Part shown: positions 1 through 64,000 of the stretch, piece after piece
How positions within the stretch are numbered: the first letter of the stretch is position 1
Layout of the letters: every line of letters begins with the position of its first letter
Origin: Alphaproteobacteria bacterium
GTDB lineage: Bacteria; Pseudomonadota; Alphaproteobacteria; Micropepsales; Micropepsaceae
Assembly: GCA_016783965.1 (NCBI GenBank)
Contig: JADHVO010000011.1
Span: 4,229 to 68,228 of the forward strand
Direction of reading: 5' to 3'
DNA: 64,000 bases
Position numbers and translations under genes: made by a program
Notes under the pieces: model-generated
The model's database searches: none
Told to the model about the DNA's origin: nothing
What the model saw: only the letters and a program-made list of their open reading frames with translations

Positions 1-598
1 AGTGAGTGGTCGGCGAGGGCATCGCGCCGTCCATGTTCATGCCTTTCATCGCGTCGTCGTGATCAGGCGCCAATTTCGAGAGACGTTCATATTCTGCCGG
101 CGTGAGGCTTGGGAGCTTCCGGAGGAAGGCAACCATGTCCCAGATCAGCTTGTCGTTGTGCGTGACGCCCCATGCGGGCATCGCGCTCATCTTGATGCCG
201 TGTTTGATCACCCAGAACTGTTGTTCCGCAGAGAGTTTGCTGTCGCGAAGGGCGGGGGCGGGCGGATAGAGCCCCTGGCTCAGTTCGGTTTTCTCTGTGC
301 CGGGCGCCAAATGGCAAGCTGTGCACATTTCTTTGTAAAGGGCGGCGCCAGACGCGACGCGCGGCTCCAAGCCGAGATCCGTCGGTACGGGAATGTCGGC
401 GGAACGCACAAGGATTGACCGCTCGCGAACCGTCTTGAGAAGCCAGTAGACCGGGCCGGTGTGCGGCGCATCGGCCGCAATATTGTAGGCGCCGGCATAG
501 ATAATGATCCACGCGGCGCCGAGGACGGCGACAAGGCCGCCGCCGATAACAGCGCCGATGAGACGGTTACGCGTCATATTTTTGATGGACCAAGCCAT
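1..598 (-). CDS. membrane-anchored class I c-type cytochrome (3' end lies beyond the window)
   Basis: Missing from the ORF track because it runs off the left edge. My translation from ATG 598-596 reads MAWSIKNMTRNRLIGAVIGGGLVAVLGAAWIIIYAG...GAALYKEMCTACHLAPG...IKHGIKMSAMPAWG. It has an N-terminal TM helix, a CxxCH haem motif (CTACH, nt 325-311) and a distal Met. Confidence 0.8.
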   Translation of the reverse strand, partial: MAWSIKNMTRNRLIGAVIGGGLVAVLGAAWIIIYAGAYNIAADAPHTGPVYWLLKTVRERSILVRSADIPVPTDLGLEPRVASGAALYKEMCTACHLAPGTEKTELSQGLYPPAPALRDSKLSAEQQFWVIKHGIKMSAMPAWGVTHNDKLIWDMVAFLRKLPSLTPAEYERLSKLAPDHDDAMKGMNMDGAMPSPTTH

Positions 599-770
599 AG
601 GGTTGACGATTCCGGCGCTTTCAGACTGATACGCAGGCCGGTTCGGTATCCCTCCCTCTGAAGACCATTGAGGAATGGCGCACCGATTGCGACGCGCCTA
701 GGCTTCGGAAATCTTGCCCGGGAGGGCTGGCACCGGGGCGCGCGTAAGGGCAGGGGGACTGGAGGCTTGC

Positions 771-1058
771 ATGATTGACAAGGATTTGGCGCGTCTGATC
801 GCGCGCGACGAGCGAGCGGATTTGCGGCGACTCGAACGCGACGTCTGGCACCGGGAAGCCGCGCTTCAATCGCTTGCGCGCGCGAGCCGCCGTCTTGCTT
901 CCTGGCAGGGCCTCGTGCTGGCGGTTGCGATTCTGACGAGTGCGACCATCGGTATGTCGTCTGGGATGGCTTTGGCGCAGCATGCGAACGCGTCGCCCTT
1001 TACGACCGGAGAGAAGCTCGCGCCTTCAACCCTGCTTTTCGGCGGCGGCACACGATGA
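771..1058 (+). CDS. small single-TM protein, CnrY-like anti-sigma candidate (95 aa from the internal ATG)
   Basis: MIDKDLARLIARDE...WQGLVLAVAILTSATIGM has one TM helix. Its stop overlaps the next start (ATGA at 1055-1058). It sits first in a Y-X-H gene order. Confidence 0.5.
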   Translation: MIDKDLARLIARDERADLRRLERDVWHREAALQSLARASRRLASWQGLVLAVAILTSATIGMSSGMALAQHANASPFTTGEKLAPSTLLFGGGTR

Positions 1059-1492
1059 TGAGCCGCACCTTTCTTTTTATGCTCCTGCTTACGATCCTAG
1101 CCGCCGGCCTCGCCGGTTGGGCGGGTGTGCAGTATGGGTTGAGCCGCTCTGCCGATAGCACCGATCTCGACACGGTGCTGCATCGCGACCTTGCTCTGAG
1201 CGCGGAACAAGAGCGCCGCATCGGTCAGCTCGAAGAAAAATTCGGGACCGAGCGCGGCGTCCTGCAAGAGGAGATGCGGGCTGCCAATGATGATTTGGCG
1301 CGCGCGATCACAGAAGAGCGCATCTATGGCCCCAAAGCACAGCGCGCAATCGGCCGATTCCATTCAGCGATGGCCGCTCTTCAAGAAAAGACGGTACGTC
1401 ACATTCTCGCGATGCGCGCGGTGCTGACGCCGGATCAGGCGCGCCGCTTCGACACAACAATAACCAAGGCGCTCGGCTCCGGGGCGCCGTGA
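1055..1492 (+). CDS. periplasmic metal-sensor protein, CnrX / Spy-CpxP-like
   Basis: 145 aa with an N-terminal TM anchor and a helical body. It carries a LHRDL..QLEEKF..EMRAAN..RHILAMRAVL pattern that recalls CnrX. It is translationally coupled on both sides. Confidence 0.7.
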   Translation: MMSRTFLFMLLLTILAAGLAGWAGVQYGLSRSADSTDLDTVLHRDLALSAEQERRIGQLEEKFGTERGVLQEEMRAANDDLARAITEERIYGPKAQRAIGRFHSAMAALQEKTVRHILAMRAVLTPDQARRFDTTITKALGSGAP

Positions 1493-2064
1493 GCAGCGGC
1501 GGCGCAGAGTCGGACGAGAGCATTGCAGCGCGCGCGAAAGACGGCGATCGGGGCGCGTTCGATCTTCTGGTCAAGCGCCATAAAGATGGCATCTATCGCT
1601 TCATCCGGCGCTACGTCGGCCAGGCGGACGATGCGTATGACGTTCTGCAAAACTGCTTCGTCGCGGCTTGGTCCGGACTTGGGCGCTACGATGCTGCGCG
1701 GCCCTTCTTGCCTTGGCTTCGGACGATCGCCCTGAACAAGTGTCGCGACTTCGGCCGGCGCCAGACCGTTCGGCGCTTCGTTCTGAGCGCGTTCGCCACC
1801 GAACGCGGCGAACCTTCGACGGAACTCCTGGAAGAGCAACGGAGCGAGGATCGCGCCGAGACGGAACGGCTCGCAGAGCTGGATCGCGTGATCGCCGCAC
1901 TTCCGGCTTTCTATAAGGAGCCGCTTCTGTTGACGACCGTCAGCGGCCTCTCGCACCAGGAGGCCGCAGCGTTGCTCGAGACAACCCCGAAAGCGGTCGA
2001 AATGCGTATTTACCGGGCCAGGCGGAAGGTCATTGCCGCCCTAGGGAGAAAAGGGGAGGGATGA
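1489..2064 (+). CDS. ECF (sigma-70 group IV) RNA polymerase sigma factor, CnrH-like
   Basis: 191 aa. Region 2 (FDLLVKRHKDGIYRFIRRYV) and region 4 (LLLTTVSGLSHQEAAALLETTPKAVEMRIYRARRKV) are readable. GTGA overlap with the upstream gene. Confidence 0.9.
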   Translation: MSSGGAESDESIAARAKDGDRGAFDLLVKRHKDGIYRFIRRYVGQADDAYDVLQNCFVAAWSGLGRYDAARPFLPWLRTIALNKCRDFGRRQTVRRFVLSAFATERGEPSTELLEEQRSEDRAETERLAELDRVIAALPAFYKEPLLLTTVSGLSHQEAAALLETTPKAVEMRIYRARRKVIAALGRKGEG

Positions 2065-2116
2065 AAAGGGTCCCTGCGTATCCATAACCAGTAGCACCCT
2101 CCTGCCCCGAGTTCCC

Positions 2117-4018
2117 ATGACTGATGCCGCGGCTGTGCCGCCTCAATTCTCGCTAGGCCGCAGGCGCTTCGTGCAAGGGCTCACGCTCGCCGCAAGTGCC
2201 GCCGCTCTCGGCTGGCCGTTTCGCGCGCTGGGTAGGGCGATGGGGCCGCAGGTTCTGTCCGGGAAGAATTTCGATATCACCGTCGGCGAAATGCCGGTCA
2301 ACATCACGGGTCGACCACGAATCGCAACGGTGGCGAACAACTCCCTCCCGTCGCCGATCTTGCGCATGCGCGAAGGCGACAACGTCACGATCAATGTCAC
2401 GAACCGGCTCCGGGAGCCGACCTCAATTCACTGGCACGGCATCAAGCTTCCGAACGCGATGGACGGCGTTCCCGGCCTCACTTTCAAGGGCATCATGCCG
2501 GGCGAGACCTTCACCTACCGCTTCCCGATCATCCAAAGCGGTACCTACTGGTATCACAGCCACAGCGGCATGCAGGAACAGACCGGCTTTTATGGGCCGC
2601 TGATTTTCGAGCCGCTCAAGCGCGAACCCTACACCTATGATCGCGACTACGTCGTGATGCTCTCGGATTGGACCGACGAAGACCCGATGGCGATCGTCGC
2701 CAACCTCAAGCAGCAAGGCGCCTATTACAATTACGGCCAGCGCACGCTCGGCACCTTCATCGCCGACGCGCAGCGCGCCGGGCTCGGTCCGACGATCAAG
2801 GATCGGTTGATGTGGGGCAGAATGCGCATGAGCCCCACCGATATAATGGACGTGACGGGCGCCACTTATACGTTCCTCATCAATGGGCTTCCGCCCGCCG
2901 CCAACTGGACAGGGCTTTTCAATCGTGGCGAGCGTATTCGTCTGCGTTTCATCAACGGCTCGTCCATGAGCACGTTCGATGTGCGCATTCCCGGCCTTAT
3001 GATGAAAGTCGTCCAGGCGGATGGCACCGACATCCAGCCAGTCGATGTCGAAGAATTTCGGATCGCTGTCGCGGAAACCTACGACGTCATCGTCGCGCCA
3101 GAGGCCGATGCTTACACGATCTTTGCCCAAGCAGAGGACCGCAGCGGATATGCACGCGCCACCCTCGCGCTGCGAGAAGGCCAGGCCGCGGCTATTCCTC
3201 CCATGGATCCGCGCCCGATGCGGACCATGACCGACATGGGGATGGGCAACATGGCCGGGATGTCGGGCATGAACGGTATGTCCGGCATGGACATGTCGGG
3301 AAGCGCACATGGCGAGATGTCCGGGATGAGCATGCCGGGGATGAACATGAGCGGGTCACCCGCGCCGGCGCCGAGCGCCACTTCAATGCCCGGCATGGAT
3401 ATGGGCGATCACAGAATGACCGAGATGCCCGGAATGAAACCCGGCCAGTCGATGCCCGGCATGGCGATGCCGGAAAATGGGCCGATCCCGACAACGAACG
3501 CCGATGGCGTCGATCCGACGACGCTTGAGGGCAAGCCGAGCGTCGACAATGTGGCGATGGATCCGAAGAACCGCCTCGCCGAGGCGGGAGACGGGCTCGA
3601 CGGCAACGGCAGAAAGGTTCTCACCTATGCCGATCTTGAAGCGCTCGAGGTGTCACATGACGGGCCGCCGACGCGCGAGATTGAATTTCATCTCACGGGC
3701 AACATGGAGCGCTGGACTTGGGGTTTTGACGGCAAGCGCTTCTCCGAAGCAGGACCGATCCCGGTGACGTTGAACGAGCGCGTCCGCTTTACGCTCATCA
3801 ACGACACGATGATGGAGCATCCCATTCATCTGCACGGATTTCTCTTCCAGATCGAGAATGGCAAGGCTAATGCGCCTTTCAAGCATACGATCAACGTGAA
3901 GCCCGGTGAAAAAATGAGTTTCATCTTCACCGCGGACGAGCCGGGCTACTGGGCCTTCCACTGCCATCTCCTCTATCACATGGAGATGGGCATGTTCCGC
4001 ACGGTCGTGGTATCATGA
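2117..4018 (+). CDS. copA: multicopper oxidase CopA (copper resistance protein A)
   Basis: Tat signal RRRFVQG. Cu-binding motifs HWHG, HSH and HPIHLHG...HCHLLYHMEMGM. Central Met-rich MxxM tract. Confidence 0.95.
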   Translation: MTDAAAVPPQFSLGRRRFVQGLTLAASAAALGWPFRALGRAMGPQVLSGKNFDITVGEMPVNITGRPRIATVANNSLPSPILRMREGDNVTINVTNRLREPTSIHWHGIKLPNAMDGVPGLTFKGIMPGETFTYRFPIIQSGTYWYHSHSGMQEQTGFYGPLIFEPLKREPYTYDRDYVVMLSDWTDEDPMAIVANLKQQGAYYNYGQRTLGTFIADAQRAGLGPTIKDRLMWGRMRMSPTDIMDVTGATYTFLINGLPPAANWTGLFNRGERIRLRFINGSSMSTFDVRIPGLMMKVVQADGTDIQPVDVEEFRIAVAETYDVIVAPEADAYTIFAQAEDRSGYARATLALREGQAAAIPPMDPRPMRTMTDMGMGNMAGMSGMNGMSGMDMSGSAHGEMSGMSMPGMNMSGSPAPAPSATSMPGMDMGDHRMTEMPGMKPGQSMPGMAMPENGPIPTTNADGVDPTTLEGKPSVDNVAMDPKNRLAEAGDGLDGNGRKVLTYADLEALEVSHDGPPTREIEFHLTGNMERWTWGFDGKRFSEAGPIPVTLNERVRFTLINDTMMEHPIHLHGFLFQIENGKANAPFKHTINVKPGEKMSFIFTADEPGYWAFHCHLLYHMEMGMFRTVVVS

Positions 4019-4776
4019 CGCGGCTCCTCCTTGTCGGCGCTTGTCTTGGGGCGTTGGTCTCCTTTTCGACACCCGCACGAGCCGAGATGTCGGGCATGGA
4101 TATGGGCGGAGCAACCGAGGCGGCACCTTTCGGCGCGCCCGTGGATGATCAGCACGTCTTTTCGCATGTGATGCTCAATCAGTTTGAAGGCCGGCTCGGG
4201 CGCGATACGAGCTTCCGCTGGGAGGGGGAGGCTTGGGCCGGCACCGATAGCGATCGCGTTCTGCTCCGCAGTGAAGGTGAAGTCTCGAACGGCAATGTTG
4301 AGGAGGGACAACAAGAGCTCTTCTACAGTCGACCGATCAGCACCTATTTCAATGCCCAAGGCGGGCTGCGCTATGATCTCGACAGTCGGCCCGGCCGTGG
4401 ATGGTTGGCCTTCGGGATTGAAGGCCTCGCACCGCTTTTCTTTCATGTCGCCGCAACGGGCTACGCCAGTGATAAAGGTCATTATGGCGCCAAGCTGGAA
4501 GGGAGCTACGACCAGCTCCTCACGCAGAGGTTGGTCCTGCAGCCGCAGGTCGAGATGAATTTTTACTCAAAGGACGATCCGGCTCGGCTAACGGGGACCG
4601 GCCTCTCGGACATCGATATGGGCCTGCGGCTTCGCTATGAGTTCTCTCGCAAGTTCGCACCTTATATTGGTGTCACCTACGTCTCGAAGTTCGGAGGCAC
4701 GGCCGATTTTGTGCGGGCAGCCGGCGAGTCGGTCAATGACGTGCGTTTCACCGCCGGGCTGCGCGTCTGGTTCTAG
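4015..4776 (+). CDS. copB: copper resistance protein B (outer membrane)
   Basis: ATGA overlap with copA. Signal peptide, Met-rich N-terminus (EMSGMDMGG) and a beta-barrel-like C-terminus ending in F. Confidence 0.9.
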   Translation: MTRLLLVGACLGALVSFSTPARAEMSGMDMGGATEAAPFGAPVDDQHVFSHVMLNQFEGRLGRDTSFRWEGEAWAGTDSDRVLLRSEGEVSNGNVEEGQQELFYSRPISTYFNAQGGLRYDLDSRPGRGWLAFGIEGLAPLFFHVAATGYASDKGHYGAKLEGSYDQLLTQRLVLQPQVEMNFYSKDDPARLTGTGLSDIDMGLRLRYEFSRKFAPYIGVTYVSKFGGTADFVRAAGESVNDVRFTAGLRVWF

Positions 4777-4882
4777 AGATTATGACGCCCCGACAGACTC
4801 ACGCGGCGGGGGTCAAGGAAACGCTCCCACGCAAGGTGCGCGAGAGCGTTCGGCGCCTCGTCGAACCGACTTGCGACGCGCC

Positions 4883-5245
4883 TCATCGGTCCATGCACCC
4901 GACGGTATCGCCGCTTGAGGCCTCGATATGTATCGTTTGTCTTCCGTCAAAACGCCAAAGCGTCCAGATCCCATCTTCAAACTGAATATGCCAGGGACCT
5001 GTGCGCATGCCGTAGGTTTTGCAAAGGCGGTTGGCGATCAACATGGCCGCCTTGCCTGAAGGAACAGTCGCACTCTCCGGCGGTTTGGCGGCGCACCCCG
5101 TGAGGCAAAATGACAGCAAGACCGAGACCGCCACCACATCAAGCCGACGAGCCCTCTGGCAGAATGCGGGAAAGAAGCGTCTGCCTCTACGCCTCATATT
5201 GAGCGGCATCCTTCTGTCCTCCTGCTGGGGCGTCTTCATCGGCAT
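4883..5245 (-). CDS. small putative lipoprotein
   Basis: Lipobox-like LTGC follows a hydrophobic stretch. The start codon is uncertain. Confidence 0.4.
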   Translation of the reverse strand: MPMKTPQQEDRRMPLNMRRRGRRFFPAFCQRARRLDVVAVSVLLSFCLTGCAAKPPESATVPSGKAAMLIANRLCKTYGMRTGPWHIQFEDGIWTLWRFDGRQTIHIEASSGDTVGCMDR

Positions 5246-5250
5246 CTCCT

Positions 5251-8200
5251 TTAGGTTGAGGGTCGAGACTCGGCGCGCGTCGAATCGAACGTATCGGGTA
5301 GTTGCGAGCCGACGACTGTCTGTTCACGCGGAACCCGATGAAACATCCGATACAGCGCCGGGAGAACGAAGAGCGACAGGAGCGTCGCCGAGATGATACC
5401 CCCGATGACCACCGTCGCGAGCGGCCGCTGAACCTCGGCGCCTGTGCTGGTATTGAGGGCCATCGGCAAGAAGCCAAGCGAGGCGACGAGGCCGATCATG
5501 AGGATCGGCCGGAGCCGCGTCAGCGCACCTTTGATGATGGCCTCTTCGATCGGCAGCCCGTCCCGCACCAGATCGCGGATGTAGGAGACCATGACAACCC
5601 CGGTCAGCACCGAGACACCGCAGAGCGTAATGAAGCCGACGCCCGCTGTGATCGAAAGCGGAATTCCCCGCAGGAGCAACGCAAGGATCCCGCCCGTGAG
5701 CGATAGCGGCACACCCGAGAAGACCAGAAGGGCGTCCTTGATCGAGCCGAAGGTAATGACGAGAAGGCCAAGGATCATCAGGAGCGCGAGCGGGACAAGG
5801 AGTGTGAGCCGCTCGGTTGCCGACTGAAGCTGCTCAAATGTGCCGCCATACTCGACATAGTAGCCCGGCGGCATTTGCAGCTTCGCGCCGATCTGCGCCT
5901 GCGCGTCCTTGACGAAGCCGGCGAGATCGCGGCCGCGCACATTTGCCATGACGACGGTGAAGCGCTTGCCGTTGGCCCGCGAGACCTGGTTCGGTCCTTC
6001 GCTGAACCTGATATCGGCGACCTCCTCAAGCGGCACATACCCGCCGCCCGGCCGCGCCAGAGGCAAACGACGGAGCTGGTCGATGTCGGTCCGCAGATTC
6101 TCAGGCAGCCGCACTTCCAATGGATAGCGCGCGTCGCCCTCGTAGATGAGGCCCGTTTCCTTGCCGCCCAAAGCCGCCGCAACCACGTCCTGGACGTTGG
6201 ATACGCTGAGGCCGTAACGGGCGAGTTCGGTCCGCTTTGGATCGACCGTGAGTAGGGGAAGACCGGAGACCTGCTCCATTTTGACGTCTTCGGCACCTGC
6301 AATGCCGGAAAGAATGCGCTGGCTGGCTGTGGCAAGTCTCACGAGCTCGTCGAGGTCATCGCCATAGATCTTCAGCGCAACGTCGCTTCGGACGCCGGAT
6401 ATCAGCTCGTTAAATCGCAGCTGGATCGGCTGGCTGAAGCCATAGACGGTGCCCAGCACGCTGCGCGCAGCCGCCTCGACCTCGGCCACCAGCTTCGCCT
6501 TGGGTTTGTCAGGATCGGGCCATTCCTCATGCGGCTTCAGCATTACATAGGTATCGGAACGCCCCGGCGGCATAAGATCCGTCGCGACTTCGGCGGTGCC
6601 GTTGCGGGCGAAGACGGTTTTCACTTCCGGAATGGCCCGAAGCGCGCGATTAAGCTGCAGCTGCATCGCCACGGCCGTGTCAATGCCCGTCGAAACCGGC
6701 CGCACGGTTTCTATCGCGATGTCGCCTTCGTCGAGATTCGGAATGAACTCGGCACCCAGTTGCGTCGCAATGACGCCGCAGACCACCACCAGGGCCAGCG
6801 CCGCGCCGACCACGACAAGCCTAAGCTGGAGAACGCGATAGAGCAGGGGCTCGTAGGCACGCTTCGCCCAAGCGACGAGGAAATTATCCTTCTCCTTGAT
6901 CTTTCCCGTAAGAAGAAGCGCGCAAGCGGCAGGCACAAATGTTATCGACAGCACCAGCGCGCCGATCAAAGCGGCAACGACCGCGAATGCCATGGGGTGG
7001 AACATTTTGCCCTCGACCCCGGAGAGCGCAAAGATCGGGAGATTGACGAGTACAATGACGATGACGCTGACGAGGCTCGGCTTGAACACTTCGCGTGTCG
7101 CGTTGAAGACGGTCTCATAGCGTTCGCCCGAGGTGAGCAAACGTCCGTGATGATGCTGGGCCTCGGCAAGCCGCAGCATGCAGTTCTCAACGATGATAAG
7201 CGCGCCATCGACAATGAGGCCGAAGTCGAGCGCGCCGAGGCTCATCAGATTGCCGCTGACGCCGCCCTGAACCATGCCGGTAAAGGTCGCGAAGAGCGCA
7301 AGCGGAATGACGGCGGCCGACAGGAGCGCGGCGCGCAAATTGCCAAGAAAGAGGAACAGCACGATGATAACAAGCGCTGCGCCTTCGATGAGGTTCTTCT
7401 GCACCGTGGCAATGGTCTTGTTGACGAGAACCGTGCGGTTGTAGACGGGCTTCGTGGTCACGCCGGCCGGGAGACGCTTGTTGATTTCCTTGAGGCGCGC
7501 ATCGACGCGCTCGCTGATGATGCGGCTGTTTTCGCCGATCAGCATCATCGCGGTCCCAATCACCGTCTCGTGATCGTCCTGCGTCGCTGCGCCGGTGCGA
7601 AGCTCGTGCCCGACACCAACCTCGGCGACGTCGCCGACCGTGATGGGAACGTTGTCGCGGGTAGTGATGACGGCGCGGCGAATGGCCTCCTCGTCGGCAA
7701 GCTGGCCCGGCACGCGCACGAGATATTGCTCGCCATTCCGCTCGATATACCCGGCGCCGACATTGACGTTGTTGGCCTGAAGCGCCGCGATGAGGTCCGA
7801 AAGGCTGAGCTTGAAAGAAAGGAGCCGGGCGGGATCGGGGGCGACCTGAAACTGTTTTGCGTAGCCGCCAATCGAGTTGACCTCCGAAACGCCCGGGACC
7901 TGGCGCAGCTGCGGCCGGATGATCCAGTCCTGGATCGCACGCAGATCTGTTGCGGTGTACGGTTTGCCGTCCGGTTTGCGCGCATCGCGCTCCGCGTTCA
8001 CGGTATAAAGATAGATTTCGCCCAAGCCAGTCGATACCGGCCCCATTTCCGGCTCGACGCCCGAGGGCAGCTGTGCCTTCACTTCCTGAAGACGCTCATT
8101 TACGAGCTGGCGGGCCATATAGATATCGGTGCCGTCCTCGAAAACGACCGTGACCTGCGAAAGCGCGTAGGCCGATGTGGAGCGCGTGTTCTTTAGGTGC

Positions 8201-8430
8201 GGGATACCGGCCATCGCCGTCTCCACGAGGAAGGTGACGCGCTGCTCGACTTCGAGCGGCGAGTAACCGGGCGCCTGGGTATTGATTTGCACCTGGACGT
8301 TGGTGATGTCCGGCACCGCATCGATCGGCAATTTCTGATACTGGGTGACGCCGAAGACGACAAAGCCTAGCACCGCAACCATGACGAGCCAGCGGTTGCG
8401 AATAGCGATGTCGATGATCCGGTCGATCAT
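5251..8430 (-). CDS. czcA: heavy-metal efflux RND permease, CzcA type (divalent cations)
   Basis: 1059 aa. PDITNVQVQINT at the N-terminus and the TM4 signature ALDFGLIVDGALIIVEN of the HME family. Confidence 0.95.
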   Translation of the reverse strand: MIDRIIDIAIRNRWLVMVAVLGFVVFGVTQYQKLPIDAVPDITNVQVQINTQAPGYSPLEVEQRVTFLVETAMAGIPHLKNTRSTSAYALSQVTVVFEDGTDIYMARQLVNERLQEVKAQLPSGVEPEMGPVSTGLGEIYLYTVNAERDARKPDGKPYTATDLRAIQDWIIRPQLRQVPGVSEVNSIGGYAKQFQVAPDPARLLSFKLSLSDLIAALQANNVNVGAGYIERNGEQYLVRVPGQLADEEAIRRAVITTRDNVPITVGDVAEVGVGHELRTGAATQDDHETVIGTAMMLIGENSRIISERVDARLKEINKRLPAGVTTKPVYNRTVLVNKTIATVQKNLIEGAALVIIVLFLFLGNLRAALLSAAVIPLALFATFTGMVQGGVSGNLMSLGALDFGLIVDGALIIVENCMLRLAEAQHHHGRLLTSGERYETVFNATREVFKPSLVSVIVIVLVNLPIFALSGVEGKMFHPMAFAVVAALIGALVLSITFVPAACALLLTGKIKEKDNFLVAWAKRAYEPLLYRVLQLRLVVVGAALALVVVCGVIATQLGAEFIPNLDEGDIAIETVRPVSTGIDTAVAMQLQLNRALRAIPEVKTVFARNGTAEVATDLMPPGRSDTYVMLKPHEEWPDPDKPKAKLVAEVEAAARSVLGTVYGFSQPIQLRFNELISGVRSDVALKIYGDDLDELVRLATASQRILSGIAGAEDVKMEQVSGLPLLTVDPKRTELARYGLSVSNVQDVVAAALGGKETGLIYEGDARYPLEVRLPENLRTDIDQLRRLPLARPGGGYVPLEEVADIRFSEGPNQVSRANGKRFTVVMANVRGRDLAGFVKDAQAQIGAKLQMPPGYYVEYGGTFEQLQSATERLTLLVPLALLMILGLLVITFGSIKDALLVFSGVPLSLTGGILALLLRGIPLSITAGVGFITLCGVSVLTGVVMVSYIRDLVRDGLPIEEAIIKGALTRLRPILMIGLVASLGFLPMALNTSTGAEVQRPLATVVIGGIISATLLSLFVLPALYRMFHRVPREQTVVGSQLPDTFDSTRAESRPST

Positions 8431-8762
8431 GATGCCGCCCTCGCATCACGCACGCGGATGACATCGCCAAGATCGGAGATCGTCACAAGACCGTCGCCGG
8501 CCCGTCCTGTGTGGGCGGCCTTTGCGATCAGTTCGGCGATATAGCGGGCTTCCTTGTCCTCGCAAACGATCATCAGTGCCCGCCGCTTGTGATAGACGAG
8601 GCCTTCATCGGCGTCATAGACGAAGTGACCTCCAGATCCTTTACCGCGACCCTGCCCATGGGCGTCAACGATCGTGAACCCGGGAAACCGCGGCAGTTCA
8701 TGGAGCGCAAGCACGACATGCCTGAGCCGATGCGGCTGAATGATCGCGTCGATGCGTTTCAT
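8427..8762 (-). CDS. P-II (GlnB-like) family protein embedded in the RND operon
   Basis: 111 aa. MKRIDAIIQP..L..V..AL, a GQGRGKG T-loop-like segment and TGRAGDGLVTISDL..VIRVR. ATGA overlap with czcA and TAATG overlap with the adaptor gene. Confidence 0.85.
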   Translation of the reverse strand: MKRIDAIIQPHRLRHVVLALHELPRFPGFTIVDAHGQGRGKGSGGHFVYDADEGLVYHKRRALMIVCEDKEARYIAELIAKAAHTGRAGDGLVTISDLGDVIRVRDARAAS

Positions 8763-9730
8763 TAGTCCTCCTCAGCCTCGCCCTTCGAAAGATCGGCCTT
8801 GATCAGATAGCTATTTGTCGCGGCGTAGCTCTCGCCGGCAGCGATGCCCTCAAGGATCTCGACCGCCGTACGAGAACGCTGACCGACCTTCACTTCACGC
8901 GGCTCGAAGCCCGTATCGGTTACGACAAACACGACCTGCTTGCCGCCGATGACCTGGATGGCGGCGGGTGCGACTGCGACTGCCGCTTCGACCTGCGAGA
9001 TCACGACGTCCGCGGTCGCGAATTGCCCTGCTATCCATTGCGCCGCGGAATTGTCGAGGACGGCGCGCGCGACGACGCTTTGGCTATCTGTGCTGCCGGA
9101 TGGCGCCACATAGGTGAGCGTGGTGTCGAGCGCCGCGCTGCTATCCGAGCCATTGATGTGGACGGCCTGGCCGGGCCGCACGCGCGCCAGATCGCGCGCG
9201 AAGACCGCGAATTCGGCCCAGACTGTCTTCAGATCCACGATCTTCATGAGGATCGTGTCGCTGCCGACCGACTCGCCCGGGTTGGCGGACCGCTCGAGCA
9301 CCCGGCCTGCAATCGGCGAGCGAATGCCATAGGTTTGAAGGCTTTCGTTGGCTTCGACCGTGACAAGCGTCTCGCCCGCCGAAACCGGGTCGCCGGCGCG
9401 TTTCGAGACCAGGCGAACAATCCCCGGATACCGTGCGCGCAGCTCCTGCTCGCGCTCGGCGTTCGGCTTGATCGAGCCATAAAGCGTAACGGTCGTCTCG
9501 ATCGTCGCGGGCCCTGCGACCTGCGTGGTGATGCCGGCCGCACGCGCGGCATCGGGGGTGATGGCAATCCCGCTAGAGGGAAGGGGAGCGGGGCGCGCGG
9601 CAGACGTTGCGCTGGTCTCGTCGCCACCAAACAAGGTGAACAGAAGAAGGAGAAGGAGAACGACGCCGGCGAAGGCAGCTGGCACCCACACGCGGGGCAA
9701 GAGGAGGGCAGGCGGAATCGAGACTCTCAT
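8762..9730 (-). CDS. czcB: RND periplasmic adaptor (membrane fusion protein), CzcB-like
   Basis: The likely start is the internal ATG at 9730 (MRVSIPPALLL..., TM anchor), which forms an ATGA overlap with the czcC stop. The longer track ORF (to 9985) is Arg-rich junk. Confidence 0.9.
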   Translation of the reverse strand: MRVSIPPALLLPRVWVPAAFAGVVLLLLLLFTLFGGDETSATSAARPAPLPSSGIAITPDAARAAGITTQVAGPATIETTVTLYGSIKPNAEREQELRARYPGIVRLVSKRAGDPVSAGETLVTVEANESLQTYGIRSPIAGRVLERSANPGESVGSDTILMKIVDLKTVWAEFAVFARDLARVRPGQAVHINGSDSSAALDTTLTYVAPSGSTDSQSVVARAVLDNSAAQWIAGQFATADVVISQVEAAVAVAPAAIQVIGGKQVVFVVTDTGFEPREVKVGQRSRTAVEILEGIAAGESYAATNSYLIKADLSKGEAEED

Positions 9731-11025
9731 GGCGCACCATTGGCATCGGCGAGTTGAAGGGCATGGCCGGTCAGACGTTCGACACGGGCGCGCGCCTCCT
9801 GAAGGCGCACCAGCGCAGCGAGAAGCGCCCCGCGCGTTTCGAAAAACGCGCGCTGGGCGTCGAGCACGTCGAGATAGCGAAAGCCGCCCTGGCGAAAACC
9901 TGCGAGCGCGAGATTGAACGCGCGTTCGGCCTGCGGCAGCGCCTCGGCCCGCAGTTTCTGGATTTCGATCCAGGCGCTTTTCCATTCAGTCCAGGCATCG
10001 ACAAGTTGCTGCGAGCGCTCAAGCTGCGCCGCGCGCAATTCGCTGGCCATGCGCCGCACCTCGGCGCTGGCGCGCGCTATTTCGCCCTGATTTTGATTCC
10101 AGACGGGAATGGGAAGGGAGATGCCGGCGACGACTGCCGTATCGTTGCTGCCGGGAAACTGCCGTACGCCGACATTGGCGCGAAGGTCGGGGACGTTGGC
10201 CGCTTCCGCCAGCGCGAGATCGGCCTGACGCGCTTCGCGCAGGCGCTCAAAGCGCACGATGTCCGGTGTCTTCGTTAGCCGCGTCTCATAAACCGGCAGG
10301 GCCGCAGGAGCATCAGCCGCAAAGAGCGTGTCGCTCGCGAGCTCTTCGGTCACCGTCGTCGCGTTCCAGTACCGCGCGAGCCGCTCGCGGCCGCCGCGCA
10401 GTGCCTCTTCGGCACGCTGACGTGCAATGGTCGCCGTTGTCAGTGCGACTTCCGCGCGGCTCTTTTGAAAGAGCGGATCCTTGGCCGCGGCGACGCGCCG
10501 CGAGACATCCTCAAGAACCTTTTGCGCGGTGGCTTCAAGGTCTCGCGCGAGTCGCAGGTTCTGCTCGGCAGCGACGACCGCGGCATAAGCCATCGTGACG
10601 TCGCGGATCAGGTCAAGCTTCGCCGCGTCGAGATCGGTTTCCGCGGCGCGGCGCTCGGCAGCGGCCGCTGCCTGACGTGCCTCGCGTTTACCGCCTAGCT
10701 CGATGAATTGTGAAATGCCGTAGGTTAGTTCGGCATTGGCGATGCCGCCGTAAGGACCCGTTCCCGCGATATTTTCGGCACCGAGCGACACTTCAGGGTT
10801 GGGAAACAGATGTGCCTGGCGCTCCGTGCCCGCGGCCGCGGCGACGGTCGAGCGTGACGCGTCGAGCCGCGGCGACGCGGCAACGGCACGGCCAATGGCC
10901 TCCTCGAGCGTGAGAATTGGCGCGTTCGGAGATGGCGCAACGGTCTCTGCCCGCGACGGGAGTGCGAAAAGGACCAGTAAGGTCGTGAGAAGCGGACCGG
11001 CAAGACCGCGGAATCGTAACGTCAT
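9727..11025 (-). CDS. czcC: outer-membrane efflux protein (TolC family), CzcC-like
   Basis: Signal peptide MTLRFRGLAGPLLTTLLVLFALPSRAE starts at ATG 11025, preceded by a GGTGAG Shine-Dalgarno. Paired coiled-coil/OEP repeats. Confidence 0.9.
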   Translation of the reverse strand: MTLRFRGLAGPLLTTLLVLFALPSRAETVAPSPNAPILTLEEAIGRAVAASPRLDASRSTVAAAAGTERQAHLFPNPEVSLGAENIAGTGPYGGIANAELTYGISQFIELGGKREARQAAAAAERRAAETDLDAAKLDLIRDVTMAYAAVVAAEQNLRLARDLEATAQKVLEDVSRRVAAAKDPLFQKSRAEVALTTATIARQRAEEALRGGRERLARYWNATTVTEELASDTLFAADAPAALPVYETRLTKTPDIVRFERLREARQADLALAEAANVPDLRANVGVRQFPGSNDTAVVAGISLPIPVWNQNQGEIARASAEVRRMASELRAAQLERSQQLVDAWTEWKSAWIEIQKLRAEALPQAERAFNLALAGFRQGGFRYLDVLDAQRAFFETRGALLAALVRLQEARARVERLTGHALQLADANGAP

Positions 11026-11130
11026 AAGGCTCACCAACTCCCCGGCGGCGCCGAAGCGCCCGACCGGCATGCAATCATGAAAGGACCCGCGCGCCGGGGC
11101 GCGCAGGTGGGTCAATCGGGATTGCGGGAG

Positions 11131-11460
11131 TTAAATGAGAAGGACGGTGACGCTGCGATGCGCGAGCGCGGTGTTGCGCGCATTGGCGGCAACGAAAGCG
11201 CGGCCACCTTCGCTCTTCTTGAAAAGCAGCGATGGCAGCGCGCGGGAATCGGCGATCGATGCGAGCGCAACGAACTCGCCGTTGCCGGCCCCGCTCGCCG
11301 CGCCATCGATGTGGGCGCTGTTTCGGGAGGCCAGCGCCTGCGTGTCGCCAAGGACGGTTCGCGCGATCCGCGCGGTAAGGTGATCGTCGTGGCAAGGCGG
11401 GCGAAATTTGCAATTGGCAATATGCACCGCAAAGAACAGCGTCAGAACTGCCACGAACAT
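11131..11460 (-). CDS. small exported or TM-anchored protein, first gene of the czc-like operon
   Basis: From the internal Met: MFVAVLTLFFAVHIANCKFRPPCHDDH..., a hydrophobic N-terminus followed by a Cys/His patch. The upstream ATG at 11526 lies only about 8 nt after the predicted -10. Confidence 0.3.
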   Translation of the reverse strand: MFVAVLTLFFAVHIANCKFRPPCHDDHLTARIARTVLGDTQALASRNSAHIDGAASGAGNGEFVALASIADSRALPSLLFKKSEGGRAFVAANARNTALAHRSVTVLLI

Positions 11461-11534
11461 CGTGGTGCCTGTGCGGAAGATGTGCTTCGCGCGCGCCGTC
11501 AGAGAAGGGTGATTTGCCGGTTGCATGACACGCA

Positions 11535-11565
11535 GACCTAAACCCTAAAGCCCCTATAGGGTCAA
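11535..11565 (-). promoter_or_regulatory. MerR-type promoter with 19-bp spacer and internal operator palindrome
   Basis: Minus strand reads TTGACC-(19 nt)-TAGGTC. The spacer contains ACCCTATAG-GGG-CTTTAGGGT (nt 11542-11562), with 8 of 9 arm positions complementary. A MerR-family gene lies divergently. Confidence 0.6.
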
Positions 11566-11628
11566 CACGAAAGTTTTCTTGCCCATAAACAACGGCTTTT
11601 CTATGAGTATGAGAGGGTGGGCTTAACG

Positions 11629-12111
11629 ATGACGCTTCAATTTTTCTCGATCGGCGATCTCGCGCAACGCTCGATGACGAACGCGCAGACCATCCGCTAT
11701 TACGAACAGCAAGCTCTGATGCCGGCGCCTGGTCGCACCAGCGGTGGCCAGCGGCGCTATACAAAGCGTCATGCCGACCGTCTCGCTTTTATCCGGCACG
11801 CGCGTGAATTGGGATTCGGTCTTGAAGCAGTGCGGGAGTTGCTTCGTCTGGTCGACGAGCGCGCGCCGTCTTGTGCACGGGTTGACGGTGTCGCGCAGGA
11901 GGTACTCACGGATGTCGAGACGAAGATCACGCGGCTTGAGGCTTTGCGTGCCGAACTCCAGCGCATGATCCGTCAATGCCGCCGCGGCCGGGTCGAACAA
12001 TGCCGCGTCGTCGAGGTGCTGGCGGACCACACGCACTCCCAGTGCCTGACGAGCGATCATGGGGCCGCGGGTCTGCGTCAAACGCCCGCTCCGAGAAAGA
12101 GGCGGGCATGA
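11629..12111 (+). CDS. MerR-family heavy-metal-responsive regulator (CadR/ZntR/PbrR-like)
   Basis: HTH IGDLAQRSMTNAQTIRYYEQQ. Cys82 plus C117-x7-C125 is typical of divalent-metal MerR regulators. Confidence 0.9.
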   Translation: MTLQFFSIGDLAQRSMTNAQTIRYYEQQALMPAPGRTSGGQRRYTKRHADRLAFIRHARELGFGLEAVRELLRLVDERAPSCARVDGVAQEVLTDVETKITRLEALRAELQRMIRQCRRGRVEQCRVVEVLADHTHSQCLTSDHGAAGLRQTPAPRKRRA

Positions 12112-13055
12112 GCCACGCGCACGATCACGGGAGCGAGCCCGCCGGCCATAGCCATGGTCACACCCATGCACCGCCCAAGGATTTCTCGGCGGCTTTCAAG
12201 ATCGGGATCGGGCTCAGCCTGACGATTGTCGTTCTACAGGCGGTGTTCGGCTATGTCGCCAACTCCATGGCGCTGATGGCGGACGCCGGACATAATCTGA
12301 GCGATGTTCTCAGCCTCGTTGTTGCCTGGGGCGCCGCCAATCTTGCACGGCGGCCGGCGACTGAGCGCTACACCTACGGCCTTCGCGGCTCCTCGATCAT
12401 TGCAGCGCTCTTCAATGCCGTTTTTCTTCTCGTTGTGATGGGCGGTATTTCCTGGGAAGCCATCCGGCGCTTTTATGAGCCGGCCGTCGTCGAAGGCCGT
12501 ATCGTCATGGCGGTCGCGGCCGCTGGGATCGTCATAAGCGGCTTCAGCGCTTATCTCTTCGCGTCGGGACGCGATCGCGATCTCAACTTGCGCGGCGCCT
12601 TTCTTCACATGCTCTCGGACGCTCTCGTTTCTGTCGGCGTGGTCGTTGCCGGCGGCCTGATCGCACTTACGGGGTGGCATTGGCTTGATCCCGCCGTCAC
12701 TCTCGTGATCGTCGCCGTCATCGTCTATGGGACATGGGGGCTTCTCAGAGAGTCGGTCGGCATGGCCTTGGCTGGCGTTCCCGCCGGCATTGATGCGGGC
12801 AAGGTCGCCACCTATCTGTCGGGGCTGCCGGGCGTTTCCCGAATCCACGATCTCCATATTTGGCCGATGAGCACGACTGAAGTCGCGCTGACCTGCCATC
12901 TCGTCATGCCGGGCGGCCATCCCGGCGACGGCTTTACCATGGACGCTGCCAAGGCCTTGCATGACACGTTTGCGATCGAGCATACGACGCTGCAGATCGA
13001 GCTGTCGGAAGATGCGGACTGCGCCTTAGAGCAGGGCCATGCCACACCGGCTTAG
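12108..13055 (+). CDS. czcD: cation diffusion facilitator (CzcD-like) exporter
   Basis: His-rich N-terminus MSHAHDHGSEPAGHSHGHTH, six TM helices and CDF motifs (HNLSDVLS, HMLSDALVS). ATGA overlap with the merR-like stop. Confidence 0.95.
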   Translation: MSHAHDHGSEPAGHSHGHTHAPPKDFSAAFKIGIGLSLTIVVLQAVFGYVANSMALMADAGHNLSDVLSLVVAWGAANLARRPATERYTYGLRGSSIIAALFNAVFLLVVMGGISWEAIRRFYEPAVVEGRIVMAVAAAGIVISGFSAYLFASGRDRDLNLRGAFLHMLSDALVSVGVVVAGGLIALTGWHWLDPAVTLVIVAVIVYGTWGLLRESVGMALAGVPAGIDAGKVATYLSGLPGVSRIHDLHIWPMSTTEVALTCHLVMPGGHPGDGFTMDAAKALHDTFAIEHTTLQIELSEDADCALEQGHATPA

Positions 13056-13570
13056 ATTGGAAAGCGGAGCGCGACCAGGGCCGCGAAGGCCGCGACGACG
13101 AGGCTCGGAACCGTGCCGACAATGAAGCCGCGGAAGTGACGATTATGGTCGATCGCATGCGGAAGCGTCTCGGCGCCGGGCATCAGAGCCCAGCGGGGTT
13201 GAATGCGGCCGAGCCATAATTCGTCGAGGATCAGCCAGTCGGTGACATTGAAAACTGTGGCGACAGCGAAGCCATGCAGGAAAAAGCCTATGAAGCCGGA
13301 GGTGTGCACGGCCTGATAGTGCCGGATGGACAGATAGACGCCCGTCCAGAGAATCGTGAACAGGCCGAAGCCGAGAAAGGCGATCGCAAATCTCTCGACA
13401 CGCGTGTTGGGCGCCACGGCGTTGCGGATGAGATCAGGATACTGGCGCAGAAAAAGCCGCGGATTGAGCCTGAGCAGACCCATAACATAAAAGGCCAAAA
13501 CGGCGGCAAGGATGCCGCCATCGCGCAGGATCAAAGCGTAGTCGAGTGTGGGCAGGGCGGCGCGCCTCAT
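13052..13570 (-). CDS. hypothetical polytopic membrane protein
   Basis: 172 aa with 4-5 hydrophobic helices. Convergent with czcD with a 4-nt overlap. Confidence 0.5.
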   Translation of the reverse strand: MRRAALPTLDYALILRDGGILAAVLAFYVMGLLRLNPRLFLRQYPDLIRNAVAPNTRVERFAIAFLGFGLFTILWTGVYLSIRHYQAVHTSGFIGFFLHGFAVATVFNVTDWLILDELWLGRIQPRWALMPGAETLPHAIDHNRHFRGFIVGTVPSLVVAAFAALVALRFPI

Positions 13571-13853
13571 CGTCCGCCGGTTTTCTGCACCCTATAGCGA
13601 CTTCAGGTTCAAGTGCTCAGGCAGGCGTCCCAATCGCGTTGTGTTGCTTCCGCCGGAGTCGGGCCGAATTGTTGGAGGCCCAGCGGACGGCAGCATTTCG
13701 GGCGGCGCCGGTGGATCCGTCTGGTCGGAGCTGCCGAGGCTGCCGGGAGACCGCTACGGTTGGAAAGCGCCGCGCCCTTGCCGTACGGGCTTTTCGCGGG
13801 CCTGATCACCGAATTATAGTGCACCATAAAGGACGTTATGTTACACTAAACGG

Positions 13854-14699
13854 ATGATCGGACTTTGGGTAGCAAACCTCATTATCCCCGGCGCGCCGGA
13901 CAAGATGACCCTGAACGCTCCCCAGGGCGGCTGGGAGTTACATAAGGCGCACGACTACAGCGTCGCCGCGGCGGCTATCGCTGCCGGCAAATCCGCAAAT
14001 ACCTACGCGCTCGAAAATCCGGTCTCCATGAGAGCCGGTGGAGCCGCCGCCTGCGACGCCGCCACAGACGAACTGACGCCGCTGCTCCTTGGCGCCTCAT
14101 TTCTCACGGGTCGAGCCGTGACCTCTATTGCGAGCACCATGGCAAGCGAGATGCAGATCGTTCAGCCGAGTTCGCATTGGCCTCGCGACCGCGCCATGGA
14201 CACAGCGGCCCCGGTCGTAAGCACGGAAACGGAGTTTAGCGACCGGCTCAGCAAGTTCGTGGCCTCCTGGCCGGGGGCCGGCCAGCAAGAGAAAGCCCTC
14301 CTCCTCGTTCACCACTGGCTGGACGCGCTGTCCTGCTGGTCGCTCGAAGACCTCTATCTGAGCTCCTCTACGCTTCTTCAAATCATCGTTGCTACAGAGG
14401 AAGCCCTCACTGGGAAAAGCCATTCTTACTTTGATGGTGCGACCGCGGCGGCAGGACGCGTCGGCATCTCTCCCTTGAGCCGGGACTTCAAGGACAAGCG
14501 CAACAACCTCATCCATGAGGGCCATCTGCTTGGCCCGAAATTCGCTGGCAGATCGAAAGATGATTGCGCACAGGTCGCCGCCGACCTCCTGAATTGGTTT
14601 GACGAATATCTTCACGCGGCCCTCGCGCTTGGGACCGTCGTCCGCCAGCGATTTTCAAAGAGTGACTTCCTGACACTAAACGCTTATTCGCTGCCCTAG
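13854..14699 (+). CDS. hypothetical protein with a C-terminal HEPN-like R-x4-H motif
   Basis: DKRNNLIHEGH (RNxxxH) sits in a predicted helical C-terminal half. The stop directly abuts the recombinase ATG (TAGATG). Confidence 0.4.
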   Translation: MIGLWVANLIIPGAPDKMTLNAPQGGWELHKAHDYSVAAAAIAAGKSANTYALENPVSMRAGGAAACDAATDELTPLLLGASFLTGRAVTSIASTMASEMQIVQPSSHWPRDRAMDTAAPVVSTETEFSDRLSKFVASWPGAGQQEKALLLVHHWLDALSCWSLEDLYLSSSTLLQIIVATEEALTGKSHSYFDGATAAAGRVGISPLSRDFKDKRNNLIHEGHLLGPKFAGRSKDDCAQVAADLLNWFDEYLHAALALGTVVRQRFSKSDFLTLNAYSLP

Positions 14700-15674
14700 A
14701 TGACAAAAGCGCTCGTTGTCATCACGTCGAGTTCCGCCGCTGTTCTGCCGGCACTGATCGCCGACGCCGGCGATCAGACCGCGAAGCACTTTCTTGAATT
14801 CTTTGCAGCGACCATCCGCAACAAGAACACGCGTGAAGCCTACTACCGCGCTTGCTGCCGCTTCTTCGCCTGGTGCGAAGACCCGCGAACCGGCATCGCT
14901 TCGCTCGCAGACATCGAGCCGATCCATGTCGCCGCGCATGTCGAAGCGCTCATGAAGGATTACGAGAAGCCGACGGTAAAGCAGCACCTTGCTGCCATCC
15001 GCATGTGCTTCGACTATCTCGTGACAAAAGGCGCGATCGCGACCAATCCAGCGCATGCGGTCCGCGGGCCGAAGCACAGCGTCAAGCGCGGCAAGACTCC
15101 TGTTCTCTCGAGCGGCGATGCGCGCGACGTGCTCGATAGTATCGACACGTCGACCTTGATAGGACTACGCGACCGAGCGCTTATCGCGGTGATGACCTAC
15201 ACCTTTGCGCGCGTAAGCGCCGTCATCAAGATGAAGGGCGAGGATTACTTTCATTCCGACGATCAGTGGCGGCTTCGCCTTCACGAAAAAGGCGGAAAGC
15301 TCCACGAGGTGCCAGCTCATCTGAAGCTGAAACAGTATCTCGACGAATACATTGCCGCCGCCGGCATCGCCCGGGATAAAAAGAGCCCCCTCTTCCGCTC
15401 GGCCCGTGGCAAGACCGGTGAGCTCACATCGAAAGCCATGGCCCGCCAGGACGTCTTCCGCATGATCGGCAGGCGTGCGCCCGAGCTGCGAAAGCGCTCC
15501 AAGATCGGTTGCCATACCTTCCGGGCGACCGGCCTAACGGCCTTTCTGAACAATGGCGGTCGGCTTGAGGATGCCCAGGCGATCGCCGCGCATGAAAGCC
15601 TGCGGACAACCCAGCTTTATGATCGCCGCGACGACGAGATCACGCTTGCGCAAGTCTCCAAGATCAAGATCTGA
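14700..15674 (+). CDS. tyrosine recombinase / integrase
   Basis: N-terminal SAM-like domain (NTREAYYRACCRFFAWC). Catalytic region ...RLHEKGGK...HTFRATGLTAFL...AAHESLRTTQLYDRR provides the R..HxxR..Y residues. Confidence 0.9.
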   Translation: MTKALVVITSSSAAVLPALIADAGDQTAKHFLEFFAATIRNKNTREAYYRACCRFFAWCEDPRTGIASLADIEPIHVAAHVEALMKDYEKPTVKQHLAAIRMCFDYLVTKGAIATNPAHAVRGPKHSVKRGKTPVLSSGDARDVLDSIDTSTLIGLRDRALIAVMTYTFARVSAVIKMKGEDYFHSDDQWRLRLHEKGGKLHEVPAHLKLKQYLDEYIAAAGIARDKKSPLFRSARGKTGELTSKAMARQDVFRMIGRRAPELRKRSKIGCHTFRATGLTAFLNNGGRLEDAQAIAAHESLRTTQLYDRRDDEITLAQVSKIKI

Positions 15675-15682
15675 GGCCCGAC

Positions 15683-16228
15683 ATGGGAACGCCCATCGAC
15701 GTCGGATCGCTTGTGACCAGTAAAGTCCGCATGTTCGCCGGCAAGGCCGAGATGGGCCTCGCAACGGGCTTCTTCGTCGAGCACAAGGGCCAGCTCTATC
15801 TGGTCACCAATTGGCATGTTGTGACTGGCCGGCACTTCCAAACCGGCAAGGTCATCGACGAGCAGAACGCCGCGATCCCGGACCGCATTCGGTTCCTGGC
15901 ACCCTGCAAGGGCGCGGTCGGCGAATGGATGGAGGTCGACTGGCTCCTCTATTCCGATGCCAATGAGACGCGCACGCCGATGAAACCTGTCTGGCTCGAG
16001 CACGGCGTGCACCATCATAAAATTGATGTCGTCGCCATCCCGATCAAGCTGCCAGAAGGCGCTACGGCGCACACCATTGATAAGGTCAACACTGTTCCGA
16101 AAATGCTCCTCACCGTCTCTCGTGACGTCTTTGTTCTCGGTTATCCGAGGGGCATCGATGGCGGCCGTGGATTTCCGATCTGGAAACGCGGCAGCATCGC
16201 ATCCGAGCCTGATATCCAGTTGGACAGA
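15683..16228 (+). pseudogene. trypsin-like (S1) serine protease, 3'-truncated
   Basis: GFFVEHKGQLYLVTNWHVV (His) and IDVVAIPI (Asp) are present. The reading becomes Arg/Pro/Ser junk after ...WKRGSIASEPDIQLD, and no GxSGxP serine motif follows. Confidence 0.6.
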
Positions 16229-16505
16229 TGTCGGGGCCGGTGTCCCGCTCCGTCTTCGTCAGCTCCGACCGCGGCCTCACGTTCTTGCCGGCCTCGAGCA
16301 GGCTGACCGTGAGGTACATCTCCCAAAAATGCTCATCGGGTTTGCGGGCGAGCTTCGCCGCGAAGTCCTTGTCGGCGTAGGGCTCGTACTTCGCCCACAG
16401 CGCCTCAAGCGCGGCGTTGATCGCCTGCTCGTCCTTATGCTTTTGCGCCCGGAGGTTCATGTAACCGAGGTCTGCGTCAGGGGGCGCGGCAGCGAATAGC
16501 GACAT
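16226..16505 (-). pseudogene. 5' fragment of a nuclease-like gene (WEMYL...PD motif), 3'-truncated at the same junction
   Basis: The sensible sequence MSLFAAAPPDADLGYMNLRAQKHKDEQ...FWEMYLTVSLLEAGK...TERDTGPDI degenerates into CPTGYQARMRCCR. Confidence 0.5.
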
Positions 16506-16519
16506 GGCGCGTCCCCTTC

Positions 16520-16777
16520 CTAAGACCGCATCCCGGTCAGAACCTGGCTCTGGAAGCCGGTACGCGGATTGGCGTCAAAATTCCGCGCGGTCATGCCGTC
16601 GATCTCGGCGCCGACGGCCGATTGGTCGATCTCGATGCCTGAATTCTCGATCACCTCGCCGCCGACCCGGGCGACTGCCTCGCGGGTCCCGTAGCGGCGC
16701 GAGACCTTACGCTCGTCGTTCGAGATGTCGTATTTGGTCCAGCGATAGACGGTGACGCGGCTCACGGCTTCCGCCAC
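16520..16777 (-). CDS. hypothetical small protein
   Basis: 85 aa. Overlaps the DUF2188-like gene by 16 nt, so they appear to share an operon. Confidence 0.35.
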   Translation of the reverse strand: MAEAVSRVTVYRWTKYDISNDERKVSRRYGTREAVARVGGEVIENSGIEIDQSAVGAEIDGMTARNFDANPRTGFQSQVLTGMRS

Positions 16778-16977
16778 TTGTCGCGGCGGCCGACATTCGT
16801 GTTGCGGACACGCTCGACGAGGATCGTGGCGTTGGGGTTGAGCGCGCGGGCGCGCTCGATCGCTTCCTTTTGCGTCTCTTCGACGGCACTGGCGCGGTCG
16901 GCGCCGCCGCGGCGAACTGCAAAATCGCCCTGATCGCGTTGTTCGATGTAGAGGCGGTCGTTATTGTCGTTCGGCAC
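16762..16977 (-). CDS. DUF2188-like small protein
   Basis: 71 aa. ...GDFAVRRGGADRASAVEETQKEAIERARAL... matches my recollection of the DUF2188 pattern. Confidence 0.55.
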   Translation of the reverse strand: MPNDNNDRLYIEQRDQGDFAVRRGGADRASAVEETQKEAIERARALNPNATILVERVRNTNVGRRDKWRKP

Positions 16978-17121
16978 TTTGAAATATCCTTTCGTGATGC
17001 GGCAGAAAATGCAGACCCCTCGCCCCGCAAATGGTGATCCGCCGCAATCGTTTCAAGGTGCTCTGGCGATCTTCGAGATCACGCCTGAGCCAATGGGCTG
17101 ACCGCAGCCAGGGGGACCGCG

Positions 17122-17694
17122 TTGCCTCGGATCGCCTGCGTTTCAAGAATCGACGAGTTCGGCGACCCAGCGCCCGACATTGCGGTCTTTCCGGAATATA
17201 CGAGCGAAGCGGGCGTGATGCTCGCCGCCCGGCTCTATCCCGACACCGTTATCGTCGCCGCAATTCGGCAAGGCCGCTTCAATAGAGGCTTCCTCCTTCA
17301 CAGAGGGCGCAACCTGGTCAACTACCGGAAGGCTGATAGCGACGGCACGACGGACGGCGCCGGGATTCCAGCCGAGATTCCCTTCGCACAGATCGGCGAT
17401 TTCGCCGTCGCCATGCTGATTTGCAAAGACGTCGACGTGAGCGACTTTTTGAATGCAACTGTCGCCCGACTACGGGCGGCTAACGCCCTATATAAGGTGC
17501 TGTGCATCCCGGCCTACATGGGCTCCTGGTGGTTTCAGGGGATGGATAACCCCCTGCCCCAGTTCGCCGGCGTCACGACGGCTCTCTGCAACCACCCGGA
17601 TCGCGAAGGACGCGCCCGAAGTTTCATCCGCGATTCCGGCTGGCGTCCGCTGGCGCTTCAGGCCGACCGCGAACCGATCGTCGCTACTGTTTGA
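17122..17694 (+). CDS. compact nitrilase/CN-hydrolase-fold-like protein (E-K-C pattern)
   Basis: 190 aa with a TTG start. It carries IAVFPEY (Glu), NYRKAD (Lys) and MLICKD (Cys) in the canonical order. The call is motif-level only. Confidence 0.45.
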   Translation: MPRIACVSRIDEFGDPAPDIAVFPEYTSEAGVMLAARLYPDTVIVAAIRQGRFNRGFLLHRGRNLVNYRKADSDGTTDGAGIPAEIPFAQIGDFAVAMLICKDVDVSDFLNATVARLRAANALYKVLCIPAYMGSWWFQGMDNPLPQFAGVTTALCNHPDREGRARSFIRDSGWRPLALQADREPIVATV

Positions 17695-17760
17695 CCAAGC
17701 CGTGGGCCAGCTGGCGCTCCTGCCGCGCATGTTCCGACGCTAGATCTGTGGCCGGGCAGT

Positions 17761-19095
17761 TCAAGCTTTGAGCCCGTTAGGCGCGGACGCCTTACAAAGT
17801 GCGACGGTCGTCGCCGCCGCCGTCGCTAACGCACGTACGGGCTCGATCTGAAGCGGTTCCTTGAGGTCGAAGCGATGTGATGTGCTGGACGAAACCGACA
17901 GAACTCCCCAGACGGCATCCTGCACCGTGATTGGAAATGCCATGACTGACGCCCATTTCGGTCGTTCCTGCCGTTGTCCCGCGAACAGTTCACGCCAAAA
18001 AGGGTCCTTCCTCGCGCCTGCAATAGCATTCTCGTAGAGAGGCAGATCAAGGTACGGGACGATGATGTCCTGTTTTAGCCGATAGGAAGCGCCGACAACG
18101 CCCTCGCCCTCGCGCCAGCTGGGAAGCGCGCCCGCATCTCCGCCATCGCTTCTTGCTATCGCGTGCAGCCGATCGTCACTCGATCCGATCTCCCCTTCCC
18201 TTGCATAAAACGCGATCGACCATACCTCGCCCTTCTCAAAGCCAAGCGCTATCGCGATCGATCGCTCAACGGAGCGCAAGAGTTTCTGTAACCCGTCCGC
18301 TACGGAGGATGGCGGATTTGCCATAAGCGCCTGCAGAGCCATTTGGCTGTCGGTGGCGATGCGATAAGCGGTGACCGCCCGCTCGACACCTTTCTCCAAT
18401 GCGGTAACGTCCGCTGCTGAACCAGTGGCAGGTGTCGCATGAGCAATAGTCTCGCGCGCCAGATTTTCGATTGGCGGCATCGCTCCGAAGTGTTGTTTGA
18501 CGAGACCCTTCAATTCTTCGAGGTCGGCTGCGTGCCGCTTCTGGTATTCCAGAATCTTGTCGTCGGCGCGCCAGCTGAGTCGGCCACGTAACTCTGCGCA
18601 GGCATCCAGCGCCGCCGGCACCGCCATACCGAAGACCTCACGGGCGATGTCGCGCGCGGCGCCCTCATCAGAAAAGGGCGGACCGAGCCTCTCGACGATC
18701 GCATCCCGAAGACGTTCGACCAGCTGCCCCTCGCCAAAGAGCGCCACAGCCCAATCGAGTGAGTCCGTCTGCCAGACATCAACCTTTTGCTCCAGGAGGC
18801 GTATCGTTTTGCGCAGCACTACGTCGTCGTACTCGCCGGACTTCAGGGCCGTCTTTCCGGTCGCCGCAATGACACGTCGTAGCGCAGCTGTCGATGCCGC
18901 GTCCTTCTTGAGAAACTGGCCCAGTGTCAAAGACGTAATGAGCGCCCCGATACCGAGGCTCCCCGAGAGCATCATGCCTTCGCCGGACGGTAGTGCCACC
19001 GTGGAGCCAATGATGGCACCAAGCGCAATGGTGCTGATCTTCTCAATGCTGGTTGTCGTCACGACATCAGCAACTGTGACTTTGCCCATCTTCAC
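17761..19095 (-). CDS. membrane-anchored protein with a C-terminal GAF-like domain
   Basis: 444 aa. N-terminal hydrophobic helices, and a C-terminal EGEGVVGASYRLKQDIIVPYLD...ASVMAFPI...WGVLSVSS pattern typical of GAF. Confidence 0.5.
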   Translation of the reverse strand: MKMGKVTVADVVTTTSIEKISTIALGAIIGSTVALPSGEGMMLSGSLGIGALITSLTLGQFLKKDAASTAALRRVIAATGKTALKSGEYDDVVLRKTIRLLEQKVDVWQTDSLDWAVALFGEGQLVERLRDAIVERLGPPFSDEGAARDIAREVFGMAVPAALDACAELRGRLSWRADDKILEYQKRHAADLEELKGLVKQHFGAMPPIENLARETIAHATPATGSAADVTALEKGVERAVTAYRIATDSQMALQALMANPPSSVADGLQKLLRSVERSIAIALGFEKGEVWSIAFYAREGEIGSSDDRLHAIARSDGGDAGALPSWREGEGVVGASYRLKQDIIVPYLDLPLYENAIAGARKDPFWRELFAGQRQERPKWASVMAFPITVQDAVWGVLSVSSSTSHRFDLKEPLQIEPVRALATAAATTVALCKASAPNGLKA

Positions 19096-19154
19096 GGTCC
19101 TTCCGCGCCTGAGAAGCGTAACGCGGACAGATTTCCGTGGTCTAGCAAAGTGGA

Positions 19155-19183
19155 CAAGAAAAAGGCCCGGTTTTCACCGGGCC
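19155..19183 (-). terminator. rho-independent terminator after the ParB-like gene
   Basis: Minus strand reads GGCCCGG-TGAAAA-CCGGGCC followed by TTTTTCTT. Confidence 0.6.
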
Positions 19184-19224
19184 TTTCCCTCAAGAGGCGG
19201 GTCGGAGGAGACGCCGCCCCTCCC

Positions 19225-20910
19225 CTAGAGCTTCTTGATGAGTTTTCCCGCTTCCTTAGCGGTTTCGGCGAGACCCGAGCGGCCCTTGCCGTAGGGCACG
19301 AACGGAAACGCCATCCAGCCGGGCAACCAACGCTCCGCCTTCTTGCGACCGTTCTTGCCGCCGAGGCTGTCGATAAGCACCTGCTTCATGATCGCGGTCT
19401 TGGCGTTCGCATTGCCCTTCGCCACGTCCTTGCCAGCGACTTCCGCGATCATGGCGGAAAGCGTCGCCTTCTCGCGAATGAGCGAGAAGAAGGTCTCGTC
19501 GGGCGTCCAGTGCTTGCCGCCATCGACGCCAAGCGCAAGCCCCGCCGTCTCGATGCTTTCGGAACCGACCGCCAGTGTGTCGGCCATAATGAAGGCGGCG
19601 ATGCGCTGCACTTGCGCCTCCTTGAGAGCCATAAGGCGCACGAACACCTTCGCGGTGTTCGCGCTCTCGTTCACGGTGAGATCGAGAAGGGTTCCCACTT
19701 TCTCGCGCTCGGCTTCGAAAAGCTTCTGCGCTTCCGACTTCTCGATGCTGGCCTTCACATCGTTGGACGCACTGCGCTGCCCTTCTTGCCGCACACTCCA
19801 ATTGCCGCTTGAGGCAATCGCGTGCGCGATCAGAAGCGGCAAGGCGGTCGCCGGTGCCTCGATCAAAGCGAGACGCACGGCGGCGTGACGGTGGAGTTCG
19901 AGATAATTTTCCATCACGTTCGTCATGGCGGGACGATCTGCGGGATCGGGCTTTCCGGCCTTAGCCCTCTCCTCTTGTTTCTTCGCCTTCTCAAGATGGG
20001 CACGGCTGATCCAGCCCTCGAAAAACTCGACTTGGCCGTTCCCTGAGACGGTAACGAACACCTTGCCGCCCTTGGTCTTGGGAAGCCGCTCATGCTCCCA
20101 CTGCTGGAAGCGTTCACCGTCCGTCAGGACGATCACCTCCTCCCAGCCGTTTTCGAGATAAGCCTGCTTCCGCCACTCGATGGCGGCGCGTTGCAGTTCC
20201 CAGAAGGTCGCGGCATCGGCGAAAAACTGCTGCTCGCCGAACAGGTCGGTCTTGATCTCGCCCTTGTAGGTCTCGACCGGAAAGAGGGCGACCTTGGTCT
20301 CGACGGCGGCACCGCCCATGAGCCAATGCTTGACGTCGCTGCCGTGCGGCGCTTCGCCTTCGTCCTTAAGCCGCAGCCATTCCTTCTGCTGCGCCTTGGT
20401 CGCCATGGTGAGGTATTCGATGGTGTCGTCCTCGACCTCCTCCGAGCCGTAAAGCTCCCGGAGCTTCGGATGGAGGTTCGCCAGCGCGAGGCGCTGCTCG
20501 ACCTGTCGCTTCGGAAGGCCGAAGGTGATGGCGATCTGCTCGGGCGTCCGGCCTTCCTTGATGAGACGGTAGAAGGTCTCGAACTGCTTCATGGGCGAGG
20601 GATCGAGGCGCGCCGCATTCTCGATGAGTGAGGCTTCAAGGGCCGCCGCATCATCGCCCTGCTCCATGACGGCGCAGGGAACATCGTCAAACGCGCCCCG
20701 CTCCTCCGCGACTTTCTTAGCCGAGAAGTAGCGCCTGCGGCCTGCGATGATCTCGAAGCCCTCGGCGTTCTTCCGGACCAGAAGCGGCTGCAAGATGCCG
20801 CGCTCCCGGACGCTTGGAAGAATATCGTCGATGAAAGGAGCTTTCTTCTCGTGCCGCATATTGAGAGCCGAGATGTGAAGGTCTTTGAGAGGGATGTGTT
20901 TCAACTCCAT
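19225..20910 (-). CDS. large ParB/Srx N-terminal-domain protein (ICE/plasmid ParB-like nuclease family)
   Basis: From the internal Met: MELKHIPLKDLHISALNMRH...ILQPLLVRKNAEGFEIIAGRRRYFSAK (ParB box). About 560 aa. Confidence 0.8.
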   Translation of the reverse strand: MELKHIPLKDLHISALNMRHEKKAPFIDDILPSVRERGILQPLLVRKNAEGFEIIAGRRRYFSAKKVAEERGAFDDVPCAVMEQGDDAAALEASLIENAARLDPSPMKQFETFYRLIKEGRTPEQIAITFGLPKRQVEQRLALANLHPKLRELYGSEEVEDDTIEYLTMATKAQQKEWLRLKDEGEAPHGSDVKHWLMGGAAVETKVALFPVETYKGEIKTDLFGEQQFFADAATFWELQRAAIEWRKQAYLENGWEEVIVLTDGERFQQWEHERLPKTKGGKVFVTVSGNGQVEFFEGWISRAHLEKAKKQEERAKAGKPDPADRPAMTNVMENYLELHRHAAVRLALIEAPATALPLLIAHAIASSGNWSVRQEGQRSASNDVKASIEKSEAQKLFEAEREKVGTLLDLTVNESANTAKVFVRLMALKEAQVQRIAAFIMADTLAVGSESIETAGLALGVDGGKHWTPDETFFSLIREKATLSAMIAEVAGKDVAKGNANAKTAIMKQVLIDSLGGKNGRKKAERWLPGWMAFPFVPYGKGRSGLAETAKEAGKLIKKL

Positions 20911-21381
20911 TGTTTGTCTCCTAACTGTCCCCTTCCGCTCCGGTGAAGTCCGGGTTCGGTCGCGCACCACGCGCTCCCCAACACCGCGCATTCCCCGGAA
21001 GCAGGGTGGGCGGCGAGAAGCGGACAGAGAGACCTTTCGATTGAGGCGGGCTGCACCGCCCGCAGCTCTGCTGCCGGATGGCGGCCGGAACGAAGTGGAG
21101 GAGTTCGCGAAGCGAACTTGCGGCGCGCCGCGAAAGGTCTATCGGGACGCGACGCCCACCCTGCCCCTCCGGGAATTGCCAAATCGAATGAGGCGCCGCG
21201 CAGCGGCGACCTTATATCTGCGTCAGGGATCGAAGCCCGAAGGGCCGAGACACGGCGAGACGGGGCTCGGCACGCGAGAGCCCGGCCGCGAGGCGGGACG
21301 CCTGACGCCTATCCCGTATCAAAAGGTGTCAAATTCCCGGCGGGCTTCACTTATAAAGCGCGGTCTCTCAGGGGGGCATGC

Positions 21382-22344
21382 ATGACAGCCATCAAAGATG
21401 CCGTCGGTGCAGACGGCCGGCCGTTTCGCAGGGTCTGGATCAAGGCATTCTGGGGTTTTGATCCCGAAAACGAAGGCTTCCTCGGCTTCACGCGCGAGGG
21501 CGACAGAAAGCGGCTCTTCGACCAATATCGAGCCGGCGACTTAATCCTCATCTACGGGACGAAAGGCGGCCGCACCGAACGGGAGGATCGCGGCAAAGCC
21601 CTCGGATTTCTTGAGGTGGTCCCTGATGCGATCGACTGGCGCACGCGCATTTCGGAAGAAGCACTCAACTGGAAACGCAAGCAAGGCGCTCTCGAAAAGT
21701 GGAATTTCGCTATGCCCGTGCGCCGCGCCTGGCGCGTCACGCCTGGCCAGGCGCTTCTCGATATCGAAAAGCTCGCGCCCCAGACCTATGAACGATCGAA
21801 TGTCCAGAACATTGCAACGCGCGGCAAGCTGCTGACGGACGCCGAAGCCCGCGCCGCACTCCGCCTTGAAGTTGCAGAGACCGCGGTCTTTGCCTCGCCC
21901 GATGCGCCGGATGTGGAAAAACCGCTTGCCGAAGACGGCTATCGCCCCTCGCGCGGCCTCGTTGGAGCGCCGGGCGAGCGCACGGTGGTCGTCGAAGACG
22001 GGCCCTGCAAGATCTATCTCATGCGCTGGCAGGGAGAAGCTGCGCACCTTCTCGGCACGCGTTTCGGTGACGTTCGCATGCTGACCGTCCTCAAGGTCGG
22101 CATGTCGAGCGATCCGGCCCGGCGCTGTCTTGGCCTCAACAGCAGCCTGCCCCCTGCAGGGGTGGCGCGGTGGACGGTCGTCGCCGAGTCGAACTTCTAT
22201 CCGAACATCGACGCCGCCAAGAAGAGAGAAGACCGCCTGAAGTCCCTCTTCGATCAGCATTTCAAAAGCCTCGGCGGAGAGTATTTCCTGGCGCCCTTGC
22301 AAGAAGCAGGTAAGCGCTTCCTGGCGCTCGCCGAAACCGGATAG
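21382..22344 (+). CDS. PUA/EVE-like N-terminal domain fused to a T5orf172 / GIY-YIG-like C-terminal domain
   Basis: Start at internal ATG 21382. N-terminus: RRVWIKAFWGF...AGDLILIYGT...GKALGFLEVV. C-terminus: KIYLMRW...LKVGMSSDPARRCLGLNS...AKKREDRLKSLF...LGGEYF. Confidence 0.5.
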   Translation: MTAIKDAVGADGRPFRRVWIKAFWGFDPENEGFLGFTREGDRKRLFDQYRAGDLILIYGTKGGRTEREDRGKALGFLEVVPDAIDWRTRISEEALNWKRKQGALEKWNFAMPVRRAWRVTPGQALLDIEKLAPQTYERSNVQNIATRGKLLTDAEARAALRLEVAETAVFASPDAPDVEKPLAEDGYRPSRGLVGAPGERTVVVEDGPCKIYLMRWQGEAAHLLGTRFGDVRMLTVLKVGMSSDPARRCLGLNSSLPPAGVARWTVVAESNFYPNIDAAKKREDRLKSLFDQHFKSLGGEYFLAPLQEAGKRFLALAETG

Positions 22345-22449
22345 CGGCAAGGGCGATCGAAGCGTAGAGCATTCCTCAGGGTCATCGCGGCCAGCGGGCC
22401 GCTCTTAAGGCGCATCCAACGGGATCGGAGTGCCTGCACGGAGAATGCC

Positions 22450-23913
22450 ATGCCGACCAGAATGAGCCGATACCGGTTCGACGCACTCGCAGACTGGTGC
22501 CGCGTGCCGGGAACGCGTCACCTGTTACCGACCGTCGCTGCGTTCTCGACGATGGACGAGAAAGCGCTCGGCGTCGTGTTCTATGACAAGACTCTAGGCA
22601 AAGGGCTCGGCGAAGCGGGACTCTTCGGCTACGTGCTGCTCGGCCGCGACGCTTTCAGCCGCTATCAGATATTTGACCGGCGCGGCCCCTACATCACGGC
22701 GCGGGCTGCGAACAAGGCGGTCCTAGCCCGGCTTGGCGAATTCGAAGGCAAGGCGCCGGCCGTGCCGATGAGCCCCAAGGCTAAGCGCGGTGTCGACCTC
22801 TTCTCGCTTATCAAGGGCGTTAAGAACCTCGATGAAAAATTCATCAACCTCCGCGACAGCGTGACCTCGTCTGCCGCCCGCGAGCTTCTCACGGAGATCT
22901 CGTACTGGTTTGTCGACCGCGACGGCAATTTCGCGAAGGATTTCCAAACGACCGGGTTCGACGGGCGCTTGTGGGAGCTTTATCTCTTCGCCACGTTCAC
23001 GGCGATGGATTTTGAATTCAACGGCTCAAGCGCTGTTCCGGACTTTTGCCTCGCAAGAGACGGAAAGAAGGTTTTCGTTGAAGCGACAACCGCGAACGCA
23101 ACGGCAAACGTCAAGCCGTCTATCAAGGGCGCGCCACCGCCACCGCCGGACGATTTGCGAGGATACAATGAGAAGGAGATGGTTCTGAAGTTTGGCTCTC
23201 CGCTCGAATCCAAGGTGAAGAAGGCCTACTGGGACCTCCCCAACGTCAAAGGCCATCCCTTCGTCATCGCGATTGCGGACTTCCATGCGCCGGCGTCGAT
23301 GGTCTGGTCGCAGTCGGCACTCCAGATTTATCTCTACGGCTTTGGCGTCGAGCAGTACGAAGAAGGCGGTAAAATCCGCTGGCGCGAAAAGAGGCTAGAC
23401 AGCCACGTCGTCGGCGCCAAGACCATCCCGAGCAACTTTTTCGGGCAGGAGCGCCACAAGCATATCTCGGCGATCCTCTCTTCCAATGCCGGCACGCACG
23501 CCAAGTTCAACCGGATGGGTGTCCAGGCCGGCTTCGGCAACGATGCCGTTCAGCTCGTCCGTGCGGGCGGACTCCACGTTCCAGGTGACTTTGCCTATGA
23601 GCCGGAGCCGTTCCGGATCAATGTCGAAGACCCGGACTACTCGGAAGACTGGGACGACGAGCTTTGCGTCTTTCACAATCCCAATGCCGTCACGCCGCTT
23701 GGTGATGAGATGTTTCGCACCGCCGCCAACTATCGGCTCATCGACGGCGAAGTTCTGTGGACGTCGCCAAAGCGTCCCGTCTTGTTCTCGAGCACGCGTT
23801 CGCTCGCTTTTCCTGGGGGCGGCGTCGACGATATCCAACCCGCGAAGAAACCGAAGGCCGCGGAGGGCAAGACGGCGAAGAAGCAGAAGCGAACCATCAA
23901 GAAGGCGCGATGA
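22450..23913 (+). CDS. hypothetical protein with a PD-(D/E)xK-like core and a Lys-rich tail
   Basis: 487 aa. LWELYLFATF...AVPDFCLARDGKKVFVEATT gives an E...PD...E-x-T pattern. C-terminal KKPKAAEGKTAKKQKRTIKKAR. Confidence 0.5.
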   Translation: MPTRMSRYRFDALADWCRVPGTRHLLPTVAAFSTMDEKALGVVFYDKTLGKGLGEAGLFGYVLLGRDAFSRYQIFDRRGPYITARAANKAVLARLGEFEGKAPAVPMSPKAKRGVDLFSLIKGVKNLDEKFINLRDSVTSSAARELLTEISYWFVDRDGNFAKDFQTTGFDGRLWELYLFATFTAMDFEFNGSSAVPDFCLARDGKKVFVEATTANATANVKPSIKGAPPPPPDDLRGYNEKEMVLKFGSPLESKVKKAYWDLPNVKGHPFVIAIADFHAPASMVWSQSALQIYLYGFGVEQYEEGGKIRWREKRLDSHVVGAKTIPSNFFGQERHKHISAILSSNAGTHAKFNRMGVQAGFGNDAVQLVRAGGLHVPGDFAYEPEPFRINVEDPDYSEDWDDELCVFHNPNAVTPLGDEMFRTAANYRLIDGEVLWTSPKRPVLFSSTRSLAFPGGGVDDIQPAKKPKAAEGKTAKKQKRTIKKAR

Positions 23914-24745
23914 CGCCTTTCCGTGGCGTACCCTGCGCGGCGTTCGAAGTGCGCGCCCAAGCCCTCCAGAGCTTGATCCGTCTCAAATAGGCCTTGCGCG
24001 CGGCGGGGAGAACGGCCGGGCCGAGCGCGAAACGGAGCGGCGGTTTCTCGGCATCGACGATGGCGAGGATTGCGGCCGCGGTCGCCTCGGGATCGCCTTG
24101 CTCCAAGCCCGCCAGCCGCCTTTGCGAATTGGTGCGCAGCTCCTGATAGGCCGGAAGATTGGGAACGGGATCGCGCGGCACCCTGCCCGCGAACCCAGTC
24201 GCAAAATTTCCCGGCTCGATCAGCGTCACTCTGACGCCAAATGGCTCGACCTCCAGCGCAAGGCTCTCATGCAATGCTTCGATCGCAAATTTCGTGGCGC
24301 TGTAAGCACCCAAGAGAGGTTTTGCCACAATCCCGAGTCCACTTGAGACGCCAAGAATGTGACCCCCACCCTGCTCTCGCAGCAGCGGCAGCACCGCTTG
24401 GATCACCCGGAGCGGACCGAAATAATTGATATCGAAAAGGGCGCGCACCTGATCCTCGCGGCACTCTTCGATCGCACCGATCAGGGTGTCGCCAGCGTTA
24501 TTCACCACCACGTCAAGCCGCCCGAACTTGGATCGCGCGCAACCGACTGCCTCAATGACCTCGTCCGGCCTGGTCACGTCCAGCGGGATCAGCAGAACTC
24601 TGTCGCCGAATTGCTTCGAAAGCCCCTCCACACTTGCCAGATTGCGCGCGGTAGCCACAACCCTATCTCCACGCCGGAGTGCGGCCTCGGTCCAGATCCG
24701 GCCGAGGCCGCGGGATGCGCCGGTGATAAACCAGACCTTGCTCAT
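23897..24745 (-). CDS. short-chain dehydrogenase/reductase (SDR)
   Basis: MSKVWFITGASRGLGR (TGxxxGxG), NNAG and YSATK catalytic motifs. Confidence 0.9.
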   Translation of the reverse strand: MSKVWFITGASRGLGRIWTEAALRRGDRVVATARNLASVEGLSKQFGDRVLLIPLDVTRPDEVIEAVGCARSKFGRLDVVVNNAGDTLIGAIEECREDQVRALFDINYFGPLRVIQAVLPLLREQGGGHILGVSSGLGIVAKPLLGAYSATKFAIEALHESLALEVEPFGVRVTLIEPGNFATGFAGRVPRDPVPNLPAYQELRTNSQRRLAGLEQGDPEATAAAILAIVDAEKPPLRFALGPAVLPAARKAYLRRIKLWRAWARTSNAAQGTPRKGVIAPS

Positions 24746-24832
24746 CCATCCTCCTCCTCAAGTACACAGAGGAACATCATAGCGGAGTTCACTGAGGCGA
24801 GCGCCTAGCCGCGCTGCGGAGCCGTTTTTGGC

Positions 24833-25389
24833 CTAGCGGTCGATCCGCAAAAGGCGCGATCGGATGGCGATCAATGCCCAACTTCCACCAAGCATCCAGC
24901 CAGCAAGGACATCGCTTGGCCAATGGGCACCCAGATAGATGCGGCTCAAGCCAATGAGAAGGCAGAGTGTCGCCGCGATCGCAAAGACAGTCGCGTTCGC
25001 GTGTCGGCTATGCTGTGAGCGGGACAACAGAGCAGCTATCACCAGATAGGTCGTCGTAGACACGCTGGTATGCCCGCTCGGAAAACTGTTCGACAAGACG
25101 TCGATGCCGGCAATCGCGAAGTCAGGACGTGGCCTCCCATAGAGATACTTGAAGAGGCTAGCCCTTAGGCGGGGCGCGTGTTTTCTTCGATAGCAAGAAC
25201 TGCTCGAAGGATGGCCGAAAGGAAGAACATCGCGGCGGACATCGCAAATCGCCAAAGAAAGGCAGGATCATCTGTCATGGCAGGCGACCGAAGCGCATCC
25301 GCAAGGACGTCAACGACAATGCCGAAACCGCCACCAATCATGCCGGAATATGAGAGATAGACGAGCCACCGAAATTTTTTCCCCATCAC
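24833..25389 (-). pseudogene. PAP2-family phosphatase, apparently frameshifted
   Basis: KYLYGRPRP, PSGH and SRIYLGAHWPSD motifs lie in ORF 24833-25255. The TM-rich N-terminal part lies in another frame (25165-25389). The frames switch near 25165-25190. Confidence 0.55.
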
Positions 25390-25739
25390 GCATCACCGGC
25401 CTTGAAGCGAAGTCTTTGGCGCTCGATTTGCTCGGCAAGAAGAGCGCCGATGATCACGACAGAACCAATCGCGATCGCGATACCGGCGCCACCATAACTA
25501 TCCACCGAAAGCCTCAGATAGAGGGGCATCGCGTCCGTGTTGGGCGTCATAAAGCCGGTGCGCAGGAAATTCACGCCAAACGGGGCGAGCACCACCACGG
25601 CAATGCCATGAATGACGCGCATGACGTTGGCATTGAAAAGCCATTTGATCATCGCGCTTGCAAGGCCGAGCGGGACGACCACTCCTACGAGAATGAGCCA
25701 CGGCAAGAGATAGAGGAGAATGATGTCCGAAAGTGCCAC
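25386..25739 (-). CDS. hypothetical membrane protein
   Basis: 117 aa with 3-4 TM helices. 4-nt overlap with the downstream PAP2 N-terminal ORF. Confidence 0.45.
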   Translation of the reverse strand: MALSDIILLYLLPWLILVGVVVPLGLASAMIKWLFNANVMRVIHGIAVVVLAPFGVNFLRTGFMTPNTDAMPLYLRLSVDSYGGAGIAIAIGSVVIIGALLAEQIERQRLRFKAGDA

Positions 25740-25748
25740 GACCGCCTC

Positions 25749-26339
25749 CTATACGTTGTCTTGCTGCTCAAGCCATTCGCGGCGCAGTGAGATTTTGTCG
25801 CTCCAAAGCGCGAAGTGCAGCGCCGTGGCGAGCCCAATCGGGAGCAACCAAAGGCCCCATTTGGTGATCCCGGTATCGGCTTGTGTATCCATCAGCACGA
25901 CGGCAAGCGTCACGCTCGGCAAGAGCACCCGCCACAGATGCCGAAGGCCGAAATAGATGATGCGCTCATGCAGGCGAAACTCGATCCGCGTCACGGCGAG
26001 ATAGGCAATCCCGAGTCCTGCAAGCCCCGCGGCTACAAGGCCAACCCAGTTAAAATAGAGCCAGTGCTGATCGAAGAGAAAAATCGGCGACGGGTCGTGC
26101 CAGATCACGCCGATACCCGCTGAGAAAATGACCGTGAGCAGAAACACGCCCAGAAGAACGGCCACGGTCGCGAGCGGATAAAGAGCAATGAATGCGAATA
26201 TACCGGCCGCCGCAACGGCCGCCGCCAGGGCGGCTACCAGGATAAGGAGGCCGCCTGCAGCACTCCCCCCGGCCGAGGAGGAGTTTGAATTTGTGGCTTG
26301 CCCGTGAACAAAGCCGCTCCAATAGTCATCCGCCATGGC
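25749..26339 (-). CDS. hypothetical membrane protein
   Basis: From the internal Met MADDYWSGFVHG.... Multiple TM helices. Confidence 0.45.
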   Translation of the reverse strand, partial: AMADDYWSGFVHGQATNSNSSSAGGSAAGGLLILVAALAAAVAAAGIFAFIALYPLATVAVLLGVFLLTVIFSAGIGVIWHDPSPIFLFDQHWLYFNWVGLVAAGLAGLGIAYLAVTRIEFRLHERIIYFGLRHLWRVLLPSVTLAVVLMDTQADTGITKWGLWLLPIGLATALHFALWSDKISLRREWLEQQDNV

Positions 26340-26394
26340 TAGCTCCCTTCGTCGACCTAGTCGGCCGTTCCTGCCGAGTGGTCGCACTCTAGCG

Positions 26395-26445
26395 CAATAT
26401 CGGATTATCCAATATCGGATTTTTCAATATCGGAACATCCGATAT
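26395..26445. promoter_or_regulatory. iterated operator: three CAATATCGGA direct repeats at 15-bp spacing plus an inverted copy
   Basis: CAATATCGGA occurs at 26395, 26410 and 26425. ATATCGGA-ACA-TCCGATAT is a perfect palindrome at 26427-26445. The site lies between divergent membrane-protein and XRE genes. Confidence 0.55.
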
Positions 26446-26452
26446 AGCTGAT

Positions 26453-26734
26453 TTGCCCGCGGCTCTTTCCGCGGGAGAATCCTTGGTGTGGTTCACACCC
26501 AAAGACCACAAGGCGCTGGGCGCGCACTTAGCAGAGGTGCGCACCAAGGCCGGTGTCAGCCAGGATGAGCTGGCCAAGCGGCTGAAAAAGCCCCAGAGCT
26601 TTATCTCATCCTATGAGGGCGGCCAGCGGCGGCTAGATCTCCTTGAGCTCATCAAGGTGATCGGTGCCATCGGCGCCGATGCCAAGAAGGTCGTGCGAGA
26701 TCTCGTGGACGTCGCCGCCCGCTTAGACCGCTAG
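26453..26734 (+). CDS. XRE-family HTH transcriptional regulator
   Basis: LGAHLAEVRTKAGVSQDELAKRLKKPQSFISSYEGGQRRLDLLEL. The true start is probably TTG/GTG near 26483-26486, after a GGGAGA Shine-Dalgarno. Confidence 0.8.
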   Translation: MPAALSAGESLVWFTPKDHKALGAHLAEVRTKAGVSQDELAKRLKKPQSFISSYEGGQRRLDLLELIKVIGAIGADAKKVVRDLVDVAARLDR

Positions 26735-27210
26735 AGCGTACGCGCACTAGGAACAATAAGGCGGCGAAGACCTCGGATTTGGGCAGCGATGTGGCCTATC
26801 GCTGCTGGCACCCTATCGCCGAGCGACTGCTGCGGTGGTTCTGGTAGGTCGTCTTGTACACGCCGCTGCATCACCTGAAAACCAGCAAGTCTGAAGATCG
26901 GATGGTCGCTCCGACGGGTGCCGCTCTGCGCGGCCGGGAAAGTCGGGAAACGGGCTACAACACTATTTTGGCAGCGAAACCGCGTGAGTGGTCGATAGAC
27001 GCGGTCGCCGTCAGCCTTCAGTGCGATAAACACTTCATACCGGCGCAAAACAACGTCGCCGGAGAAGCCGCGCTCACGGCGAAGCAATTCCGCCTGATAA
27101 AGATCAAAGTACTCGTGCGTCTCTGGACAACGGTGATAGCCCCAGCGCGGCACACCCACGATTTGGCCTTGCATGAACGGCTGATGGGTGAGGTGTTCGT
27201 AGCGCAGCAT
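26731..27210 (-). CDS. hypothetical protein
   Basis: The internal start MLRYEHLTHQPF... avoids overlap with the upstream gene. No recognisable motifs. Confidence 0.35.
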   Translation of the reverse strand: MLRYEHLTHQPFMQGQIVGVPRWGYHRCPETHEYFDLYQAELLRRERGFSGDVVLRRYEVFIALKADGDRVYRPLTRFRCQNSVVARFPTFPAAQSGTRRSDHPIFRLAGFQVMQRRVQDDLPEPPQQSLGDRVPAAIGHIAAQIRGLRRLIVPSARTL

Positions 27211-27298
27211 AAGGCTCCTGAGATGCAGGAGCCATGATATCAGCTGGAGATGAAAGTATTTAGCGGAATCCGCCGTATACGGACTAACCCCCTGCCCT

Positions 27299-28378
27299 CT
27301 ATGGACTAATGGCGTAGTTTCCGACGCCATATTCGTCAAATTCTTCAAGAAAGTATTGGTCAACTGTTTGCGGGTGCCCATCCCTTCGAGGTGGGATCGG
27401 ACGTGGCGATTCAAACAGAACACGGATGTGGTAGGGGGCCTCTCCCTTAGCCCCCGAAAGGCTCGCTACGCGGACAAAGAGCCCCTTAGGATCACCCTGG
27501 AAATACTCGCCGATAATGTTGGTGTGGCACTTTTCGTACTTTGCCCGCCCACCGTTCGACGTTGGGTCCGTTTTGTCCCGGAGCGCTTCTCGAAGTTGTT
27601 CATCCGAAATCTCGCTGCATAAGGCGATGAAGGCGTACGCGCGATCTATCACTTGATAAAAACCGGGGTTTTCGGTGAGCCCGAGGGCAGCAGCGCGCCG
27701 ATGGACGTCGTCTGCAAAACGATTCTGCAAGTCACTGAGCCTGAGGCGGACCGGCTGGTTGTAGGCGCGCGCCGCCAATTCAGCCTCCACTTGCGCGCGC
27801 GGAGCGATGTCAGCCACTGGAATGGCGCCAGCGTGTCTAGGATTCTCGAAGACGACGTCACACCGTGTTCCTGACACGGGGTGGTCAGTCGATACCGTCA
27901 TCGAGTCCCCGACATCAGCGATTTCTGGCTGCGATGCGCCGGCCAAATGAAAATAGGTCGGCCATCGCGCTGCAACTTCGGCGCCCGGGCGACAGCCAGC
28001 CGCCGCCCCCATAGCTTCCTGCGCTGCGCTGGTTGGCTGATGTTTTGGAAAAATCAGAGGCGGATCCGAAGACGCCGGCGCGATGGGTGGAGTTAAGGGC
28101 TTTTCTTCCACAGGCTGCGGCGACGGCGTCACTGACGGCTCAGACACCGGGGCGGGGATAGCCGTCGGAGAAGCTGGCGGCCGCGGTGCTTGCCCATAAG
28201 CTCTCCCCTCAAACAAGTCGATCAACGCGATAAGAGGTGCGGAATGACCACCGTCTTTAGCCCAGATGCGCGTTTGCTCGGCGCGGACATGCGCGTCCCA
28301 GAAATGGATTGCAAGCCAAAGCAACCCGAGGCCTGACAATACGAGAACGTAGTCACGCGTTCTTGGCAGCCGCCACAT
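27299..28378 (-). CDS. hypothetical TM-anchored protein with a Pro-rich linker
   Basis: 359 aa. N-terminal TM helix, then a PAPVSEPSVTPSPQPVEEKPLTPP linker and a globular C-terminus. Confidence 0.45.
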   Translation of the reverse strand: MWRLPRTRDYVLVLSGLGLLWLAIHFWDAHVRAEQTRIWAKDGGHSAPLIALIDLFEGRAYGQAPRPPASPTAIPAPVSEPSVTPSPQPVEEKPLTPPIAPASSDPPLIFPKHQPTSAAQEAMGAAAGCRPGAEVAARWPTYFHLAGASQPEIADVGDSMTVSTDHPVSGTRCDVVFENPRHAGAIPVADIAPRAQVEAELAARAYNQPVRLRLSDLQNRFADDVHRRAAALGLTENPGFYQVIDRAYAFIALCSEISDEQLREALRDKTDPTSNGGRAKYEKCHTNIIGEYFQGDPKGLFVRVASLSGAKGEAPYHIRVLFESPRPIPPRRDGHPQTVDQYFLEEFDEYGVGNYAISP

Positions 28379-28498
28379 GAATGCGCCGAATTTGCTTCAG
28401 TCTAACGATAACGAAGACCGCGAACTCAGCAAAGCATCGCGAACTTCTTGACTTTGGCAGGGTTGCTCTGATGCTCTATACGCTTCGAAGGACCAGTC

Positions 28499-29302
28499 AT
28501 GGAAGAGGCAGAACTTCGACCTATCTTTTGGGTGGGACCTGACGGGATCGCAGGCTCTTATCAGAAAATGATGGAGCTCATGAAGCCGGCGACGATGCCG
28601 CTCATTTGGACCGGGCTCCTTTGGTACTATTGGCTCGCATGGCCATTCGCTTGGAAGCTTCCAACGATCGTCATATCCGAGCACATCACTCTAACGGGTC
28701 TCATTACCTTTGCCCTGATCGTTTTGACTGCTGTTGAGCTTCATCCCTTCTACGTCGCCCGGCGCTACCTGGGCCATTGGTTATCGCTCGAACGGCTTGG
28801 ATTTAGATGGGCAAAACAAGACGGTTATCACGGTCGCATTATCCGAGAATTCTCGAACGGACGTATCGAGATCGACCGCTCTACAGGAGAATGGCTCGCG
28901 CGAGAGGAAGAGAGCGTTCTCGACAAGCGTGGTTGGGACTTGCGTCAGATCGACATCCGCATCGCGAAAGGTCTCCTTGGGCTGATCCTCGTGCCGCTTG
29001 TCTTCACGTATTTGTTCGACCTCTTGGGTCCACAGGCGAGAGCCCTTCTGCAATTCGTCGATGCTGAAGGTTGGCTCCAGTTTGCGATTATTTGGATTTT
29101 AATCGTACCGGAGGTAGTGGATGGCACGTGGCTTTTTGCGGATCAGCTCGCGTATGAACTGAACTGTCAATTCATCCCCGGAGCGAAAAACCTGCAAGCT
29201 GTTCCTGAGATCGTCCGCCTGGAAGACATGACGCCTGGCGAAACCTATGGTCCAGCGGATCAAATCGAGCCCAGCTACGGCGCGCGGCAACTGTCGAGTT
29301 AG
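28499..29302 (+). CDS. hypothetical 4-TM membrane protein immediately upstream of the T4CP-like ATPase
   Basis: 267 aa with four hydrophobic helices. The stop lies 4 nt before a candidate TTG start of the next gene. Confidence 0.5.
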   Translation: MEEAELRPIFWVGPDGIAGSYQKMMELMKPATMPLIWTGLLWYYWLAWPFAWKLPTIVISEHITLTGLITFALIVLTAVELHPFYVARRYLGHWLSLERLGFRWAKQDGYHGRIIREFSNGRIEIDRSTGEWLAREEESVLDKRGWDLRQIDIRIAKGLLGLILVPLVFTYLFDLLGPQARALLQFVDAEGWLQFAIIWILIVPEVVDGTWLFADQLAYELNCQFIPGAKNLQAVPEIVRLEDMTPGETYGPADQIEPSYGARQLSS

Positions 29303-30632
29303 AGCATTGGCCAAGGACGAGCGGTGGCGCAGAAACGGCGGGATTTATTTCGGATATGGCACCGACCGTTCGGAAGGATCAGAGCCCCCGGGGGCCCCCA
29401 ATCGCCTCCTCCGCTATGCCGACGACCGCCATATCATCACAATCGGGCCGAATGGGTCGGGCAAAAGTCGTCGACTCTTGCTTCCCAACCTCGCCGCACT
29501 GACAGAGTGGTCGATCTTGGTTGTTGACCCGAAAGGCGATCTAGCCGCGATGACGCGAGAACATCGCGAGAAAGCAGGTAGCAAGGTCATCGTGCTCAAT
29601 CCGTTCGGTGTTTTCGGAATAAGAAGCGATGGTTTCAATCCATTGTCTGTGCTCAATCCTGAAGCCGAGGATGAAGAGTTTGCCGACGATGCGATGGGCC
29701 TTGCTGAGTCGCTTATACGAGTTGAGGGCCGCGAACCGCATTTTAGCCAGTCAGCTCAGGAGCTGGTCTGCGCGCTGATTATGTATGCCAAGCTGATACT
29801 TGAGGATCAGGCCTCGCTGGTGGACGTAAGGACAATGCTGGCGCAGAAGAGCACATCGCTGCGGGACATGGTCACCGACAAATATGTCGAATTTGAAGGG
29901 CATAAGGTTCTCGGCATGATCGAGGCGGGAGAGAAGCACGACTGTCCCGAACTGGTGGCTAAGGCATCACGGTTTGCCGATATAGGTCCCGAGAACCGCG
30001 AACTCTCAAGCGTCATCTCCACAGCACTGACGCAAACCCGATGGCTCGACAGCCGGCCCATCAAGAAGGACATCGCACGATCCGAACACGATTTCGGAAA
30101 GATGAAAGAGGAGCCCTGGACGGTCTATCTTATTCTGCCGGCCAGGCGGGTAGTGACACACAGTACCTGGCTGCGGTTGATGATCACGTCGGTCATGCAG
30201 CCCCTCATGAAGGACACACGCAAAGCCAAGGTGCCGGTGCTCCTCATGCTGGATGAGTTTGCGCAGCTTGGCCATTTGCCGGCGATCGAGCAAAATATTG
30301 GTCTGATGCGTCAGTATGGATTGAAGCTATGGGCCGTACTTCAGGATCTTTCGCAGGCGAAGCACATCTATGAAGAAAGGTGGGAAAGCTTCCTGGCGAA
30401 CGCTGGCGTAATTCACAGTTTTGCGCCTCAGGACGTGTTCACGGCCAATCATATATCGCAGTTGGCGAACGGCACGATCGCGCCCGCCACGTTAAGACAT
30501 ATGGATGACGGTTTCGGCATCGTGATGTCGCACAAGCTCAAAGGGCGGCTCTTCAGCTACTCGCCCTATCCCGATGATGTGCCGGAGCTCAAGGACATTA
30601 TGGCTCTCGATCCAGCAGAGGCCCTAGTATGA
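29247..30632 (+). CDS. type IV coupling protein (TraG/VirD4 family) ATPase lacking an N-terminal TM region
   Basis: Walker A GPNGSGKS, VVDPKGDL, Walker B VLLMLDEFAQLG and QDLSQ. The alternative start is TTG 29307. Confidence 0.85.
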   Translation: MVQRIKSSPATARGNCRVRALAKDERWRRNGGIYFGYGTDRSEGSEPPGAPNRLLRYADDRHIITIGPNGSGKSRRLLLPNLAALTEWSILVVDPKGDLAAMTREHREKAGSKVIVLNPFGVFGIRSDGFNPLSVLNPEAEDEEFADDAMGLAESLIRVEGREPHFSQSAQELVCALIMYAKLILEDQASLVDVRTMLAQKSTSLRDMVTDKYVEFEGHKVLGMIEAGEKHDCPELVAKASRFADIGPENRELSSVISTALTQTRWLDSRPIKKDIARSEHDFGKMKEEPWTVYLILPARRVVTHSTWLRLMITSVMQPLMKDTRKAKVPVLLMLDEFAQLGHLPAIEQNIGLMRQYGLKLWAVLQDLSQAKHIYEERWESFLANAGVIHSFAPQDVFTANHISQLANGTIAPATLRHMDDGFGIVMSHKLKGRLFSYSPYPDDVPELKDIMALDPAEALV

Positions 30633-31799
30633 GACGCCCTGCGACCGGGAAAGATTGCGAGGTTTGGGTGCGCTCGCCATCGCTATCTCTTCCCTCGATC
30701 CTGCCTTTTCTTCTCGCTCCGCAGTTCGGTCCGTGCGTTCAGGTAGTTCAGCTGTCGCCGAAGTCCCGCTATCGCGTTCAGTCGAGCTAGCTGAGTCCTC
30801 GCTGATTGTTTGGCCGGTCTGAACCTGAAGATCATAGCCTCGGCGCGCCTCTTCAGCAGCGCCCTGATCGTCTGCCGCATGACCGCGTGTTACCGATCCA
30901 TCGCGGCCATAGGTTTGCTTGTAGTTCTCGCGCAGCTGCTCTGCACGATCGGAGAAGACGGCAGCCCGCTCGCGATAAGCTTCGGCCTCCGCTGCGAACT
31001 CGCTCCCCCAGATGACCTCTGCGTTATGAGCAATGCGAGAATTCGTGAGAGCAAGATATTCGGCAGCAACGATTTGCTTCTCGTCTTCGAGCGCAAGGCG
31101 TTTCACAACATCCTGCTCAGTTCCGATTCTGTTGTTTAGATCTTTGATATCCTCGGCGAACCCAATGTACTCTTGAGTCGCGGCACGACCGATCGTCCGT
31201 TGTGGGTCTTTTTCTTTGAAGCACTGTTCGTGGGCGGCCTCGTACCGATCGCCCGCCTCCGTAATGTGCGAGTCAGCGATCGTCCGTTCCCCTCGGGATT
31301 TTGCGGCATCGACTGCGTCCTGCGCAGGATTTTGGTTCAACGCCTCCAGTCGAGGTTGGTGGGCGGCGAGCGTCTTCGACTGAGCGATCAATTTTTTGGT
31401 GTTGTCGTCCGCCAGCTCCATGATCTGGCGATCCGAAAGAAACCGGGCAGTTTCGGGCACGCTATTAGCTTCTCTGACTGAACTAGATTCGAGCTCTCTC
31501 CCAAGACTCTGGGTCGCGAAGTGCTCCGCTGTTTGCTTTTTCTCAGCTGCTGAAGGCTGTTCCTGGGTGTTTAGGGCGACAAGCTGCTCGTTGTCGAATT
31601 GTCGAATGAGGTAGACGGCTTGGTGCCGCGTTATTCTCCCGTTAGCGAGGAGCCCGCCAACCTTCCGCGCGTTGAGCTCTGCTTCCGCATCGAGGTCGTG
31701 TGCCGTGCCTTCTTGTTGCGCGGTCTCGGAATCTAGCGAGAGGTCATTTTGGCGCCGCCGCTTGCGCGCTTCATCACTGTCGTCATAGACGCCGCCCAT
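30624..31799 (-). CDS. hypothetical acidic, helical protein downstream of the relaxase
   Basis: 391 aa, Glu/Ala/Gln-rich, no recognisable catalytic motif. Confidence 0.45.
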   Translation of the reverse strand: MGGVYDDSDEARKRRRQNDLSLDSETAQQEGTAHDLDAEAELNARKVGGLLANGRITRHQAVYLIRQFDNEQLVALNTQEQPSAAEKKQTAEHFATQSLGRELESSSVREANSVPETARFLSDRQIMELADDNTKKLIAQSKTLAAHQPRLEALNQNPAQDAVDAAKSRGERTIADSHITEAGDRYEAAHEQCFKEKDPQRTIGRAATQEYIGFAEDIKDLNNRIGTEQDVVKRLALEDEKQIVAAEYLALTNSRIAHNAEVIWGSEFAAEAEAYRERAAVFSDRAEQLRENYKQTYGRDGSVTRGHAADDQGAAEEARRGYDLQVQTGQTISEDSASSTERDSGTSATAELPERTDRTAEREEKAGSREEIAMASAPKPRNLSRSQGVSY

Positions 31800-31829
31800 G
31801 GCAAGCGCCTCCGGAAGGACGATCTATTC

Positions 31830-32234
31830 TCACTCGTCTCGAAGCGCTTTGGCAATCCAAAAGTCGTCTGGAGGATCGGACAGTCTTGCGCGCTTCCGGG
31901 CATCAAGATGAATCGTGTCACGTCCATCGTCCTTCAGGATGCCGTAAACCTGCCGTTCGCAGTCGGCCGCCTCTGGAAAAATAGCGGGTCTAAGCACGCT
32001 GAGAATCTCAGCGTGATACCTGACAATGCCTTTTAACTCGTCGATGCGACGATGAAACATGTCTTCCAGTTGTCGGGTCCGCTCTCTTTCCTTATCCAAC
32101 TCGTTTTTCAAAGCGCTAATACGACATTGCAGTTCAAGCGCCTGCGCCGCACTCGTGGATGCGAGCGGATCGCGCGAGCGAGCCTGAGGGCTTGGTACAT
32201 TCTGTTCAAAACAGTGCAACGCGAGGTATTTCAT
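31830..32234 (-). CDS. hypothetical coiled-coil protein
   Basis: 134 aa. LELQCRISALKNELDKERERTRQLEDMF is coiled-coil-like. Confidence 0.4.
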   Translation of the reverse strand: MKYLALHCFEQNVPSPQARSRDPLASTSAAQALELQCRISALKNELDKERERTRQLEDMFHRRIDELKGIVRYHAEILSVLRPAIFPEAADCERQVYGILKDDGRDTIHLDARKRARLSDPPDDFWIAKALRDE

Positions 32235-32272
32235 ACCCGCATTATACCGTGTACGGATGATATTTACCAGGC

Positions 32273-34567
32273 CTACCTTTCGAAGCCGGTTGAGCGACCG
32301 CCGTCCCGCTCGCGCCGTTTGAAGATTCCTGCCGGGGTTACATCTTCGGGACTCAGATACCGGATTTCTGCTGCGTCCGACGAGTAATCAGATGTGACAT
32401 CCTTGGACCGCTCTCGGGACAGCATGCGATCCATGTGAGCGTCAGATTTAAAACTGTCTCCCGCATACACGACATCAACAGACTTTCTGTGCCGCGACAA
32501 AGCTACATAGGTAAGATGTCGGTCGAAGGCGTCAGTCACTAGAACGAAGCTGCGATCAACCGTAATGCCTTGGGCCTTGTGAATAGTCACTGCGTAGCCA
32601 TGGTCTATGTCGCGATAACGCCCCGTGTCGATCGAGACCGCCCGACCGTCATCGGTCTCCACAGTCAGAACGCCACCCTTCACCTTGGAGAGGGTCCCAA
32701 GTGTGCCGTTTCTGACGTTCATCTCGCGATCGTTGCGGAGGAAAACGAGACGGTCGCCCTCAGCAAACGATCTCTCACCCCGCCCGGTTTGAATCTGGAA
32801 GTCTCGCCCCAGCTTTCCTCGCTCGCGTTCGTCTTCGCGTGCGAGTAGATTGAGCGCCTCGACGTCGGCGCGCGTGTGCGCAAGCATGATGCGAGAACCA
32901 ATTAGGTCGGCTTTTTCCTCGGTCCGCCATTTCTCAATGAGGAGTTGATGGGCCGCATTCTGGTCTATCGCGCTCTCGATATGCCCTTCACTTCGATATC
33001 GTCCGAGCGCCTTCTTTGTTTCACCCGTTGCTAACTCGCGCGTTGCTTCTCTCTGCCACCCCGTTTCTTGCCGCCTGATCTGAGTGAGTTCGGCAGCACC
33101 TGTTCTCTCCTGAATTGCCCGGAACGAAGCCCCCGCTTCGATCGCTTGCAGCTGCTCGGGGTCGCCAACCAGAATAACCTTGGCCGAAGCCCGCTGCGCG
33201 CGGTCGAGCACCTCAGCCATCTGCCGGCTGCCAATCATGCCCGCCTCGTCGATGATCAGGATATCCTTCTTCCCGAGCAGATCGCGACCATCGGACCAGG
33301 CATAGGACCAGCTCGCCAAAGTACGCGCCGCTATACCGCTTCCCTGCTCTAGGTTCTCCGCCGCTATGCCGGAGAGTGCGGCACCGTGAACGCGATACCC
33401 GTCCTTTTCGTACAACTGCCGAACCTCACCGAGCATTGTCGATTTTCCCGCGCCGGCATAGCCAACCAGACAGGATAAATCGCCGTCAGATACGATTTGG
33501 ACCGCAGCGAGGCGCTGTTCCTCGGAGAGATCCGATTTCGTGAAGGCTCTATCGGCCAGGCGCGGGTCAATATAGTGATTGAGCCTCTTCTCCATCACTG
33601 AGGCCGTTTCCATCATCTGCCCTTCGAGGACGATCATGTCCTGCGTTGAAAAATGGAGTTGCCCACGATCATCTTTGCCAAGCGCAATCGCCTGGGCTCG
33701 TGCCCCCGCGACAATCTCTGCATATTGTTCGTCAACGCAGTGCTTATGAACCCAGCGGGCGAGGTCTTGCTCAGTAAACGTCGATTGCCGGTTTGTGAGG
33801 GCCAAAAGCGCGATGGACGGATCGGCAAGCAGCCGCTCGCCATTCCGGCGCATCGTGGCCAGCACTTCCTCGGTGCGCTCCGACGTCCCGTACTCTCGCT
33901 TCATGCGGGCTGCGGCCCCGCCGATCTTCGGCTGACCCTCGATATCAACCCCACGGTCGATATAGGAGCGGTGATCCCAGTCGGGCCCGAGATCAATACC
34001 GAGCTCAGCAGCCCTCGCCCGCGAAAACTCGCACCAATCGACACGAAGCGCTGAGACTGTGTCCGTCCTGCCAAAGAAATTGCGCCAATCAACAGCTGAG
34101 TGCTTTTCGGCGAAGGTGCCATCCCGGAACACCCGTAGGGGCATCATGATATGCGCATGAGGGTGGTCGCCACCGTCCGTCGCCCTGCCCTTATGAAAAG
34201 CGATGTCACAAATTCGGCCGTCACTAACCAGGCGGCTCTTGGCGAAGTCCGTGACCAGCCGCCAATTCTCTTCGTCTGAGAATTCCCGCGGTAGGTTGAT
34301 CTCGAACTCTTGTGCCAGCTGAGCGTCGCGCCTGTTCTCCCGCGCTTCAACGGCGTTCCAGAGGCGTTCGCGATCAAAAAGCCACAATGGCGATCCTTCC
34401 GGAGCCAGAATGTCCGCGCGAACCACATCATTCTTCCGGGTGTAATTTTCTGTCTTGCCTGCCCTCTCGTCGAAAAGCTTGGAGCCAGAGCGATAGGCCG
34501 CTGAACGCACAGCGCTTTGGCCCGCCGAGCGTTTGAGGATCTTTGCAGTGAAATGAAACGCGCCCAT
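32273..34567 (-). CDS. traA: MobA/MobL (MOBQ-type) relaxase fused to a RecD/TraA-like helicase
   Basis: N-terminus MGAFHFTAKILKRSAGQSAVRSAAYRS...HPHAHIMM. Helicase Walker A GYAGAGKST, DEAGMIG and TIHKAQG. Confidence 0.9.
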   Translation of the reverse strand: MGAFHFTAKILKRSAGQSAVRSAAYRSGSKLFDERAGKTENYTRKNDVVRADILAPEGSPLWLFDRERLWNAVEARENRRDAQLAQEFEINLPREFSDEENWRLVTDFAKSRLVSDGRICDIAFHKGRATDGGDHPHAHIMMPLRVFRDGTFAEKHSAVDWRNFFGRTDTVSALRVDWCEFSRARAAELGIDLGPDWDHRSYIDRGVDIEGQPKIGGAAARMKREYGTSERTEEVLATMRRNGERLLADPSIALLALTNRQSTFTEQDLARWVHKHCVDEQYAEIVAGARAQAIALGKDDRGQLHFSTQDMIVLEGQMMETASVMEKRLNHYIDPRLADRAFTKSDLSEEQRLAAVQIVSDGDLSCLVGYAGAGKSTMLGEVRQLYEKDGYRVHGAALSGIAAENLEQGSGIAARTLASWSYAWSDGRDLLGKKDILIIDEAGMIGSRQMAEVLDRAQRASAKVILVGDPEQLQAIEAGASFRAIQERTGAAELTQIRRQETGWQREATRELATGETKKALGRYRSEGHIESAIDQNAAHQLLIEKWRTEEKADLIGSRIMLAHTRADVEALNLLAREDERERGKLGRDFQIQTGRGERSFAEGDRLVFLRNDREMNVRNGTLGTLSKVKGGVLTVETDDGRAVSIDTGRYRDIDHGYAVTIHKAQGITVDRSFVLVTDAFDRHLTYVALSRHRKSVDVVYAGDSFKSDAHMDRMLSRERSKDVTSDYSSDAAEIRYLSPEDVTPAGIFKRRERDGGRSTGFER

Positions 34568-34585
34568 GATCGCCCTGGATGCGCC

Positions 34586-34620
34586 GCGATGTTCGGCACG
34601 AACATATAAGCGCGCGTTCC
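34586..34620. other. candidate oriT (hairpin plus MOBQ-like nick-region sequence)
   Basis: GTTCG-GCA-CGAAC hairpin (34591-34603) followed by ATATAAGCGCGCG. This resembles my recollection of the RSF1010-type TAAGTGCGC nick region. It lies between the divergent relaxase and traD-like genes. Confidence 0.35.
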
Positions 34621-34667
34621 GACAAAATGCTAGCCACCTACCAAAATTTGGTTAGACTATCGCCGAC

Positions 34668-35051
34668 TTGTCGATCATGATTCGGGGCGCAATGAGCTGG
34701 GCCGAAGCACGAGCAATGACAGCAAGAAAGAAAACGTCGGGTGCACCACCACGGCGGCGCAGCGTTGACGAGCTCTTAGACGCGGCGAGAGAAAATGAGG
34801 CCCGGGCGCTCGCCCGGTTTCATCGAAAGAATGCGACGGTCCAAAAATACGAGACGCTCAAAAAGAGCCGCGACCGGAAGCTCGATACAAGGCGCAAGAT
34901 CATTGCGGGCGCCCTCGCCCTTGAGCACATGAAGTACGACGCGAGTTTTGCTTCATCCTTCACTGCCATCCTTGATCGCTATGTCGAGAAGAGTCCCGAG
35001 CGCCTCCTTTTTGGGCTCTCAGCGAAGGGGCGTCGGGTCGCCAACCCGTAG
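34668..35051 (+). CDS. TraD-like relaxosome accessory protein
   Basis: KSRDRKLDTRRKIIAGALALEH resembles the rhizobial TraD motif. Divergent from the relaxase gene. Confidence 0.55.
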   Translation: MSIMIRGAMSWAEARAMTARKKTSGAPPRRRSVDELLDAARENEARALARFHRKNATVQKYETLKKSRDRKLDTRRKIIAGALALEHMKYDASFASSFTAILDRYVEKSPERLLFGLSAKGRRVANP

Positions 35052-35156
35052 TCCGAGAACAGGTTTCCAGACGCAAAAAATCCCTCTCCGAGCCGCGGCC
35101 GATGCTGTGAAGCAGCGACAACGCCCCAAGCGATTCAACTACGTAATAAGACGATC

Positions 35157-35178
35157 GGGGCGGGCCGAAGCCCGCCCC
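35157..35178. terminator. GC-rich hairpin between convergent genes (bidirectional terminator candidate)
   Basis: GGGGCGGGC-CGAA-GCCCGCCCC is a perfect 9-bp stem. Confidence 0.5.
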
Positions 35179-35185
35179 TGTGCCG

Positions 35186-35485
35186 TCAGCGGCTCCAGAG
35201 CAGCGACTGCTCTTGATCCTCAAGATTGACGAGGCGGCAGAAGATGGCCGCCGCAAAGCTCGGATCGTCAAGCTTCACCGAGACGTAGGCATTCTTAGCC
35301 TTGCTCTCCTTCGACCAGCCCGCGCCGATCTCGACGTTGCCGGCGAAAACGCGGAAGTCGGGGGCGTTGTCCCCACCGGTCTTGTTCTCGACCGCGCGGA
35401 TGGTCGCCTTCGTCTTGACGGTCAGCGTGGCGATCGTGCCGGTGTAGCCGTTTCCTTCTTTGGTGAAAGTGCCGATTGTGCTCAT
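35186..35485 (-). CDS. DUF736 family protein
   Basis: From the internal Met: MSTIGTFTKEGNGYTGTIATLTVKTKATIRAVENKTGGDNAPDFRVFAG...GAGWSKESKAKNAYVSVKLDDPSF, with an AAGGAG Shine-Dalgarno. Confidence 0.8.
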   Translation of the reverse strand: MSTIGTFTKEGNGYTGTIATLTVKTKATIRAVENKTGGDNAPDFRVFAGNVEIGAGWSKESKAKNAYVSVKLDDPSFAAAIFCRLVNLEDQEQSLLWSR

Positions 35486-36123
35486 GGTAGTCTCCTTTGT
35501 TGTGAGGCTGCGATATGCGGCCTCGGATGCGCACCGATCGGAGACGCCGGACGTCCGGGTCACCCCGCACGGGGTTCACGGGAATTTTGCAGCGTTGCGA
35601 CCGCGAGGAGCGCCGAAGGCGCGGGGAAAATTCCCGTTGACCCGATGACGGCCAAGTCTCCAAGGTTGCGCTTCTTTCCGAGGCCGCCCGCGGCACCACG
35701 CAAAGGGGCTAGTGTGAGTGCCGACAACGGTGCTTTCGCCTAAGAGGAAAAATCCTGGCGTTACACCGAGCTGGCCTGTCGCCCGCGACCGGAGACGAAG
35801 CGGCTTCCGCAGACAAGCGCCCTGAACTTCTGTGTTGTTTTGGGCAACTGTCGACATCGGCTGGCCGCCGGCTGATGCAGACAATGGCTGGGGGCACACT
35901 CGGTAAGCCTAATGAGACCGCTTTCCGTTCGCCGTCAGCTTGCACTGGCCGGAGTCTTCGAAGCCGAGACAGCGCCCTCTGCAGCATGACTAGGGGGAAG
36001 GGCTGGGCTTGCGCGCGAACCGATTGCGTCGTGGCCCAGACCGATGGGTATGGCTTTACCGGCGTCGCTCGGCGTGATTGGATTTCGGAGGGCGTGTAGG
36101 CGTCGAAGCCCAATCAACACAAT

Positions 36124-37758
36124 TTGGGGGTTGGGATGGCTGTCACCAAGCGGCGTGCGAGCGCGCTCGCCTTGTCAGCGCTGGCGCTGTTGGCGGGATG
36201 CACTGCCGATTTGAAAGTTAGGAAGATCTCGGAAGACGAATTCAGTGTCCCGGGCAGCACAACCCCCAGTCATACGTATGGACCTATTTCAGGCGCCTTC
36301 ACTTACTTCCTCCCGCAGACCTCCATCAATGTCGCTGTTGCCGTATCACTGATGCAATGTGACGGGCGTAGTGCAGCTCCGCCAACCAACAAGCATCTCG
36401 ATCCGTTTGACATAAAAGTAAAAGTAGTCGCGACGCCCGTGCCGGTCAGCGAGCCGGACCCTAAACATGAATATGCGATCGACTACGAGAAGGCCCGCAC
36501 TTGGCTGAAGGAAACAAACTTTACCGTCAACACGGCGCCAAACCGTACCTTTCAGGGTTTCAACGGATCGATCAACGATCAAAGCGGTCCCATTGCAGTC
36601 GCAGCTCTACAAGCGACAGTGCAAATAGTCGGGGCGGCGCTGCTACCTGGTGTCCCGCGGGTGGGTCTACGACCACAAGCCCTGGTCGCCGATAACTCAC
36701 CGGAGCATTGCAACGGCGACGCGCAAAAGGCCTTGGAGGCTGTCCAGAAAAGCCAAGAAACCTTGGCTGCCCTGCGGCAAAAGCTTGCCGACTATCGCGC
36801 TAACACGCTTACCGGCGACTACACGCCGGGCAAAGATGACCCAACCGCTGTTTGGGCCAATGCGATCGCCGCGGTTCAAAGCGACATCGCCGATACAATT
36901 GCAAAGAAGCTAACTCGGACAACGGTCATCAAGTGGACGCCTGAGCCCGACCAACTAAAACTCCAGGATGATTTTTACGTTGTTTGGAAGCAGTTTCCCA
37001 TTAGTAGCCTCGTTCAGAAATTCCTGTCAGATGCGGGGCGCACTTGGTACGGGAAACCTAACGACCCAACCTGTGACAAAGACTGCCAAAGCGTCTGGCG
37101 AGCAGTGCACATGCCCGCGGCGCTGCTCATTGCTGTCGATCCGCGGACGTTTTTCGACAGCACTCAATACAACCAGCGCAATCCAGATTCGTTAACTCCC
37201 GATCCCATGGGCCACACCGTGGAAGAGGGCTTGGTCTTGCGCGACCCAGCAACCGGCTTTGTGCAGGTATGCACGGTTGACTCGGCAATCGAACCAGTTC
37301 GAGGTCCCAATGACTGGACAGTTCCAGAGGACAAGGTGCCTTGCCCAATCCCGAACGCGAACGCGGCCGACACATCGCCGAACAGTGACGACAGTTCGAG
37401 GATGGCCCTTAATCTGCCGCAGCTGGGCAGACCGCGCATCTACACGGCGCATAGCGGCGTTTTTGAAAATAATACCCTAGGCATTACTCTCGCGGCCGAC
37501 GGCACTCTACAAACGGCGTCGACGAGAGATCAGAGCACCGCGGCAGCCGGGCTTGCGGGCCTAACATCTGCCGCGTCCGCGGCGGCAAGCGCCGAAACCG
37601 CGCGCAATACGGCAGCCAGTGCGGCAAATACTGGCGTGATCAATCAGATCCAGTTCCCAGCGACCGTCAACAAAGCGCTTGCCGATTGTCACACCCAAGC
37701 GGTCTCTGCGATCGCCGGAGGGCTGACGCCGCTGCCCTGCATCAGCCCGCAGCTTTAG
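36124..37758 (+). CDS. large hypothetical lipoprotein
   Basis: Signal plus lipobox ALALLAGC. 544 aa with no recognisable domains. Lower GC by eye. Confidence 0.6.
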   Translation: MGVGMAVTKRRASALALSALALLAGCTADLKVRKISEDEFSVPGSTTPSHTYGPISGAFTYFLPQTSINVAVAVSLMQCDGRSAAPPTNKHLDPFDIKVKVVATPVPVSEPDPKHEYAIDYEKARTWLKETNFTVNTAPNRTFQGFNGSINDQSGPIAVAALQATVQIVGAALLPGVPRVGLRPQALVADNSPEHCNGDAQKALEAVQKSQETLAALRQKLADYRANTLTGDYTPGKDDPTAVWANAIAAVQSDIADTIAKKLTRTTVIKWTPEPDQLKLQDDFYVVWKQFPISSLVQKFLSDAGRTWYGKPNDPTCDKDCQSVWRAVHMPAALLIAVDPRTFFDSTQYNQRNPDSLTPDPMGHTVEEGLVLRDPATGFVQVCTVDSAIEPVRGPNDWTVPEDKVPCPIPNANAADTSPNSDDSSRMALNLPQLGRPRIYTAHSGVFENNTLGITLAADGTLQTASTRDQSTAAAGLAGLTSAASAAASAETARNTAASAANTGVINQIQFPATVNKALADCHTQAVSAIAGGLTPLPCISPQL

Positions 37759-37766
37759 CATCGTCG

Positions 37767-39086
37767 TCACGCGCTTCCCTCGACCGAGTGATCCGTCTTT
37801 GTGCGCGGGCGTCCTGCCGTCCGCAATCCCCAGATCGTGCGGTCGAGATTAAGCTGGCCCTTCTTCGCGCGCTGGACCATACCGTGGAAGTAATGGCCCG
37901 CTGTTCGCGTGAAGTGAGCCGGATCCTTGGTCGAGACGATCGCGACCGCGATCGCCGCCAACTCGCGGCCCATGGCGACGCAGGCCTCAGCCCAGAGCGG
38001 CTTCGAGATGTCGAGCTCGTGGCGCATCGCGTAAGCGGCATCGACGATATCGGACCAGCGCGGCTCAAAGGTCCGCAGGTAATGCTGGAGCCGCGGCGCC
38101 AGCAGCACGAGCTCGTCCGGTCGGATGTTGCCTACCCTGCCCCTTTCTTCTTTCTCCGTTGGACTCTGAGGTCCGGCCGTGGGCACAGGAGGAGCAGAAA
38201 TCTCGCTACTACTTCCTTCGGAAGCAATTACCGTATCTGATTCAGATTTTAAGGGTGGTTTGTAGGTATATATGTGAGGACCGCTATCGGACCCCTCGCG
38301 GTCTTTTTCTTGTTCCTTCTTCTTGATGTTGAGTTGCTCTTCGAGGCGCTGGCGCGCTTCCGCGTGGCGTCGCTCGAGGCTTTGAACGCCGATTTCCATC
38401 TCCTCGATCCGCGTCACACGGCGAAGGGCTGAGCTCAGTACGCCTGCTTCATCGAAGAGCTGACGCCAGGCAGTATCCGAAAGCTTCGCCTCCTGGGCAG
38501 CCTCCTCGATCTGAGCGAGGCCCTTCCGCGCGATCGTCGCCCGCCGGCGCAGCATGCCCATTCGAGCGCGGATCGCCCTGCCCTCTTCCGCGACACGCGT
38601 GAACTCGTCGAGGCGCTGGGCGAGTGGTGAGAGATCGAAGCCGTAGGCTTCGACGATCTTCCCGTGGGTGTCGCGGCGGCCGTAACGCTTGCCGTTGGGG
38701 CTGTCCTTTGCCGTGATGAGCCCAAGCTCGATCAGCATCCGGTTGAGCGCCTTGGTGCGCGTCGGCGAGAGGCCGAGATCTTCCTGCTGCATGCGCGCGG
38801 ATGGCCATACGATCGGCCGTGAGCCATAGAGCCAGTCCTGGGGCGATGAGAATCGAAACAGCCAGTCGATCGCATGCACGACCTTGCTGCCGTAGCCAAG
38901 AAACGGCGCCGCAGCCTTGAAGGCGGACAGGATCGCGCCCTTCGTCGGCGCGTTTTCGCCAAAGCCATTGAAGTCGGCCGCCAGATCTTCGCTCTCAAGT
39001 AAGGCTGTGCTGAGCCGCCTAAAGCCGGTGGGGCGGCCGGCGCGATGCCCCTCATGCATGGCAGAGCCATGGGTCTCCGTCGTCAT
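37767..39086 (-). CDS. repC: replication initiator RepC
   Basis: 439 aa with typical RepC N-terminal and central motifs (WPSARMQQEDLGLSPTRTKALNRMLIELGLI). AAGGAGGG Shine-Dalgarno. Last gene of repABC. Confidence 0.95.
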   Translation of the reverse strand: MTTETHGSAMHEGHRAGRPTGFRRLSTALLESEDLAADFNGFGENAPTKGAILSAFKAAAPFLGYGSKVVHAIDWLFRFSSPQDWLYGSRPIVWPSARMQQEDLGLSPTRTKALNRMLIELGLITAKDSPNGKRYGRRDTHGKIVEAYGFDLSPLAQRLDEFTRVAEEGRAIRARMGMLRRRATIARKGLAQIEEAAQEAKLSDTAWRQLFDEAGVLSSALRRVTRIEEMEIGVQSLERRHAEARQRLEEQLNIKKKEQEKDREGSDSGPHIYTYKPPLKSESDTVIASEGSSSEISAPPVPTAGPQSPTEKEERGRVGNIRPDELVLLAPRLQHYLRTFEPRWSDIVDAAYAMRHELDISKPLWAEACVAMGRELAAIAVAIVSTKDPAHFTRTAGHYFHGMVQRAKKGQLNLDRTIWGLRTAGRPRTKTDHSVEGSA

Positions 39087-39191
39087 AGGACCCTCCTTCG
39101 GGTTGGTTGGGTCGCGACGGGCAAAGCAAGAGCGTGAGCGGAATCAGGGATTTCGCTTGCGCCTTGAGTCTTGAGCGGCTAGATTCGGGTT

Positions 39192-39266
39192 GTCTGATTA
39201 CCGAACCGGGCCGCCAAGCCCATCACGAGATTTCGCAAAGCCACCGCGCCAACGGTGGCTTTTGCA
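39192..39266 (+). ncRNA. ctRNA-like antisense RNA, module A (proximal to repC)
   Basis: Promoter TTGCGC(39157)-17 nt-TAGATT(39180). Two hairpins, both with a CGCCAA loop. Terminal stem GCCACCG/CGGTGGC followed by TTTT (39240-39263). Antisense to repABC mRNA. Transcript ends are approximate. Confidence 0.6.
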
Positions 39267-39545
39267 TTTCAGGCACGTTTCTTCGTCTCGAACCTCATCA
39301 TCACGGGTTGGTCTTCTGGGCGGCCGTGAGGCCACACAAAGCCAGGCGAGCAGGACCGCTCGCCGGCATGGGGACGCGCCGTCTCAAGCGCCGTGGGCGC
39401 GAGAAGGCCGCAGAAACTCATTTTGATCGTCAAACAATACACGGCACGCCTCACTCCAATGAGCCGTGCGACAGGCAATGAATCACCGTTGCGAAAACTT
39501 GCGTTTTCGCTTGCGGGACTTTGGCTTGCGCCCTAATTTCGGAGG

Positions 39546-39622
39546 TGCTGATTCGCCGAAGACGGACGCCAACCCGTCGCAGGTAACTTGCTCCAGCCCG
39601 CTCGCCAAAGCGGGCTTTTGCA
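39546..39622 (+). ncRNA. second ctRNA-like module B (proximal to repB)
   Basis: Promoter TTGCGG(39511)-17 nt-TAATTT(39534). Hairpins GACGG..CCGTC and GCCCGCT/AGCGGGC, both with CGCCAA-containing loops, followed by TTTT (39596-39619). Collinear with module A. Confidence 0.5.
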
Positions 39623-39871
39623 TTTCAAGAACTCAACTCGATCGCCGCATTCCCTCCTCCGGCCGCATTGCGACCAGGTCTCGGCGCGTCGCGCGAAGAC
39701 TTCTGGTCGTTACGGTACGATTGAATGACCTAGCGACGATTCTCCGATTCTGTCGAGAAGATCCCGACAGCGTTCGCTGTTCTGTATACGGGGCGATGTA
39801 CGACGGACTGCGCGCGCCGGAATCGCGAGTGCAGCGCGACATTTGGGAGCGGGCGTGGTGCGCCGGTGATC

Positions 39872-40930
39872 TCATCCGGTGCCCCCCTGCTCTGCTTTCA
39901 GCTTTTCGTATTCGGCGTAGAGGTCTTTGAGTTTGGTCATCACGAACTCGGCAAAGCCCGGCGCCTGCCTACGATCAATCGCGACCGAAACGCGCTCTGA
40001 GCTACTGACAACGCGTGCAAGTGGTTTGCCTGCGTGGGACCAAGTCTCCGTCTTCGCCTTGGGCGGCGCGCGTCTTACGGCGGCCAGCACGGCCTTGAAG
40101 CGCTCGTCAGTGTCCACGGTGGCCATCTCGGCGGTCTTCAAGGCTGTCTTCGCAACCTCAAGGAGACGAGGGCTCTTGAGAAGTTCGGCGAGCTCGATCC
40201 AGCCACGCCTGCCGACCTTCGGTGCGGGGCCGATTGCGTCTGAGACCTCGTCGGGAATGCGCCGCGCGACGGTCAGCATGTTGGAGAGATCGGATTTATA
40301 GACCGACATCGCCTCCATGATCGTCTCACGCGAAAAGCGATCATCGAGGCGCTGCGCGAAGCGCGCTTTCTCGATGTAGGTCAGATCCTTGCGGGCATGG
40401 TTTTCCTGGCCCTGCGCGATCACCATTTCCTCGTCCGAAAGATTGCGGACGATCGCGCGGACTGGGATGCCGAGCGCCTTCGTCGCCAGAATGCGGCGAT
40501 GGCCGAAGGCTGTCTGGTAACGCCCAACTTTCTCAGGATGGGGCCGCACCATCACAGGGCTGAGCTGCGTATTGGTGCGGATAGCGTCGATTAGATCATC
40601 AAGCGCGTCCCCTGTGAGCGGCATGCGATCGGTGACGAAAGATGGATCGATGAGAGCAGTGTCGAGTTCGACAACTGTCGTGCCGGCAGCGAGCTTTTTT
40701 TCAATGTCTACCGCGTTTTTATTGCGCTCGCTAAGCTCGCTGAGGCTCGAGCTTATGGCCCCGACTGGCGCCGCTTTCGGCGCGCCCGGCAAGGTTTCAA
40801 GCCCCATCAAAGGCCGTATGCGCAAGGGGTCAGTGCGCGGTGCAGGAGCGGCAGTGGCCGCGGCGGTATCCGTCCCCTGCCCGGCTGACTTGGCCTCCGG
40901 CGTGATCGGTCCGAAAATCTTCCGGCTCAT
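39872..40930 (-). CDS. repB: partition protein RepB (ParB family)
   Basis: ParB-box region MVRPHPEKVGRYQTAFGHRRILA. ATGA-type overlap with repA. Confidence 0.9.
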   Translation of the reverse strand: MSRKIFGPITPEAKSAGQGTDTAAATAAPAPRTDPLRIRPLMGLETLPGAPKAAPVGAISSSLSELSERNKNAVDIEKKLAAGTTVVELDTALIDPSFVTDRMPLTGDALDDLIDAIRTNTQLSPVMVRPHPEKVGRYQTAFGHRRILATKALGIPVRAIVRNLSDEEMVIAQGQENHARKDLTYIEKARFAQRLDDRFSRETIMEAMSVYKSDLSNMLTVARRIPDEVSDAIGPAPKVGRRGWIELAELLKSPRLLEVAKTALKTAEMATVDTDERFKAVLAAVRRAPPKAKTETWSHAGKPLARVVSSSERVSVAIDRRQAPGFAEFVMTKLKDLYAEYEKLKAEQGGTG

Positions 40931-42132
40931 GACGCCCTGCCCCAGGCGCCCTTCATGAGCGTCTCGATCTCGGCGCTAACGTTGTTGACCGACTCGAGCG
41001 CCCGGTCATAGGTCGATTTCGTAAACTGACGCCGGTCAACCTCGAAGATCGTCTGATTGGTAAGCCCCGCATCTGAGATTGCTGTGCTTTTGAGCATCGG
41101 ATGAACGAGTACGCTTTCGCCCAAGATTGAGCGCAGGAATGCGACCATCTGATTCTGCGGGCCGTCACCTGGCTCGAAACGAGTGATGAGATATTTCATC
41201 CAGTCGTAATTCGTTTGCGCGCCAGCTTTGGCCACTGTGGCGAGGAGATCGCCTGTCATCTGTAGAAACTGGCTCATCGACATCACATCCAGCTTTTGCG
41301 GATGGATCGTGATGAGAACGGCCGTTGCGGCCGTCAGCGCCGAAAGCGTGAGATAGCCGAGCTGCGGCGGACAATCGATGATGACGACGTCATAGTGGCC
41401 CTGCGCTTCCGAAAGTGCCTCGCCGATGCGGGCGAAGAACATTGTCTCGCCTGGCGCCTTGTTGATGAGCGCGCGCGGTGTGTCGAATTCAAATTCCTGC
41501 AGCTCGATATTGCCTGGGACGATGTGAAGTCCCGGCATGTAAGTCTCGCGCACGACTTGCGTTATTGAACGGCGCTGATCGTCATACCTGATCGCACCAT
41601 AAAGCGTTTCGTTGGCGCCGACGTCGAGTTCGGGCTGGAGACCGAAAAGCGTAGAAAGCGAAGCTTGCGGGTCGAGGTCGATCACGAGGGTTCGGTATCC
41701 ATGGAGAGCGAGCCACTGCGCGAGGTGCGCAGACGTTGTCGTCTTGGCGCTACCGCCCTTGAAATTCATAACGGAGATGACTTGGAGCTTTTCCTGCTCG
41801 CGGCGATGCGGGAGATAGCGTCGCGCGCCGCGCGCCCCCTGCTCCAGCACTTTGCGCAGCTCCGCAATGTCCTCGACCGAGTAAGATCGCCGGCCACCTT
41901 TTGTTGGAGCGGGCTGTTCCCTCTCGCTGACGATCTGCCTGAGATACCCTTCAGCGATTCCGAGCAGTTGCGCTGCTTCCGCAGGAGCAAAGTTGCGAAT
42001 CGTCTTCTGCGCATCTGGTGGGAACATGGACATGTGATGCGCCTGCAATTCAGAGCGAAGGCGGGTGCCTTGCCTCTGAATCAGCGTCATCAGTTCTTCC
42101 TGCTGCGCTGGTATGGGCTGTTTCTGCGCCAT
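40927..42132 (-). CDS. repA: partition ATPase RepA (ParA family)
   Basis: Deviant Walker A MNFKGGSAKTTTSAHLA and DLDPQASLS. 401 aa. Confidence 0.95.
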   Translation of the reverse strand: MAQKQPIPAQQEELMTLIQRQGTRLRSELQAHHMSMFPPDAQKTIRNFAPAEAAQLLGIAEGYLRQIVSEREQPAPTKGGRRSYSVEDIAELRKVLEQGARGARRYLPHRREQEKLQVISVMNFKGGSAKTTTSAHLAQWLALHGYRTLVIDLDPQASLSTLFGLQPELDVGANETLYGAIRYDDQRRSITQVVRETYMPGLHIVPGNIELQEFEFDTPRALINKAPGETMFFARIGEALSEAQGHYDVVIIDCPPQLGYLTLSALTAATAVLITIHPQKLDVMSMSQFLQMTGDLLATVAKAGAQTNYDWMKYLITRFEPGDGPQNQMVAFLRSILGESVLVHPMLKSTAISDAGLTNQTIFEVDRRQFTKSTYDRALESVNNVSAEIETLMKGAWGRAS

Positions 42133-42303
42133 TGGAATTATCCACTATCAGTCTAATCTGCGGAGATTTTCGCATTCTGCGCGAATTTTCGCAGGAAACC
42201 TCTGCGCCGATTCCACCAGCTTGGCAAGGTTTTTTTGGTTAACGAAACGTTAACATGGCAGGGAATCTGTAATAGATACTGAGACTTATAGCGACCGTTC
42301 CCA

Positions 42304-42319
42304 GTTAGCCATGGCTAAC
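42304..42319. other. parS-like 16-bp perfect palindrome
   Basis: GTTAGCCATGGCTAAC fits the outer positions of the repABC parS pattern GTTnnCnnnnGnnAAC. It extends to the 18-bp palindrome AGTTAGCCATGGCTAACT. Confidence 0.6.
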
Positions 42320-42386
42320 TGCACCTCCAAATAGACGTCCGCTTGAGTGGCGATCGATCGCGAGCCTCCCACTGCTAGACGCGAGA

Positions 42387-42402
42387 GTTAGCCAAGGCTA
42401 AC
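42387..42402. other. second parS-like palindrome (imperfect at the central pair)
   Basis: GTTAGCCAAGGCTAAC lies 83 bp from the first copy. Confidence 0.55.
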
Positions 42403-43232
42403 CGCCATTCAATGTTGGATCTGGTAGGCGAATCCGTGGACGGGTAGCGATTGCTCGGCAGGTTCCACACGACTCGAGAGGTTTCGGGATGATCCAAGTC
42501 CATTTGGAGAGTAGGGACCTCGACAAGCATGTGGGTCGTCGGGTGCGCGCCTCGAGCGCTGGACGCTGGTGCGGTATCAAAGCGCTAACGGTGGCGGAAG
42601 GCGTTCGCCTCGGCTAACAACCAAGCCGAAGGGGACGGTGGGAGGGCGGCCCGCAATGTCTAAGCGTGGGCCCCCATGTGGCCAAGCGTAACTGTTCTTT
42701 ATTTGTTCTTTGCTGCGCTGCACCATAGGCGTGGCGGCCATGCGACGCAGAGGGTTGGAACCGTCAGATATCCGCCCCAATTCCTGGGAACACTCGCACG
42801 CTCGGAGGGCGGAAAGGTTGGCTTCTTGTGGGTTTAGGCGCGAAACTTTGTCGGAGGGCGGAACGGCGCCGGCGCCCCGCCGTTGCCGACACGGCTGAGG
42901 CGGCCCGGAGGAAGGACCGCTCTCGAATGACGCCTATCTCGGCCTCCGTAGACCAGAGCGGGTATTGCCCAAACATCACACGCGCTCGGAATCTTAGGCA
43001 CCTGCGACCTTTTGCCCGAAATATTCAGGTTTCTTTTGCCGATTTGTGGCAATTTCCGGGCAAATCAACGTCGGAACTCAGCGCGTTCCTGACTGGCCCT
43101 GTGCGGAGCTCGCGTGAAAGCCACCAGACTGACTTGCGCCCATCGGCCGCCCCGCGCGCCGATCCCAGCTCGCTTGACGCCTGCGGTCGCGCGGTCGCGA
43201 CGCGCGCGGCTAGCTGAGCGGAGGGCCTGATC

Positions 43233-44351
43233 GTGGTCTACCCGCTCACCGTCAACCGGCTTATGGGCCTTTGCGCATTTGAATCGACGGGGCGGAAGAG
43301 GGCGGGCACCACAGCACCAGATCCCCAAGTGGTCGCCGACAGATTCTTCGAACAGATGGAGCTCATCTCGAGGGAAGACCTTGGTCCTATTTATTGCAAA
43401 GTGCACGACAAGGCAAAGGCACTTGGAATTGCGTTCGACGACGCAACGGACTTCGACGACCTCCCAGTTTCTATCGTCCAGAAGCCCGAAATGTTCGACG
43501 ATGAGGACCAGACGCGCCTGTTCCCTGCGAGCGCATATTCCGCCGATCTCTCCAAACAACCTCGCAATGAGCCGACAGTGGGCTTGTTCGGCTCAAAACG
43601 AGTACGCGCGAAGATCGGCGACGCGCATTGGGATATCCGCATCCGCCCATCGGTAACGGCTTGCGTTCTCGAGGGCCAAAACCGTCGCTCGAAAATCTGG
43701 TGGACCATTGAAGGCGTGCCTGTCGACAAGCAGAACTCGCCGACAGCGGCAGACTCCGTGACCTTCATCAAGAAGACCACAAAAGTCGCAGAATTGGCTC
43801 TCCAAGAGTTGCGGGCGGCCTATATCAAGGCGCTAAAGCAGGTTGATGAAAAAGAACGAGGACCCGAACGGTTCGGAGACGCTCAGCTTCGTGTCAGCTT
43901 TGCTGACAATACCGATTCGGACTTTTTGCACCTGGTTGACGCAATGACGCTAACGCGTCTTACCTTTAACGACGCGCTTACAGGGTCAGCCGCAAAAGCG
44001 GTCCGTGCCGGCGCGGGAGAGGTCGAGCGATTTATTCGCAAAACCGCAGCCATGCCGGACCCGCTTAACGTCAAGCTGAAAGTCGGCAATGGCGGGACGG
44101 CAGCCGTATTCTCTGAGGCAATGCTTGATGTTTCGGCGCCCCCCAACATCAATCGCTGGGTGATTTCCGGTCTGGCGAGTTCGATCGGAATGGTCTCAAG
44201 CAATCTTCCAACAGATCCGCGATGGATGCGTTTCGCCGCTATGCCGGACCTTGCGCGCTCGGTCTCGGCTGCACGGCCGCTCAGTGCACGTATCGCCGAC
44301 AATGGCGCCCGGCAGCTTGAAATCGTCCGAGCGCCGCAGCCCGCGGCCTAG
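43233..44351 (+). CDS. hypothetical protein, no recognisable domain
   Basis: 372-aa ORF with a GTG start. The true start could be Met at 43263 or 43356. Lower GC than the flanks by eye. Same strand as the next gene. Confidence 0.5.
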   Translation: MVYPLTVNRLMGLCAFESTGRKRAGTTAPDPQVVADRFFEQMELISREDLGPIYCKVHDKAKALGIAFDDATDFDDLPVSIVQKPEMFDDEDQTRLFPASAYSADLSKQPRNEPTVGLFGSKRVRAKIGDAHWDIRIRPSVTACVLEGQNRRSKIWWTIEGVPVDKQNSPTAADSVTFIKKTTKVAELALQELRAAYIKALKQVDEKERGPERFGDAQLRVSFADNTDSDFLHLVDAMTLTRLTFNDALTGSAAKAVRAGAGEVERFIRKTAAMPDPLNVKLKVGNGGTAAVFSEAMLDVSAPPNINRWVISGLASSIGMVSSNLPTDPRWMRFAAMPDLARSVSAARPLSARIADNGARQLEIVRAPQPAA

Positions 44352-44507
44352 GTCCTGGACGGGAAGTCTATTGTCAGCGCTCGGAACCTGACGTTACACT
44401 TTTGTGTCTCGCAACCATAAATAACCGGTGCGAGCGCGTACGCGTAACTCGGCGGGGCAAAAGCACCAAGACACAGGGCAGGGACCGCATCGAGCGGGCG
44501 AGGAATC

Positions 44508-46241
44508 GTGTCACCAAAGAAAAACGCCGTCGACGAAATCTTTCGCGACGATCCACTGCTCCTTAAGGCCGAAAGCCAAGCGGCCTACGGCAAGGAACTG
44601 CTTGAGAATGTGCTTCTCATGCGGACGTCGAAATTCGGACTGCCTCGCATCGTTGACCTTCATGATCCGGCAACTTACCTGCCTTCGCCAAACCCGGAGC
44701 AACCACCGCAACCGACACCCGACCTCGCCAAAAGGTATTTGCAGAGCATCATTTTGCGCGAAAAACTCAATCTAACTCAGGAAGAGGAAGATGCGCTCAA
44801 GCGTGTGACCGTCATGTCCCGAGGCGAACGCACGACTCGACGCCTCCCCCCGGAGAAAAAGAAGGACCCAAAGGCTAAACCGAAGTTTCAGACCCACGAA
44901 AAAGCAAAAGCGGCCCTTAAGAAAAAAAACATCGACATCGACAGCCGACTTCGCATAGCTGCCGTGGGCACACGGGTTCGGATCAGCAAGCTCATCGATA
45001 AAGCCTATCTCGACGAGGATCTTTGCCTCGCAAAACCGCTCGATGCCGGCCAAGCCATAGAAGGAATGCCTGATAGGGCAGGTATTCCCGAACTCGGACG
45101 CACTCGACGCCTTCAAAGTCCGGAGAGCGATGCTCGCTGGAAGCGCTGGAAAGACACAGTTTGCAGCCACATTAAGACCGCGGCCGCCAGCGGATGCCAA
45201 ATCATCGCCTTGCCCGAATTCGGACTCCCTCCGGAGGTGGACGGCGATCACATCGAAAACCAGATCCGCGATTGCTGTTTCCCCGGAGGCGACGGACAGC
45301 ACTTTTCTCATTTCATATTTGCCGGGTCGCGCCACGAAGGGGGATCAAATCGAGGGCTTGTCATCTACCATAAGCAGGGTGAGAAGCCTCATCGGCAGGA
45401 GTGGCACTACAAACTCGCCTCGGCGAGGGCGCTGAGCGAGAATATCCTCGGCCCACGCAGCGACAAATACATTACCTACAAAGTCGACGTGAAGGGATCG
45501 GATGGCAAGTCATTTCCTATTCATGTCACACCGGCGATCTGCTTCGACACATTCGACCCCTCGACCTTTCTGTCGCTCGTGCGTCAGTCAGCAACCATCT
45601 TGGCGACGCAGACATCGCACATCATTCTGGTCCCGTCTTTCAATCCGTCCGACGACTTCGTCGAGCTCTTGCGCGATCTTAGCTTCTTAACCGGTGCCGT
45701 GGTCGTTTATGTCAACAGCCTGCATGGCGACGCACGCGTGTTTATCGCGGGATGCGCGGTCGGCGCAGTCCTCGACGGCGGTGGAGCAACGCTGCTGGCG
45801 AAAATGGAAGAGCATCTCGACACTATGCAAGCGGTCAGGAAGGCCGCGCCAGAGGATATCGATAGAGCAAGGAAGAGCGGAGATCGTCATCTGGCGGAAC
45901 AGCTCCGAAAGCGCTCGACGCTATACCGCGACCTCACGCCGGTTCTTAAGGATCTACGAAGTAGCCTGAAGGACGTGATCGATCGCGGAGGGCTCGATCA
46001 TATAATCACTGTCGAGTTCTGTCAGGAGTGCAAGGATAAGTCGCATACGGACGATTATGGCTGCAATGCGGACATCCTGTATTACAACCTCGATGCTGAG
46101 CTGCTCGACATTTTGAAGCTTTGGCGCCACACCTACATAACGTTGGACGAGTCCTTTATTCCCGCGCCGTTCCATTACAAGCGCCTTCTCCAAGCGATCG
46201 ATGAAGACGAGGAGCGGAACGTAAGACGCGACAGCAATTAG
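44508..46241 (+). CDS. 577-aa protein with a central nitrilase/CN-hydrolase-like E-K-C core and unique N- and C-terminal extensions
   Basis: GTG start after a GAGGA Shine-Dalgarno. QIIALPEFG (Glu), WHYKLASA (Lys, 65 aa later) and TPAICFDTF (Cys, 43 aa later). Lys-rich N-terminal segment. Cys/His-containing C-terminus (FCQECKDKSHTDDYGC). Confidence 0.55.
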   Translation: MSPKKNAVDEIFRDDPLLLKAESQAAYGKELLENVLLMRTSKFGLPRIVDLHDPATYLPSPNPEQPPQPTPDLAKRYLQSIILREKLNLTQEEEDALKRVTVMSRGERTTRRLPPEKKKDPKAKPKFQTHEKAKAALKKKNIDIDSRLRIAAVGTRVRISKLIDKAYLDEDLCLAKPLDAGQAIEGMPDRAGIPELGRTRRLQSPESDARWKRWKDTVCSHIKTAAASGCQIIALPEFGLPPEVDGDHIENQIRDCCFPGGDGQHFSHFIFAGSRHEGGSNRGLVIYHKQGEKPHRQEWHYKLASARALSENILGPRSDKYITYKVDVKGSDGKSFPIHVTPAICFDTFDPSTFLSLVRQSATILATQTSHIILVPSFNPSDDFVELLRDLSFLTGAVVVYVNSLHGDARVFIAGCAVGAVLDGGGATLLAKMEEHLDTMQAVRKAAPEDIDRARKSGDRHLAEQLRKRSTLYRDLTPVLKDLRSSLKDVIDRGGLDHIITVEFCQECKDKSHTDDYGCNADILYYNLDAELLDILKLWRHTYITLDESFIPAPFHYKRLLQAIDEDEERNVRRDSN

Positions 46242-46395
46242 GCTCGTGTCGTTTAAGCCGTGCGCACAGCCTGGTCTTATGTTTGGCGGGACTAGGTGGG
46301 TTGAGGCGATTTGGCAGCAGCCCTGTGCTGAGGACTCCGTTAGCCATATCCGCGTAAGGTGTTGATGTCACAAGGGTATTTTTATACTTGGCTTC

Positions 46396-46423
46396 TGTCA
46401 GAAATTATACTATATTTCTGACA
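46396..46423. promoter_or_regulatory. perfect 10-bp inverted repeat overlapping the abiE promoter (AbiEi operator candidate)
   Basis: TGTCAGAAAT-N8-ATTTCTGACA spans the spacer and -10 of TTGGCT(46388)-17 nt-TATATT(46411). Confidence 0.55.
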
Positions 46424-46428
46424 CGGAG

Positions 46429-47037
46429 ATGCACATGATGAACTCGCTGACCGAGAAAGTTTTGAGCTATGTGGAAACGCAGCCAGAGGGTACGCCTCTG
46501 ACAGCGAAGGGGCTACTGCATCTGTCCAACCGCGCGGCCATTGATCAAACACTCTCTCGGCTCGCGAGAAACGGCCGCGTCTTGCGCGTTGGACGCGGTC
46601 TCTATGTTCGGCCCGTAGCAACGAAATTTGGTCCCAGAGCTCCATTTCCGGAGAAGCTGATCGAAGGAATTGCACGCACGAGCGGAGAAACGATTGTGTC
46701 GAGTGGAGCTACGGCAGCAAACGAACTTGGCCTGACGACACAAGTACCGGTTAGGACCGTCTATCTAACTTCGGGCCGCAGTCGCAGGCTATCGCTCGGC
46801 AAGCAGTCCATCGAACTTCGGCATGCAAGTTCGCGAAGCCTTGCGAAGCCAACCGAGAGAGCAGGGCAGGCAGCCCGGGCCCTTACTTGGCTTGGGCCGC
46901 GGGAAGCGAGGCGCGCCCTATCGGTGCTAACCCATCGGTTGGAGCCGCGAGAATTGGAAGAGTTGCAGGCTATGCGCCCCGTTTTGCCTGGATGGCTAGC
47001 CCAAACCGTGAGCACACTAGTGCCAACGAATGGCTGA
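46429..47037 (+). CDS. abiEi: AbiEi-family type IV antitoxin / transcriptional regulator
   Basis: N-terminal wHTH-like region (LTAKGLLHLSNRAAIDQTLSRLARNGRVLRVGRGLY). C-terminal GATAANELGLTTQVP. 8-nt overlap with abiEii. The start is probably ATG 46435. Confidence 0.8.
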   Translation: MHMMNSLTEKVLSYVETQPEGTPLTAKGLLHLSNRAAIDQTLSRLARNGRVLRVGRGLYVRPVATKFGPRAPFPEKLIEGIARTSGETIVSSGATAANELGLTTQVPVRTVYLTSGRSRRLSLGKQSIELRHASSRSLAKPTERAGQAARALTWLGPREARRALSVLTHRLEPRELEELQAMRPVLPGWLAQTVSTLVPTNG

Positions 47038-48070
47038 GAGCTATTTTACGCTCTCCGCCCAGGAAAAACAGGATGCGCTAGCTGTCGCACAGACTGCACT
47101 CGGGCGTCCGCTCCACCTTCTTGAGAAAGACATCTGGGTGGTGTGGACGCTCGAGCAGCTCTTTGCCTCGCCCTTCGCTGAGCACATGGTCTTCAAAGGA
47201 GGAACATCGCTCTCAAAGGCCTATCACGCGATCGATCGCTTCTCGGAAGACATCGATATCACCTACGACATCCGTACCATTGCAGGCGACCTCACCAAGC
47301 AAACCACGGACGGATGGCCGAAGTCTCGAAGCCAACAGGAACGATGGACTGATGAGATCAGAAAGCGCCTCGCTGATTGGGTGAAATCCACAGCGCTTCC
47401 CTATTTCGAAGCCAAGCTCTTGGAGATCGATCCGGAAGCAAAAGTCACCGCCGAAAACGACACGCTCGTCATCACCTATATCGCGGTTGGAACCGGAACT
47501 GGATATGTGGCCCCGCGAGTCAAAATCGAATTTGGCGCTCGCTCGACCGGGGAACCGTCTGAGTTGCGTGAGATCGTGGCCGACGCCGCGATCCTGCTGA
47601 AAGAGATCGATTTTCCACGGTGCAATGCGCGCACAATGCGCGCGGAACGAACCTTCTGGGAAAAAGCGACGGCCGTGCACGTCTTTTGCCTTCAAGGCAA
47701 ACTCGGCGGCGACCGCTATTCCCGTCATTGGTACGATTTGGTCCAACTGGATCGGGCAGGCGTCGCCACCAAAGCCATCGGCGCTCCCGATCTCGCAAGG
47801 AACGTCGCTGACCACAAAGCCATCTTTTTTCGGGAGAAAGATGCCGAGGGCAATGTCATCGACTATCTCGCGGCGGTCACGGGACAGCTGAAGCTCGTGC
47901 CCTCGGGAGAGGGCAGGGCAATCCTCGAAGCGGACTACGGAAAGATGCTTGAGGACGGCCTTCTTCCCGACGGAGCCACGCCATTTGCCGTGCTCATGGA
48001 CGCCTGCGCCGATCTTGAAAAACGAGCGAATGCTCCCGCCACCGGAGAAAAAGAGAAAATATCGAAGTAA
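47030..48070 (+). CDS. abiEii: AbiEii/AbiGii nucleotidyltransferase toxin
   Basis: LEKDIWVVW...MVFKGGTSLSKAY...RFSEDIDITYD (NTase GS...DxD motif). Confidence 0.9.
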   Translation: MAESYFTLSAQEKQDALAVAQTALGRPLHLLEKDIWVVWTLEQLFASPFAEHMVFKGGTSLSKAYHAIDRFSEDIDITYDIRTIAGDLTKQTTDGWPKSRSQQERWTDEIRKRLADWVKSTALPYFEAKLLEIDPEAKVTAENDTLVITYIAVGTGTGYVAPRVKIEFGARSTGEPSELREIVADAAILLKEIDFPRCNARTMRAERTFWEKATAVHVFCLQGKLGGDRYSRHWYDLVQLDRAGVATKAIGAPDLARNVADHKAIFFREKDAEGNVIDYLAAVTGQLKLVPSGEGRAILEADYGKMLEDGLLPDGATPFAVLMDACADLEKRANAPATGEKEKISK

Positions 48071-48142
48071 ACTATTGGCGATCGCCGCTTTCATCACGAA
48101 GCTGAAACGGGTCGACAAGGAACACTGGGTGAAGGGGGAGAC

Positions 48143-50803
48143 TTGGAGCCCACTGCGCGCCGCACAATCGTCGTCGAGGGACCGCTGGCCTATCACAGGC
48201 GTCGGCTTGCGGCTGCGCGCAAGAGCGAGGCCGGGGTTCAAATTCTCGCAATGCCCCACATCGCGGCACGGCTTGCCGGCGGATTTCAGCGTCCCGCGCG
48301 GGGCCAGGATCTCGACGCGGCAATTCGCAACGCGCTCAGGGTAGGGACCTTCGAAGATATCGGCCGCATGCAGGAATTGCCGGGGATGCCCCGTGCGATT
48401 GCACGCGCGCTGACCAAGCTGTGGCTGGCAGACGCCGATATCAGCGAAGCGGCAAAGCGCCATGGTCGATTGCGCGACCTCCTAATTGTCGAACGGCTGG
48501 TGCGCGAGACGTTGCCTGCTGGCGCCCTGACCATTCGTGATCTACGCGATGCGGCGCTGGCGCGTGTTGTCCATGCGCGCACTGTGCTCGGTGACATTGA
48601 GCTTGACCTGCGAGGCGATGTCGCGCCGCTCTGGCGGCAACTGATACTCGGCCTCACGAGAAACGTCGGCGTGACTTGGCGCGAGCTTTCGACGGCCGCG
48701 AGCTGGTTTCCCGGTGAGACGGTCGACGCAGAGCCCACAGCAGCCCCGCCGCCATCCGTGCGCGTTTCATGCGCAAATCCACGATCAGAAGCGATTGAAG
48801 CGCTGCGCTGGATGCGCGAACTCCTAGCAAAGGGTGTGCCCCCAGCCGAGATCGCCATTTCCGCAACAAGTACGGAAACGTGGGACGAGCATTTCGATGC
48901 TCTCTCTATGGAGTCGGCGCTTCCGCTTCACTTCTCTCACGGTCGCGGCGGCCTCGCGACCTATGACGGCCAAACATGCGCGGCCCTTGCCGATGTGCTG
49001 ATCCAGGGCCTCAATCAACGGCGCGTCCGGCGTTTATTTCGTTACGCGCGGCGAAGTAAAGGTCTCGAAGGCTTGCTTCCGAGCTGGAGCCGGCCGCTCA
49101 GAAGAGATGCGGCACTCCTGAGCGTGCAACATTGGCAGCATGCACTCGATCAAATTTCTCTCGGCGAGGGTGAGATCGATCCACGCCCTATTGTCATGCC
49201 GATCATCACACTGCTCGCGCGCGGCCCTGAAGTGGCCGAAGAAGCCGGTGCGCTTCTCCTTGAGAAGAGAGCGCGAGCGCTCTGGACAGACGCTCTGCGG
49301 CGGGCGCCCGCAAGCGCGTTGCTCCTATCCCTTGAAGAGTTGCGTCTTCCGGATCGGCGCGACCCCGGTGCATCTGTCGTCTGGTGCCCGGCCCATCATC
49401 TTGCGGAGGCGCCTCGAGCATATGTTCGCCTGCTTGGCCTCAACGCACGTAGCTGGCCGCGGCGCGGGAGCGAGGACCCAATCCTCCCAAGCCATATGGT
49501 CAGTGGCGGCATGCTTGATCCAACATGGATCACGCAGCAGGATCGCGAGCATTTCCGGATCATCCTCGGGCGCGCGAGCAAGGCATTGATCCTGTCGCGG
49601 AGCCGGCGCGATGCGCAGGGCAAGACCTTGCCGCCGAGCTCGCTCGTCGCGCAGAGCAGCGGAGCCGAGCTTGAACTGAAGCGGACAAGAAGTCCCTCTC
49701 ACGCCTTCGGCGAGGGCGACAGGCTCCTCGCAAGGCCCGAAGAAGCCGCGACGTTGCCGCAAATCAATTCGGCAAGTCTCTGCTGGCAGAACCGGCAGAG
49801 CAGGGCGGTCACGGCCCATGACGGCCAGGTGAGAGAAGATCATCCGCTTGTGTTGCGCGCCCTCGGCCGCGTGCAATCGGCGACGTCTCTTAAGGCGCTC
49901 CTTCGAGATCCGCTCGGATTTGTCTGGCGTTATGGTCTTCGCTGGTCAGCCCCGGCCCTTGATAACCAGCCGCTGCGCCTTGAGCCGCGGGTCTACGGCG
50001 AACTCGTCCACGACATTCTGAAACACGCGGTTCTCGCGCTTGAGCCAGCGCCCGGATTTCGCCAGGCGGACCCACAGCAAATCCAGGCAGCCATTGAGGA
50101 AGCCCGCGTCCTCATCCGACAGAAGTGGCCGCTGGAAAAACCGGTTCCACCCGGGATGCTTTGGGATCATACGCTCGCGCGGGCAGCCGATCTGGCCAAT
50201 ATGGCGCTTGGGCTCGATCCACGTATTACGGCCGGATCGCAAAGCTGGCCTGAGGCCCTCTTCGGGCAAGCAGAGGCTTCAGGCGCGCACACAGACCTGC
50301 CTTGGCCCGTCGATGTCCCTGTGCCCATCCCCGGCACCGACGTAACCGTCAACGGCAAGATCGATCGCCTCGATATTCGCATCGACGATACTCGTCGCGC
50401 AGCGCAGGTCACCGACTATAAGACCGGCAAGCCGGCGGCGGCAGGCATAATCCTCAACGGTGGCCGCGAACTACAGAGGGTCACCTATGTTCTGGCGGTT
50501 AGACATCTGCGGCCCGACATCACCGCGTGGCAGGCACGGCTCGTCTATCTTACCGATGAGGGCCCGAGCACGGACAGGCTCGTAAATATCGATGGCGCTA
50601 TAGGCACCCTAACGCAGAACGTTACCGCAGCGAGTGCACTGGTCAGGCGCGGCATAACACTGCCTGGAGAGGATGCGGAAGACGACACCTATGATTTGCG
50701 TCTTGCGCATCCCGCGTCGCGACGTGTGTATTTCGAGGCTAAGCGAAACGCGATAGGGCGCGTTCTTGGCGCAACTTTTGTGGAGTCGTGGGCATGCCCC
50801 TAG
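48143..50803 (+). CDS. AddB-like PD-(D/E)xK nuclease subunit (no Walker A)
   Basis: 886 aa. The C-terminal RecB-type nuclease motif is VNGKIDRLDI...QVTDYKTGK...QRVTY. No GxxGxGKT motif and no obvious 4-Cys cluster. Confidence 0.8.
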   Translation: MEPTARRTIVVEGPLAYHRRRLAAARKSEAGVQILAMPHIAARLAGGFQRPARGQDLDAAIRNALRVGTFEDIGRMQELPGMPRAIARALTKLWLADADISEAAKRHGRLRDLLIVERLVRETLPAGALTIRDLRDAALARVVHARTVLGDIELDLRGDVAPLWRQLILGLTRNVGVTWRELSTAASWFPGETVDAEPTAAPPPSVRVSCANPRSEAIEALRWMRELLAKGVPPAEIAISATSTETWDEHFDALSMESALPLHFSHGRGGLATYDGQTCAALADVLIQGLNQRRVRRLFRYARRSKGLEGLLPSWSRPLRRDAALLSVQHWQHALDQISLGEGEIDPRPIVMPIITLLARGPEVAEEAGALLLEKRARALWTDALRRAPASALLLSLEELRLPDRRDPGASVVWCPAHHLAEAPRAYVRLLGLNARSWPRRGSEDPILPSHMVSGGMLDPTWITQQDREHFRIILGRASKALILSRSRRDAQGKTLPPSSLVAQSSGAELELKRTRSPSHAFGEGDRLLARPEEAATLPQINSASLCWQNRQSRAVTAHDGQVREDHPLVLRALGRVQSATSLKALLRDPLGFVWRYGLRWSAPALDNQPLRLEPRVYGELVHDILKHAVLALEPAPGFRQADPQQIQAAIEEARVLIRQKWPLEKPVPPGMLWDHTLARAADLANMALGLDPRITAGSQSWPEALFGQAEASGAHTDLPWPVDVPVPIPGTDVTVNGKIDRLDIRIDDTRRAAQVTDYKTGKPAAAGIILNGGRELQRVTYVLAVRHLRPDITAWQARLVYLTDEGPSTDRLVNIDGAIGTLTQNVTAASALVRRGITLPGEDAEDDTYDLRLAHPASRRVYFEAKRNAIGRVLGATFVESWACP

Positions 50804-53800
50804 ACGACCTCCGCGACGCCCCGGCAAGGATCAGAGCTCTCACCGACCACACGTCGACCTTGTTGGTCGAGGCGGGCGCCGGTACGGGCAAGACAGCGCT
50901 TATGGCCGGTCGCATTGTGATGCTTCTCGCAGCGGGCGCCGATCCGCGAGAAATTGCAGCGATAACTTTTACAGAGCTGGCGGCAAGCGCGCTCGATGCT
51001 CGCGTTCACCGCTATATTACCTGGCTGCGAGCAGGTCGAATTCCGGAGACGCTTCGCCTCGCACTGCCAGATGGGGCGCTTTCCGATCCCCAGAAATCGG
51101 CACTCGCCAAAGTCGCACCTCATCTCGATCAACTGACCATCGCAACCATCCACTCTTTCTGCCAAACCCTCATTTCAAGTTACGCCGTGGAAGCGAGCAT
51201 CGATCCCGGCGCTCGGATGCTGGATGCCGATCAGGCAGGCACGTTCTTCGACAACGTGTTTGACACCTGGATCAAAGGCCGCTTCAGCCGCACTCCTCAG
51301 CCCGACGACCCGATAGCGGCACTCTCACGCGATGACCCGCGCCGCGTCGTCGATAGGCTCAGGCAATTTGCGGAGTTCAGAAGGCGTCATCGCGAGGCGC
51401 GTACTTTCGATGATGATCTCGAAGGACGGCCTGACATTGAATTGAACGAGGCGATCGCGGCGTTCCGGCGATGGGCGAACAGCCTTCCGCGGGCGCCGCA
51501 AAAGACAACCCGGCTCCTTACCGATCTCGAAAAGCTCGCGCCGTTCTTCAAAGACAGCTTCGCCACCAAGCCGGACTTCGCCCGCCTTTGGCACCTCGCA
51601 CACGAAGTGCCGGTGATTGAATGCATGGGATACCAAGGCGCATGGAAACAGGCCGAGCTTGAGTGGCCTCCGCAGGAGGCCGAATGGTCGATGGCTTCCC
51701 GCACCGACGGCGCGAGGCTTCACGCTGAAGCCAAAGCGCTTTTTGATGCTGTCGATCAGTGTTACCGCAGCATCATGGGCCGGATTGCGACCGCGACCAT
51801 GGCGCGGCTTGCTCGTGATCTTGACGAAATCATTGCGGCCTATGACCACGCGAAGCGCGCCGCGGCCGTGCTCGACTTCGACGATCTCCTCATCAAGGCA
51901 CGGGCGCTCGTACGCGGACACGAAGCTGTTCGGCAGGCGCTTGCGCGCCGCTACAGATATCTCTTTGTGGACGAGTTTCAGGATACCGATCAAATTCAGG
52001 CCGAAGTGATCTTTGCGATCGGCGCCGAGAGCCTCGGCGCAGGCTGGCACCAAAACCGGTTGCGGGAAGGCGCGCTGTTCCTCGTTGGCGATCCGAAGCA
52101 GTCGATTTACAGATTTCGCGGTGCTGATCTTGGTTGCTATTGCAAGGCGCGCGACGCCATCAATGGCGCTCATCCCGGAAACGTTCTCAAGATCAGCGAG
52201 AACTTCCGCTCCAGGGAAGACATCCTGACCTTCGTCAACGATCGATTCGGCCCGCTCTTTCGCGGAACCGGTCTGGACTATGAGGATCTGACCTCGACGC
52301 GCGTGCCCCCCGTCCACAACCTGCCGGTCGTCTCAAGGTTGCCCATCAATGCTGACGGAAGGAAGAAGGAGAGCCTCCGGCGTGCGGAGGCGGAAGCCGT
52401 TGCCGATCTCTGTGCGCGCCTTATCGGCAATATCGAAGTCCGTGAGGGCGAAGGCACGCGCCCGCTGAAACCAGGCGATATTGCCCTTCTCTCGCCGGGC
52501 TGGACCGACCTCTGGCGATATGAGCACGCCCTTGAAAGCAGGGGGCTCCCGATCGCGACGCAAGCAGGAAAAGGCTTCTTTGGCAGGCAAGAGGTCCAGG
52601 ACCTGCTTTCCCTCGCGCGCACGCTTGCCGATCCGCGCGATTACCTCGCCTTTGGCGCTCTGATGAGAGGACCTCTGATTGGCCTCAAAGATGAGGAATT
52701 ATTGGATATCGTCGAGCGGTTGCCGCCGTCGCTGGACGAGCCGGGGGCCATCCCGCGATTTTCCCTGATGACTCCGACCGAAGAGGTCGCGGATCACGCG
52801 CTTGCGCAAGCGACGCTCGAAATCCTGAAATCGCTCCAGCGCAAAGCTATGAGCACGACCCCCGGGCTCCTGCTCACCGAGGCCATTGAGCGTCTCAACA
52901 TAAGGGCGATCGTGACGGCCCGCGATACGCGCGACAGCGGACGCGCCGTCGCCAACCTTGAATTGTTTCTCGAGCGGGCGCGCGGTTATCGCGTCCGCGG
53001 TCTCGGCCAGTTTGTCCAGGACGTCACCCGCGAGTGGTCGGAGAGAAACAACGCGCAAGTCGAAGGCCAAATTGATGCCGACGGCAGCGCGATCAATCTG
53101 ATCACGATCCACAGCGCCAAGGGCCTCGAGTGGCCGGTCGTCATTCCGGTCAACATGTGCTCGGGTTTCGGCCAGAGACCGAGGCTGCTGCATCGTCCGG
53201 CCGACGATACGCTGCACTGGGTCATTGATGACGTTGCGCCGCCATCGGTGTTTGACGCCCGCCGCTCGATCGAGGCGGAGAATGAGTGCGAGCGCCAGCG
53301 GATGTGGTACGTGACCTGCACGCGCGCCGAGGAATTGCTCATCGTCCCTGACATCCCGCGACTCCGCTATCAGTCATGGTCCGGTCTGGTCGAGCTGAAT
53401 GTTGGGGCTTTGCCGTCCTTTCCGCTCGAGTCTCTCCCGACGCAGCCGCGATTAGCTATCGATGAGCCTACCAATCATCAGACCAAGGAGACGTTTGACA
53501 GAGAGTTCGCCGCTATCGCTGCGAAATCCGTCGAAACGAATTGGGTGCAGCCAAGCTCCCATGACGAAGATCGCGCCGAACTGGTCGAAGCTCTTCTCAT
53601 GGCTCCGGAAGAAGCCGTCGATGCGCTCGAACCAGTGGGCGGCGGCAAGATTAGGGGCCTTGCCCTTCACAAGATGATGGAAGAGATCCTGACCGGCGAG
53701 GTGCAGGACGAGGAAACCGCCTTGGCCACCCGGGCACGGGTGTTACTTGGGGAACTGGGCAGCGAAGCAGAGGAGGGGGCTGAATTACCTGAACCGGCTG

Positions 53801-54120
53801 AGCTCGCCGCGACGGTACGCCGAACACTTCTTTTGCCCGAAATTAAGCGCCTCCGGCCCCGGCTGATCCCGGAATACCCGGTTTATGGAGCGCCCGATAA
53901 GTGGACGGCTGTTTCAGGCCGCATCGATGCGATCGCACCTGAAGATGAAGGCGCTGTTGTTGTCGACTGGAAGAGCGACATCGCCCCTTCTGAGGGCGAC
54001 ATCCAGGAACATCTCAGACAAACCAAGGACTATTGCGAAATGGTTGGCGCCCGGACGGGCCTCGTCGTTTACATGTCCACCGGCAAGATATTCCGCTTCG
54101 ATACCGGCGAGGCTCCTTAG
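50788..54120 (+). CDS. AddA-like UvrD/Rep-family helicase with a C-terminal PD-(D/E)xK nuclease
   Basis: EAGAGTGKT, DEFQDTD, VGDPKQSIYRFRGAD, TIHSAKGLEWPVV and the C-terminal GRIDAIAPEDEGAVVVDWKSD. Overlaps the upstream gene by 10-16 nt. Confidence 0.9.
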   Translation: MGMPLDDLRDAPARIRALTDHTSTLLVEAGAGTGKTALMAGRIVMLLAAGADPREIAAITFTELAASALDARVHRYITWLRAGRIPETLRLALPDGALSDPQKSALAKVAPHLDQLTIATIHSFCQTLISSYAVEASIDPGARMLDADQAGTFFDNVFDTWIKGRFSRTPQPDDPIAALSRDDPRRVVDRLRQFAEFRRRHREARTFDDDLEGRPDIELNEAIAAFRRWANSLPRAPQKTTRLLTDLEKLAPFFKDSFATKPDFARLWHLAHEVPVIECMGYQGAWKQAELEWPPQEAEWSMASRTDGARLHAEAKALFDAVDQCYRSIMGRIATATMARLARDLDEIIAAYDHAKRAAAVLDFDDLLIKARALVRGHEAVRQALARRYRYLFVDEFQDTDQIQAEVIFAIGAESLGAGWHQNRLREGALFLVGDPKQSIYRFRGADLGCYCKARDAINGAHPGNVLKISENFRSREDILTFVNDRFGPLFRGTGLDYEDLTSTRVPPVHNLPVVSRLPINADGRKKESLRRAEAEAVADLCARLIGNIEVREGEGTRPLKPGDIALLSPGWTDLWRYEHALESRGLPIATQAGKGFFGRQEVQDLLSLARTLADPRDYLAFGALMRGPLIGLKDEELLDIVERLPPSLDEPGAIPRFSLMTPTEEVADHALAQATLEILKSLQRKAMSTTPGLLLTEAIERLNIRAIVTARDTRDSGRAVANLELFLERARGYRVRGLGQFVQDVTREWSERNNAQVEGQIDADGSAINLITIHSAKGLEWPVVIPVNMCSGFGQRPRLLHRPADDTLHWVIDDVAPPSVFDARRSIEAENECERQRMWYVTCTRAEELLIVPDIPRLRYQSWSGLVELNVGALPSFPLESLPTQPRLAIDEPTNHQTKETFDREFAAIAAKSVETNWVQPSSHDEDRAELVEALLMAPEEAVDALEPVGGGKIRGLALHKMMEEILTGEVQDEETALATRARVLLGELGSEAEEGAELPEPAELAATVRRTLLLPEIKRLRPRLIPEYPVYGAPDKWTAVSGRIDAIAPEDEGAVVVDWKSDIAPSEGDIQEHLRQTKDYCEMVGARTGLVVYMSTGKIFRFDTGEAP

Positions 54121-54146
54121 AGGACTGAAGCCGCCTTCGCGCGCCT

Positions 54147-54677
54147 TTAGCTTGCTTGGCCGAACACGTTCAGGAGCCGGATGTTCATGGCCTGCAGGCT
54201 CACCTTATAGCGCTTGGCGAGATCCGCGACGGCATCGGCATCTTCGATATCGATGAAACGGTCCGCGACGTCGCGCTCAAGGAATTTGCGTGGCATCAAG
54301 ATCGAAGAACCAAAGTAATTGGCTTCGACTTCCTCGGTGTCCGTTCCTGTCGATGAGAGCGAGGAGCGCAGGTCCATCCGAAACGACTTGTCGTAATGCA
54401 CGGGTTGGCCTTCGTGCAGCAGGAAATGCCCGAATTCATGGGCCAGGGTAAAGCGCTGGCGGTTCTCGGCCTGGGTACTGTTAACGCCTATGAGGACTGA
54501 GTCTCCATCCCGCACGATCATCCCCGAGATGTCCTTCAGGTCGATCTTCCGGATGGTAACGCCTTTGGCTTTAATCATCTTATCGATCGGGACCGGCGCG
54601 TCCTTGACGGCATGATCCGTCAGAAGTTCATCGATGATCTTGTCGATCCGGGCGTATCGCGGGCGAAGCGGTGTCAT
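54147..54677 (-). CDS. ImmA/IrrE-family zinc metallopeptidase (CapP-like)
   Basis: 176 aa with the HEFGHFLLHEG (HExxH) motif. ATGA overlap with the upstream XRE gene. Confidence 0.85.
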   Translation of the reverse strand: MTPLRPRYARIDKIIDELLTDHAVKDAPVPIDKMIKAKGVTIRKIDLKDISGMIVRDGDSVLIGVNSTQAENRQRFTLAHEFGHFLLHEGQPVHYDKSFRMDLRSSLSSTGTDTEEVEANYFGSSILMPRKFLERDVADRFIDIEDADAVADLAKRYKVSLQAMNIRLLNVFGQAS

Positions 54678-54994
54678 GGACGCGCCCTCTTCGGCCCGGC
54701 CTTGCGCAGCTCAGCTACGAGCTTCTGCACTTCCGGCGGAACGACCTGAGCCGGCTCAGCATGCGCCGCGCTGGCGGCTGCAAGCCCTTCCAGCAGTTCG
54801 CCACTGTTCGTTTTCAGAGCCGCAGCAAAGTCGAGCAGCTGGTGAACCAGCATCTGCTGACGGCCGCGTTCGACATTGGTGATCGACGTGCGCGAGAGGC
54901 CCACCAGATTCGCAAGCTTGTCCTGCGTGAGCCCAACGCGCTCACGGCGCGCGCGAATGTTCTTTCCAAGTTTGACGTAGATCGGCTGGGCCAT
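54674..54994 (-). CDS. XRE-family HTH repressor (CapH-like)
   Basis: LGKNIRARRERVGLTQDKLANLVGLSRTSITNVERGRQ. Divergent from the Ubl operon. Confidence 0.85.
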   Translation of the reverse strand: MAQPIYVKLGKNIRARRERVGLTQDKLANLVGLSRTSITNVERGRQQMLVHQLLDFAAALKTNSGELLEGLAAASAAHAEPAQVVPPEVQKLVAELRKAGPKRARP

Positions 54995-55138
54995 TTGGGA
55001 TCGCGGGTGCGGGTGGCGGATGAGAACAAGTCATAAACAAAATATATGTCGACGTCAACAATACAAACATTGCGCCCGCCTGCCATCCCGCCAGCGTATG
55101 TCATCAATACTGACAGTATATTCTTATGTTCGCATTTC

Positions 55139-55167
55139 TTGACACGCGGGCCGGTCTCCTGTAGTTA
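55139..55167 (+). promoter_or_regulatory. sigma-70-like promoter of the Ubl operon
   Basis: TTGACA(55139)-17 nt-TAGTTA(55162). AAGGAG Shine-Dalgarno at 55228. The palindrome ATACTG-A-CAGTAT at 55107-55119 lies just upstream. Confidence 0.4.
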
Positions 55168-55241
55168 GATGCTGCGCCGTTCTTGGTGGCGCGCATCTCA
55201 AGGCCGGTTCCGTCCGGCGAACTGGTCAAGGAGACCGAACA

Positions 55242-55661
55242 ATGAGTGAGAACAAGGAAGTCCAGCCCGAGGGCGAAAAGCCGCTCTGCGTCGAGCTGAA
55301 GGAAGCGCGTCACGAACTGGAGGAGGGCATCGCCGAAGAGCGCCGCGGCGAGACCCGCATCGAGGCGGCGGAGCATCGCATCGAGCAGATCGTCGAGGAG
55401 CTCGAGAAGGAGTCGCGCATCAAGGTCAACGGGCGCACCCGCACGATCGAGGGCCATGTCGCCTGCTTCGATCAGGTCGTGAAGTTCGCCTACCCGAACG
55501 GCCCGACCAAGCCCAACACGAAGTTCACCGTCACCTACCGCGACGCAGCGGAGGTGCCGCCGACCGGTGAGCTCGACCAGAACCAGTGCGTGCGCGTGAA
55601 GAAGGGTTGCGACCCCATGGAGGAGACGAGCTTCAATGTCACCGAAACTGTTCTCTCGTAA
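55242..55661 (+). CDS. multiubiquitin-domain (beta-grasp) protein with an N-terminal coiled coil
   Basis: 139 aa. IKVNGRTRTIEGHVACFDQVVKFAY...FTVTYRDA matches my recollection of the Multi_ubiq pattern. The C-terminus is ...TETVLS, with no terminal GG. Confidence 0.65.
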   Translation: MSENKEVQPEGEKPLCVELKEARHELEEGIAEERRGETRIEAAEHRIEQIVEELEKESRIKVNGRTRTIEGHVACFDQVVKFAYPNGPTKPNTKFTVTYRDAAEVPPTGELDQNQCVRVKKGCDPMEETSFNVTETVLS

Positions 55662-56823
55662 CCCCGACCTTCAGCGTCTCCGCGACGACGGCTACTTCGT
55701 GCAGATCGTTGACGACGACAAGTTCCTCGTGATGCGCGAGGTTCCCTACGTCAACGATCGGCGCGAAGTGAAGCTCGGCACGCTCGTCACGGCGCTCGAA
55801 CTTGCCGGCGACATCACGAAGAAGCCCGTGCCGACGCACGTCGTGATGTTCGATGGCGATTACCCCTGCGACGCGAACGGCAAGGTCATGAATCTCGGCG
55901 GTCCGGGCGACCGCCGAGAGGTCGCTCCCGGCCTCTTCGTGCGTCACAGCTTCTCGCAGAAGCCGGACGGCGGCTATGCCGACTACTACGCGAAGATGAC
56001 CACCTACCACGCCATGCTTGCGGCGCCTGCGCGCGTGGTTGACCCCGAGATCAAGCCGCGGCAGTTCGCGGCGCCGGCCGACAGCGATCCGGAGTCGATC
56101 TTCGAATATCCCGACACGGCCTCGGGCCGCACCGGCACGGCGGCGTTGGCGGCGCTGTTCAAGAGCGAGATCATCGCGCTCATCGGTCTCGGCGGGACGG
56201 GAGCCTACATTCTCGACAAGGTGGCGAAGACGCCGGTTCGTGAGATCCGCCTCTTCGACGCCGACGAGTTCCTGAACCACAACGCGTTCCGCGCGCCGGG
56301 GGCGGCTTCGCTGGAGGAACTCCGCCTGGCACCCCTGAAGGTCGACTATTTCAAGGCGATCTACTCGCGCATGCATCGCGGCATCACGGCCCATCCGGTG
56401 ATGCAGGGACCGAAGCACGTCCATCTGCTCGACGGCGTGACCTTCGCGTTCATCGCCATGGATGACGGGCCGGAGAAGGAGGCTGTGATCAACAAGCTCG
56501 AAGCCATCGGCGCGTCCTTCATCGACGTCGGAATGGGCCTCTCGCTTGATGAACTGTCGCTTGGCGGCATCCTGCGGGTCACGGCCTCGACGCCCGCGCA
56601 CCGCGAGGTCGTTCGGCGCCATGTCTCCTTCGCCGAGAAGGGGGAGGGCGGCGTCTACGAGTCGAACATCCAGGTCGCCGATCTCAACAGCCTCAACGCC
56701 GACTTCGCCGTCATCAAGTGGAAGAAGATGCGCGGCTACTACCGCGACCTCGAGAAGGAGCTGCACAGCACCTACACGACCGACGGCAACTTCATCGTCA
56801 ACCGTGACCGGGACCGCGGATGA
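55636..56823 (+). CDS. prokaryotic E2-like domain fused to a ThiF/E1-like adenylyltransferase
   Basis: 395 aa. The N-terminal domain has DGDYPC(78)D. The ThiF Rossmann region is IALIGLGGTGAYILDKVAKTPVREIRLFDADEF..HN. The gene overlaps both neighbours. Confidence 0.85.
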   Translation: MSPKLFSRNPDLQRLRDDGYFVQIVDDDKFLVMREVPYVNDRREVKLGTLVTALELAGDITKKPVPTHVVMFDGDYPCDANGKVMNLGGPGDRREVAPGLFVRHSFSQKPDGGYADYYAKMTTYHAMLAAPARVVDPEIKPRQFAAPADSDPESIFEYPDTASGRTGTAALAALFKSEIIALIGLGGTGAYILDKVAKTPVREIRLFDADEFLNHNAFRAPGAASLEELRLAPLKVDYFKAIYSRMHRGITAHPVMQGPKHVHLLDGVTFAFIAMDDGPEKEAVINKLEAIGASFIDVGMGLSLDELSLGGILRVTASTPAHREVVRRHVSFAEKGEGGVYESNIQVADLNSLNADFAVIKWKKMRGYYRDLEKELHSTYTTDGNFIVNRDRDRG

Positions 56824-57251
56824 TCCAGGTCAAGCAGCTCACCCACCGTTTCGTCGAAGACATGCCGGAGGTGCTCGACCCCGGCGTGCTCTACGTCTCG
56901 ATGCGCTATGCCCTTGCCCTGCACCTGTGCTGCTGCGGCTGCGGCCGCGAGGTCTCGACGCCGTTCTCGCCGGCGCAATGGAAGCTGTTGTTCGACGGCG
57001 ACACGGTCTCGCTGTCGCCGTCTGTCGGGAACTGGAACCTGCCGTGCCGGTCGCACTATTTCCATGATCGCGGCAAGGTCATCGAGTCGTATTCCTGGTC
57101 CGAGAAGGACGTCGTCCGCGGCCAGAAGCGCGATCGCCGCGCGCGCGACAGCTACTATGGCAAGGACATGGCCCCGGACGTCCACGCCGCCCCATCAAGC
57201 AAGCCTGACCATCGCACCTGGCGGACCTGGATTGCGGGGCTGTTCGACTGA
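56820..57251 (+). CDS. DUF6527-like Cys/His protein (CxxC...CxxH zinc-ribbon or treble-clef candidate)
   Basis: 143 aa. HLCCCGCG (C38-x2-C41) and PCRSHYFH (C76-x2-H79, H82). ATGA overlap with the E1 gene. Confidence 0.6.
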   Translation: MIQVKQLTHRFVEDMPEVLDPGVLYVSMRYALALHLCCCGCGREVSTPFSPAQWKLLFDGDTVSLSPSVGNWNLPCRSHYFHDRGKVIESYSWSEKDVVRGQKRDRRARDSYYGKDMAPDVHAAPSSKPDHRTWRTWIAGLFD

Positions 57252-57414
57252 CGAGCCGTAGGGCGTCAGTCATTGCATGCGCAGCCGATGCACGTGGCGC
57301 GCTACTGACTCTATATAGTGTCGAGCTTCTCGGACCGGAAATTAATGCCTCAAATCAGTGTGATACCGATTTTAGGAGATTGATCAGTTCCTACATGCTA
57401 GGCATGGTGCGACC

Positions 57415-57810
57415 ATGCTGAAGGCCATTCTCCGCCGGCTCGCTGTAGCCATTCTGGGTGTTGCGGTTTTGACCGCGACCACGCCGTCGTTTGCGGCGAT
57501 GGAATGCTGCGATCACATGAAGCGGGGGGCGATGTCGGAGACGCAAGTGTCCGACATGCAAGCCATGCCCGACATGACAAGCATGAACGGCATGACGCAC
57601 CAGTCGGACGCCGACCAGGGCAACGAGATGCCGTGCAAGATGCCCGCCAGCGCCTGCGTCTCGGCCTGTGCGCCGATGATGGCCGCATCTATGACCGGCA
57701 TCGCGTTTCCTTCCTCCGAGATTGCCGGGAAGCTTAGCCCCGGTATTGCCGCGCCGCTCAGCGGCATTGCAAGGCCGCCGGACCTAGAGCCTCCGATTCT
57801 CTCCGCCTGA
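57415..57810 (+). CDS. secreted Met/Cys/His-rich small protein (metal-binding candidate)
   Basis: Signal peptide ...TPSFAA, then MECCDHMKRGAM...MQAMPDMTSMNGMTH...MPCKMPASACVSACAPMM. Confidence 0.55.
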   Translation: MLKAILRRLAVAILGVAVLTATTPSFAAMECCDHMKRGAMSETQVSDMQAMPDMTSMNGMTHQSDADQGNEMPCKMPASACVSACAPMMAASMTGIAFPSSEIAGKLSPGIAAPLSGIARPPDLEPPILSA

Positions 57811-57980
57811 TACGCGCTAACGCGGCTGCATCGCGGCCCTGCGCATGAATCTGTCTGCACTGTGACCGTTGCACGGGCGCTCTGACGCGTCCGCAGTCCG
57901 GCATCACATCCGCGGCAGTTTCTCAAAAATCAACGCGAACAATGAGCCGCGCCGCCATCGGCGCGGCAGGAGAGAACCAT

Positions 57981-58331
57981 ATGAAGACTTTCACGAAACT
58001 GCTCTTTGCAGGCGGCGCAGCGCTTTTGCTCACCGCATGCCAGAGCGTCGCGGCGCCGGACGACTACAAGTTCGAACGCGTTGCCGGCACCGGCCCCCTG
58101 TCGGTGCGGCTCGTCCGCGCCGACGAAACCCCCGTCGCCGGAGCGAAGCTCTTTCTCGAGCGCCGCGGCTTCACCGGGCCCAAGAGCCAGAACCTTGTGC
58201 AAGAGGTGCCGCTCTCCGTGGCTGGCGACGGCACGTTCGAGATCGACGGCGACCACGCCGGGGAACGGCTGAATCTCGCCGCGCATTTACCCGACGGCTC
58301 GGTCATCCACGGCCACATCAATGTGCCGTGA
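57981..58331 (+). CDS. small lipoprotein
   Basis: Start MKTFTKLLFAGGAALLLTAC (lipobox) after an AGGAGAG Shine-Dalgarno. The track ORF starts earlier, at 57942. Confidence 0.5.
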   Translation: MKTFTKLLFAGGAALLLTACQSVAAPDDYKFERVAGTGPLSVRLVRADETPVAGAKLFLERRGFTGPKSQNLVQEVPLSVAGDGTFEIDGDHAGERLNLAAHLPDGSVIHGHINVP

Positions 58332-58378
58332 CGCTCAGCCTCAACCCGACACCCACCAACCAACCCAAGGAGATCATC

Positions 58379-58828
58379 ATGCGTAACACAACCCGAGCCA
58401 TCGTCTTCACAGCCATCCTCTCCACCTTTCCGACAGCGCTCTTTGCGGCGGATCCGATGGCGGGCATGCCGATGGGCACGGCACCCATGGCGGCCATGCA
58501 GACCTACCGCTTTGAGCTGGCGTCACCCATTGAAGCGAAGGACGGCAAGAGCATCGTCTCAATCCGCCTCGTCCATGTCGCCGACAAGAAGCCTGTTACC
58601 GGCGCGCTCATCATCCAGAGCCGCGCCGACATGGGCCCGATCGGCATGGCGGCAATGACGGCGCCGATCAAGGCGCTGCCCGCAACGGTACCGGGCGTGT
58701 ACCCGTTCGAGATTGCGAACGGCGGCGTCTGGAACAAGTCAGCGAAATGGGCCCTGACCTTCGCCGCAAAAGTGCAAGGGGAGGCTGCGACGGTGCGCGG
58801 AAGCGTCATCGTCGAGCTGACACCATGA
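58379..58828 (+). CDS. periplasmic protein with a Met-rich N-terminus upstream of cusC
   Basis: ATG 58379 follows an AAGGAG Shine-Dalgarno. Signal peptide, then DPMAGMPMGTAPMAAM. ATGA overlap with cusC. The 319-aa track ORF 57869-58828 is over-extended. Confidence 0.55.
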   Translation: MRNTTRAIVFTAILSTFPTALFAADPMAGMPMGTAPMAAMQTYRFELASPIEAKDGKSIVSIRLVHVADKKPVTGALIIQSRADMGPIGMAAMTAPIKALPATVPGVYPFEIANGGVWNKSAKWALTFAAKVQGEAATVRGSVIVELTP

Positions 58829-60108
58829 CGGGACACATGCAAAAGGACGGCGGCGCTCTGCGCCGCCGTTTCCCGCTTTTTCTCTCGGTCGCCGTCGCAG
58901 GTGTGATGCTGTCCGCAAATCTCTTTGCAGCGGAAACGGCACCCCCACCACCCGGCGCGACGCTTGAGAGCCTCTTGGAGGTCGCCCACCGCCTGAGCCC
59001 CACGCTCAAGGCGGCTGCACTTGAGACGAGTGCTGCGGCCGCGCGGGCCGACCGGGCCGATGCGCTTGATGATCCGACCCTTAGCCTGCAAACGATGCAG
59101 GTGCCCGGACATATGGCCGGCATGGATCAGACGACGATCCTTCTGCAACAGGAATTCCCGCTCTGGGGAAAGCGCGACCTGCGCAAGTCCGCTGCGCTTG
59201 CCATGCTCGACGCCGCTCGTGGCGATGAGAAGGCGACAGCTGCCGAGCTCGACGAGAAAATCGCGCTCGCCTTTGCGGCCTACTGGAAGGCGACACGCGG
59301 GCTCGCGATCAATGTCGAGGCGACGCAAGTCGCCGCTGACATGGTGAAGATCACGCGCACGCGCTTCAGCCAGGGTGTCGCGACCTCGGCTGATCTGCTC
59401 TCAACAGAGGCGGACGCAACGCGTGCCGCGCTAGAGCGCGTGCGGTTCGAGCGTGAACGTCGCACAGCCATTGCTCAGATCAATCTCCTCCTTGCGCGGC
59501 CGGCATCGGCAACGCTTTCAGAGCCTCGGGGGCTACAGCCGCTGCCAACGCCTCTCCCCATGATCGAGGCGCTCATGGATCGGGCCAGAACGACCAATCC
59601 GGTCCTCCTTGCTGGGGCGGCGCGGGTGCGCAGCGCCGAGGCAGAAGAAGAGCTTGCGCGGAAGAGCTGGTATCCCGACCTCACGGTAGGTGCCGGTCCC
59701 CAGACCAATTTCGGAGCATGGGGCTACGCCGCATCGATCGGGATCAAGATTCCACTCCAGCGCGGCGCCAAGGAGTCCGGTGAAGCGGAGGCGGCAGCCA
59801 GCCTGGGCGCAGCCCGCGCGCGCCTCGCCGCTTCGGAAGCCGAGCTCGAGGGCGACCTCACCTCTGCGCTGGCTGCGCTCGAGGCGGCCGAAGCGATGGA
59901 TACGGCGCGGCGCGGAACACTTGCGCCGGAGGCCACGGCGTTCTACCGCGCGGCTTTGGCCGAATACGCAAGCGGGCGCGGCGATCTCATCTCGACGCTC
60001 GATGCGGTGCACCGGCTGCATCAGAGCGAGCTCGAGCTGCTCGATACCGAAATGGAAGGCCAGGCGGCTCTGGCGCGCATCGAACGGCTTCTGGGAGCAC
60101 GGCTATGA
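58825..60108 (+). CDS. cusC: outer-membrane efflux protein (TolC family), CusC-like
   Basis: Signal peptide, then OEP repeats. Start at internal ATG 58825. Confidence 0.9.
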   Translation: MTGHMQKDGGALRRRFPLFLSVAVAGVMLSANLFAAETAPPPPGATLESLLEVAHRLSPTLKAAALETSAAAARADRADALDDPTLSLQTMQVPGHMAGMDQTTILLQQEFPLWGKRDLRKSAALAMLDAARGDEKATAAELDEKIALAFAAYWKATRGLAINVEATQVAADMVKITRTRFSQGVATSADLLSTEADATRAALERVRFERERRTAIAQINLLLARPASATLSEPRGLQPLPTPLPMIEALMDRARTTNPVLLAGAARVRSAEAEEELARKSWYPDLTVGAGPQTNFGAWGYAASIGIKIPLQRGAKESGEAEAAASLGAARARLAASEAELEGDLTSALAALEAAEAMDTARRGTLAPEATAFYRAALAEYASGRGDLISTLDAVHRLHQSELELLDTEMEGQAALARIERLLGARL

Positions 60109-61385
60109 ATATCACACGCAACGGGGTCATCGCCCTTGTCATCGTCGCCGCCTTGTTTGGCGCCACCGGATACTTCCTCGGCCACGGCACGACAGCGTCT
60201 TCTTCGCCGGCACCAATGGCCTCTGCGCCACAGCCGGCAGCGACGGGAGGCAAGGGCCGCGTCCTCTACTACCGTAACCCGATGGGGCTTCCCGATACCT
60301 CGCCCGCGCCAAAGAAGGACGCGATGGGGATGGACTACGTCCCCGTCTATGAGAACGAGGCCGGCGGCGATGCGGGCGTTGTGACAGTCGATCCGGCACG
60401 CGTGCAGATGCTCGGCGTCCGGACGGAAACCGTAACGCCGCGCCAGGCGATCAACAGGTCTGTTCGCGCCGCCGGGACGGTCGCGTTTGACGAGCGACGC
60501 CTCGCTGCGGTGACGACGAAAGTCGCGGGCTGGATAGAGAAACTCAACGTCGCTGCAACCGGCGAGGCGGTGCGACAGGGACAACCTCTTCTCGAGATTT
60601 ACTCGCCCGAGATCGTCGCTGCCGAGCAGGAATATCTCGTCGTCGCCTCGACACATCTCGGGGGCAAGGATGACGCCTTGATGTTGGATGCGGCTCTTAG
60701 TCGGTTGCGCGTGCTCGACGTGCCGGCCGGCGAGATTGCCCGACTGCAAAGGACGGGCAGGGCAACAAGACGCATTGCGGTCCTCGCACCCGCGAACGGG
60801 GTTGTTACTGAGAAGACCGCTGTCCTTGGAGCCCATGTCGACGCGGGGGCGCCGCTCTATAAGACCGCCGATCTGTCGACGGTCTGGCTGATCGCCGAGG
60901 TACAGGAGCAGGATCTAGGTCTCGTCCGCGTGGGGCAGAAGGCGGCCGCAAATTTCGTCGCCTTCCCGGGACGAAGCTTCGAAGGGCGGGTGGATTTCAT
61001 TTATCCGGTTCTCTCAAGCGACACCAGGACGGCAAAGGTCCGCATCACCATGCCGAATACCGATCTCCTGCTGCGCTCAGAGATGTACGCAAGTGTGGCG
61101 ATCGAAGCGCCCGCCAGCACTAGCACTGTGTCTGTCTTGTCCGTGTCGGACTCGGCGATCATCGACAGCGGCGCGCGGCAGATCGTGCTGGTGGCGAAGG
61201 GGCAGGGGCGCTTTGAGCCGCGCGTCGTCAAGCTTGGCGCCCGCGGCGAGGGCTACACCGAGGTCCTTAGCGGCCTGCAGGCCGGCGAGAGCGTCGTTAC
61301 GAGTGCCAATTTCCTCATCGATGCGGAAAGCAATTTGCGCGCGGCGCTGCAAGCCTTCACCTCGGGACAAGGAGTAAAGCCGTGA
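60105..61385 (+). CDS. cusB: RND periplasmic adaptor, CusB-like
   Basis: YYRNPMGLPDTSPAPKKDAMGMDYVPVY is a typical CusB N-terminus. Followed by lipoyl/beta-barrel regions. Confidence 0.9.
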   Translation: MNITRNGVIALVIVAALFGATGYFLGHGTTASSSPAPMASAPQPAATGGKGRVLYYRNPMGLPDTSPAPKKDAMGMDYVPVYENEAGGDAGVVTVDPARVQMLGVRTETVTPRQAINRSVRAAGTVAFDERRLAAVTTKVAGWIEKLNVAATGEAVRQGQPLLEIYSPEIVAAEQEYLVVASTHLGGKDDALMLDAALSRLRVLDVPAGEIARLQRTGRATRRIAVLAPANGVVTEKTAVLGAHVDAGAPLYKTADLSTVWLIAEVQEQDLGLVRVGQKAAANFVAFPGRSFEGRVDFIYPVLSSDTRTAKVRITMPNTDLLLRSEMYASVAIEAPASTSTVSVLSVSDSAIIDSGARQIVLVAKGQGRFEPRVVKLGARGEGYTEVLSGLQAGESVVTSANFLIDAESNLRAALQAFTSGQGVKP

Positions 61386-64000
61386 TCGCTCGCATCATTG
61401 CGCTCTCGGCGCGCAACACCCTCTTTGTGCTACTGGCAACGGCGCTCATCGTCGTCGCTGGGCTCTACGCCGTTCTTGCGACCCCGCTTGACGCCATTCC
61501 CGACCTCTCCGACCCGCAAGTCATCGTCTTTACGGAAGTCCCGGGCCAGGCTCCCCAAGTAGTCGAGGATCAGGTCACCTATCCGCTGACGACAGCGCTT
61601 CTCGCTGTGCCGAAGTCGAAGGTCGTGCGCGGCTTCTCTTTTTTCGGCGTGTCCTTCGTCTACGTCGTGTTCGAGGACGGCACGGACATCTATTGGGCGC
61701 GGAGCCGCGTGCTTGAATACCTGAACTTTGCCCAGAAACGCTTGCCGGCGGGTGTAACGCCGTCACTGGGCCCCGATGCCACTGGTGTCGGCTGGGTTTA
61801 TGAGTATGTCGTGATCGGCGCGCAGAAGACGCTCGCCGAGCTGCGCTCCATCCAGGATTGGTTCATCCGCTACCAACTGACCAAGGCGGGCGGCGTTGCG
61901 GAGGTCGCGAGCGTCGGCGGGTTCGTGAAGCAATATCAGGTCGTCGTCGACCCGGTGAAGCTGCGGGCCTACGGGATTTCTCTTCAGAAGATCACCGACG
62001 CTATTCGCGCGAGCAATGCCGATGTGGGCGGCAGTTCCATCGAGCTCACCGAGCGCGAATACATGGTGCGCGGCCGCGGCTATCTGAAGGGTGCCGGCGA
62101 TCTTGAAAAGGTCGTCCTCAAGGCAAACGGGGGAACACCCGTTCTTCTCTCCGATGTTGCCCGTATCGAGATCGGCCCTGACGAACGGCGCGGGCTCACG
62201 GAACTCAATGGCCAGGGCGAAGTCGCGGCTGGCATTGTGCTGCAACGCGATGGCGAGAACGCGCTCTCCGTCATCAAGAACGTCAAGGAGAAGATCGCTG
62301 AGCTCGCAGCCGGGCTGCCGCAAGGTGTCTCGATTCTGCCGGTCTACGATCGCTCGAACCTGATCCTGCGGGCGATCGATACGCTGAAGCACACTCTTGT
62401 CGAAGAAAGCATCATCATCGGGTTCGTTTGCCTCATTTTTCTCCTTCATGCGCGCAGTGCGCTGGTCGCGATCATGATGCTGCCCGTCGGCGTCCTGATC
62501 GCCTTCCTCATCATGCATGCGCTCGGCATCAGCTCGAACATCATGAGCCTTGGCGGCATCGCGATCGCGATCGGCGCCATGGTCGATGCAGCGATTGTCA
62601 TGATCGAGAACGCCCATAAGCGATTAGAGAAGGCGGGACTAGGTGAAAGCCGGGTCGATGTGCTCGTGAAGGCCGCGACGGAAGTGGGTCCTGCGCTGTT
62701 CTTCAGCCTCCTCGTCATCACGGTCTCATTCTTGCCGGTGTTCACGCTGGAAGCGCAGGAGGGCCGACTCTTCAAGCCGTTGGTCTACACATACACCTTC
62801 TCGCTCGCTGCGGCGGCGCTGCTGTCCGTCACGCTGGTGCCGGTCCTCATGACGCTCTTCGTTCGCGGGCGCATTATGCCGGAGCAGAAAAATCCGGTGA
62901 ACCGCGCGCTGATCTGGGCCTACCGGCCTGTCATTGACGCGGTTCTGCACTACCGGAAGCTCACGATCTCGCTGGCGCTCGCCATTCTTGCCATATCGAT
63001 CTACCCAGTCTTGCGGATCGGCAGCGAGTTCATGCCGACCCTCAACGAAGGCACGTTGCTCTATATGCCTGTGAGCCTGCCCAGCATGTCGATCACGAAA
63101 GCCAGCGAGCTCATCCAGATCCAGGACAAGATCATCAAGAGCTTCCCGGAGGTCGAGAGCGTCTTCGGCAAAGCCGGCCGCGCCAATAGCGCAACCGACC
63201 CCGCGCCCGTCGAGATGTTCGAGACGGTCATCAACCTCAAGCCGGAGGAGAGCTGGCCTGTCGGTATGACGATCGACAAGTTGATCTCCGACATGAATGC
63301 CGCTCTACAGTTCCCCGGTGTGAGCAATGCCTGGACCATGCCGATCAAGGCGCGCATCGACATGCTCTCGACCGGCATCCGCACGCCGGTCGGGGTCAAA
63401 CTCTACGGCAACGATCTCAAAGAGCTCGACCGGCTTTCGGGGCAGATCGAAGCGGTAATCCGGAAGGTTCCGGGCACGACCAGCGCTTTCGCGGAACGTG
63501 TGCTCGGCGGCTATTACGTCAACATCGAGCCCGATCGCGCGGCGCTCGCCCGCTACGGTCTCAGCGTCGACGATGTGCAGAACACCGTGCGGACGGCCCT
63601 TGGCGGCGAAATGGTGACGGAAACCGTCGAAGGGCGTGAGCGCTACAGCGTCAATGTCCGCTATCCGCGCGACCTGCGTTCCGACCCGCGTGCGATCGCA
63701 AGCGAGGTATTGGTGAGCGCCATGGACGGCGCCTCGATTCCGCTCGGTCAGCTGGCCTCCATCGCGGTCACTCAAGGCCCGCCATCAATTCGGACCGAGA
63801 ATGCCCAACTGGTCGACTATATCTATGTCGATCTGCAGGGCCGGGACCTGGGCGGATATGTCAGCGACGCGCGCAAGGCGGTTGCCGACCAAGTGCGGCT
63901 GCCTCCGGGCTACCATGTCGAATGGAGCGGGCAGTTCGAATATCTTGAGCGCGCCTCGGCAAAGCTCAAGACCGTCATTCCGGCCACGCTCTTTCTTATA
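61382..64000 (+). CDS. cusA: Cu(I)/Ag(I) efflux RND permease CusA (3' end beyond the window)
   Basis: Missing from the ORF track because no stop falls in the window. My translation from GTG 61382 (GTGA overlap with cusB) reads VIARIIALSARNTLFVLLATALIVV...DAIPDLSDPQVIVFTE...GGIAIAIGAMVDAAIVMIEN, the CusA-type TM4 signature. Confidence 0.95.
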   Translation, partial: MIARIIALSARNTLFVLLATALIVVAGLYAVLATPLDAIPDLSDPQVIVFTEVPGQAPQVVEDQVTYPLTTALLAVPKSKVVRGFSFFGVSFVYVVFEDGTDIYWARSRVLEYLNFAQKRLPAGVTPSLGPDATGVGWVYEYVVIGAQKTLAELRSIQDWFIRYQLTKAGGVAEVASVGGFVKQYQVVVDPVKLRAYGISLQKITDAIRASNADVGGSSIELTEREYMVRGRGYLKGAGDLEKVVLKANGGTPVLLSDVARIEIGPDERRGLTELNGQGEVAAGIVLQRDGENALSVIKNVKEKIAELAAGLPQGVSILPVYDRSNLILRAIDTLKHTLVEESIIIGFVCLIFLLHARSALVAIMMLPVGVLIAFLIMHALGISSNIMSLGGIAIAIGAMVDAAIVMIENAHKRLEKAGLGESRVDVLVKAATEVGPALFFSLLVITVSFLPVFTLEAQEGRLFKPLVYTYTFSLAAAALLSVTLVPVLMTLFVRGRIMPEQKNPVNRALIWAYRPVIDAVLHYRKLTISLALAILAISIYPVLRIGSEFMPTLNEGTLLYMPVSLPSMSITKASELIQIQDKIIKSFPEVESVFGKAGRANSATDPAPVEMFETVINLKPEESWPVGMTIDKLISDMNAALQFPGVSNAWTMPIKARIDMLSTGIRTPVGVKLYGNDLKELDRLSGQIEAVIRKVPGTTSAFAERVLGGYYVNIEPDRAALARYGLSVDDVQNTVRTALGGEMVTETVEGRERYSVNVRYPRDLRSDPRAIASEVLVSAMDGASIPLGQLASIAVTQGPPSIRTENAQLVDYIYVDLQGRDLGGYVSDARKAVADQVRLPPGYHVEWSGQFEYLERASAKLKTVIPATLFLI

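Follow-up and report, generated by a model that had tools for sequence, protein, structure and literature searches.

A rare two-gene cassette joining an orphan protein to a divergent nitrilase-fold protein: a credible candidate for a new immune or addiction module

Introduction

Nitrilase domains are used by the defence systems DRT1 (UG1), DRT11 (UG5) and UG6/UG5-small (PMC13275509, PMC13436386, PMC9122126), and in DRT1 and DRT11 they are required effectors (PMC13275509, PMC13436386). The substrate and the killing mechanism of the nitrilase are posed as an open question by the DRT1 authors (PMC13275509). A CN-hydrolase is also named in a list of bacterial NACHT protein domains (bioRxiv 10.1101/2022.07.19.500537). 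A search of the literature on CN-hydrolases or nitrilases in defence islands, conflict systems and leading regions returned only these precedents, the reverse transcriptase (RT)-nitrilase systems and the NACHT proteins.

We report here the comparative analysis of a gene pair, A and B, carried by a 64,000-nucleotide stretch of alphaproteobacterial DNA (contig JADHVO010000011.1, hereafter the window). The first-pass annotation of this DNA knew of no described defence system built on the nitrilase fold, and this claim of novelty falls with DRT1, DRT11 and UG6/UG5-small. Judged from its sequence and that of its relatives, the A-B pair appears to be a credible candidate for a new immune or addiction module.

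Results

Gene organisation and upstream DNA

The pair consists, as originally described, of two intact co-oriented ORFs 156 bp apart, of 372 and 577 codons, and is preceded by a nested inverted repeat:

43011..43064, strand not assigned: nested inverted repeat, some 170 bp 5' of gene A (folding versus shuffles)
43233..44351, + strand: gene A, GTG start, 372 aa (ORF list and homologues)
44352..44507, + strand: A-B intergenic region, 156 bp (sequence, and leader alignment across loci)
44508..46241, + strand: gene B, GTG start, 577 aa (ORF list and AF2 model)

Both GTG starts are supported by Shine-Dalgarno (SD) sequences (GGAGGG at 43220-43225, 7 nt upstream of gene A; GAGGA at 44500-44504 for gene B) and by N-termini that are conserved among homologues. 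Neither gene is a chance ORF: B has 45 homologues and A has 90 clusters of them, full-length and with strongly conserved columns. The GC content of the module (0.564) is indeed visibly below that of its surroundings (repABC 0.605, addAB-like pair 0.618, cus 0.649, whole window 0.605). The pair had also been placed directly upstream of abiE and after 1.1 kb of apparently non-coding DNA, and this is the arrangement we find: repABC lies directly upstream, the 1100 bp back to repA contain no convincing ORF, and AbiEi/AbiEii (46429-48070) are the next genes downstream. The inverted repeats reported in the upstream DNA are real, though weak; outer arms TTTGCCCG...CGGGCAAA enclose an inner TTGCCG...TGGCAA, with a stability (dG -22.7 kcal/mol) modestly above that of shuffled sequence (z = -2.1). 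No T-run follows on either strand, which rules this structure out as an intrinsic terminator; it may act as an operator, and its membership in the A-B module is uncertain. Known Rfam RNA elements are absent from both the 1.1 kb upstream region and the A-B gap.

The A-B gap is a candidate internal promoter plus leader for gene B, with the following site:

44371..44400, + strand: sigma-70-like promoter candidate for gene B, TTGTCA-N18-TACACT (sequence match)

A comparable promoter-like site occurs within 90 nt past the stop codon of A in 11 of 23 loci, the expectation being 0.75 +/- 0.87 (maximum 5) from shuffles and 0 from coding controls; the gap measures 97-267 bp in the other loci. The leader of B, of about 100 nt, carries a hairpin (CCGC at 44485-44488, GCGG at 44494-44497) just 5' of the SD, and the alignment of B leaders indicates that a hairpin in this position recurs across loci.

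Protein B, a predicted nitrilase-superfamily enzyme

Structure and profile searches place B in the nitrilase superfamily, outside the housekeeping amidase or Lnt families. With its confident AF2 model (pLDDT 88, pTM 0.91), the best 31 Foldseek matches in the PDB were all nitrilase-superfamily structures (E 2e-7 to 7e-4, probability 1.00), headed by Nit2 2w1v (E 2e-7); identity to metabolic nitrilase structures is 10-14%, with TM about 0.5 and RMSD 5.6-8 A by Foldseek. At the sequence level, the Pfam CN_hydrolase family (PF00795) gives 14.5 bits, below its cut-off of 23.2, and over residues 218-244 only (27 residues), a partial match that sets the PE motif of B on the Glu region of the profile; sub-threshold matches of this kind are found in 28 of the 45 B-family members (best E 3.5e-5). 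Since B belongs to the superfamily by structure and lies outside the curated Pfam sequence family, it represents a separate branch, and the family is isolated from other CN-hydrolases, with no relatives found between E 1e-99 and 1e-3. NCBIfam, PADLOC (E <= 1) and PHROGs gave no match to B, and its profile retrieved only coiled-coil or noise matches from PDB sequences. Some sources label B homologues 'predicted amidohydrolase'. An Lnt-like identity was rejected because B has no membrane span (its maximum Kyte-Doolittle 19-residue mean, 1.63, falls inside the core sheet); Lnt models in NCBIfam and Pfam do not match it. The protein can be divided as follows:

44508..44948, + strand: N-terminal helical extension, aa 1-147 (model, alignment)
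44949..45758, + strand: nitrilase-fold core, aa 148-417 (conservation, secondary structure)
45216-45218 (E237), 45411-45413 (K302), 45438-45440 (E311), 45540-45542 (C345): catalytic codons
45759..46238, + strand: C-terminal extension, aa 418-577 (predicted secondary structure)

The ordered Glu-Lys-Cys triad first described for B was located in the motifs ALPEF (E237), HYKLA (K302) and AICFD (C345), with spacings of 65 and 43 aa, and its conservation was checked in 45 homologues: E237 and K302 are present in 45/45 and C345 in 44/45, as is a further glutamate, E311, in 45/45. Each of these four residues comes after a predicted beta-strand, the arrangement of canonical nitrilases. Other polar residues are also invariant (R275, H276, N281, N312, N379, R389 and D390). 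Sequence and model together characterise B as a divergent nitrilase-superfamily enzyme with an intact, conserved catalytic tetrad. About 310 residues lie beyond the core, split over two extensions that are Lys-rich and Cys/His-containing, respectively, just as the first-pass annotation had it. The N-terminal one (pI 9.7, 11 K in residues 101-146) has invariant R39, R84, T109 and R112; the C-terminal one comprises a long helical hairpin (425-492), a small CCHC cluster (C505, C508, H513 and C519; 46020-46064) and then helices. The cluster, probably a structural zinc site, is found in 34 of the 45 members, with CCDC in 2 more, and has been lost in a sub-clade.

Protein A, an orphan partner

In protein A, some 100 variable N-terminal residues precede a conserved core of about 260 aa, in which the motifs WDxRIRPSVTAC, LRVSxAD, GLASS and RSxSAARPLSA occur; full-length members of its 90 clusters measure about 340-400 aa and show no fusions. 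That it bears no recognisable motif, as had been said, is borne out by sequence and fold searches, none of which found a relative. Pfam, NCBIfam, PADLOC (E <= 1) and PHROG gave no match, no family recurs among 75 members scanned against Pfam, and profiles from two alignments retrieved only coiled-coil or noise matches from PDB sequences. The AF2 model has pLDDT 83 and pTM 0.87, and Foldseek found nothing significant for it in the PDB or the viral BFVD, the best match being YwmB (E 3.6e-3, probability 0.47) and the other weak matches being scattered over START/Bet v 1/BPI-like folds with RMSD above 13 A. A cryptic RT, suggested by a 'FADN' motif and by analogy with UG6/UG5-small, was considered and discarded, as A matches no RT fold or model.

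A rare cassette that moves as a pair

Wherever a locus extends far enough upstream, as it does in about 24 distinct cases, gene A stands directly upstream of gene B, so that the two co-occur wherever pairing could be seen. They co-diverge (r = 0.71, Mantel 0/2000), A being the less conserved in 94% of pairs. At 21/21 loci the pair is lower in GC than the flanking DNA. The low-GC island of Rhodoblastus acidophilus DSM 142 consists of A and B only, set between housekeeping genes; no convincing repeats flank it, and an imperfect 18-nt direct repeat beside it (15/18) may be due to chance. None of nine loci has tRNA genes. The family is very rare, with about 46 clusters of B at 90% identity and an occurrence in 6 of 185,579 species reference genomes, and the pair is absent from 72,556 PLSDB plasmids, GenBank phages and IMG/VR viral contigs. 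When plasmids and phages were searched at the DNA and protein level, only repA was matched, on Rhizobium and Brucella plasmids (74-82%). A-B is a rare, self-contained, horizontally mobile cassette, here on a repABC plasmid, and is apparently confined to soil Alphaproteobacteria. One variant (locus L036) lacks A, has Gly in place of Cys345 and carries an N-terminal caspase-like His/Cys module; it is a single sequence, and the caspase match (E 0.0064) is below the Pfam threshold.

The description of A-B as a 'candidate novel accessory or defence effector pair' thus divides. As a novel accessory pair it is well supported, since the structure and profile searches, the conservation of the triad and the co-occurrence of the genes all agree with it. 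The evidence for a defence role is circumstantial and comes from the surrounding genes.

Neighbouring genes

Known defence genes lie within 10 kb of the pair in 7 of the 14 annotated loci (PADLOC or Pfam; a raw count), and plasmids or integrative elements carry the pair in 6 of the 14; as the family is very rare, these statistics rest on few, partly related loci. Around L001 are a Pycsar cyclase (E 6e-225), TIR/E2 and HEPN genes, with a KlcB-domain gene after the pair; L003 has TIR/SMODS genes and integrases, L015 E1/E2/JAB genes, and modules of toxin-antitoxin (TA) type, Phd and Gp49/HTH_37, adjoin the pair in L015 and L003. In L038 the pair is flanked by DruE (E 3e-81) and, on the opposite side, by Mokosh MkoA (1548 bits) plus MkoB, and a Mrr-type restriction enzyme lies near the pair in L039. 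At L002, which has a Septu-like pair, A-B comes after genes for a ParB_N protein and a coupling-protein-like product, and at L037 it is bordered by the anti-restriction gene ArdC together with a ParB-like nuclease and, at its other end, by a T4 coupling protein, MobC and a relaxase. L004, L006, L007, L011 and L036 have housekeeping neighbours only. No metabolic, transport or regulatory family recurs in the 14 annotated loci.

In the window the pair had been seen as the head of a defence-like island. AbiE does adjoin it here; the term makes too much of that link, as AbiE was found beside the pair in no other annotated locus, and on the related plasmid of L039 the pair occupies the same place beside repABC without AbiE. 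Adjacency to repABC is limited to these two related plasmids. A functional link of A-B to AbiE or to repABC was rejected on these grounds.

Discussion

The explanation we favour, to which we give an even chance of being right, is that A-B would be an obligate, autonomous two-gene conflict cassette of the abortive-infection/defence type, with the nitrilase B as its effector. The defence role, the division of sensing and killing between the two proteins, and the nature of the substrate are what we infer. B would act as a soluble cytoplasmic Cys-Glu-Lys-Glu hydrolase; once licensed, its Cys345 thiol would attack a non-peptide C-N bond (amide or nitrile type) of a metabolite or protein that the cell cannot do without, and growth of the infected or invaded cell would stop. 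The nitrilase domain of DRT1 and DRT11 is presumed to act likewise. A, which evolves faster and has a variable N-terminal region, would sense the trigger or hold B inactive; as it has no recognisable fold, its role we infer entirely. With its own candidate promoter and leader, B would be expressed so that the A:B ratio could be set independently. The effector-swap variant of L036 supports a conflict role, such swaps being typical of conflict systems; against it stand the five loci with housekeeping neighbours only and the lack of a matching model in PADLOC 2.0.

B might also act on A and not on a metabolite, deamidating, acylating or clipping a terminus of A, which would then kill or arrest the cell in a new form of RT-free immunity. 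Two nitrilase branches, the N-terminal amidases and Lnt, act on protein N-termini, and both ends of A are unusually conserved (M-x-Y-x-L-T-x-N-R at the N-terminus, RSxSAARPLSA near the C-terminus). The scheme would parallel the protease-activated gasdermins, with C-N hydrolase chemistry instead; we think it decidedly unlikely. A would here be a protein of new fold, faintly resembling the wrap folds that bind lipids and ligands.

Several loci lie in transfer or maintenance regions of plasmids or integrative and conjugative elements, and for these addiction or anti-defence would fit equally well. As an addiction module of plasmids or mobile elements, the pair would stabilise its own replicon or island; B would be a toxic amidase and A its protein antidote, the chromosomal copies being selfish insertions with no role in immunity. 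The position beside repABC in the window and L039 is the usual site of stability modules, and TA-type modules adjoin the pair, as AbiE does in the window and Phd and Gp49/HTH_37 do at L015 and L003. The strict pairing and co-divergence of the two genes, and their occurrence as isolated low-GC insertions among housekeeping genes, are in keeping with addiction. The type II pattern of small, co-transcribed, usually overlapping genes with a DNA-binding antitoxin is, however, not found in A-B: at 372 and 577 aa the proteins are far above typical sizes, the genes, with gaps of 97-267 bp and a separate promoter-like site for B, are not translationally coupled, A lacks both a DNA-binding domain and any other domain known from antitoxins, and the pair is missing from the PLSDB plasmids. 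We hold addiction to be unlikely; as TA and abortive-infection defence overlap, it differs from the conflict cassette mostly in the trigger. An anti-defence or establishment function of conjugative elements, with early expression, B destroying or modifying a host immune molecule such as a signal or cofactor that bears an amide, and A as helper, would account for L037, where the order of genes is like that of a plasmid leading region, a kind of region rich in anti-defence genes (PMC11541004), as well as for the ParB_N and coupling-protein-like genes of L002, the KlcB-domain gene of L001 and the two repABC plasmids. Yet L004, L007 and L011 are clean chromosomal insertions without nearby mobile-element genes, the pair of L038 is embedded between Druantia-like and Mokosh systems, phage genomes, IMG/VR and PLSDB plasmids lack the pair, and our literature search found no nitrilase link to leading regions, all of which makes this function very unlikely.

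The least probable reading, a long shot, is accessory metabolism, in which B would be a catabolic or detoxifying amidase or nitrilase with an environmental compound as its target and A a binding or helper protein; the defence neighbours would then be coincidental, both kinds of gene collecting in variable regions. The fold and tetrad are those of metabolic amidases, with Nit2, aliphatic amidases and cyanide dihydratase as best matches, and the 'predicted amidohydrolase' labels, the metabolic neighbours at several loci and the echoes of ligand-binding START/Bet v 1-type proteins in A point the same way. Metabolic nitrilases, however, run to about 260-350 aa, with no counterpart of the conserved extensions (about 150 and 160 aa), and neither obligate pairing with a fast-evolving orphan nor a caspase-like fusion with an inactive Cys position is a feature of catabolic enzymes; the isolation of the B family among CN-hydrolases and the absence of any recurrent transporter, regulator or pathway gene in the 14 annotated loci argue in the same direction.

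The general importance of A-B is limited by its rarity and its apparent confinement to soil Alphaproteobacteria. If the conflict cassette does defend, the nitrilase fold would have been recruited into bacterial immunity more than once, and A-B, with only two proteins, would be tractable enough to find out what effectors of this kind hydrolyse; should its role be addiction or anti-defence, a new class of enzyme would have been added to those that serve it. A would stand for a new protein fold family whose genetic partner is defined, and a cultured carrier exists in Rhodoblastus acidophilus DSM 142, with its island of A plus B only.

Among known systems, AbiE (AbiEi/AbiEii, type IV TA/abortive infection) is, like A-B, a two-gene plasmid-borne module; the proteins are unrelated, AbiE was found beside the pair in no other annotated locus, and the two are independent modules. 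The NACHT proteins with a CN-hydrolase indicate, at the level of a domain listing, that the fold has been recruited into prokaryotic conflict architectures beyond the RT systems; they are single multidomain STAND NTPases, whereas B carries no NTPase and is paired with an orphan protein encoded by a gene of its own. The metabolic nitrilases (Nit2 2w1v, Nesterenkonia amidase 3hkx, Pyrococcus amidase/nitrilase, cyanide dihydratase) have in common with B the four-layer alpha-beta-beta-alpha sandwich core and a Glu-Lys-Glu-Cys tetrad that is ordered alike and sits at equivalent strand ends, but not its some 310 extra residues, obligate partner gene and mobile, variable context. The RT-nitrilase systems, like B, have a nitrilase-superfamily domain with an intact catalytic tetrad and a presumed effector role; UG5-small and UG6 are two-gene versions with the nitrilase as a separate ORF, and DRT11 is found on a rhizobial megaplasmid and has an abortive-infection-like action (PMC13275509, PMC13436386, PMC9122126). 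A-B differs from them in having no RT in A, in the window neighbours or in the annotated loci, and B differs in its unique extensions, its orphan-fold partner and its lack of any PADLOC model match. A-B offers a much simpler setting, with an intact-site nitrilase, one partner protein, no RT and no DNA adducts.

Organisation of the A-B locus

The module in the window consists of two intact, co-oriented genes 156 bp apart, gene A (encoding a 372-aa orphan protein) and gene B (encoding a 577-aa nitrilase-fold protein), lying directly upstream of abiE as the first-pass annotation had described. The features of the region are as follows.

Upstream of A-B, minus strand: repC/repB/repA
43011-43064: nested inverted repeat, upstream of gene A
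43233-44351, plus strand: gene A, intact ORF, GTG start, 372 aa
44371-44400: sigma-70-like site TTGTCA-N18-TACACT, in the A-B gap
44508-46241, plus strand: gene B, intact ORF, GTG start, 577 aa
46429-48070: AbiEi/AbiEii, downstream of gene B
48143-54120: PD-(D/E)XK protein (AddB-like, 886 aa), then UvrD/PD-(D/E)XK helicase-nuclease (AddA-like, 1110 aa), overlapping by 16 bp, downstream of AbiEi/AbiEii

The 1100 bp between the divergently oriented repA and gene A contain no convincing ORF, in agreement with the roughly 1.1 kb of non-coding DNA seen there before. The GTG starts are consistent with the conserved N-termini of homologues, and each is preceded by a Shine-Dalgarno sequence (GGAGGG, 7 nt before the start codon of A; GAGGA, 3 nt before that of B). 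With a GC content of 0.564, the module lies below repABC (0.605), the addAB-like pair (0.618), the cus genes (0.649) and the whole window (0.605), so that the contrast first noticed with the rep and cus flanks holds. The nested inverted repeats do exist, but their stability is only modestly above that of shuffled sequence (z = -2.1), and they are at most a tentative part of the module.

At 170-270 bp upstream of repA, a 16-17 nt palindrome (GTTAGCCATGGCTAAC) occurs twice (42304-42320 and 42386-42402) and resembles repABC parS/centromere sites, and a tandem pair beside the repA start (TCTGCG(G/C)(A/G)(G/A)ATTTTCGCA, 42157-42193) could be an operator. Between the addAB-like and cus genes, a 395-aa protein (55636-56823) has DUF6791 as its N-terminal domain (E 7e-49) and gives a weak match of ThiF/E1-like type; it is possibly a component of a defence-type or ubiquitin-like conjugation module.

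Protein B, a divergent member of the nitrilase superfamily

Protein B matches the Pfam family CN_hydrolase at 14.5 bits, below the cut-off of 23.2 and in a stretch of only 27 residues at the PE motif, and has no match in NCBIfam, PADLOC or PHROGs; weak CN_hydrolase matches occur in 28 of the 45 family members (best E 3.5e-5). The nitrilase fold first proposed for it was recovered with an AlphaFold2 model based on 45 homologues (mean pLDDT 88, pTM 0.91), whose 31 best PDB matches all belong to the nitrilase superfamily (best E 2e-7, probability 1.00, TM ~0.5 relative to targets) and include Nit2, aliphatic amidases, cyanide dihydratase, formamidase, carbamoylases, vanin and the glutaminase domain of NAD synthetase. 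The triad read earlier from the motifs ALPEF (Glu237), HYKLA (Lys302) and AICFD (Cys345), spaced by 65 and 43 aa, is present, and it is conserved among homologues: Glu237, Lys302 and a second catalytic Glu, Glu311, in 45/45 sequences, Cys345 in 44/45. In each case a predicted beta-strand precedes the catalytic residue, which is also the arrangement of canonical nitrilases. By model and alignment, B is a divergent nitrilase-superfamily enzyme with its predicted catalytic residues intact. Further invariant polar residues (R275, H276, N281, N312, N379, R389 and D390) suggest that its substrate would be polar, possibly anionic.

Both extensions that had been remarked upon, Lys-rich at the N-terminus and Cys/His-bearing at the C-terminus, were found:

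aa 1-147: N-terminal extension, basic, helical, pI 9.7
aa 148-417: nitrilase-fold core
aa 418-577: C-terminal extension, long helical hairpin and Cys505/Cys508/His513/Cys519 cluster

The Cys/His cluster, kept in 34 of the 45 family members, is probably a structural zinc site. No membrane segments were found in B, and a Lnt-like identity was therefore rejected. The family is small and isolated: 5.8 billion proteins contain ~46 clusters of it at 90% identity, and no relatives lie between E 1e-99 and 1e-3.

Protein A, an orphan

When 1.84 billion representative proteins were searched exhaustively by profile, 90 clusters of A homologues emerged. All full-length members are stand-alone proteins of ~340-400 aa, with zero fusions; no Pfam family recurs across 75 of the family's members, and A profiles found no match among PDB sequences. 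The model of A is confident (pLDDT 83, pTM 0.87) but matches nothing significantly, either in the PDB or among predicted viral structures. Faint echoes of helix-grip/'wrap' ligand-binding folds (START/Bet v 1, BPI-like) were of low probability and high RMSD, and no such fold was assigned. The first ~100 residues are variable and the remaining ~260 conserved, as is the extreme N-terminus; the conserved motifs are WDxRIRPSVTAC, LRVSxAD, GLASS and RSxSAARPLSA. The possibility that A is a reverse transcriptase (RT) was rejected, as it matches no model of the DRT/UG systems (RT-based antiphage systems, some with nitrilase domains) and no RT fold.

An obligate, co-evolving and mobile pair

We gathered further loci from a protein index, 185,579 species-representative genomes, JGI metagenomes and exact-protein look-ups. 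Wherever upstream sequence suffices, the gene directly preceding B, in the same orientation, is an A homologue (~24 distinct loci, with the exception of L036, treated below), so that the two genes do co-occur; in the nine loci without A, the sequence starts at B or at most ~230 bp from it. Across 21 loci the pairwise identities of A rise with those of B (r = 0.71, Mantel 0/2000), with a mean identity of 0.30 for A versus 0.37 for B and the lower value for A in 94% of pairs, making A, as judged from these alignments, the faster-evolving partner. The GC content of the module is under that of its flanks in 21/21 loci. A and B are thus an obligate, co-evolving, mobile pair.

Rhodoblastus acidophilus DSM 142 (locus L011) is the only cultured carrier found; its A-B genes lie at roughly 71.7-75.9 kb of NZ_WNKS01000008.1. 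The low-GC island spans ~8.0-12.2 kb of the locus (GC 0.40-0.57 versus 0.64-0.70) and holds A and B only, which makes these two genes the minimal unit. The island is bordered by two uncharacterised ORFs, with a gluQ-like tRNA-synthetase gene beyond, on one side and by purH on the other. Neither tRNA genes nor convincing repeats at the boundaries were found that would account for island movement. A heptanucleotide tandem repeat, (CCATCGG)n, occupies the left edge of this island (8232-8300), and an imperfect 18-nt direct repeat (GGCGAATGACG..., 15/18) stands either side of A and B (8608-8625 and 11747-11764); this arrangement could be the scar of an insertion or have arisen by chance.

The module is present in 6 of the 185,579 species genomes, all classified carriers being Alphaproteobacteria, and absent from 72,556 PLSDB plasmids, 50,697 phage genomes and 2.9 million IMG/VR contigs.

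The exceptional locus L036 encodes P0030 (852 aa, 10001-12559), the only B-family member without the catalytic Cys, which is replaced by Gly. L036 is also alone in lacking A although upstream sequence is available, a sensitive profile search having found no A homologue there. P0030 has ~300 extra N-terminal residues with the motifs YYVGHG and ILDCCFAG and a sub-threshold match to Peptidase_C14 (caspase; E 0.0064). Effector swaps are typical of conflict systems, and this single sequence looks, with due caution, like such a swap on the B scaffold. The lack of both A and the Cys hints that the role of A is tied to the nitrilase chemistry.

Genomic neighbourhoods

By raw count, known defence genes lie within 10 kb of A-B in 7/14 annotated loci. 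Some of the PADLOC matches come from a pooled scan, with locus assignment by inference.

Known defence genes near A-B, by locus
The window: AbiEi/AbiEii
L001: Pycsar cyclase (E 6e-225), E2/TIR/cNMP genes, HEPN
L002: Septu-like ATPase and partner (assigned from the pooled scan combined with Pfam architecture)
L003: TIR/SMODS and integrases
L015: E1/E2/JAB system, HTH-M78, Phd
L038: DruE-type helicase (E 3e-81) on one side; complete Mokosh MkoA/MkoB (1548 bits; E 2e-98) on the other
L039: Mrr-type restriction enzyme

Positions 1-20257 of L038 form a compact defence island comprising an SNF2 helicase, a 1737-aa DruE-type helicase with MZB/DUF1998, A-B, three small unknown genes and a complete type I Mokosh system (MkoB, MkoA).

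Hallmarks of mobile elements were seen in six loci, among them the conjugative element L037, and plain housekeeping contexts in five (L004, L006, L007, L011 and L036). On one side of the pair, L037 encodes a 628-aa ParB_N (ParB-like) protein and ArdC (ArdcN + MPTase-PolyVal) (5092-8352); on the other it has a small gene with weak Dam/MTase similarity (12261-12881), then a T4 coupling protein, MobC and a relaxase. The gene order here is reminiscent of the leading region of a plasmid.

L039 is a repABC plasmid related to that of the window (RepA 78%, RepB 66% and RepC 67% identical), with the common gene order repCBA, A, B and then the addAB-like pair. The A, B and AddAB-like proteins are only 39-44% identical between the two and have therefore diverged faster than the rep backbone. 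The addAB-like pair (48143-54120 in the window, 17633-21734 in L039; 39-41% identity) keeps the same relative position on both plasmids; this repABC lineage may long have kept it as part of its backbone or as a defence feature.

Expression of gene B

The A-B gap, at 97-267 bp across all loci, is long by the standards of an operon and matches no Rfam family. A sigma-70-like site occurs within 90 nt past the A stop codon in 11/23 loci, versus 0.75 +/- 0.87 in shuffles and 0 in coding controls. A short GC-rich hairpin directly 5' of the B Shine-Dalgarno (44485-44497 in the window) recurs in L001, L013, L014 and L038, and the bases after the putative -10 are also alike between loci (TTTTGTG...CGCAACC / ACAAC); these likenesses could reflect translational or operator control of B. 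Because of the long gap, the recurrent site and the recurrent hairpin, B probably has its own promoter and leader, by which the A:B ratio would be controllable.

Possible function and relation to known nitrilase defence systems

We infer, with about even confidence, that A-B is an autonomous conflict cassette serving defence or abortive infection, in which B would be the effector, a C-N hydrolase with a Cys nucleophile, and A a fast-evolving sensor or inhibitor. One might speculate that B instead has A as its target and, by acting on a conserved terminus of A, turns it into the toxic agent, which we think distinctly doubtful.

An addiction module stabilising a plasmid or island is unlikely, if still credible; it overlaps conceptually with abortive infection, and the probable promoter and leader of B argue against a classical translationally coupled toxin-antitoxin operon. 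An anti-defence or establishment function of conjugative elements would suit contexts of the L037 type; clean chromosomal insertions, and the embedding of the pair between Druantia-like and Mokosh systems, speak against it, and we hold it to be very unlikely. No metabolic, transport or regulatory neighbour of A-B recurs across the annotated loci, which rules out a housekeeping amidase with conserved metabolic neighbours, and a part in ordinary accessory metabolism seems highly improbable.

The first-pass annotation knew of no described defence system built on the nitrilase fold. This was mistaken, as defence by DRT1 (UG1) and DRT11 (UG5-large, on the S. meliloti megaplasmid pSymA) depends on their fused nitrilase domains, UG5-small and UG6 have the nitrilase as a separate gene, and an RT-nitrilase system of P4-like satellites has been validated (PMC13275509, PMC13436386, PMC9122126). 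CN-hydrolase domains also appear in a list of the domains of bacterial NACHT proteins (bioRxiv 10.1101/2022.07.19.500537). The substrate of defence nitrilases is still unknown (PMC13275509). Since it has no RT, no match to a PADLOC model, a unique architecture and an orphan partner, A-B is not a member of the RT-nitrilase systems; what it shares with them is a presumed effector of nitrilase fold.

Follow-up and report, generated by a model that had tools for sequence, protein, structure and literature searches.

Within the window, the whole 64,000-nucleotide stretch of DNA that was analyzed, a three-gene operon for a ubiquitin-like (Ubl) protein and its partners lies divergently from a repressor-peptidase pair. 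An ORF check recovered the five genes and their junctions exactly as the initial annotation gave them, with ATGA overlaps at the XRE/peptidase and E2-E1/DUF6527 junctions, a 26-nt overlap between the Ubl and E2-E1 genes and a 247-bp divergent gap. A gap of 26 bp separates the peptidase gene from the end of an AddAB-like pair (48143-54120). The features are as follows.

48143-50803, plus strand: AddB-like PD-(D/E)XK protein, 886 aa (Pfam)
50788-54120, plus strand: AddA-like UvrD helicase and PD-(D/E)XK nuclease, 1110 aa (Pfam)
54147-54677, minus strand: short M78 peptidase, 176 aa
54674-54994, minus strand: XRE-family HTH repressor, 106 aa
54995-55241: divergent control region, 247 bp, with candidate operator and promoter elements
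55058-55030, minus strand: promoter-like TTGACG-17nt-TATGAC for capH-capP, read from the sequence
55054-55064 and 55100-55110: direct repeat GTCAnCAATAC, the second copy overlapping the candidate operator
55099-55115: candidate operator, TGTCA-N7-TGACA inverted repeat, proposed from sequence conservation in a relative
55107-55119: 13-nt perfect palindrome ATACTG-A-CAGTAT (ATACTGACAGTAT), unique in the window
55139-55144, plus strand: -35-like TTGACA of bubA, below the consensus-scan threshold
55162-55167, plus strand: weak -10 candidate TAGTTA of bubA
55228-55233, plus strand: Shine-Dalgarno AAGGAG of bubA
55242-55661, plus strand: BubA (Ubl), 139 aa
55636-56823, plus strand: BubBD, fusion of a DUF6791 E2-like domain and an E1 domain
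56820-57251, plus strand: BubE (DUF6527), 143 aa

Profile and residue tests identify the operon as type II Bub (formerly 6E.2/DUF6527), composed of BubA, BubBD and BubE. All three proteins have profile matches. BubA matches Multi_ubiq over residues 59-122 (E=1.2e-8, above the gathering score), which supports the beta-grasp, multiubiquitin-like assignment. Its N-terminal part, about residues 14-57, forms a charged and helical segment, and a single beta-grasp follows (about residues 59-139). The first 58 residues, initially put forward as containing a coiled coil, are highly charged (19/58 Glu) with a heptad-like hydrophobic spacing, and the segment is kept among short BubAs (alignment A6). Its match to structure 9CD2, the BubA of E. 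coli ZDHYS365, is weak. In the subclade of the window, 6 residues are inserted ahead of the final beta-strand of BubA, as seen in the alignment of short BubAs. The sequence ends in TETVLS, and the C-terminal GG is indeed missing; the last residue is Ser139. The accessible part of the literature text contains no discussion of a C-terminal Ser in BubA. Type II BubA ends in Ser at 80/80 loci.

BubE matches DUF6527 (E=8.7e-23), and the CxxC...CxxH spacing reported for the third protein is real (C38-x-x-C41; C76-R-S-H79). The zinc site C37/C39/C41/C76 and the dyad S68/H79 are invariant in 75 unique homologues, with a spacing that matches C57/C59/C61/C99, S92 and H102 of the Citrobacter protein. Ye et al. 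(10.1101/2024.11.21.623953) showed BubE/DUF6527 to be a Ser-His protease that has a C4 zinc site and strips conjugates, and from its residues the BubE of the window is predicted to be such an enzyme.

BubBD belongs to the NCBIfam PRK06153 family (E=3.8e-171) and matches DUF6791 (E=7e-49) and, weakly, ThiF in Pfam. The E2-like DUF6791 domain spans residues 10-161, with H68, S107 and K109 at its site, and the E1 adenylation domain spans residues ~167-395, with G184/G186/G187/G189, D208 and R219 for adenylation and Y341 in the crossover loop. Conservation was counted over 148 BubBD representatives with 36-60% identity. The GLGGTGAY stretch proved to be an invariant nucleotide-binding Gly loop (G184/G186/G187/G189), in agreement with its annotation as an adenylation motif. 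H68, R219 and Y341 are each found in 148/148 representatives, S107 in 144/148 and K109 in 130/148. Cys78 in GDYPCD, the catalytic candidate put forward initially, is kept in 101/148 of these divergent relatives; at 68% versus 97–100% for Ser107, His68, Arg219 and Tyr341, it is not supported as the E2 catalytic residue. The conserved set is instead Ser107, His68, Lys109 and Tyr341, and no Cys is conserved in the crossover loop across the 148 representatives. The chemistry of BubBD is thus predicted to use serine and tyrosine and not cysteine, a signature that matches the published S106/Y342 oxyester mechanism. E. coli type II BubA and BubBD form ATP-dependent covalent conjugates in vitro, and these depend on R219, Y342 and S106 (Ye et al., 10.1101/2024.11.21.623953).

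The E1 half of the annotated fusion is sustained by the weak ThiF match and by the AF2 model of BubBD, which among PDB entries matches Citrobacter BubCD best (E~3e-12, over the E1 domain), with further E1-domain matches to MccB, PaaA, ThiF and TcdA at E~1e-8. The E2 half was not borne out by name: DUF6791 was the sole Pfam match of the N-terminal domain and no profile called it an E2, Foldseek returned no match for it at E<=1e-3, and a 30-sequence profile found nothing among PDB sequences.

The window operon shares with type II Bub as described by Ye et al. the gene trio and its order, the lack of a JAB peptidase, the mobile-element location, the E2-like and E1 fusion with its Ser, Lys, His, Arg and Tyr signature, the DUF6527 protein with a C4 zinc site and Ser-His dyad, and the upstream divergent HTH and peptidase. 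It differs in its BubA, a rare single-beta-grasp CC-Ubl1 with a charged N-terminal helix where the common form is a three-domain Ubl3, in belonging to a subclade that has the 6-residue BubA insertion, in the short peptidase of its regulator and in the abutting AddAB-like pair; it also lies on an alphaproteobacterial plasmid, whereas E. coli and Citrobacter supplied the examples studied by experiment. The initial annotation regarded the trio as a variant with no defined function or role for the Cys/His protein. That claim of novelty is out of date, since the family has received its biochemical definition from Ye et al. (bioRxiv 10.1101/2024.11.21.623953, by Ye, Gong, Chambers and Corbett, which PMC13373217 cites as Nat Struct Mol Biol 2026) and from Gong et al. 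(2025), and Bub names are already in use in Pfam and RefSeq. Overall, the observations of the initial annotation were confirmed and its interpretation was supported in part.

Type I Bub (BubAB fusion, JAB-E1 BubCD, BubE) resembles the window operon in its E1 fold, for which BubCD is nearest, in the Tyr/Ser oxyester signature and in BubE. In type I, however, the E1 carries a fused JAB, and a C-terminal Gly becomes available when a Ubl-E2 fusion is cut, whereas here E2 is fused to E1, JAB is missing and BubA is a free protein ending in Ser. Bil and CBASS are likewise E1/E2-based conjugation modules on defense islands, with a peptidase as negative regulator, but in Bil the E1 and E2 are two proteins that use catalytic cysteines and are accompanied by a JAB, and in CBASS, which lacks a Ubl, it is a CD-NTase that becomes conjugated. 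As annotated, the operon has neither JAB nor CD-NTase and can thus be classed neither as Bil nor as type II CBASS; nor does it have a conserved catalytic Cys.

The XRE protein matches HTH_31 (E=9.6e-12) and HTH_3 (E=7e-9) in Pfam and capH in PADLOC (E=1.5e-11), and its PDB matches are C.AhdI, P22 C2 and the CapH HTH 7T5U. The peptidase matches Peptidase_M78 (E=2.2e-23) and PADLOC capP (E=2.7e-37, covering profile positions 3-153 of 242), and its alignment with the CapP structure 7T5T (291 residues) covers residues 79-180 of the latter. Its HExxH is H79-E80-F-G-H83, with a third ligand region around E115, and the catalytic residues are invariant in alignment A7. The pair thus has the CapH/CapP layout that had been recognized: an XRE-type HTH repressor and an HExxH M78 peptidase, upstream and divergent, with capH and capP as best PADLOC matches and a palindromic element between the two divergent units, where their promoters lie, as described for the regulators of CBASS and further operons by Lau et al. 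(2022, bioRxiv 10.1101/2022.04.27.489752) and Calloji et al. (2026, PMC13228613). CapH and CapP are associated with 168/544 Bub operons, i.e., 31% (Ye et al., 10.1101/2024.11.21.623953).

Canonical CapP comprises a peptidase (1-141), an HTH-like region (142-182) and a GAF domain (182-288), and the groove between peptidase and GAF is where it binds ssDNA (10.1101/2022.04.27.489752; PMC13228613). The window peptidase, in contrast, has 176 aa and neither a GAF domain nor a cysteine, so that a CapP-type GAF-CapH contact and a cysteine switch cannot exist here. In these respects it is closer to ImmA than to canonical CapP. While the CapH/CapP layout holds, the direct transfer of DNA-damage derepression is uncertain, because the GAF domain and cysteine switch behind ssDNA activation of CapP are missing. 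ImmR/ImmA of ICEBs1 and phage phi105 and DdrO/IrrE of Deinococcus also pair an XRE repressor with the cognate M78 metallopeptidase that cleaves it, with ImmA-like size, translationally coupled genes and a mobile element as further parallels. What they regulate is the excision of the element or a DNA-repair regulon instead of a Ubl conjugation operon, and IrrE has a GAF domain, the similarity being confined to the peptidase core.

In the divergent gap, the TGTCA-N7-TGACA repeat is kept in a relative of 86% identity (L086), with changes confined to the spacer; it has two matches in 64 kb against 0.03 expected, for a pattern chosen after seeing the sequence. The direct repeat GTCAnCAATAC has two copies in the window, both within the gap, and we infer that the XRE protein may bind TGTCA-N7-TGACA / GTCAnCAATAC. 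The annotated palindrome exists, but it reads ATAGTGACAGTTA in L086 and is thus not conserved; we rejected it as the operator, the overlapping TGTCA-N7-TGACA being kept. The back-to-back sigma-70-like promoters were not upheld, a consensus scan of 54000-57600 yielding no site at its threshold and near-consensus hexamers alone being present. The minus-strand TATGAC fails the scan requirement for T at -10 position 6, and the aligned position in L086 reads TTGACA-16-TATGAC. The bubA -35 region, CTTGACAC, is kept in L086 and partly in L088.

Taken jointly, these data lead us to favor, with considerable confidence, a plasmid-borne type II Bub conjugation operon that works by an oxyester mechanism under an XRE/M78 switch. 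Gene identity, catalytic-residue signatures, module conservation and plasmid location are direct observations, and the conjugation chemistry and BubE protease activity are taken from the literature on E. coli and Citrobacter systems. By analogy, the E1 domain of a BubBD dimer would adenylate the C-terminal carboxylate of BubA, here on Ser139 and not Gly; BubA would move as an oxyester to Tyr341 in the crossover loop, then to Ser107 of the E2-like domain with help from His68 and Lys109, and would end on a lysine of a target. BubE (Ser68/His79, C4 zinc site) would cleave BubA conjugates and so restrain or reset the pathway. The XRE repressor on TGTCA-N7-TGACA / GTCAnCAATAC would keep both divergent promoters off until cleaved by the co-translated M78 peptidase. 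The role may be in anti-phage or anti-mobile-element defense, or in a DNA-damage stress response. The proposal of a plasmid-borne defense module stands for the plasmid, given repABC, a MobA/MobL relaxase and a TraG T4CP in the window; defense is still conjectural, as no Bub operon had been demonstrated to protect against phage as of 2026 and the literature keeps "immunity or stress response" as alternatives.

A M78::UvrD::PD-(D/E)XK fusion gene on the same strand ends ~81 nt upstream of bubA in 66/80 related loci, and the AddAB-like pair of the window recurs beside distant Bub operons. Linkage of Bub operons to such genes was not found in the accessible literature.

The AddAB-like pair may possibly belong to the Bub system. 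Bub could then be a DNA-damage or DNA-end-processing stress module working with this helicase-nuclease rather than a phage defense, the AddAB-like machine, and not a GAF domain, signaling to the M78 peptidase or being itself the target of BubA conjugation. We regard this as unlikely, yet not negligible, given the fusion at 66/80 loci (HExxH intact in 64/65), full-length AddAB-like orthologues (39-45% identity) that follow bubE immediately in seven rhizobial loci (L018, L027, L028, L030, L032, L039, L093) and upstream of the operon in L086, the GAF-less peptidase, a literature that keeps both immunity and stress response possible, and the finding of no sequenced phage carrying the gene. Against it, of eight subclade members that were inspected, four (L001, L088, L090, L091) lack AddAB-like genes within 6-8 kb, a common ancestry of the rhizobial plasmids may make the co-occurrences non-independent, and DUF6088/AbiE recurs as well.

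It is improbable that the XRE and M78 proteins are the mobile element's own ImmR/ImmA-type switch (for transfer, excision or a toxin-antitoxin-like function), with a constitutive Bub merely adjacent. ImmR/ImmA pairs do govern ICE and prophage induction, the peptidase is ImmA-sized with a repressor/antitoxin family as best NCBIfam match, and the window is a mobilizable plasmid; but the pair, or a fused HTH-M78, stays adjacent to and divergent from bubA in relatives whose flanks differ entirely (on the chromosome, on other contigs, and both where AddAB is present and where it is not), the operator-like elements and bubA -35 box are conserved along with it, and a like layout occurs at 31% of Bub operons. 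Modification of the BubA C-terminus in MccB/PaaA style (cyclization, nucleotide attachment) or its loading with sulfur in ThiF/MoeB style, for small-molecule or cofactor biosynthesis, is very improbable, for although the E1 model also matches MccB, PaaA, ThiF and TcdA, the C-terminal Ser is unusual and BubBD has no catalytic Cys, the top structural matches are BubCD conjugation enzymes, the E. coli conjugates need R219, Y342 and S106, BubE is present in 80/80 loci, BubA has no C-terminal GG, and no neighborhood examined holds rhodanese, cysteine desulfurase, thiamine or molybdopterin genes, i.e., the sulfur-carrier or cofactor setting raised initially.

The type II Bub operon with its XRE/M78 switch is part of a wider set. 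Its three core genes lie next to one another in 77-80 of 80 species-level loci, and in the subclade closest to the window the short BubA is always paired with the HTH/M78 regulator, across differing flanks. Relatives are carried by 129 plasmid records, and their flanks hold the defense and mobility genes GmrSD, MmeI, NERD, AbiE and integrases.

The gene set and layout in the window are those of a type II Bub operon. Bub operons (bacterial ubiquitination-like operons, formerly 6E or DUF6527 systems) were defined in two preprints from the Corbett laboratory, in which type II comprises BubA (a Ubl), BubBD (an E2-E1 fusion), and BubE (a DUF6527 protein), typically without a JAB peptidase (Ye et al., bioRxiv 10.1101/2024.11.21.623953); the journal versions are cited as Nat Struct Mol Biol 2026 and Structure 2025. 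The five ORFs proposed in the initial annotation are all present as claimed, and profile searches support the assignment of each, except for the name "E2," for which Pfam gives only DUF6791.

Genes of the Bub locus and their profile matches
54147-54677, minus strand: M78 peptidase, 176 aa; Peptidase_M78 (Pfam, E=2e-23) over residues 37-168 of 176; PADLOC capP, 2.7e-37
54674-54994, minus strand: XRE protein, 106 aa; HTH_31 (Pfam, E=1e-11); PADLOC capH, 1.5e-11
55242-55661, plus strand: BubA (Ubl), 139 aa; Multi_ubiq PF14452, E=1.2e-8, 35.4 bits versus a cutoff of 24.5
55636-56823, plus strand: BubBD (E2-E1 fusion), 395 aa; DUF6791, E=7e-49, and a weak ThiF match; NCBIfam PRK06153 family, E=3.8e-171
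56820-57251, plus strand: BubE (Cys/His protein), 143 aa; DUF6527 PF20137, E=8.7e-23

The XRE and peptidase genes are joined by an ATGA overlap, as are bubBD and bubE, while bubA and bubBD overlap by 26 nt and a divergent gap of 247 bp separates the XRE gene from bubA. None of the five proteins matches JAB in Pfam, and the precomputed Pfam annotation of the entire neighborhood is likewise without JAB/JAMM. PF20137 currently carries the precomputed Pfam label "BubE," and RefSeq names one E. coli homolog "ubiquitination-like system serine protease family protein." Across 80 species-representative loci, BubBD is flanked by BubA in 77 and by BubE in all 80. The view that this three-gene variant has no defined function is therefore outdated, type II Bub having already been published; the locus is another member of that family and does not alter existing knowledge. 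Its distinguishing features are a minimal BubA, a GAF-less peptidase, and a neighboring AddAB-like pair. As a compact locus found naturally on a plasmid, in which both the single-domain BubA and the ImmA-like regulator are minimal, it could be a tractable alphaproteobacterial model. Of note, an inverted repeat (CTGACG-N10-CGTCAG, 57248-57269) overlaps the bubE stop codon; it may act as a terminator hairpin, although it lacks a T-run and was not called by the scan.

The biochemistry of the family comes from earlier work. Conjugate formation by type II BubA and BubBD of E. coli requires ATP and is abolished by the R219A, Y342F, and S106A mutations. BubE, a protease with a Ser-His dyad and also a C4 zinc site, removes the conjugates; both conjugation and the cleavage of conjugates by BubE were demonstrated for the E. 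coli ZDHYS365 and Citrobacter proteins alone (Ye et al., bioRxiv 10.1101/2024.11.21.623953). E. coli-based phage assays have given no Bub phenotype so far, and the defense role proposed for the window locus is unproven here, as for the whole Bub family, the architecture, regulator layout, and plasmid location proposed with it being correct.

Other ubiquitin-like systems fit the locus less well. A sulfur-carrier reading would make BubA the counterpart of ThiS/MoaD and BubBD that of ThiF/MoeB, systems in which the Ubl ends in GG and the neighbors are thiamine, molybdopterin, or rhodanese genes, whereas the C-terminal residue of type II BubA is Ser in 80/80 species-level loci and the neighborhoods examined are not biosynthetic. 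Homologs in cofactor loci, which the initial annotation would have counted against its own reading, were thus not encountered in these neighborhoods, and the sulfur-carrier reading is rejected. A Bil operon has a separate E2, a JAB, and an IAD-AAD-CYS E1 with a catalytic Cys, whereas the window operon has no JAB, an E2 fused to the E1, and no conserved Cys; this reading is rejected as well. So is that of a type II CBASS (CD-NTase, Cap2 E1-E2, and Cap3 JAB), since no CD-NTase or JAB lies near the operon, in line with the original statement that it is neither Bil nor type II CBASS; the only part of the window protein matched by the PADLOC E1-E2 (Cap2-type) models is its nucleotide-binding loop, with E values of at least 7e-5. 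An MccB-like reading is likewise rejected.

The terminal Ser of BubA lies in the motif F-N-V-[TSG]-x-T-x-x-S, and the bubA stop codon is always exactly 26 nt inside bubBD in the 80 loci and in the E. coli homolog (55636-55661 in the window). Since BubA ends in Ser in all of these loci and also in the E. coli homolog, the absence of a C-terminal GG is a family trait of type II BubA. A C-terminal Ser, rather than Gly, on an adenylated Ubl is unusual; the accessible part of the preprint text mentions the C-terminal Gly of type I BubA only and does not discuss the Ser of type II. Ubls that combine a single beta-grasp with a coiled coil at the N terminus have been recorded as a rare class.

Conservation in BubBD was assessed over 148 full-length representatives with 36-60% identity to the window protein.

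Conservation of selected BubBD residues (window numbering)
His68: 148/148, E2-like site
Ser107: 144/148, E2-like site, motif F-S-x-K-P
Lys109: 130/148, E2-like site
Arg219: 148/148, adenylation
Tyr341: 148/148, E1 crossover loop
G184/G186/G187/G189 (Gly loop): essentially invariant, ATP site
Cys78: 101/148, sole cysteine of the protein, no role assigned

Asp208 is also invariant. The window numbering is nearly that of the published E. coli residues S106, R219, and Y342, and the E. coli homolog has the same motifs. Cys78, which the initial annotation had put forward as the catalytic residue, is wrong in this role: it is kept in just 101 of the 148 representatives, compared to 144 for Ser107 and 148 for Tyr341, the other relatives having His, Tyr, Arg, Phe, or Ser at this position. 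Nor is there a crossover-loop Cys, as no column from 319 to 348 has more than two cysteines among the 148 sequences. The targets for mutation are corrected accordingly to Ser107 and Tyr341 instead of Cys78. In two of the 148 representatives, Cys replaces Ser in the Ser107 column, and these may be natural thioester-type variants. In BubE, all 75 unique homologs share C37/C39/C41/C76, S68, and H79, whose spacing matches that of C57/C59/C61/C99, S92, and H102 in the Citrobacter protein.

The AF2 model of full-length BubBD (pLDDT 72) has as its best PDB matches the solved Citrobacter BubCD (E~3e-12), followed by UBA5, PaaA, MccB, and ThiF. The E1 domain dominated these structure matches, and the N-terminal domain was then searched alone. 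In its isolated model (pLDDT 79, pTM 0.73), the secondary-structure elements follow a UBC-like order; Foldseek returned no match to it at E<=1e-3, UbcH7 and UbcH8 appearing at E values of 0.65-1.6. A 30-sequence profile of the domain had no match among PDB sequences, and a permissive Pfam scan gave DUF6791 alone. The E2 assignment of this domain is that of Ye et al. (bioRxiv 10.1101/2024.11.21.623953).

The genes for an HTH repressor and an HExxH peptidase, located upstream of the Bub operon and on the opposite strand, follow the CapH + CapP layout rule. Canonical CapP is composed of a peptidase domain (1-141), an HTH-like domain (142-182), and a GAF domain (182-288); it binds ssDNA in the peptidase-GAF groove, its GAF domain also touches CapH, and roughly one CapP in three carries a cysteine switch (Lau et al. 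2022, bioRxiv 10.1101/2022.04.27.489752; Calloji et al. 2026, PMC13228613). By comparison, the window peptidase matches the 242-position capP model only over positions 3-153 and the 291-residue 7T5T only over residues 79-180. Pfam finds no GAF domain in its 176 aa, and the protein contains no cysteine, the cysteine-switch loop of 7T5T being aligned with the Cys absent. Since the peptidase is both GAF-less and Cys-less, the DNA-damage trigger of CapP is not simply transferable to it. The window pair is like ImmR/ImmA in combining an XRE HTH protein with a short, single-domain M78 peptidase, in being translationally coupled through the ATGA overlap, and in residing on a mobile element. Judged from its sequence, the peptidase belongs by its predicted working to the ImmR/ImmA-CapH/CapP-DdrO/IrrE class and is not a canonical CapP.

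An alignment of the divergent gap with that of the relative with 86% identity revealed several conserved elements.

Conserved elements of the control region
55099-55115: inverted repeat TGTCA-N7-TGACA
55054 and 55100: direct repeat GTCAnCAATAC
55138-55145: -35 box CTTGACAC

The inverted and direct repeat patterns, which were picked post hoc, occur in the 64-kb window far more often than expected by chance. The conserved repeats are indirect evidence that the repressor may bind the promoter region. We prefer TGTCA-N7-TGACA as the candidate operator over the palindrome at 55107-55119 of the initial annotation, which is perfect in the window but imprecise as an operator and not conserved, the inverted repeat that overlaps it being conserved. 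The sole other TGTCA-N7-TGACA in the 64-kb window (43892-43908) is inside an ORF with no Pfam match (43233-44351). The back-to-back sigma-70-like promoters described for the gap did not hold up, as a sigma-70 consensus scan called no promoter at threshold and only near-consensus hexamers are found, on each strand.

The window is part of a mobilizable alphaproteobacterial repABC plasmid, with a complete repABC cassette, a relaxase, and a TraG-type coupling protein confirming the plasmid location proposed for the locus.

Plasmid genes and genes adjoining the peptidase gene
19225-20991: ParB-like protein
29247-30632: TraG-type coupling protein
32273-34567: MobA/MobL relaxase-helicase (MobA/MobL-TraA-type)
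37767-39086: RepC
39872-40930: RepB
40927-42132: RepA
47030-48070: AbiEii toxin, immediately before the AddB-like gene
48143-50803: AddB-like protein (PD-(D/E)XK)
50788-54120: AddA-like protein (UvrD helicase/nuclease), the pair ending 26 bp from the peptidase gene

A DUF6088 (AbiEi-like) gene lies just upstream of the AbiEii gene in a contig identical to the window (region 46400-48070), and a DUF6088 gene is also found upstream of the Bub cluster on a Mesorhizobium plasmid (locus L094). Heavy-metal resistance genes, for copper and cation efflux, occupy both ends of the window: a multicopper oxidase, an RND pump, a membrane-fusion protein, an outer-membrane factor, and a CDF transporter at 2117-13055, and a YtkA/OEP/CusB-like copper-efflux cluster downstream of bubE at 57400-64000.

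Comparison with relatives shows that type II Bub is recurrently linked to helicase-nuclease genes, either M78-UvrD-nuclease fusions or AddAB-like pairs. In 66 of the 80 loci, bubA is preceded, at a distance of about 81 nt, by a codirectional ORF of about 1130 aa that encodes an M78 peptidase::UvrD helicase::PD-(D/E)XK nuclease fusion (for example, L003:1743-5198 on the plus strand, L040:1791-5183, L033:2131-5538, and L094:7630-11028, coordinates being those of the related loci). Of 65 full-length copies of the fusion, 64 retain an intact HExxH, and the catalytic residues of the fusion align with those of the standalone M78 peptidase of the window. Two small codirectional genes precede the fusion gene in 69/80 loci (at about 363-1217 and 1217-1792; L094:6196-7053 and 7050-7628 on the Mesorhizobium plasmid), giving a six-gene cluster. 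The first encodes 285 aa with a weak sigma-70 region-4-type HTH match (Pfam E=1.7e-4 in L003) and on the Mesorhizobium plasmid is annotated as "response regulator transcription factor"; the second encodes 192 aa of no family. Neither the fusion gene nor the two small genes have a counterpart in the window. A tblastn search with the window CapH/CapP found no adjacent homologs in the 80 loci; these relatives use a different upstream module. A survey of regulators upstream of bubA (80 loci, ORFs within 1.7 kb) was discarded as invalid, having picked antisense ORFs inside the 3.4-kb fusion gene in high-GC DNA; the published share of Bub operons with CapH/CapP is 31% (Ye et al., bioRxiv 10.1101/2024.11.21.623953).

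The AddAB-like pair of the window has full-length orthologs, at 39-45% identity, beside distant type II Bub operons and in two gene orders: directly downstream of bubE on the Mesorhizobium plasmid (L093/L094) and in six other rhizobial loci (L018, L027, L028, L030, L032, and L039), and upstream of the Bub operon in L086, the relative with 86% identity. AddAB-like genes are absent within 6-8 kb in L001, L088, L090, and L091, four of the eight members of the subclade nearest the window. Given these four members and a possible relatedness among the rhizobial plasmids, the linkage is suggestive and not established. The accessible Bub and CapP papers, including Table S1 of the Bub preprint, make no mention of a helicase or nuclease with Bub. 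If the linkage is real, it shows where to seek the trigger or the target of Bub conjugation. A tentative reading, which we consider rather unlikely, is that type II Bub is functionally coupled to helicase-nuclease machines and that the window carries a "split" version, with the GAF-less M78 peptidase and the XRE protein between the AddAB-like pair and the Bub genes. In this version, the helicase-nuclease would process DNA ends, whether of phage, plasmid, or damaged DNA, and this activity, in place of GAF-mediated ssDNA binding, would activate the peptidase and so lead to Bub expression. Alternatively, the helicase-nuclease itself may be the target of BubA conjugation. Either way, the coupling, if true, would provide a concrete upstream sensor for Bub.

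Relatives are numerous, with more than 6,500 clusters at E<=1e-10 and 129 plasmid records; no phage record has the gene. Megablast of the 3.1-kb locus against plasmids gave no match, relatives being detected only by protein-level search, and seven metagenomic contigs share the exact BubBD sequence of the window along with its neighborhood. In the subclade nearest the window (72-86% BubBD identity), every member examined combines a short BubA of 118-158 aa with a divergently oriented HTH/M78 regulator, among differing neighbors. The HTH and M78 genes are split, as in the window, in L086, L088, and L001; in Bradyrhizobium, Devosia, and a metagenomic relative (L090, L091, and L092), a fused HTH-M78 protein (357-372 aa) is followed by a DUF3368/PIN-like gene, so that the regulator module has been swapped or fused within one Bub subclade. 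The flanks of subclade members contain GmrSD, MmeI-type enzymes, NERD, integrases, and toxin-antitoxin genes, but in no case cofactor-biosynthesis genes.

Six genera or MAGs (L003-L008; Xanthobacter, Bosea, Bradyrhizobium, and others) share identical tblastn coordinates and identities of the operon, which suggests a very recent horizontal transfer of one element. Downstream of the Bub operon in L003 (8136-11240), a 1034-aa fusion of a caspase-like domain (Peptidase_C14) with DEAD/Helicase_C looks like another defense-type gene. In E. coli, megablast of a Kluyvera operon found no match, and a "distant" search with the same operon found matches in just 3 of 5,426 complete genomes. On the chromosome of E. 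coli ES2 (L089), the operon is in an island by a tRNA-Leu and an integrase; an IS1 immediately precedes bubA, at the position of the fusion gene in other genomes.
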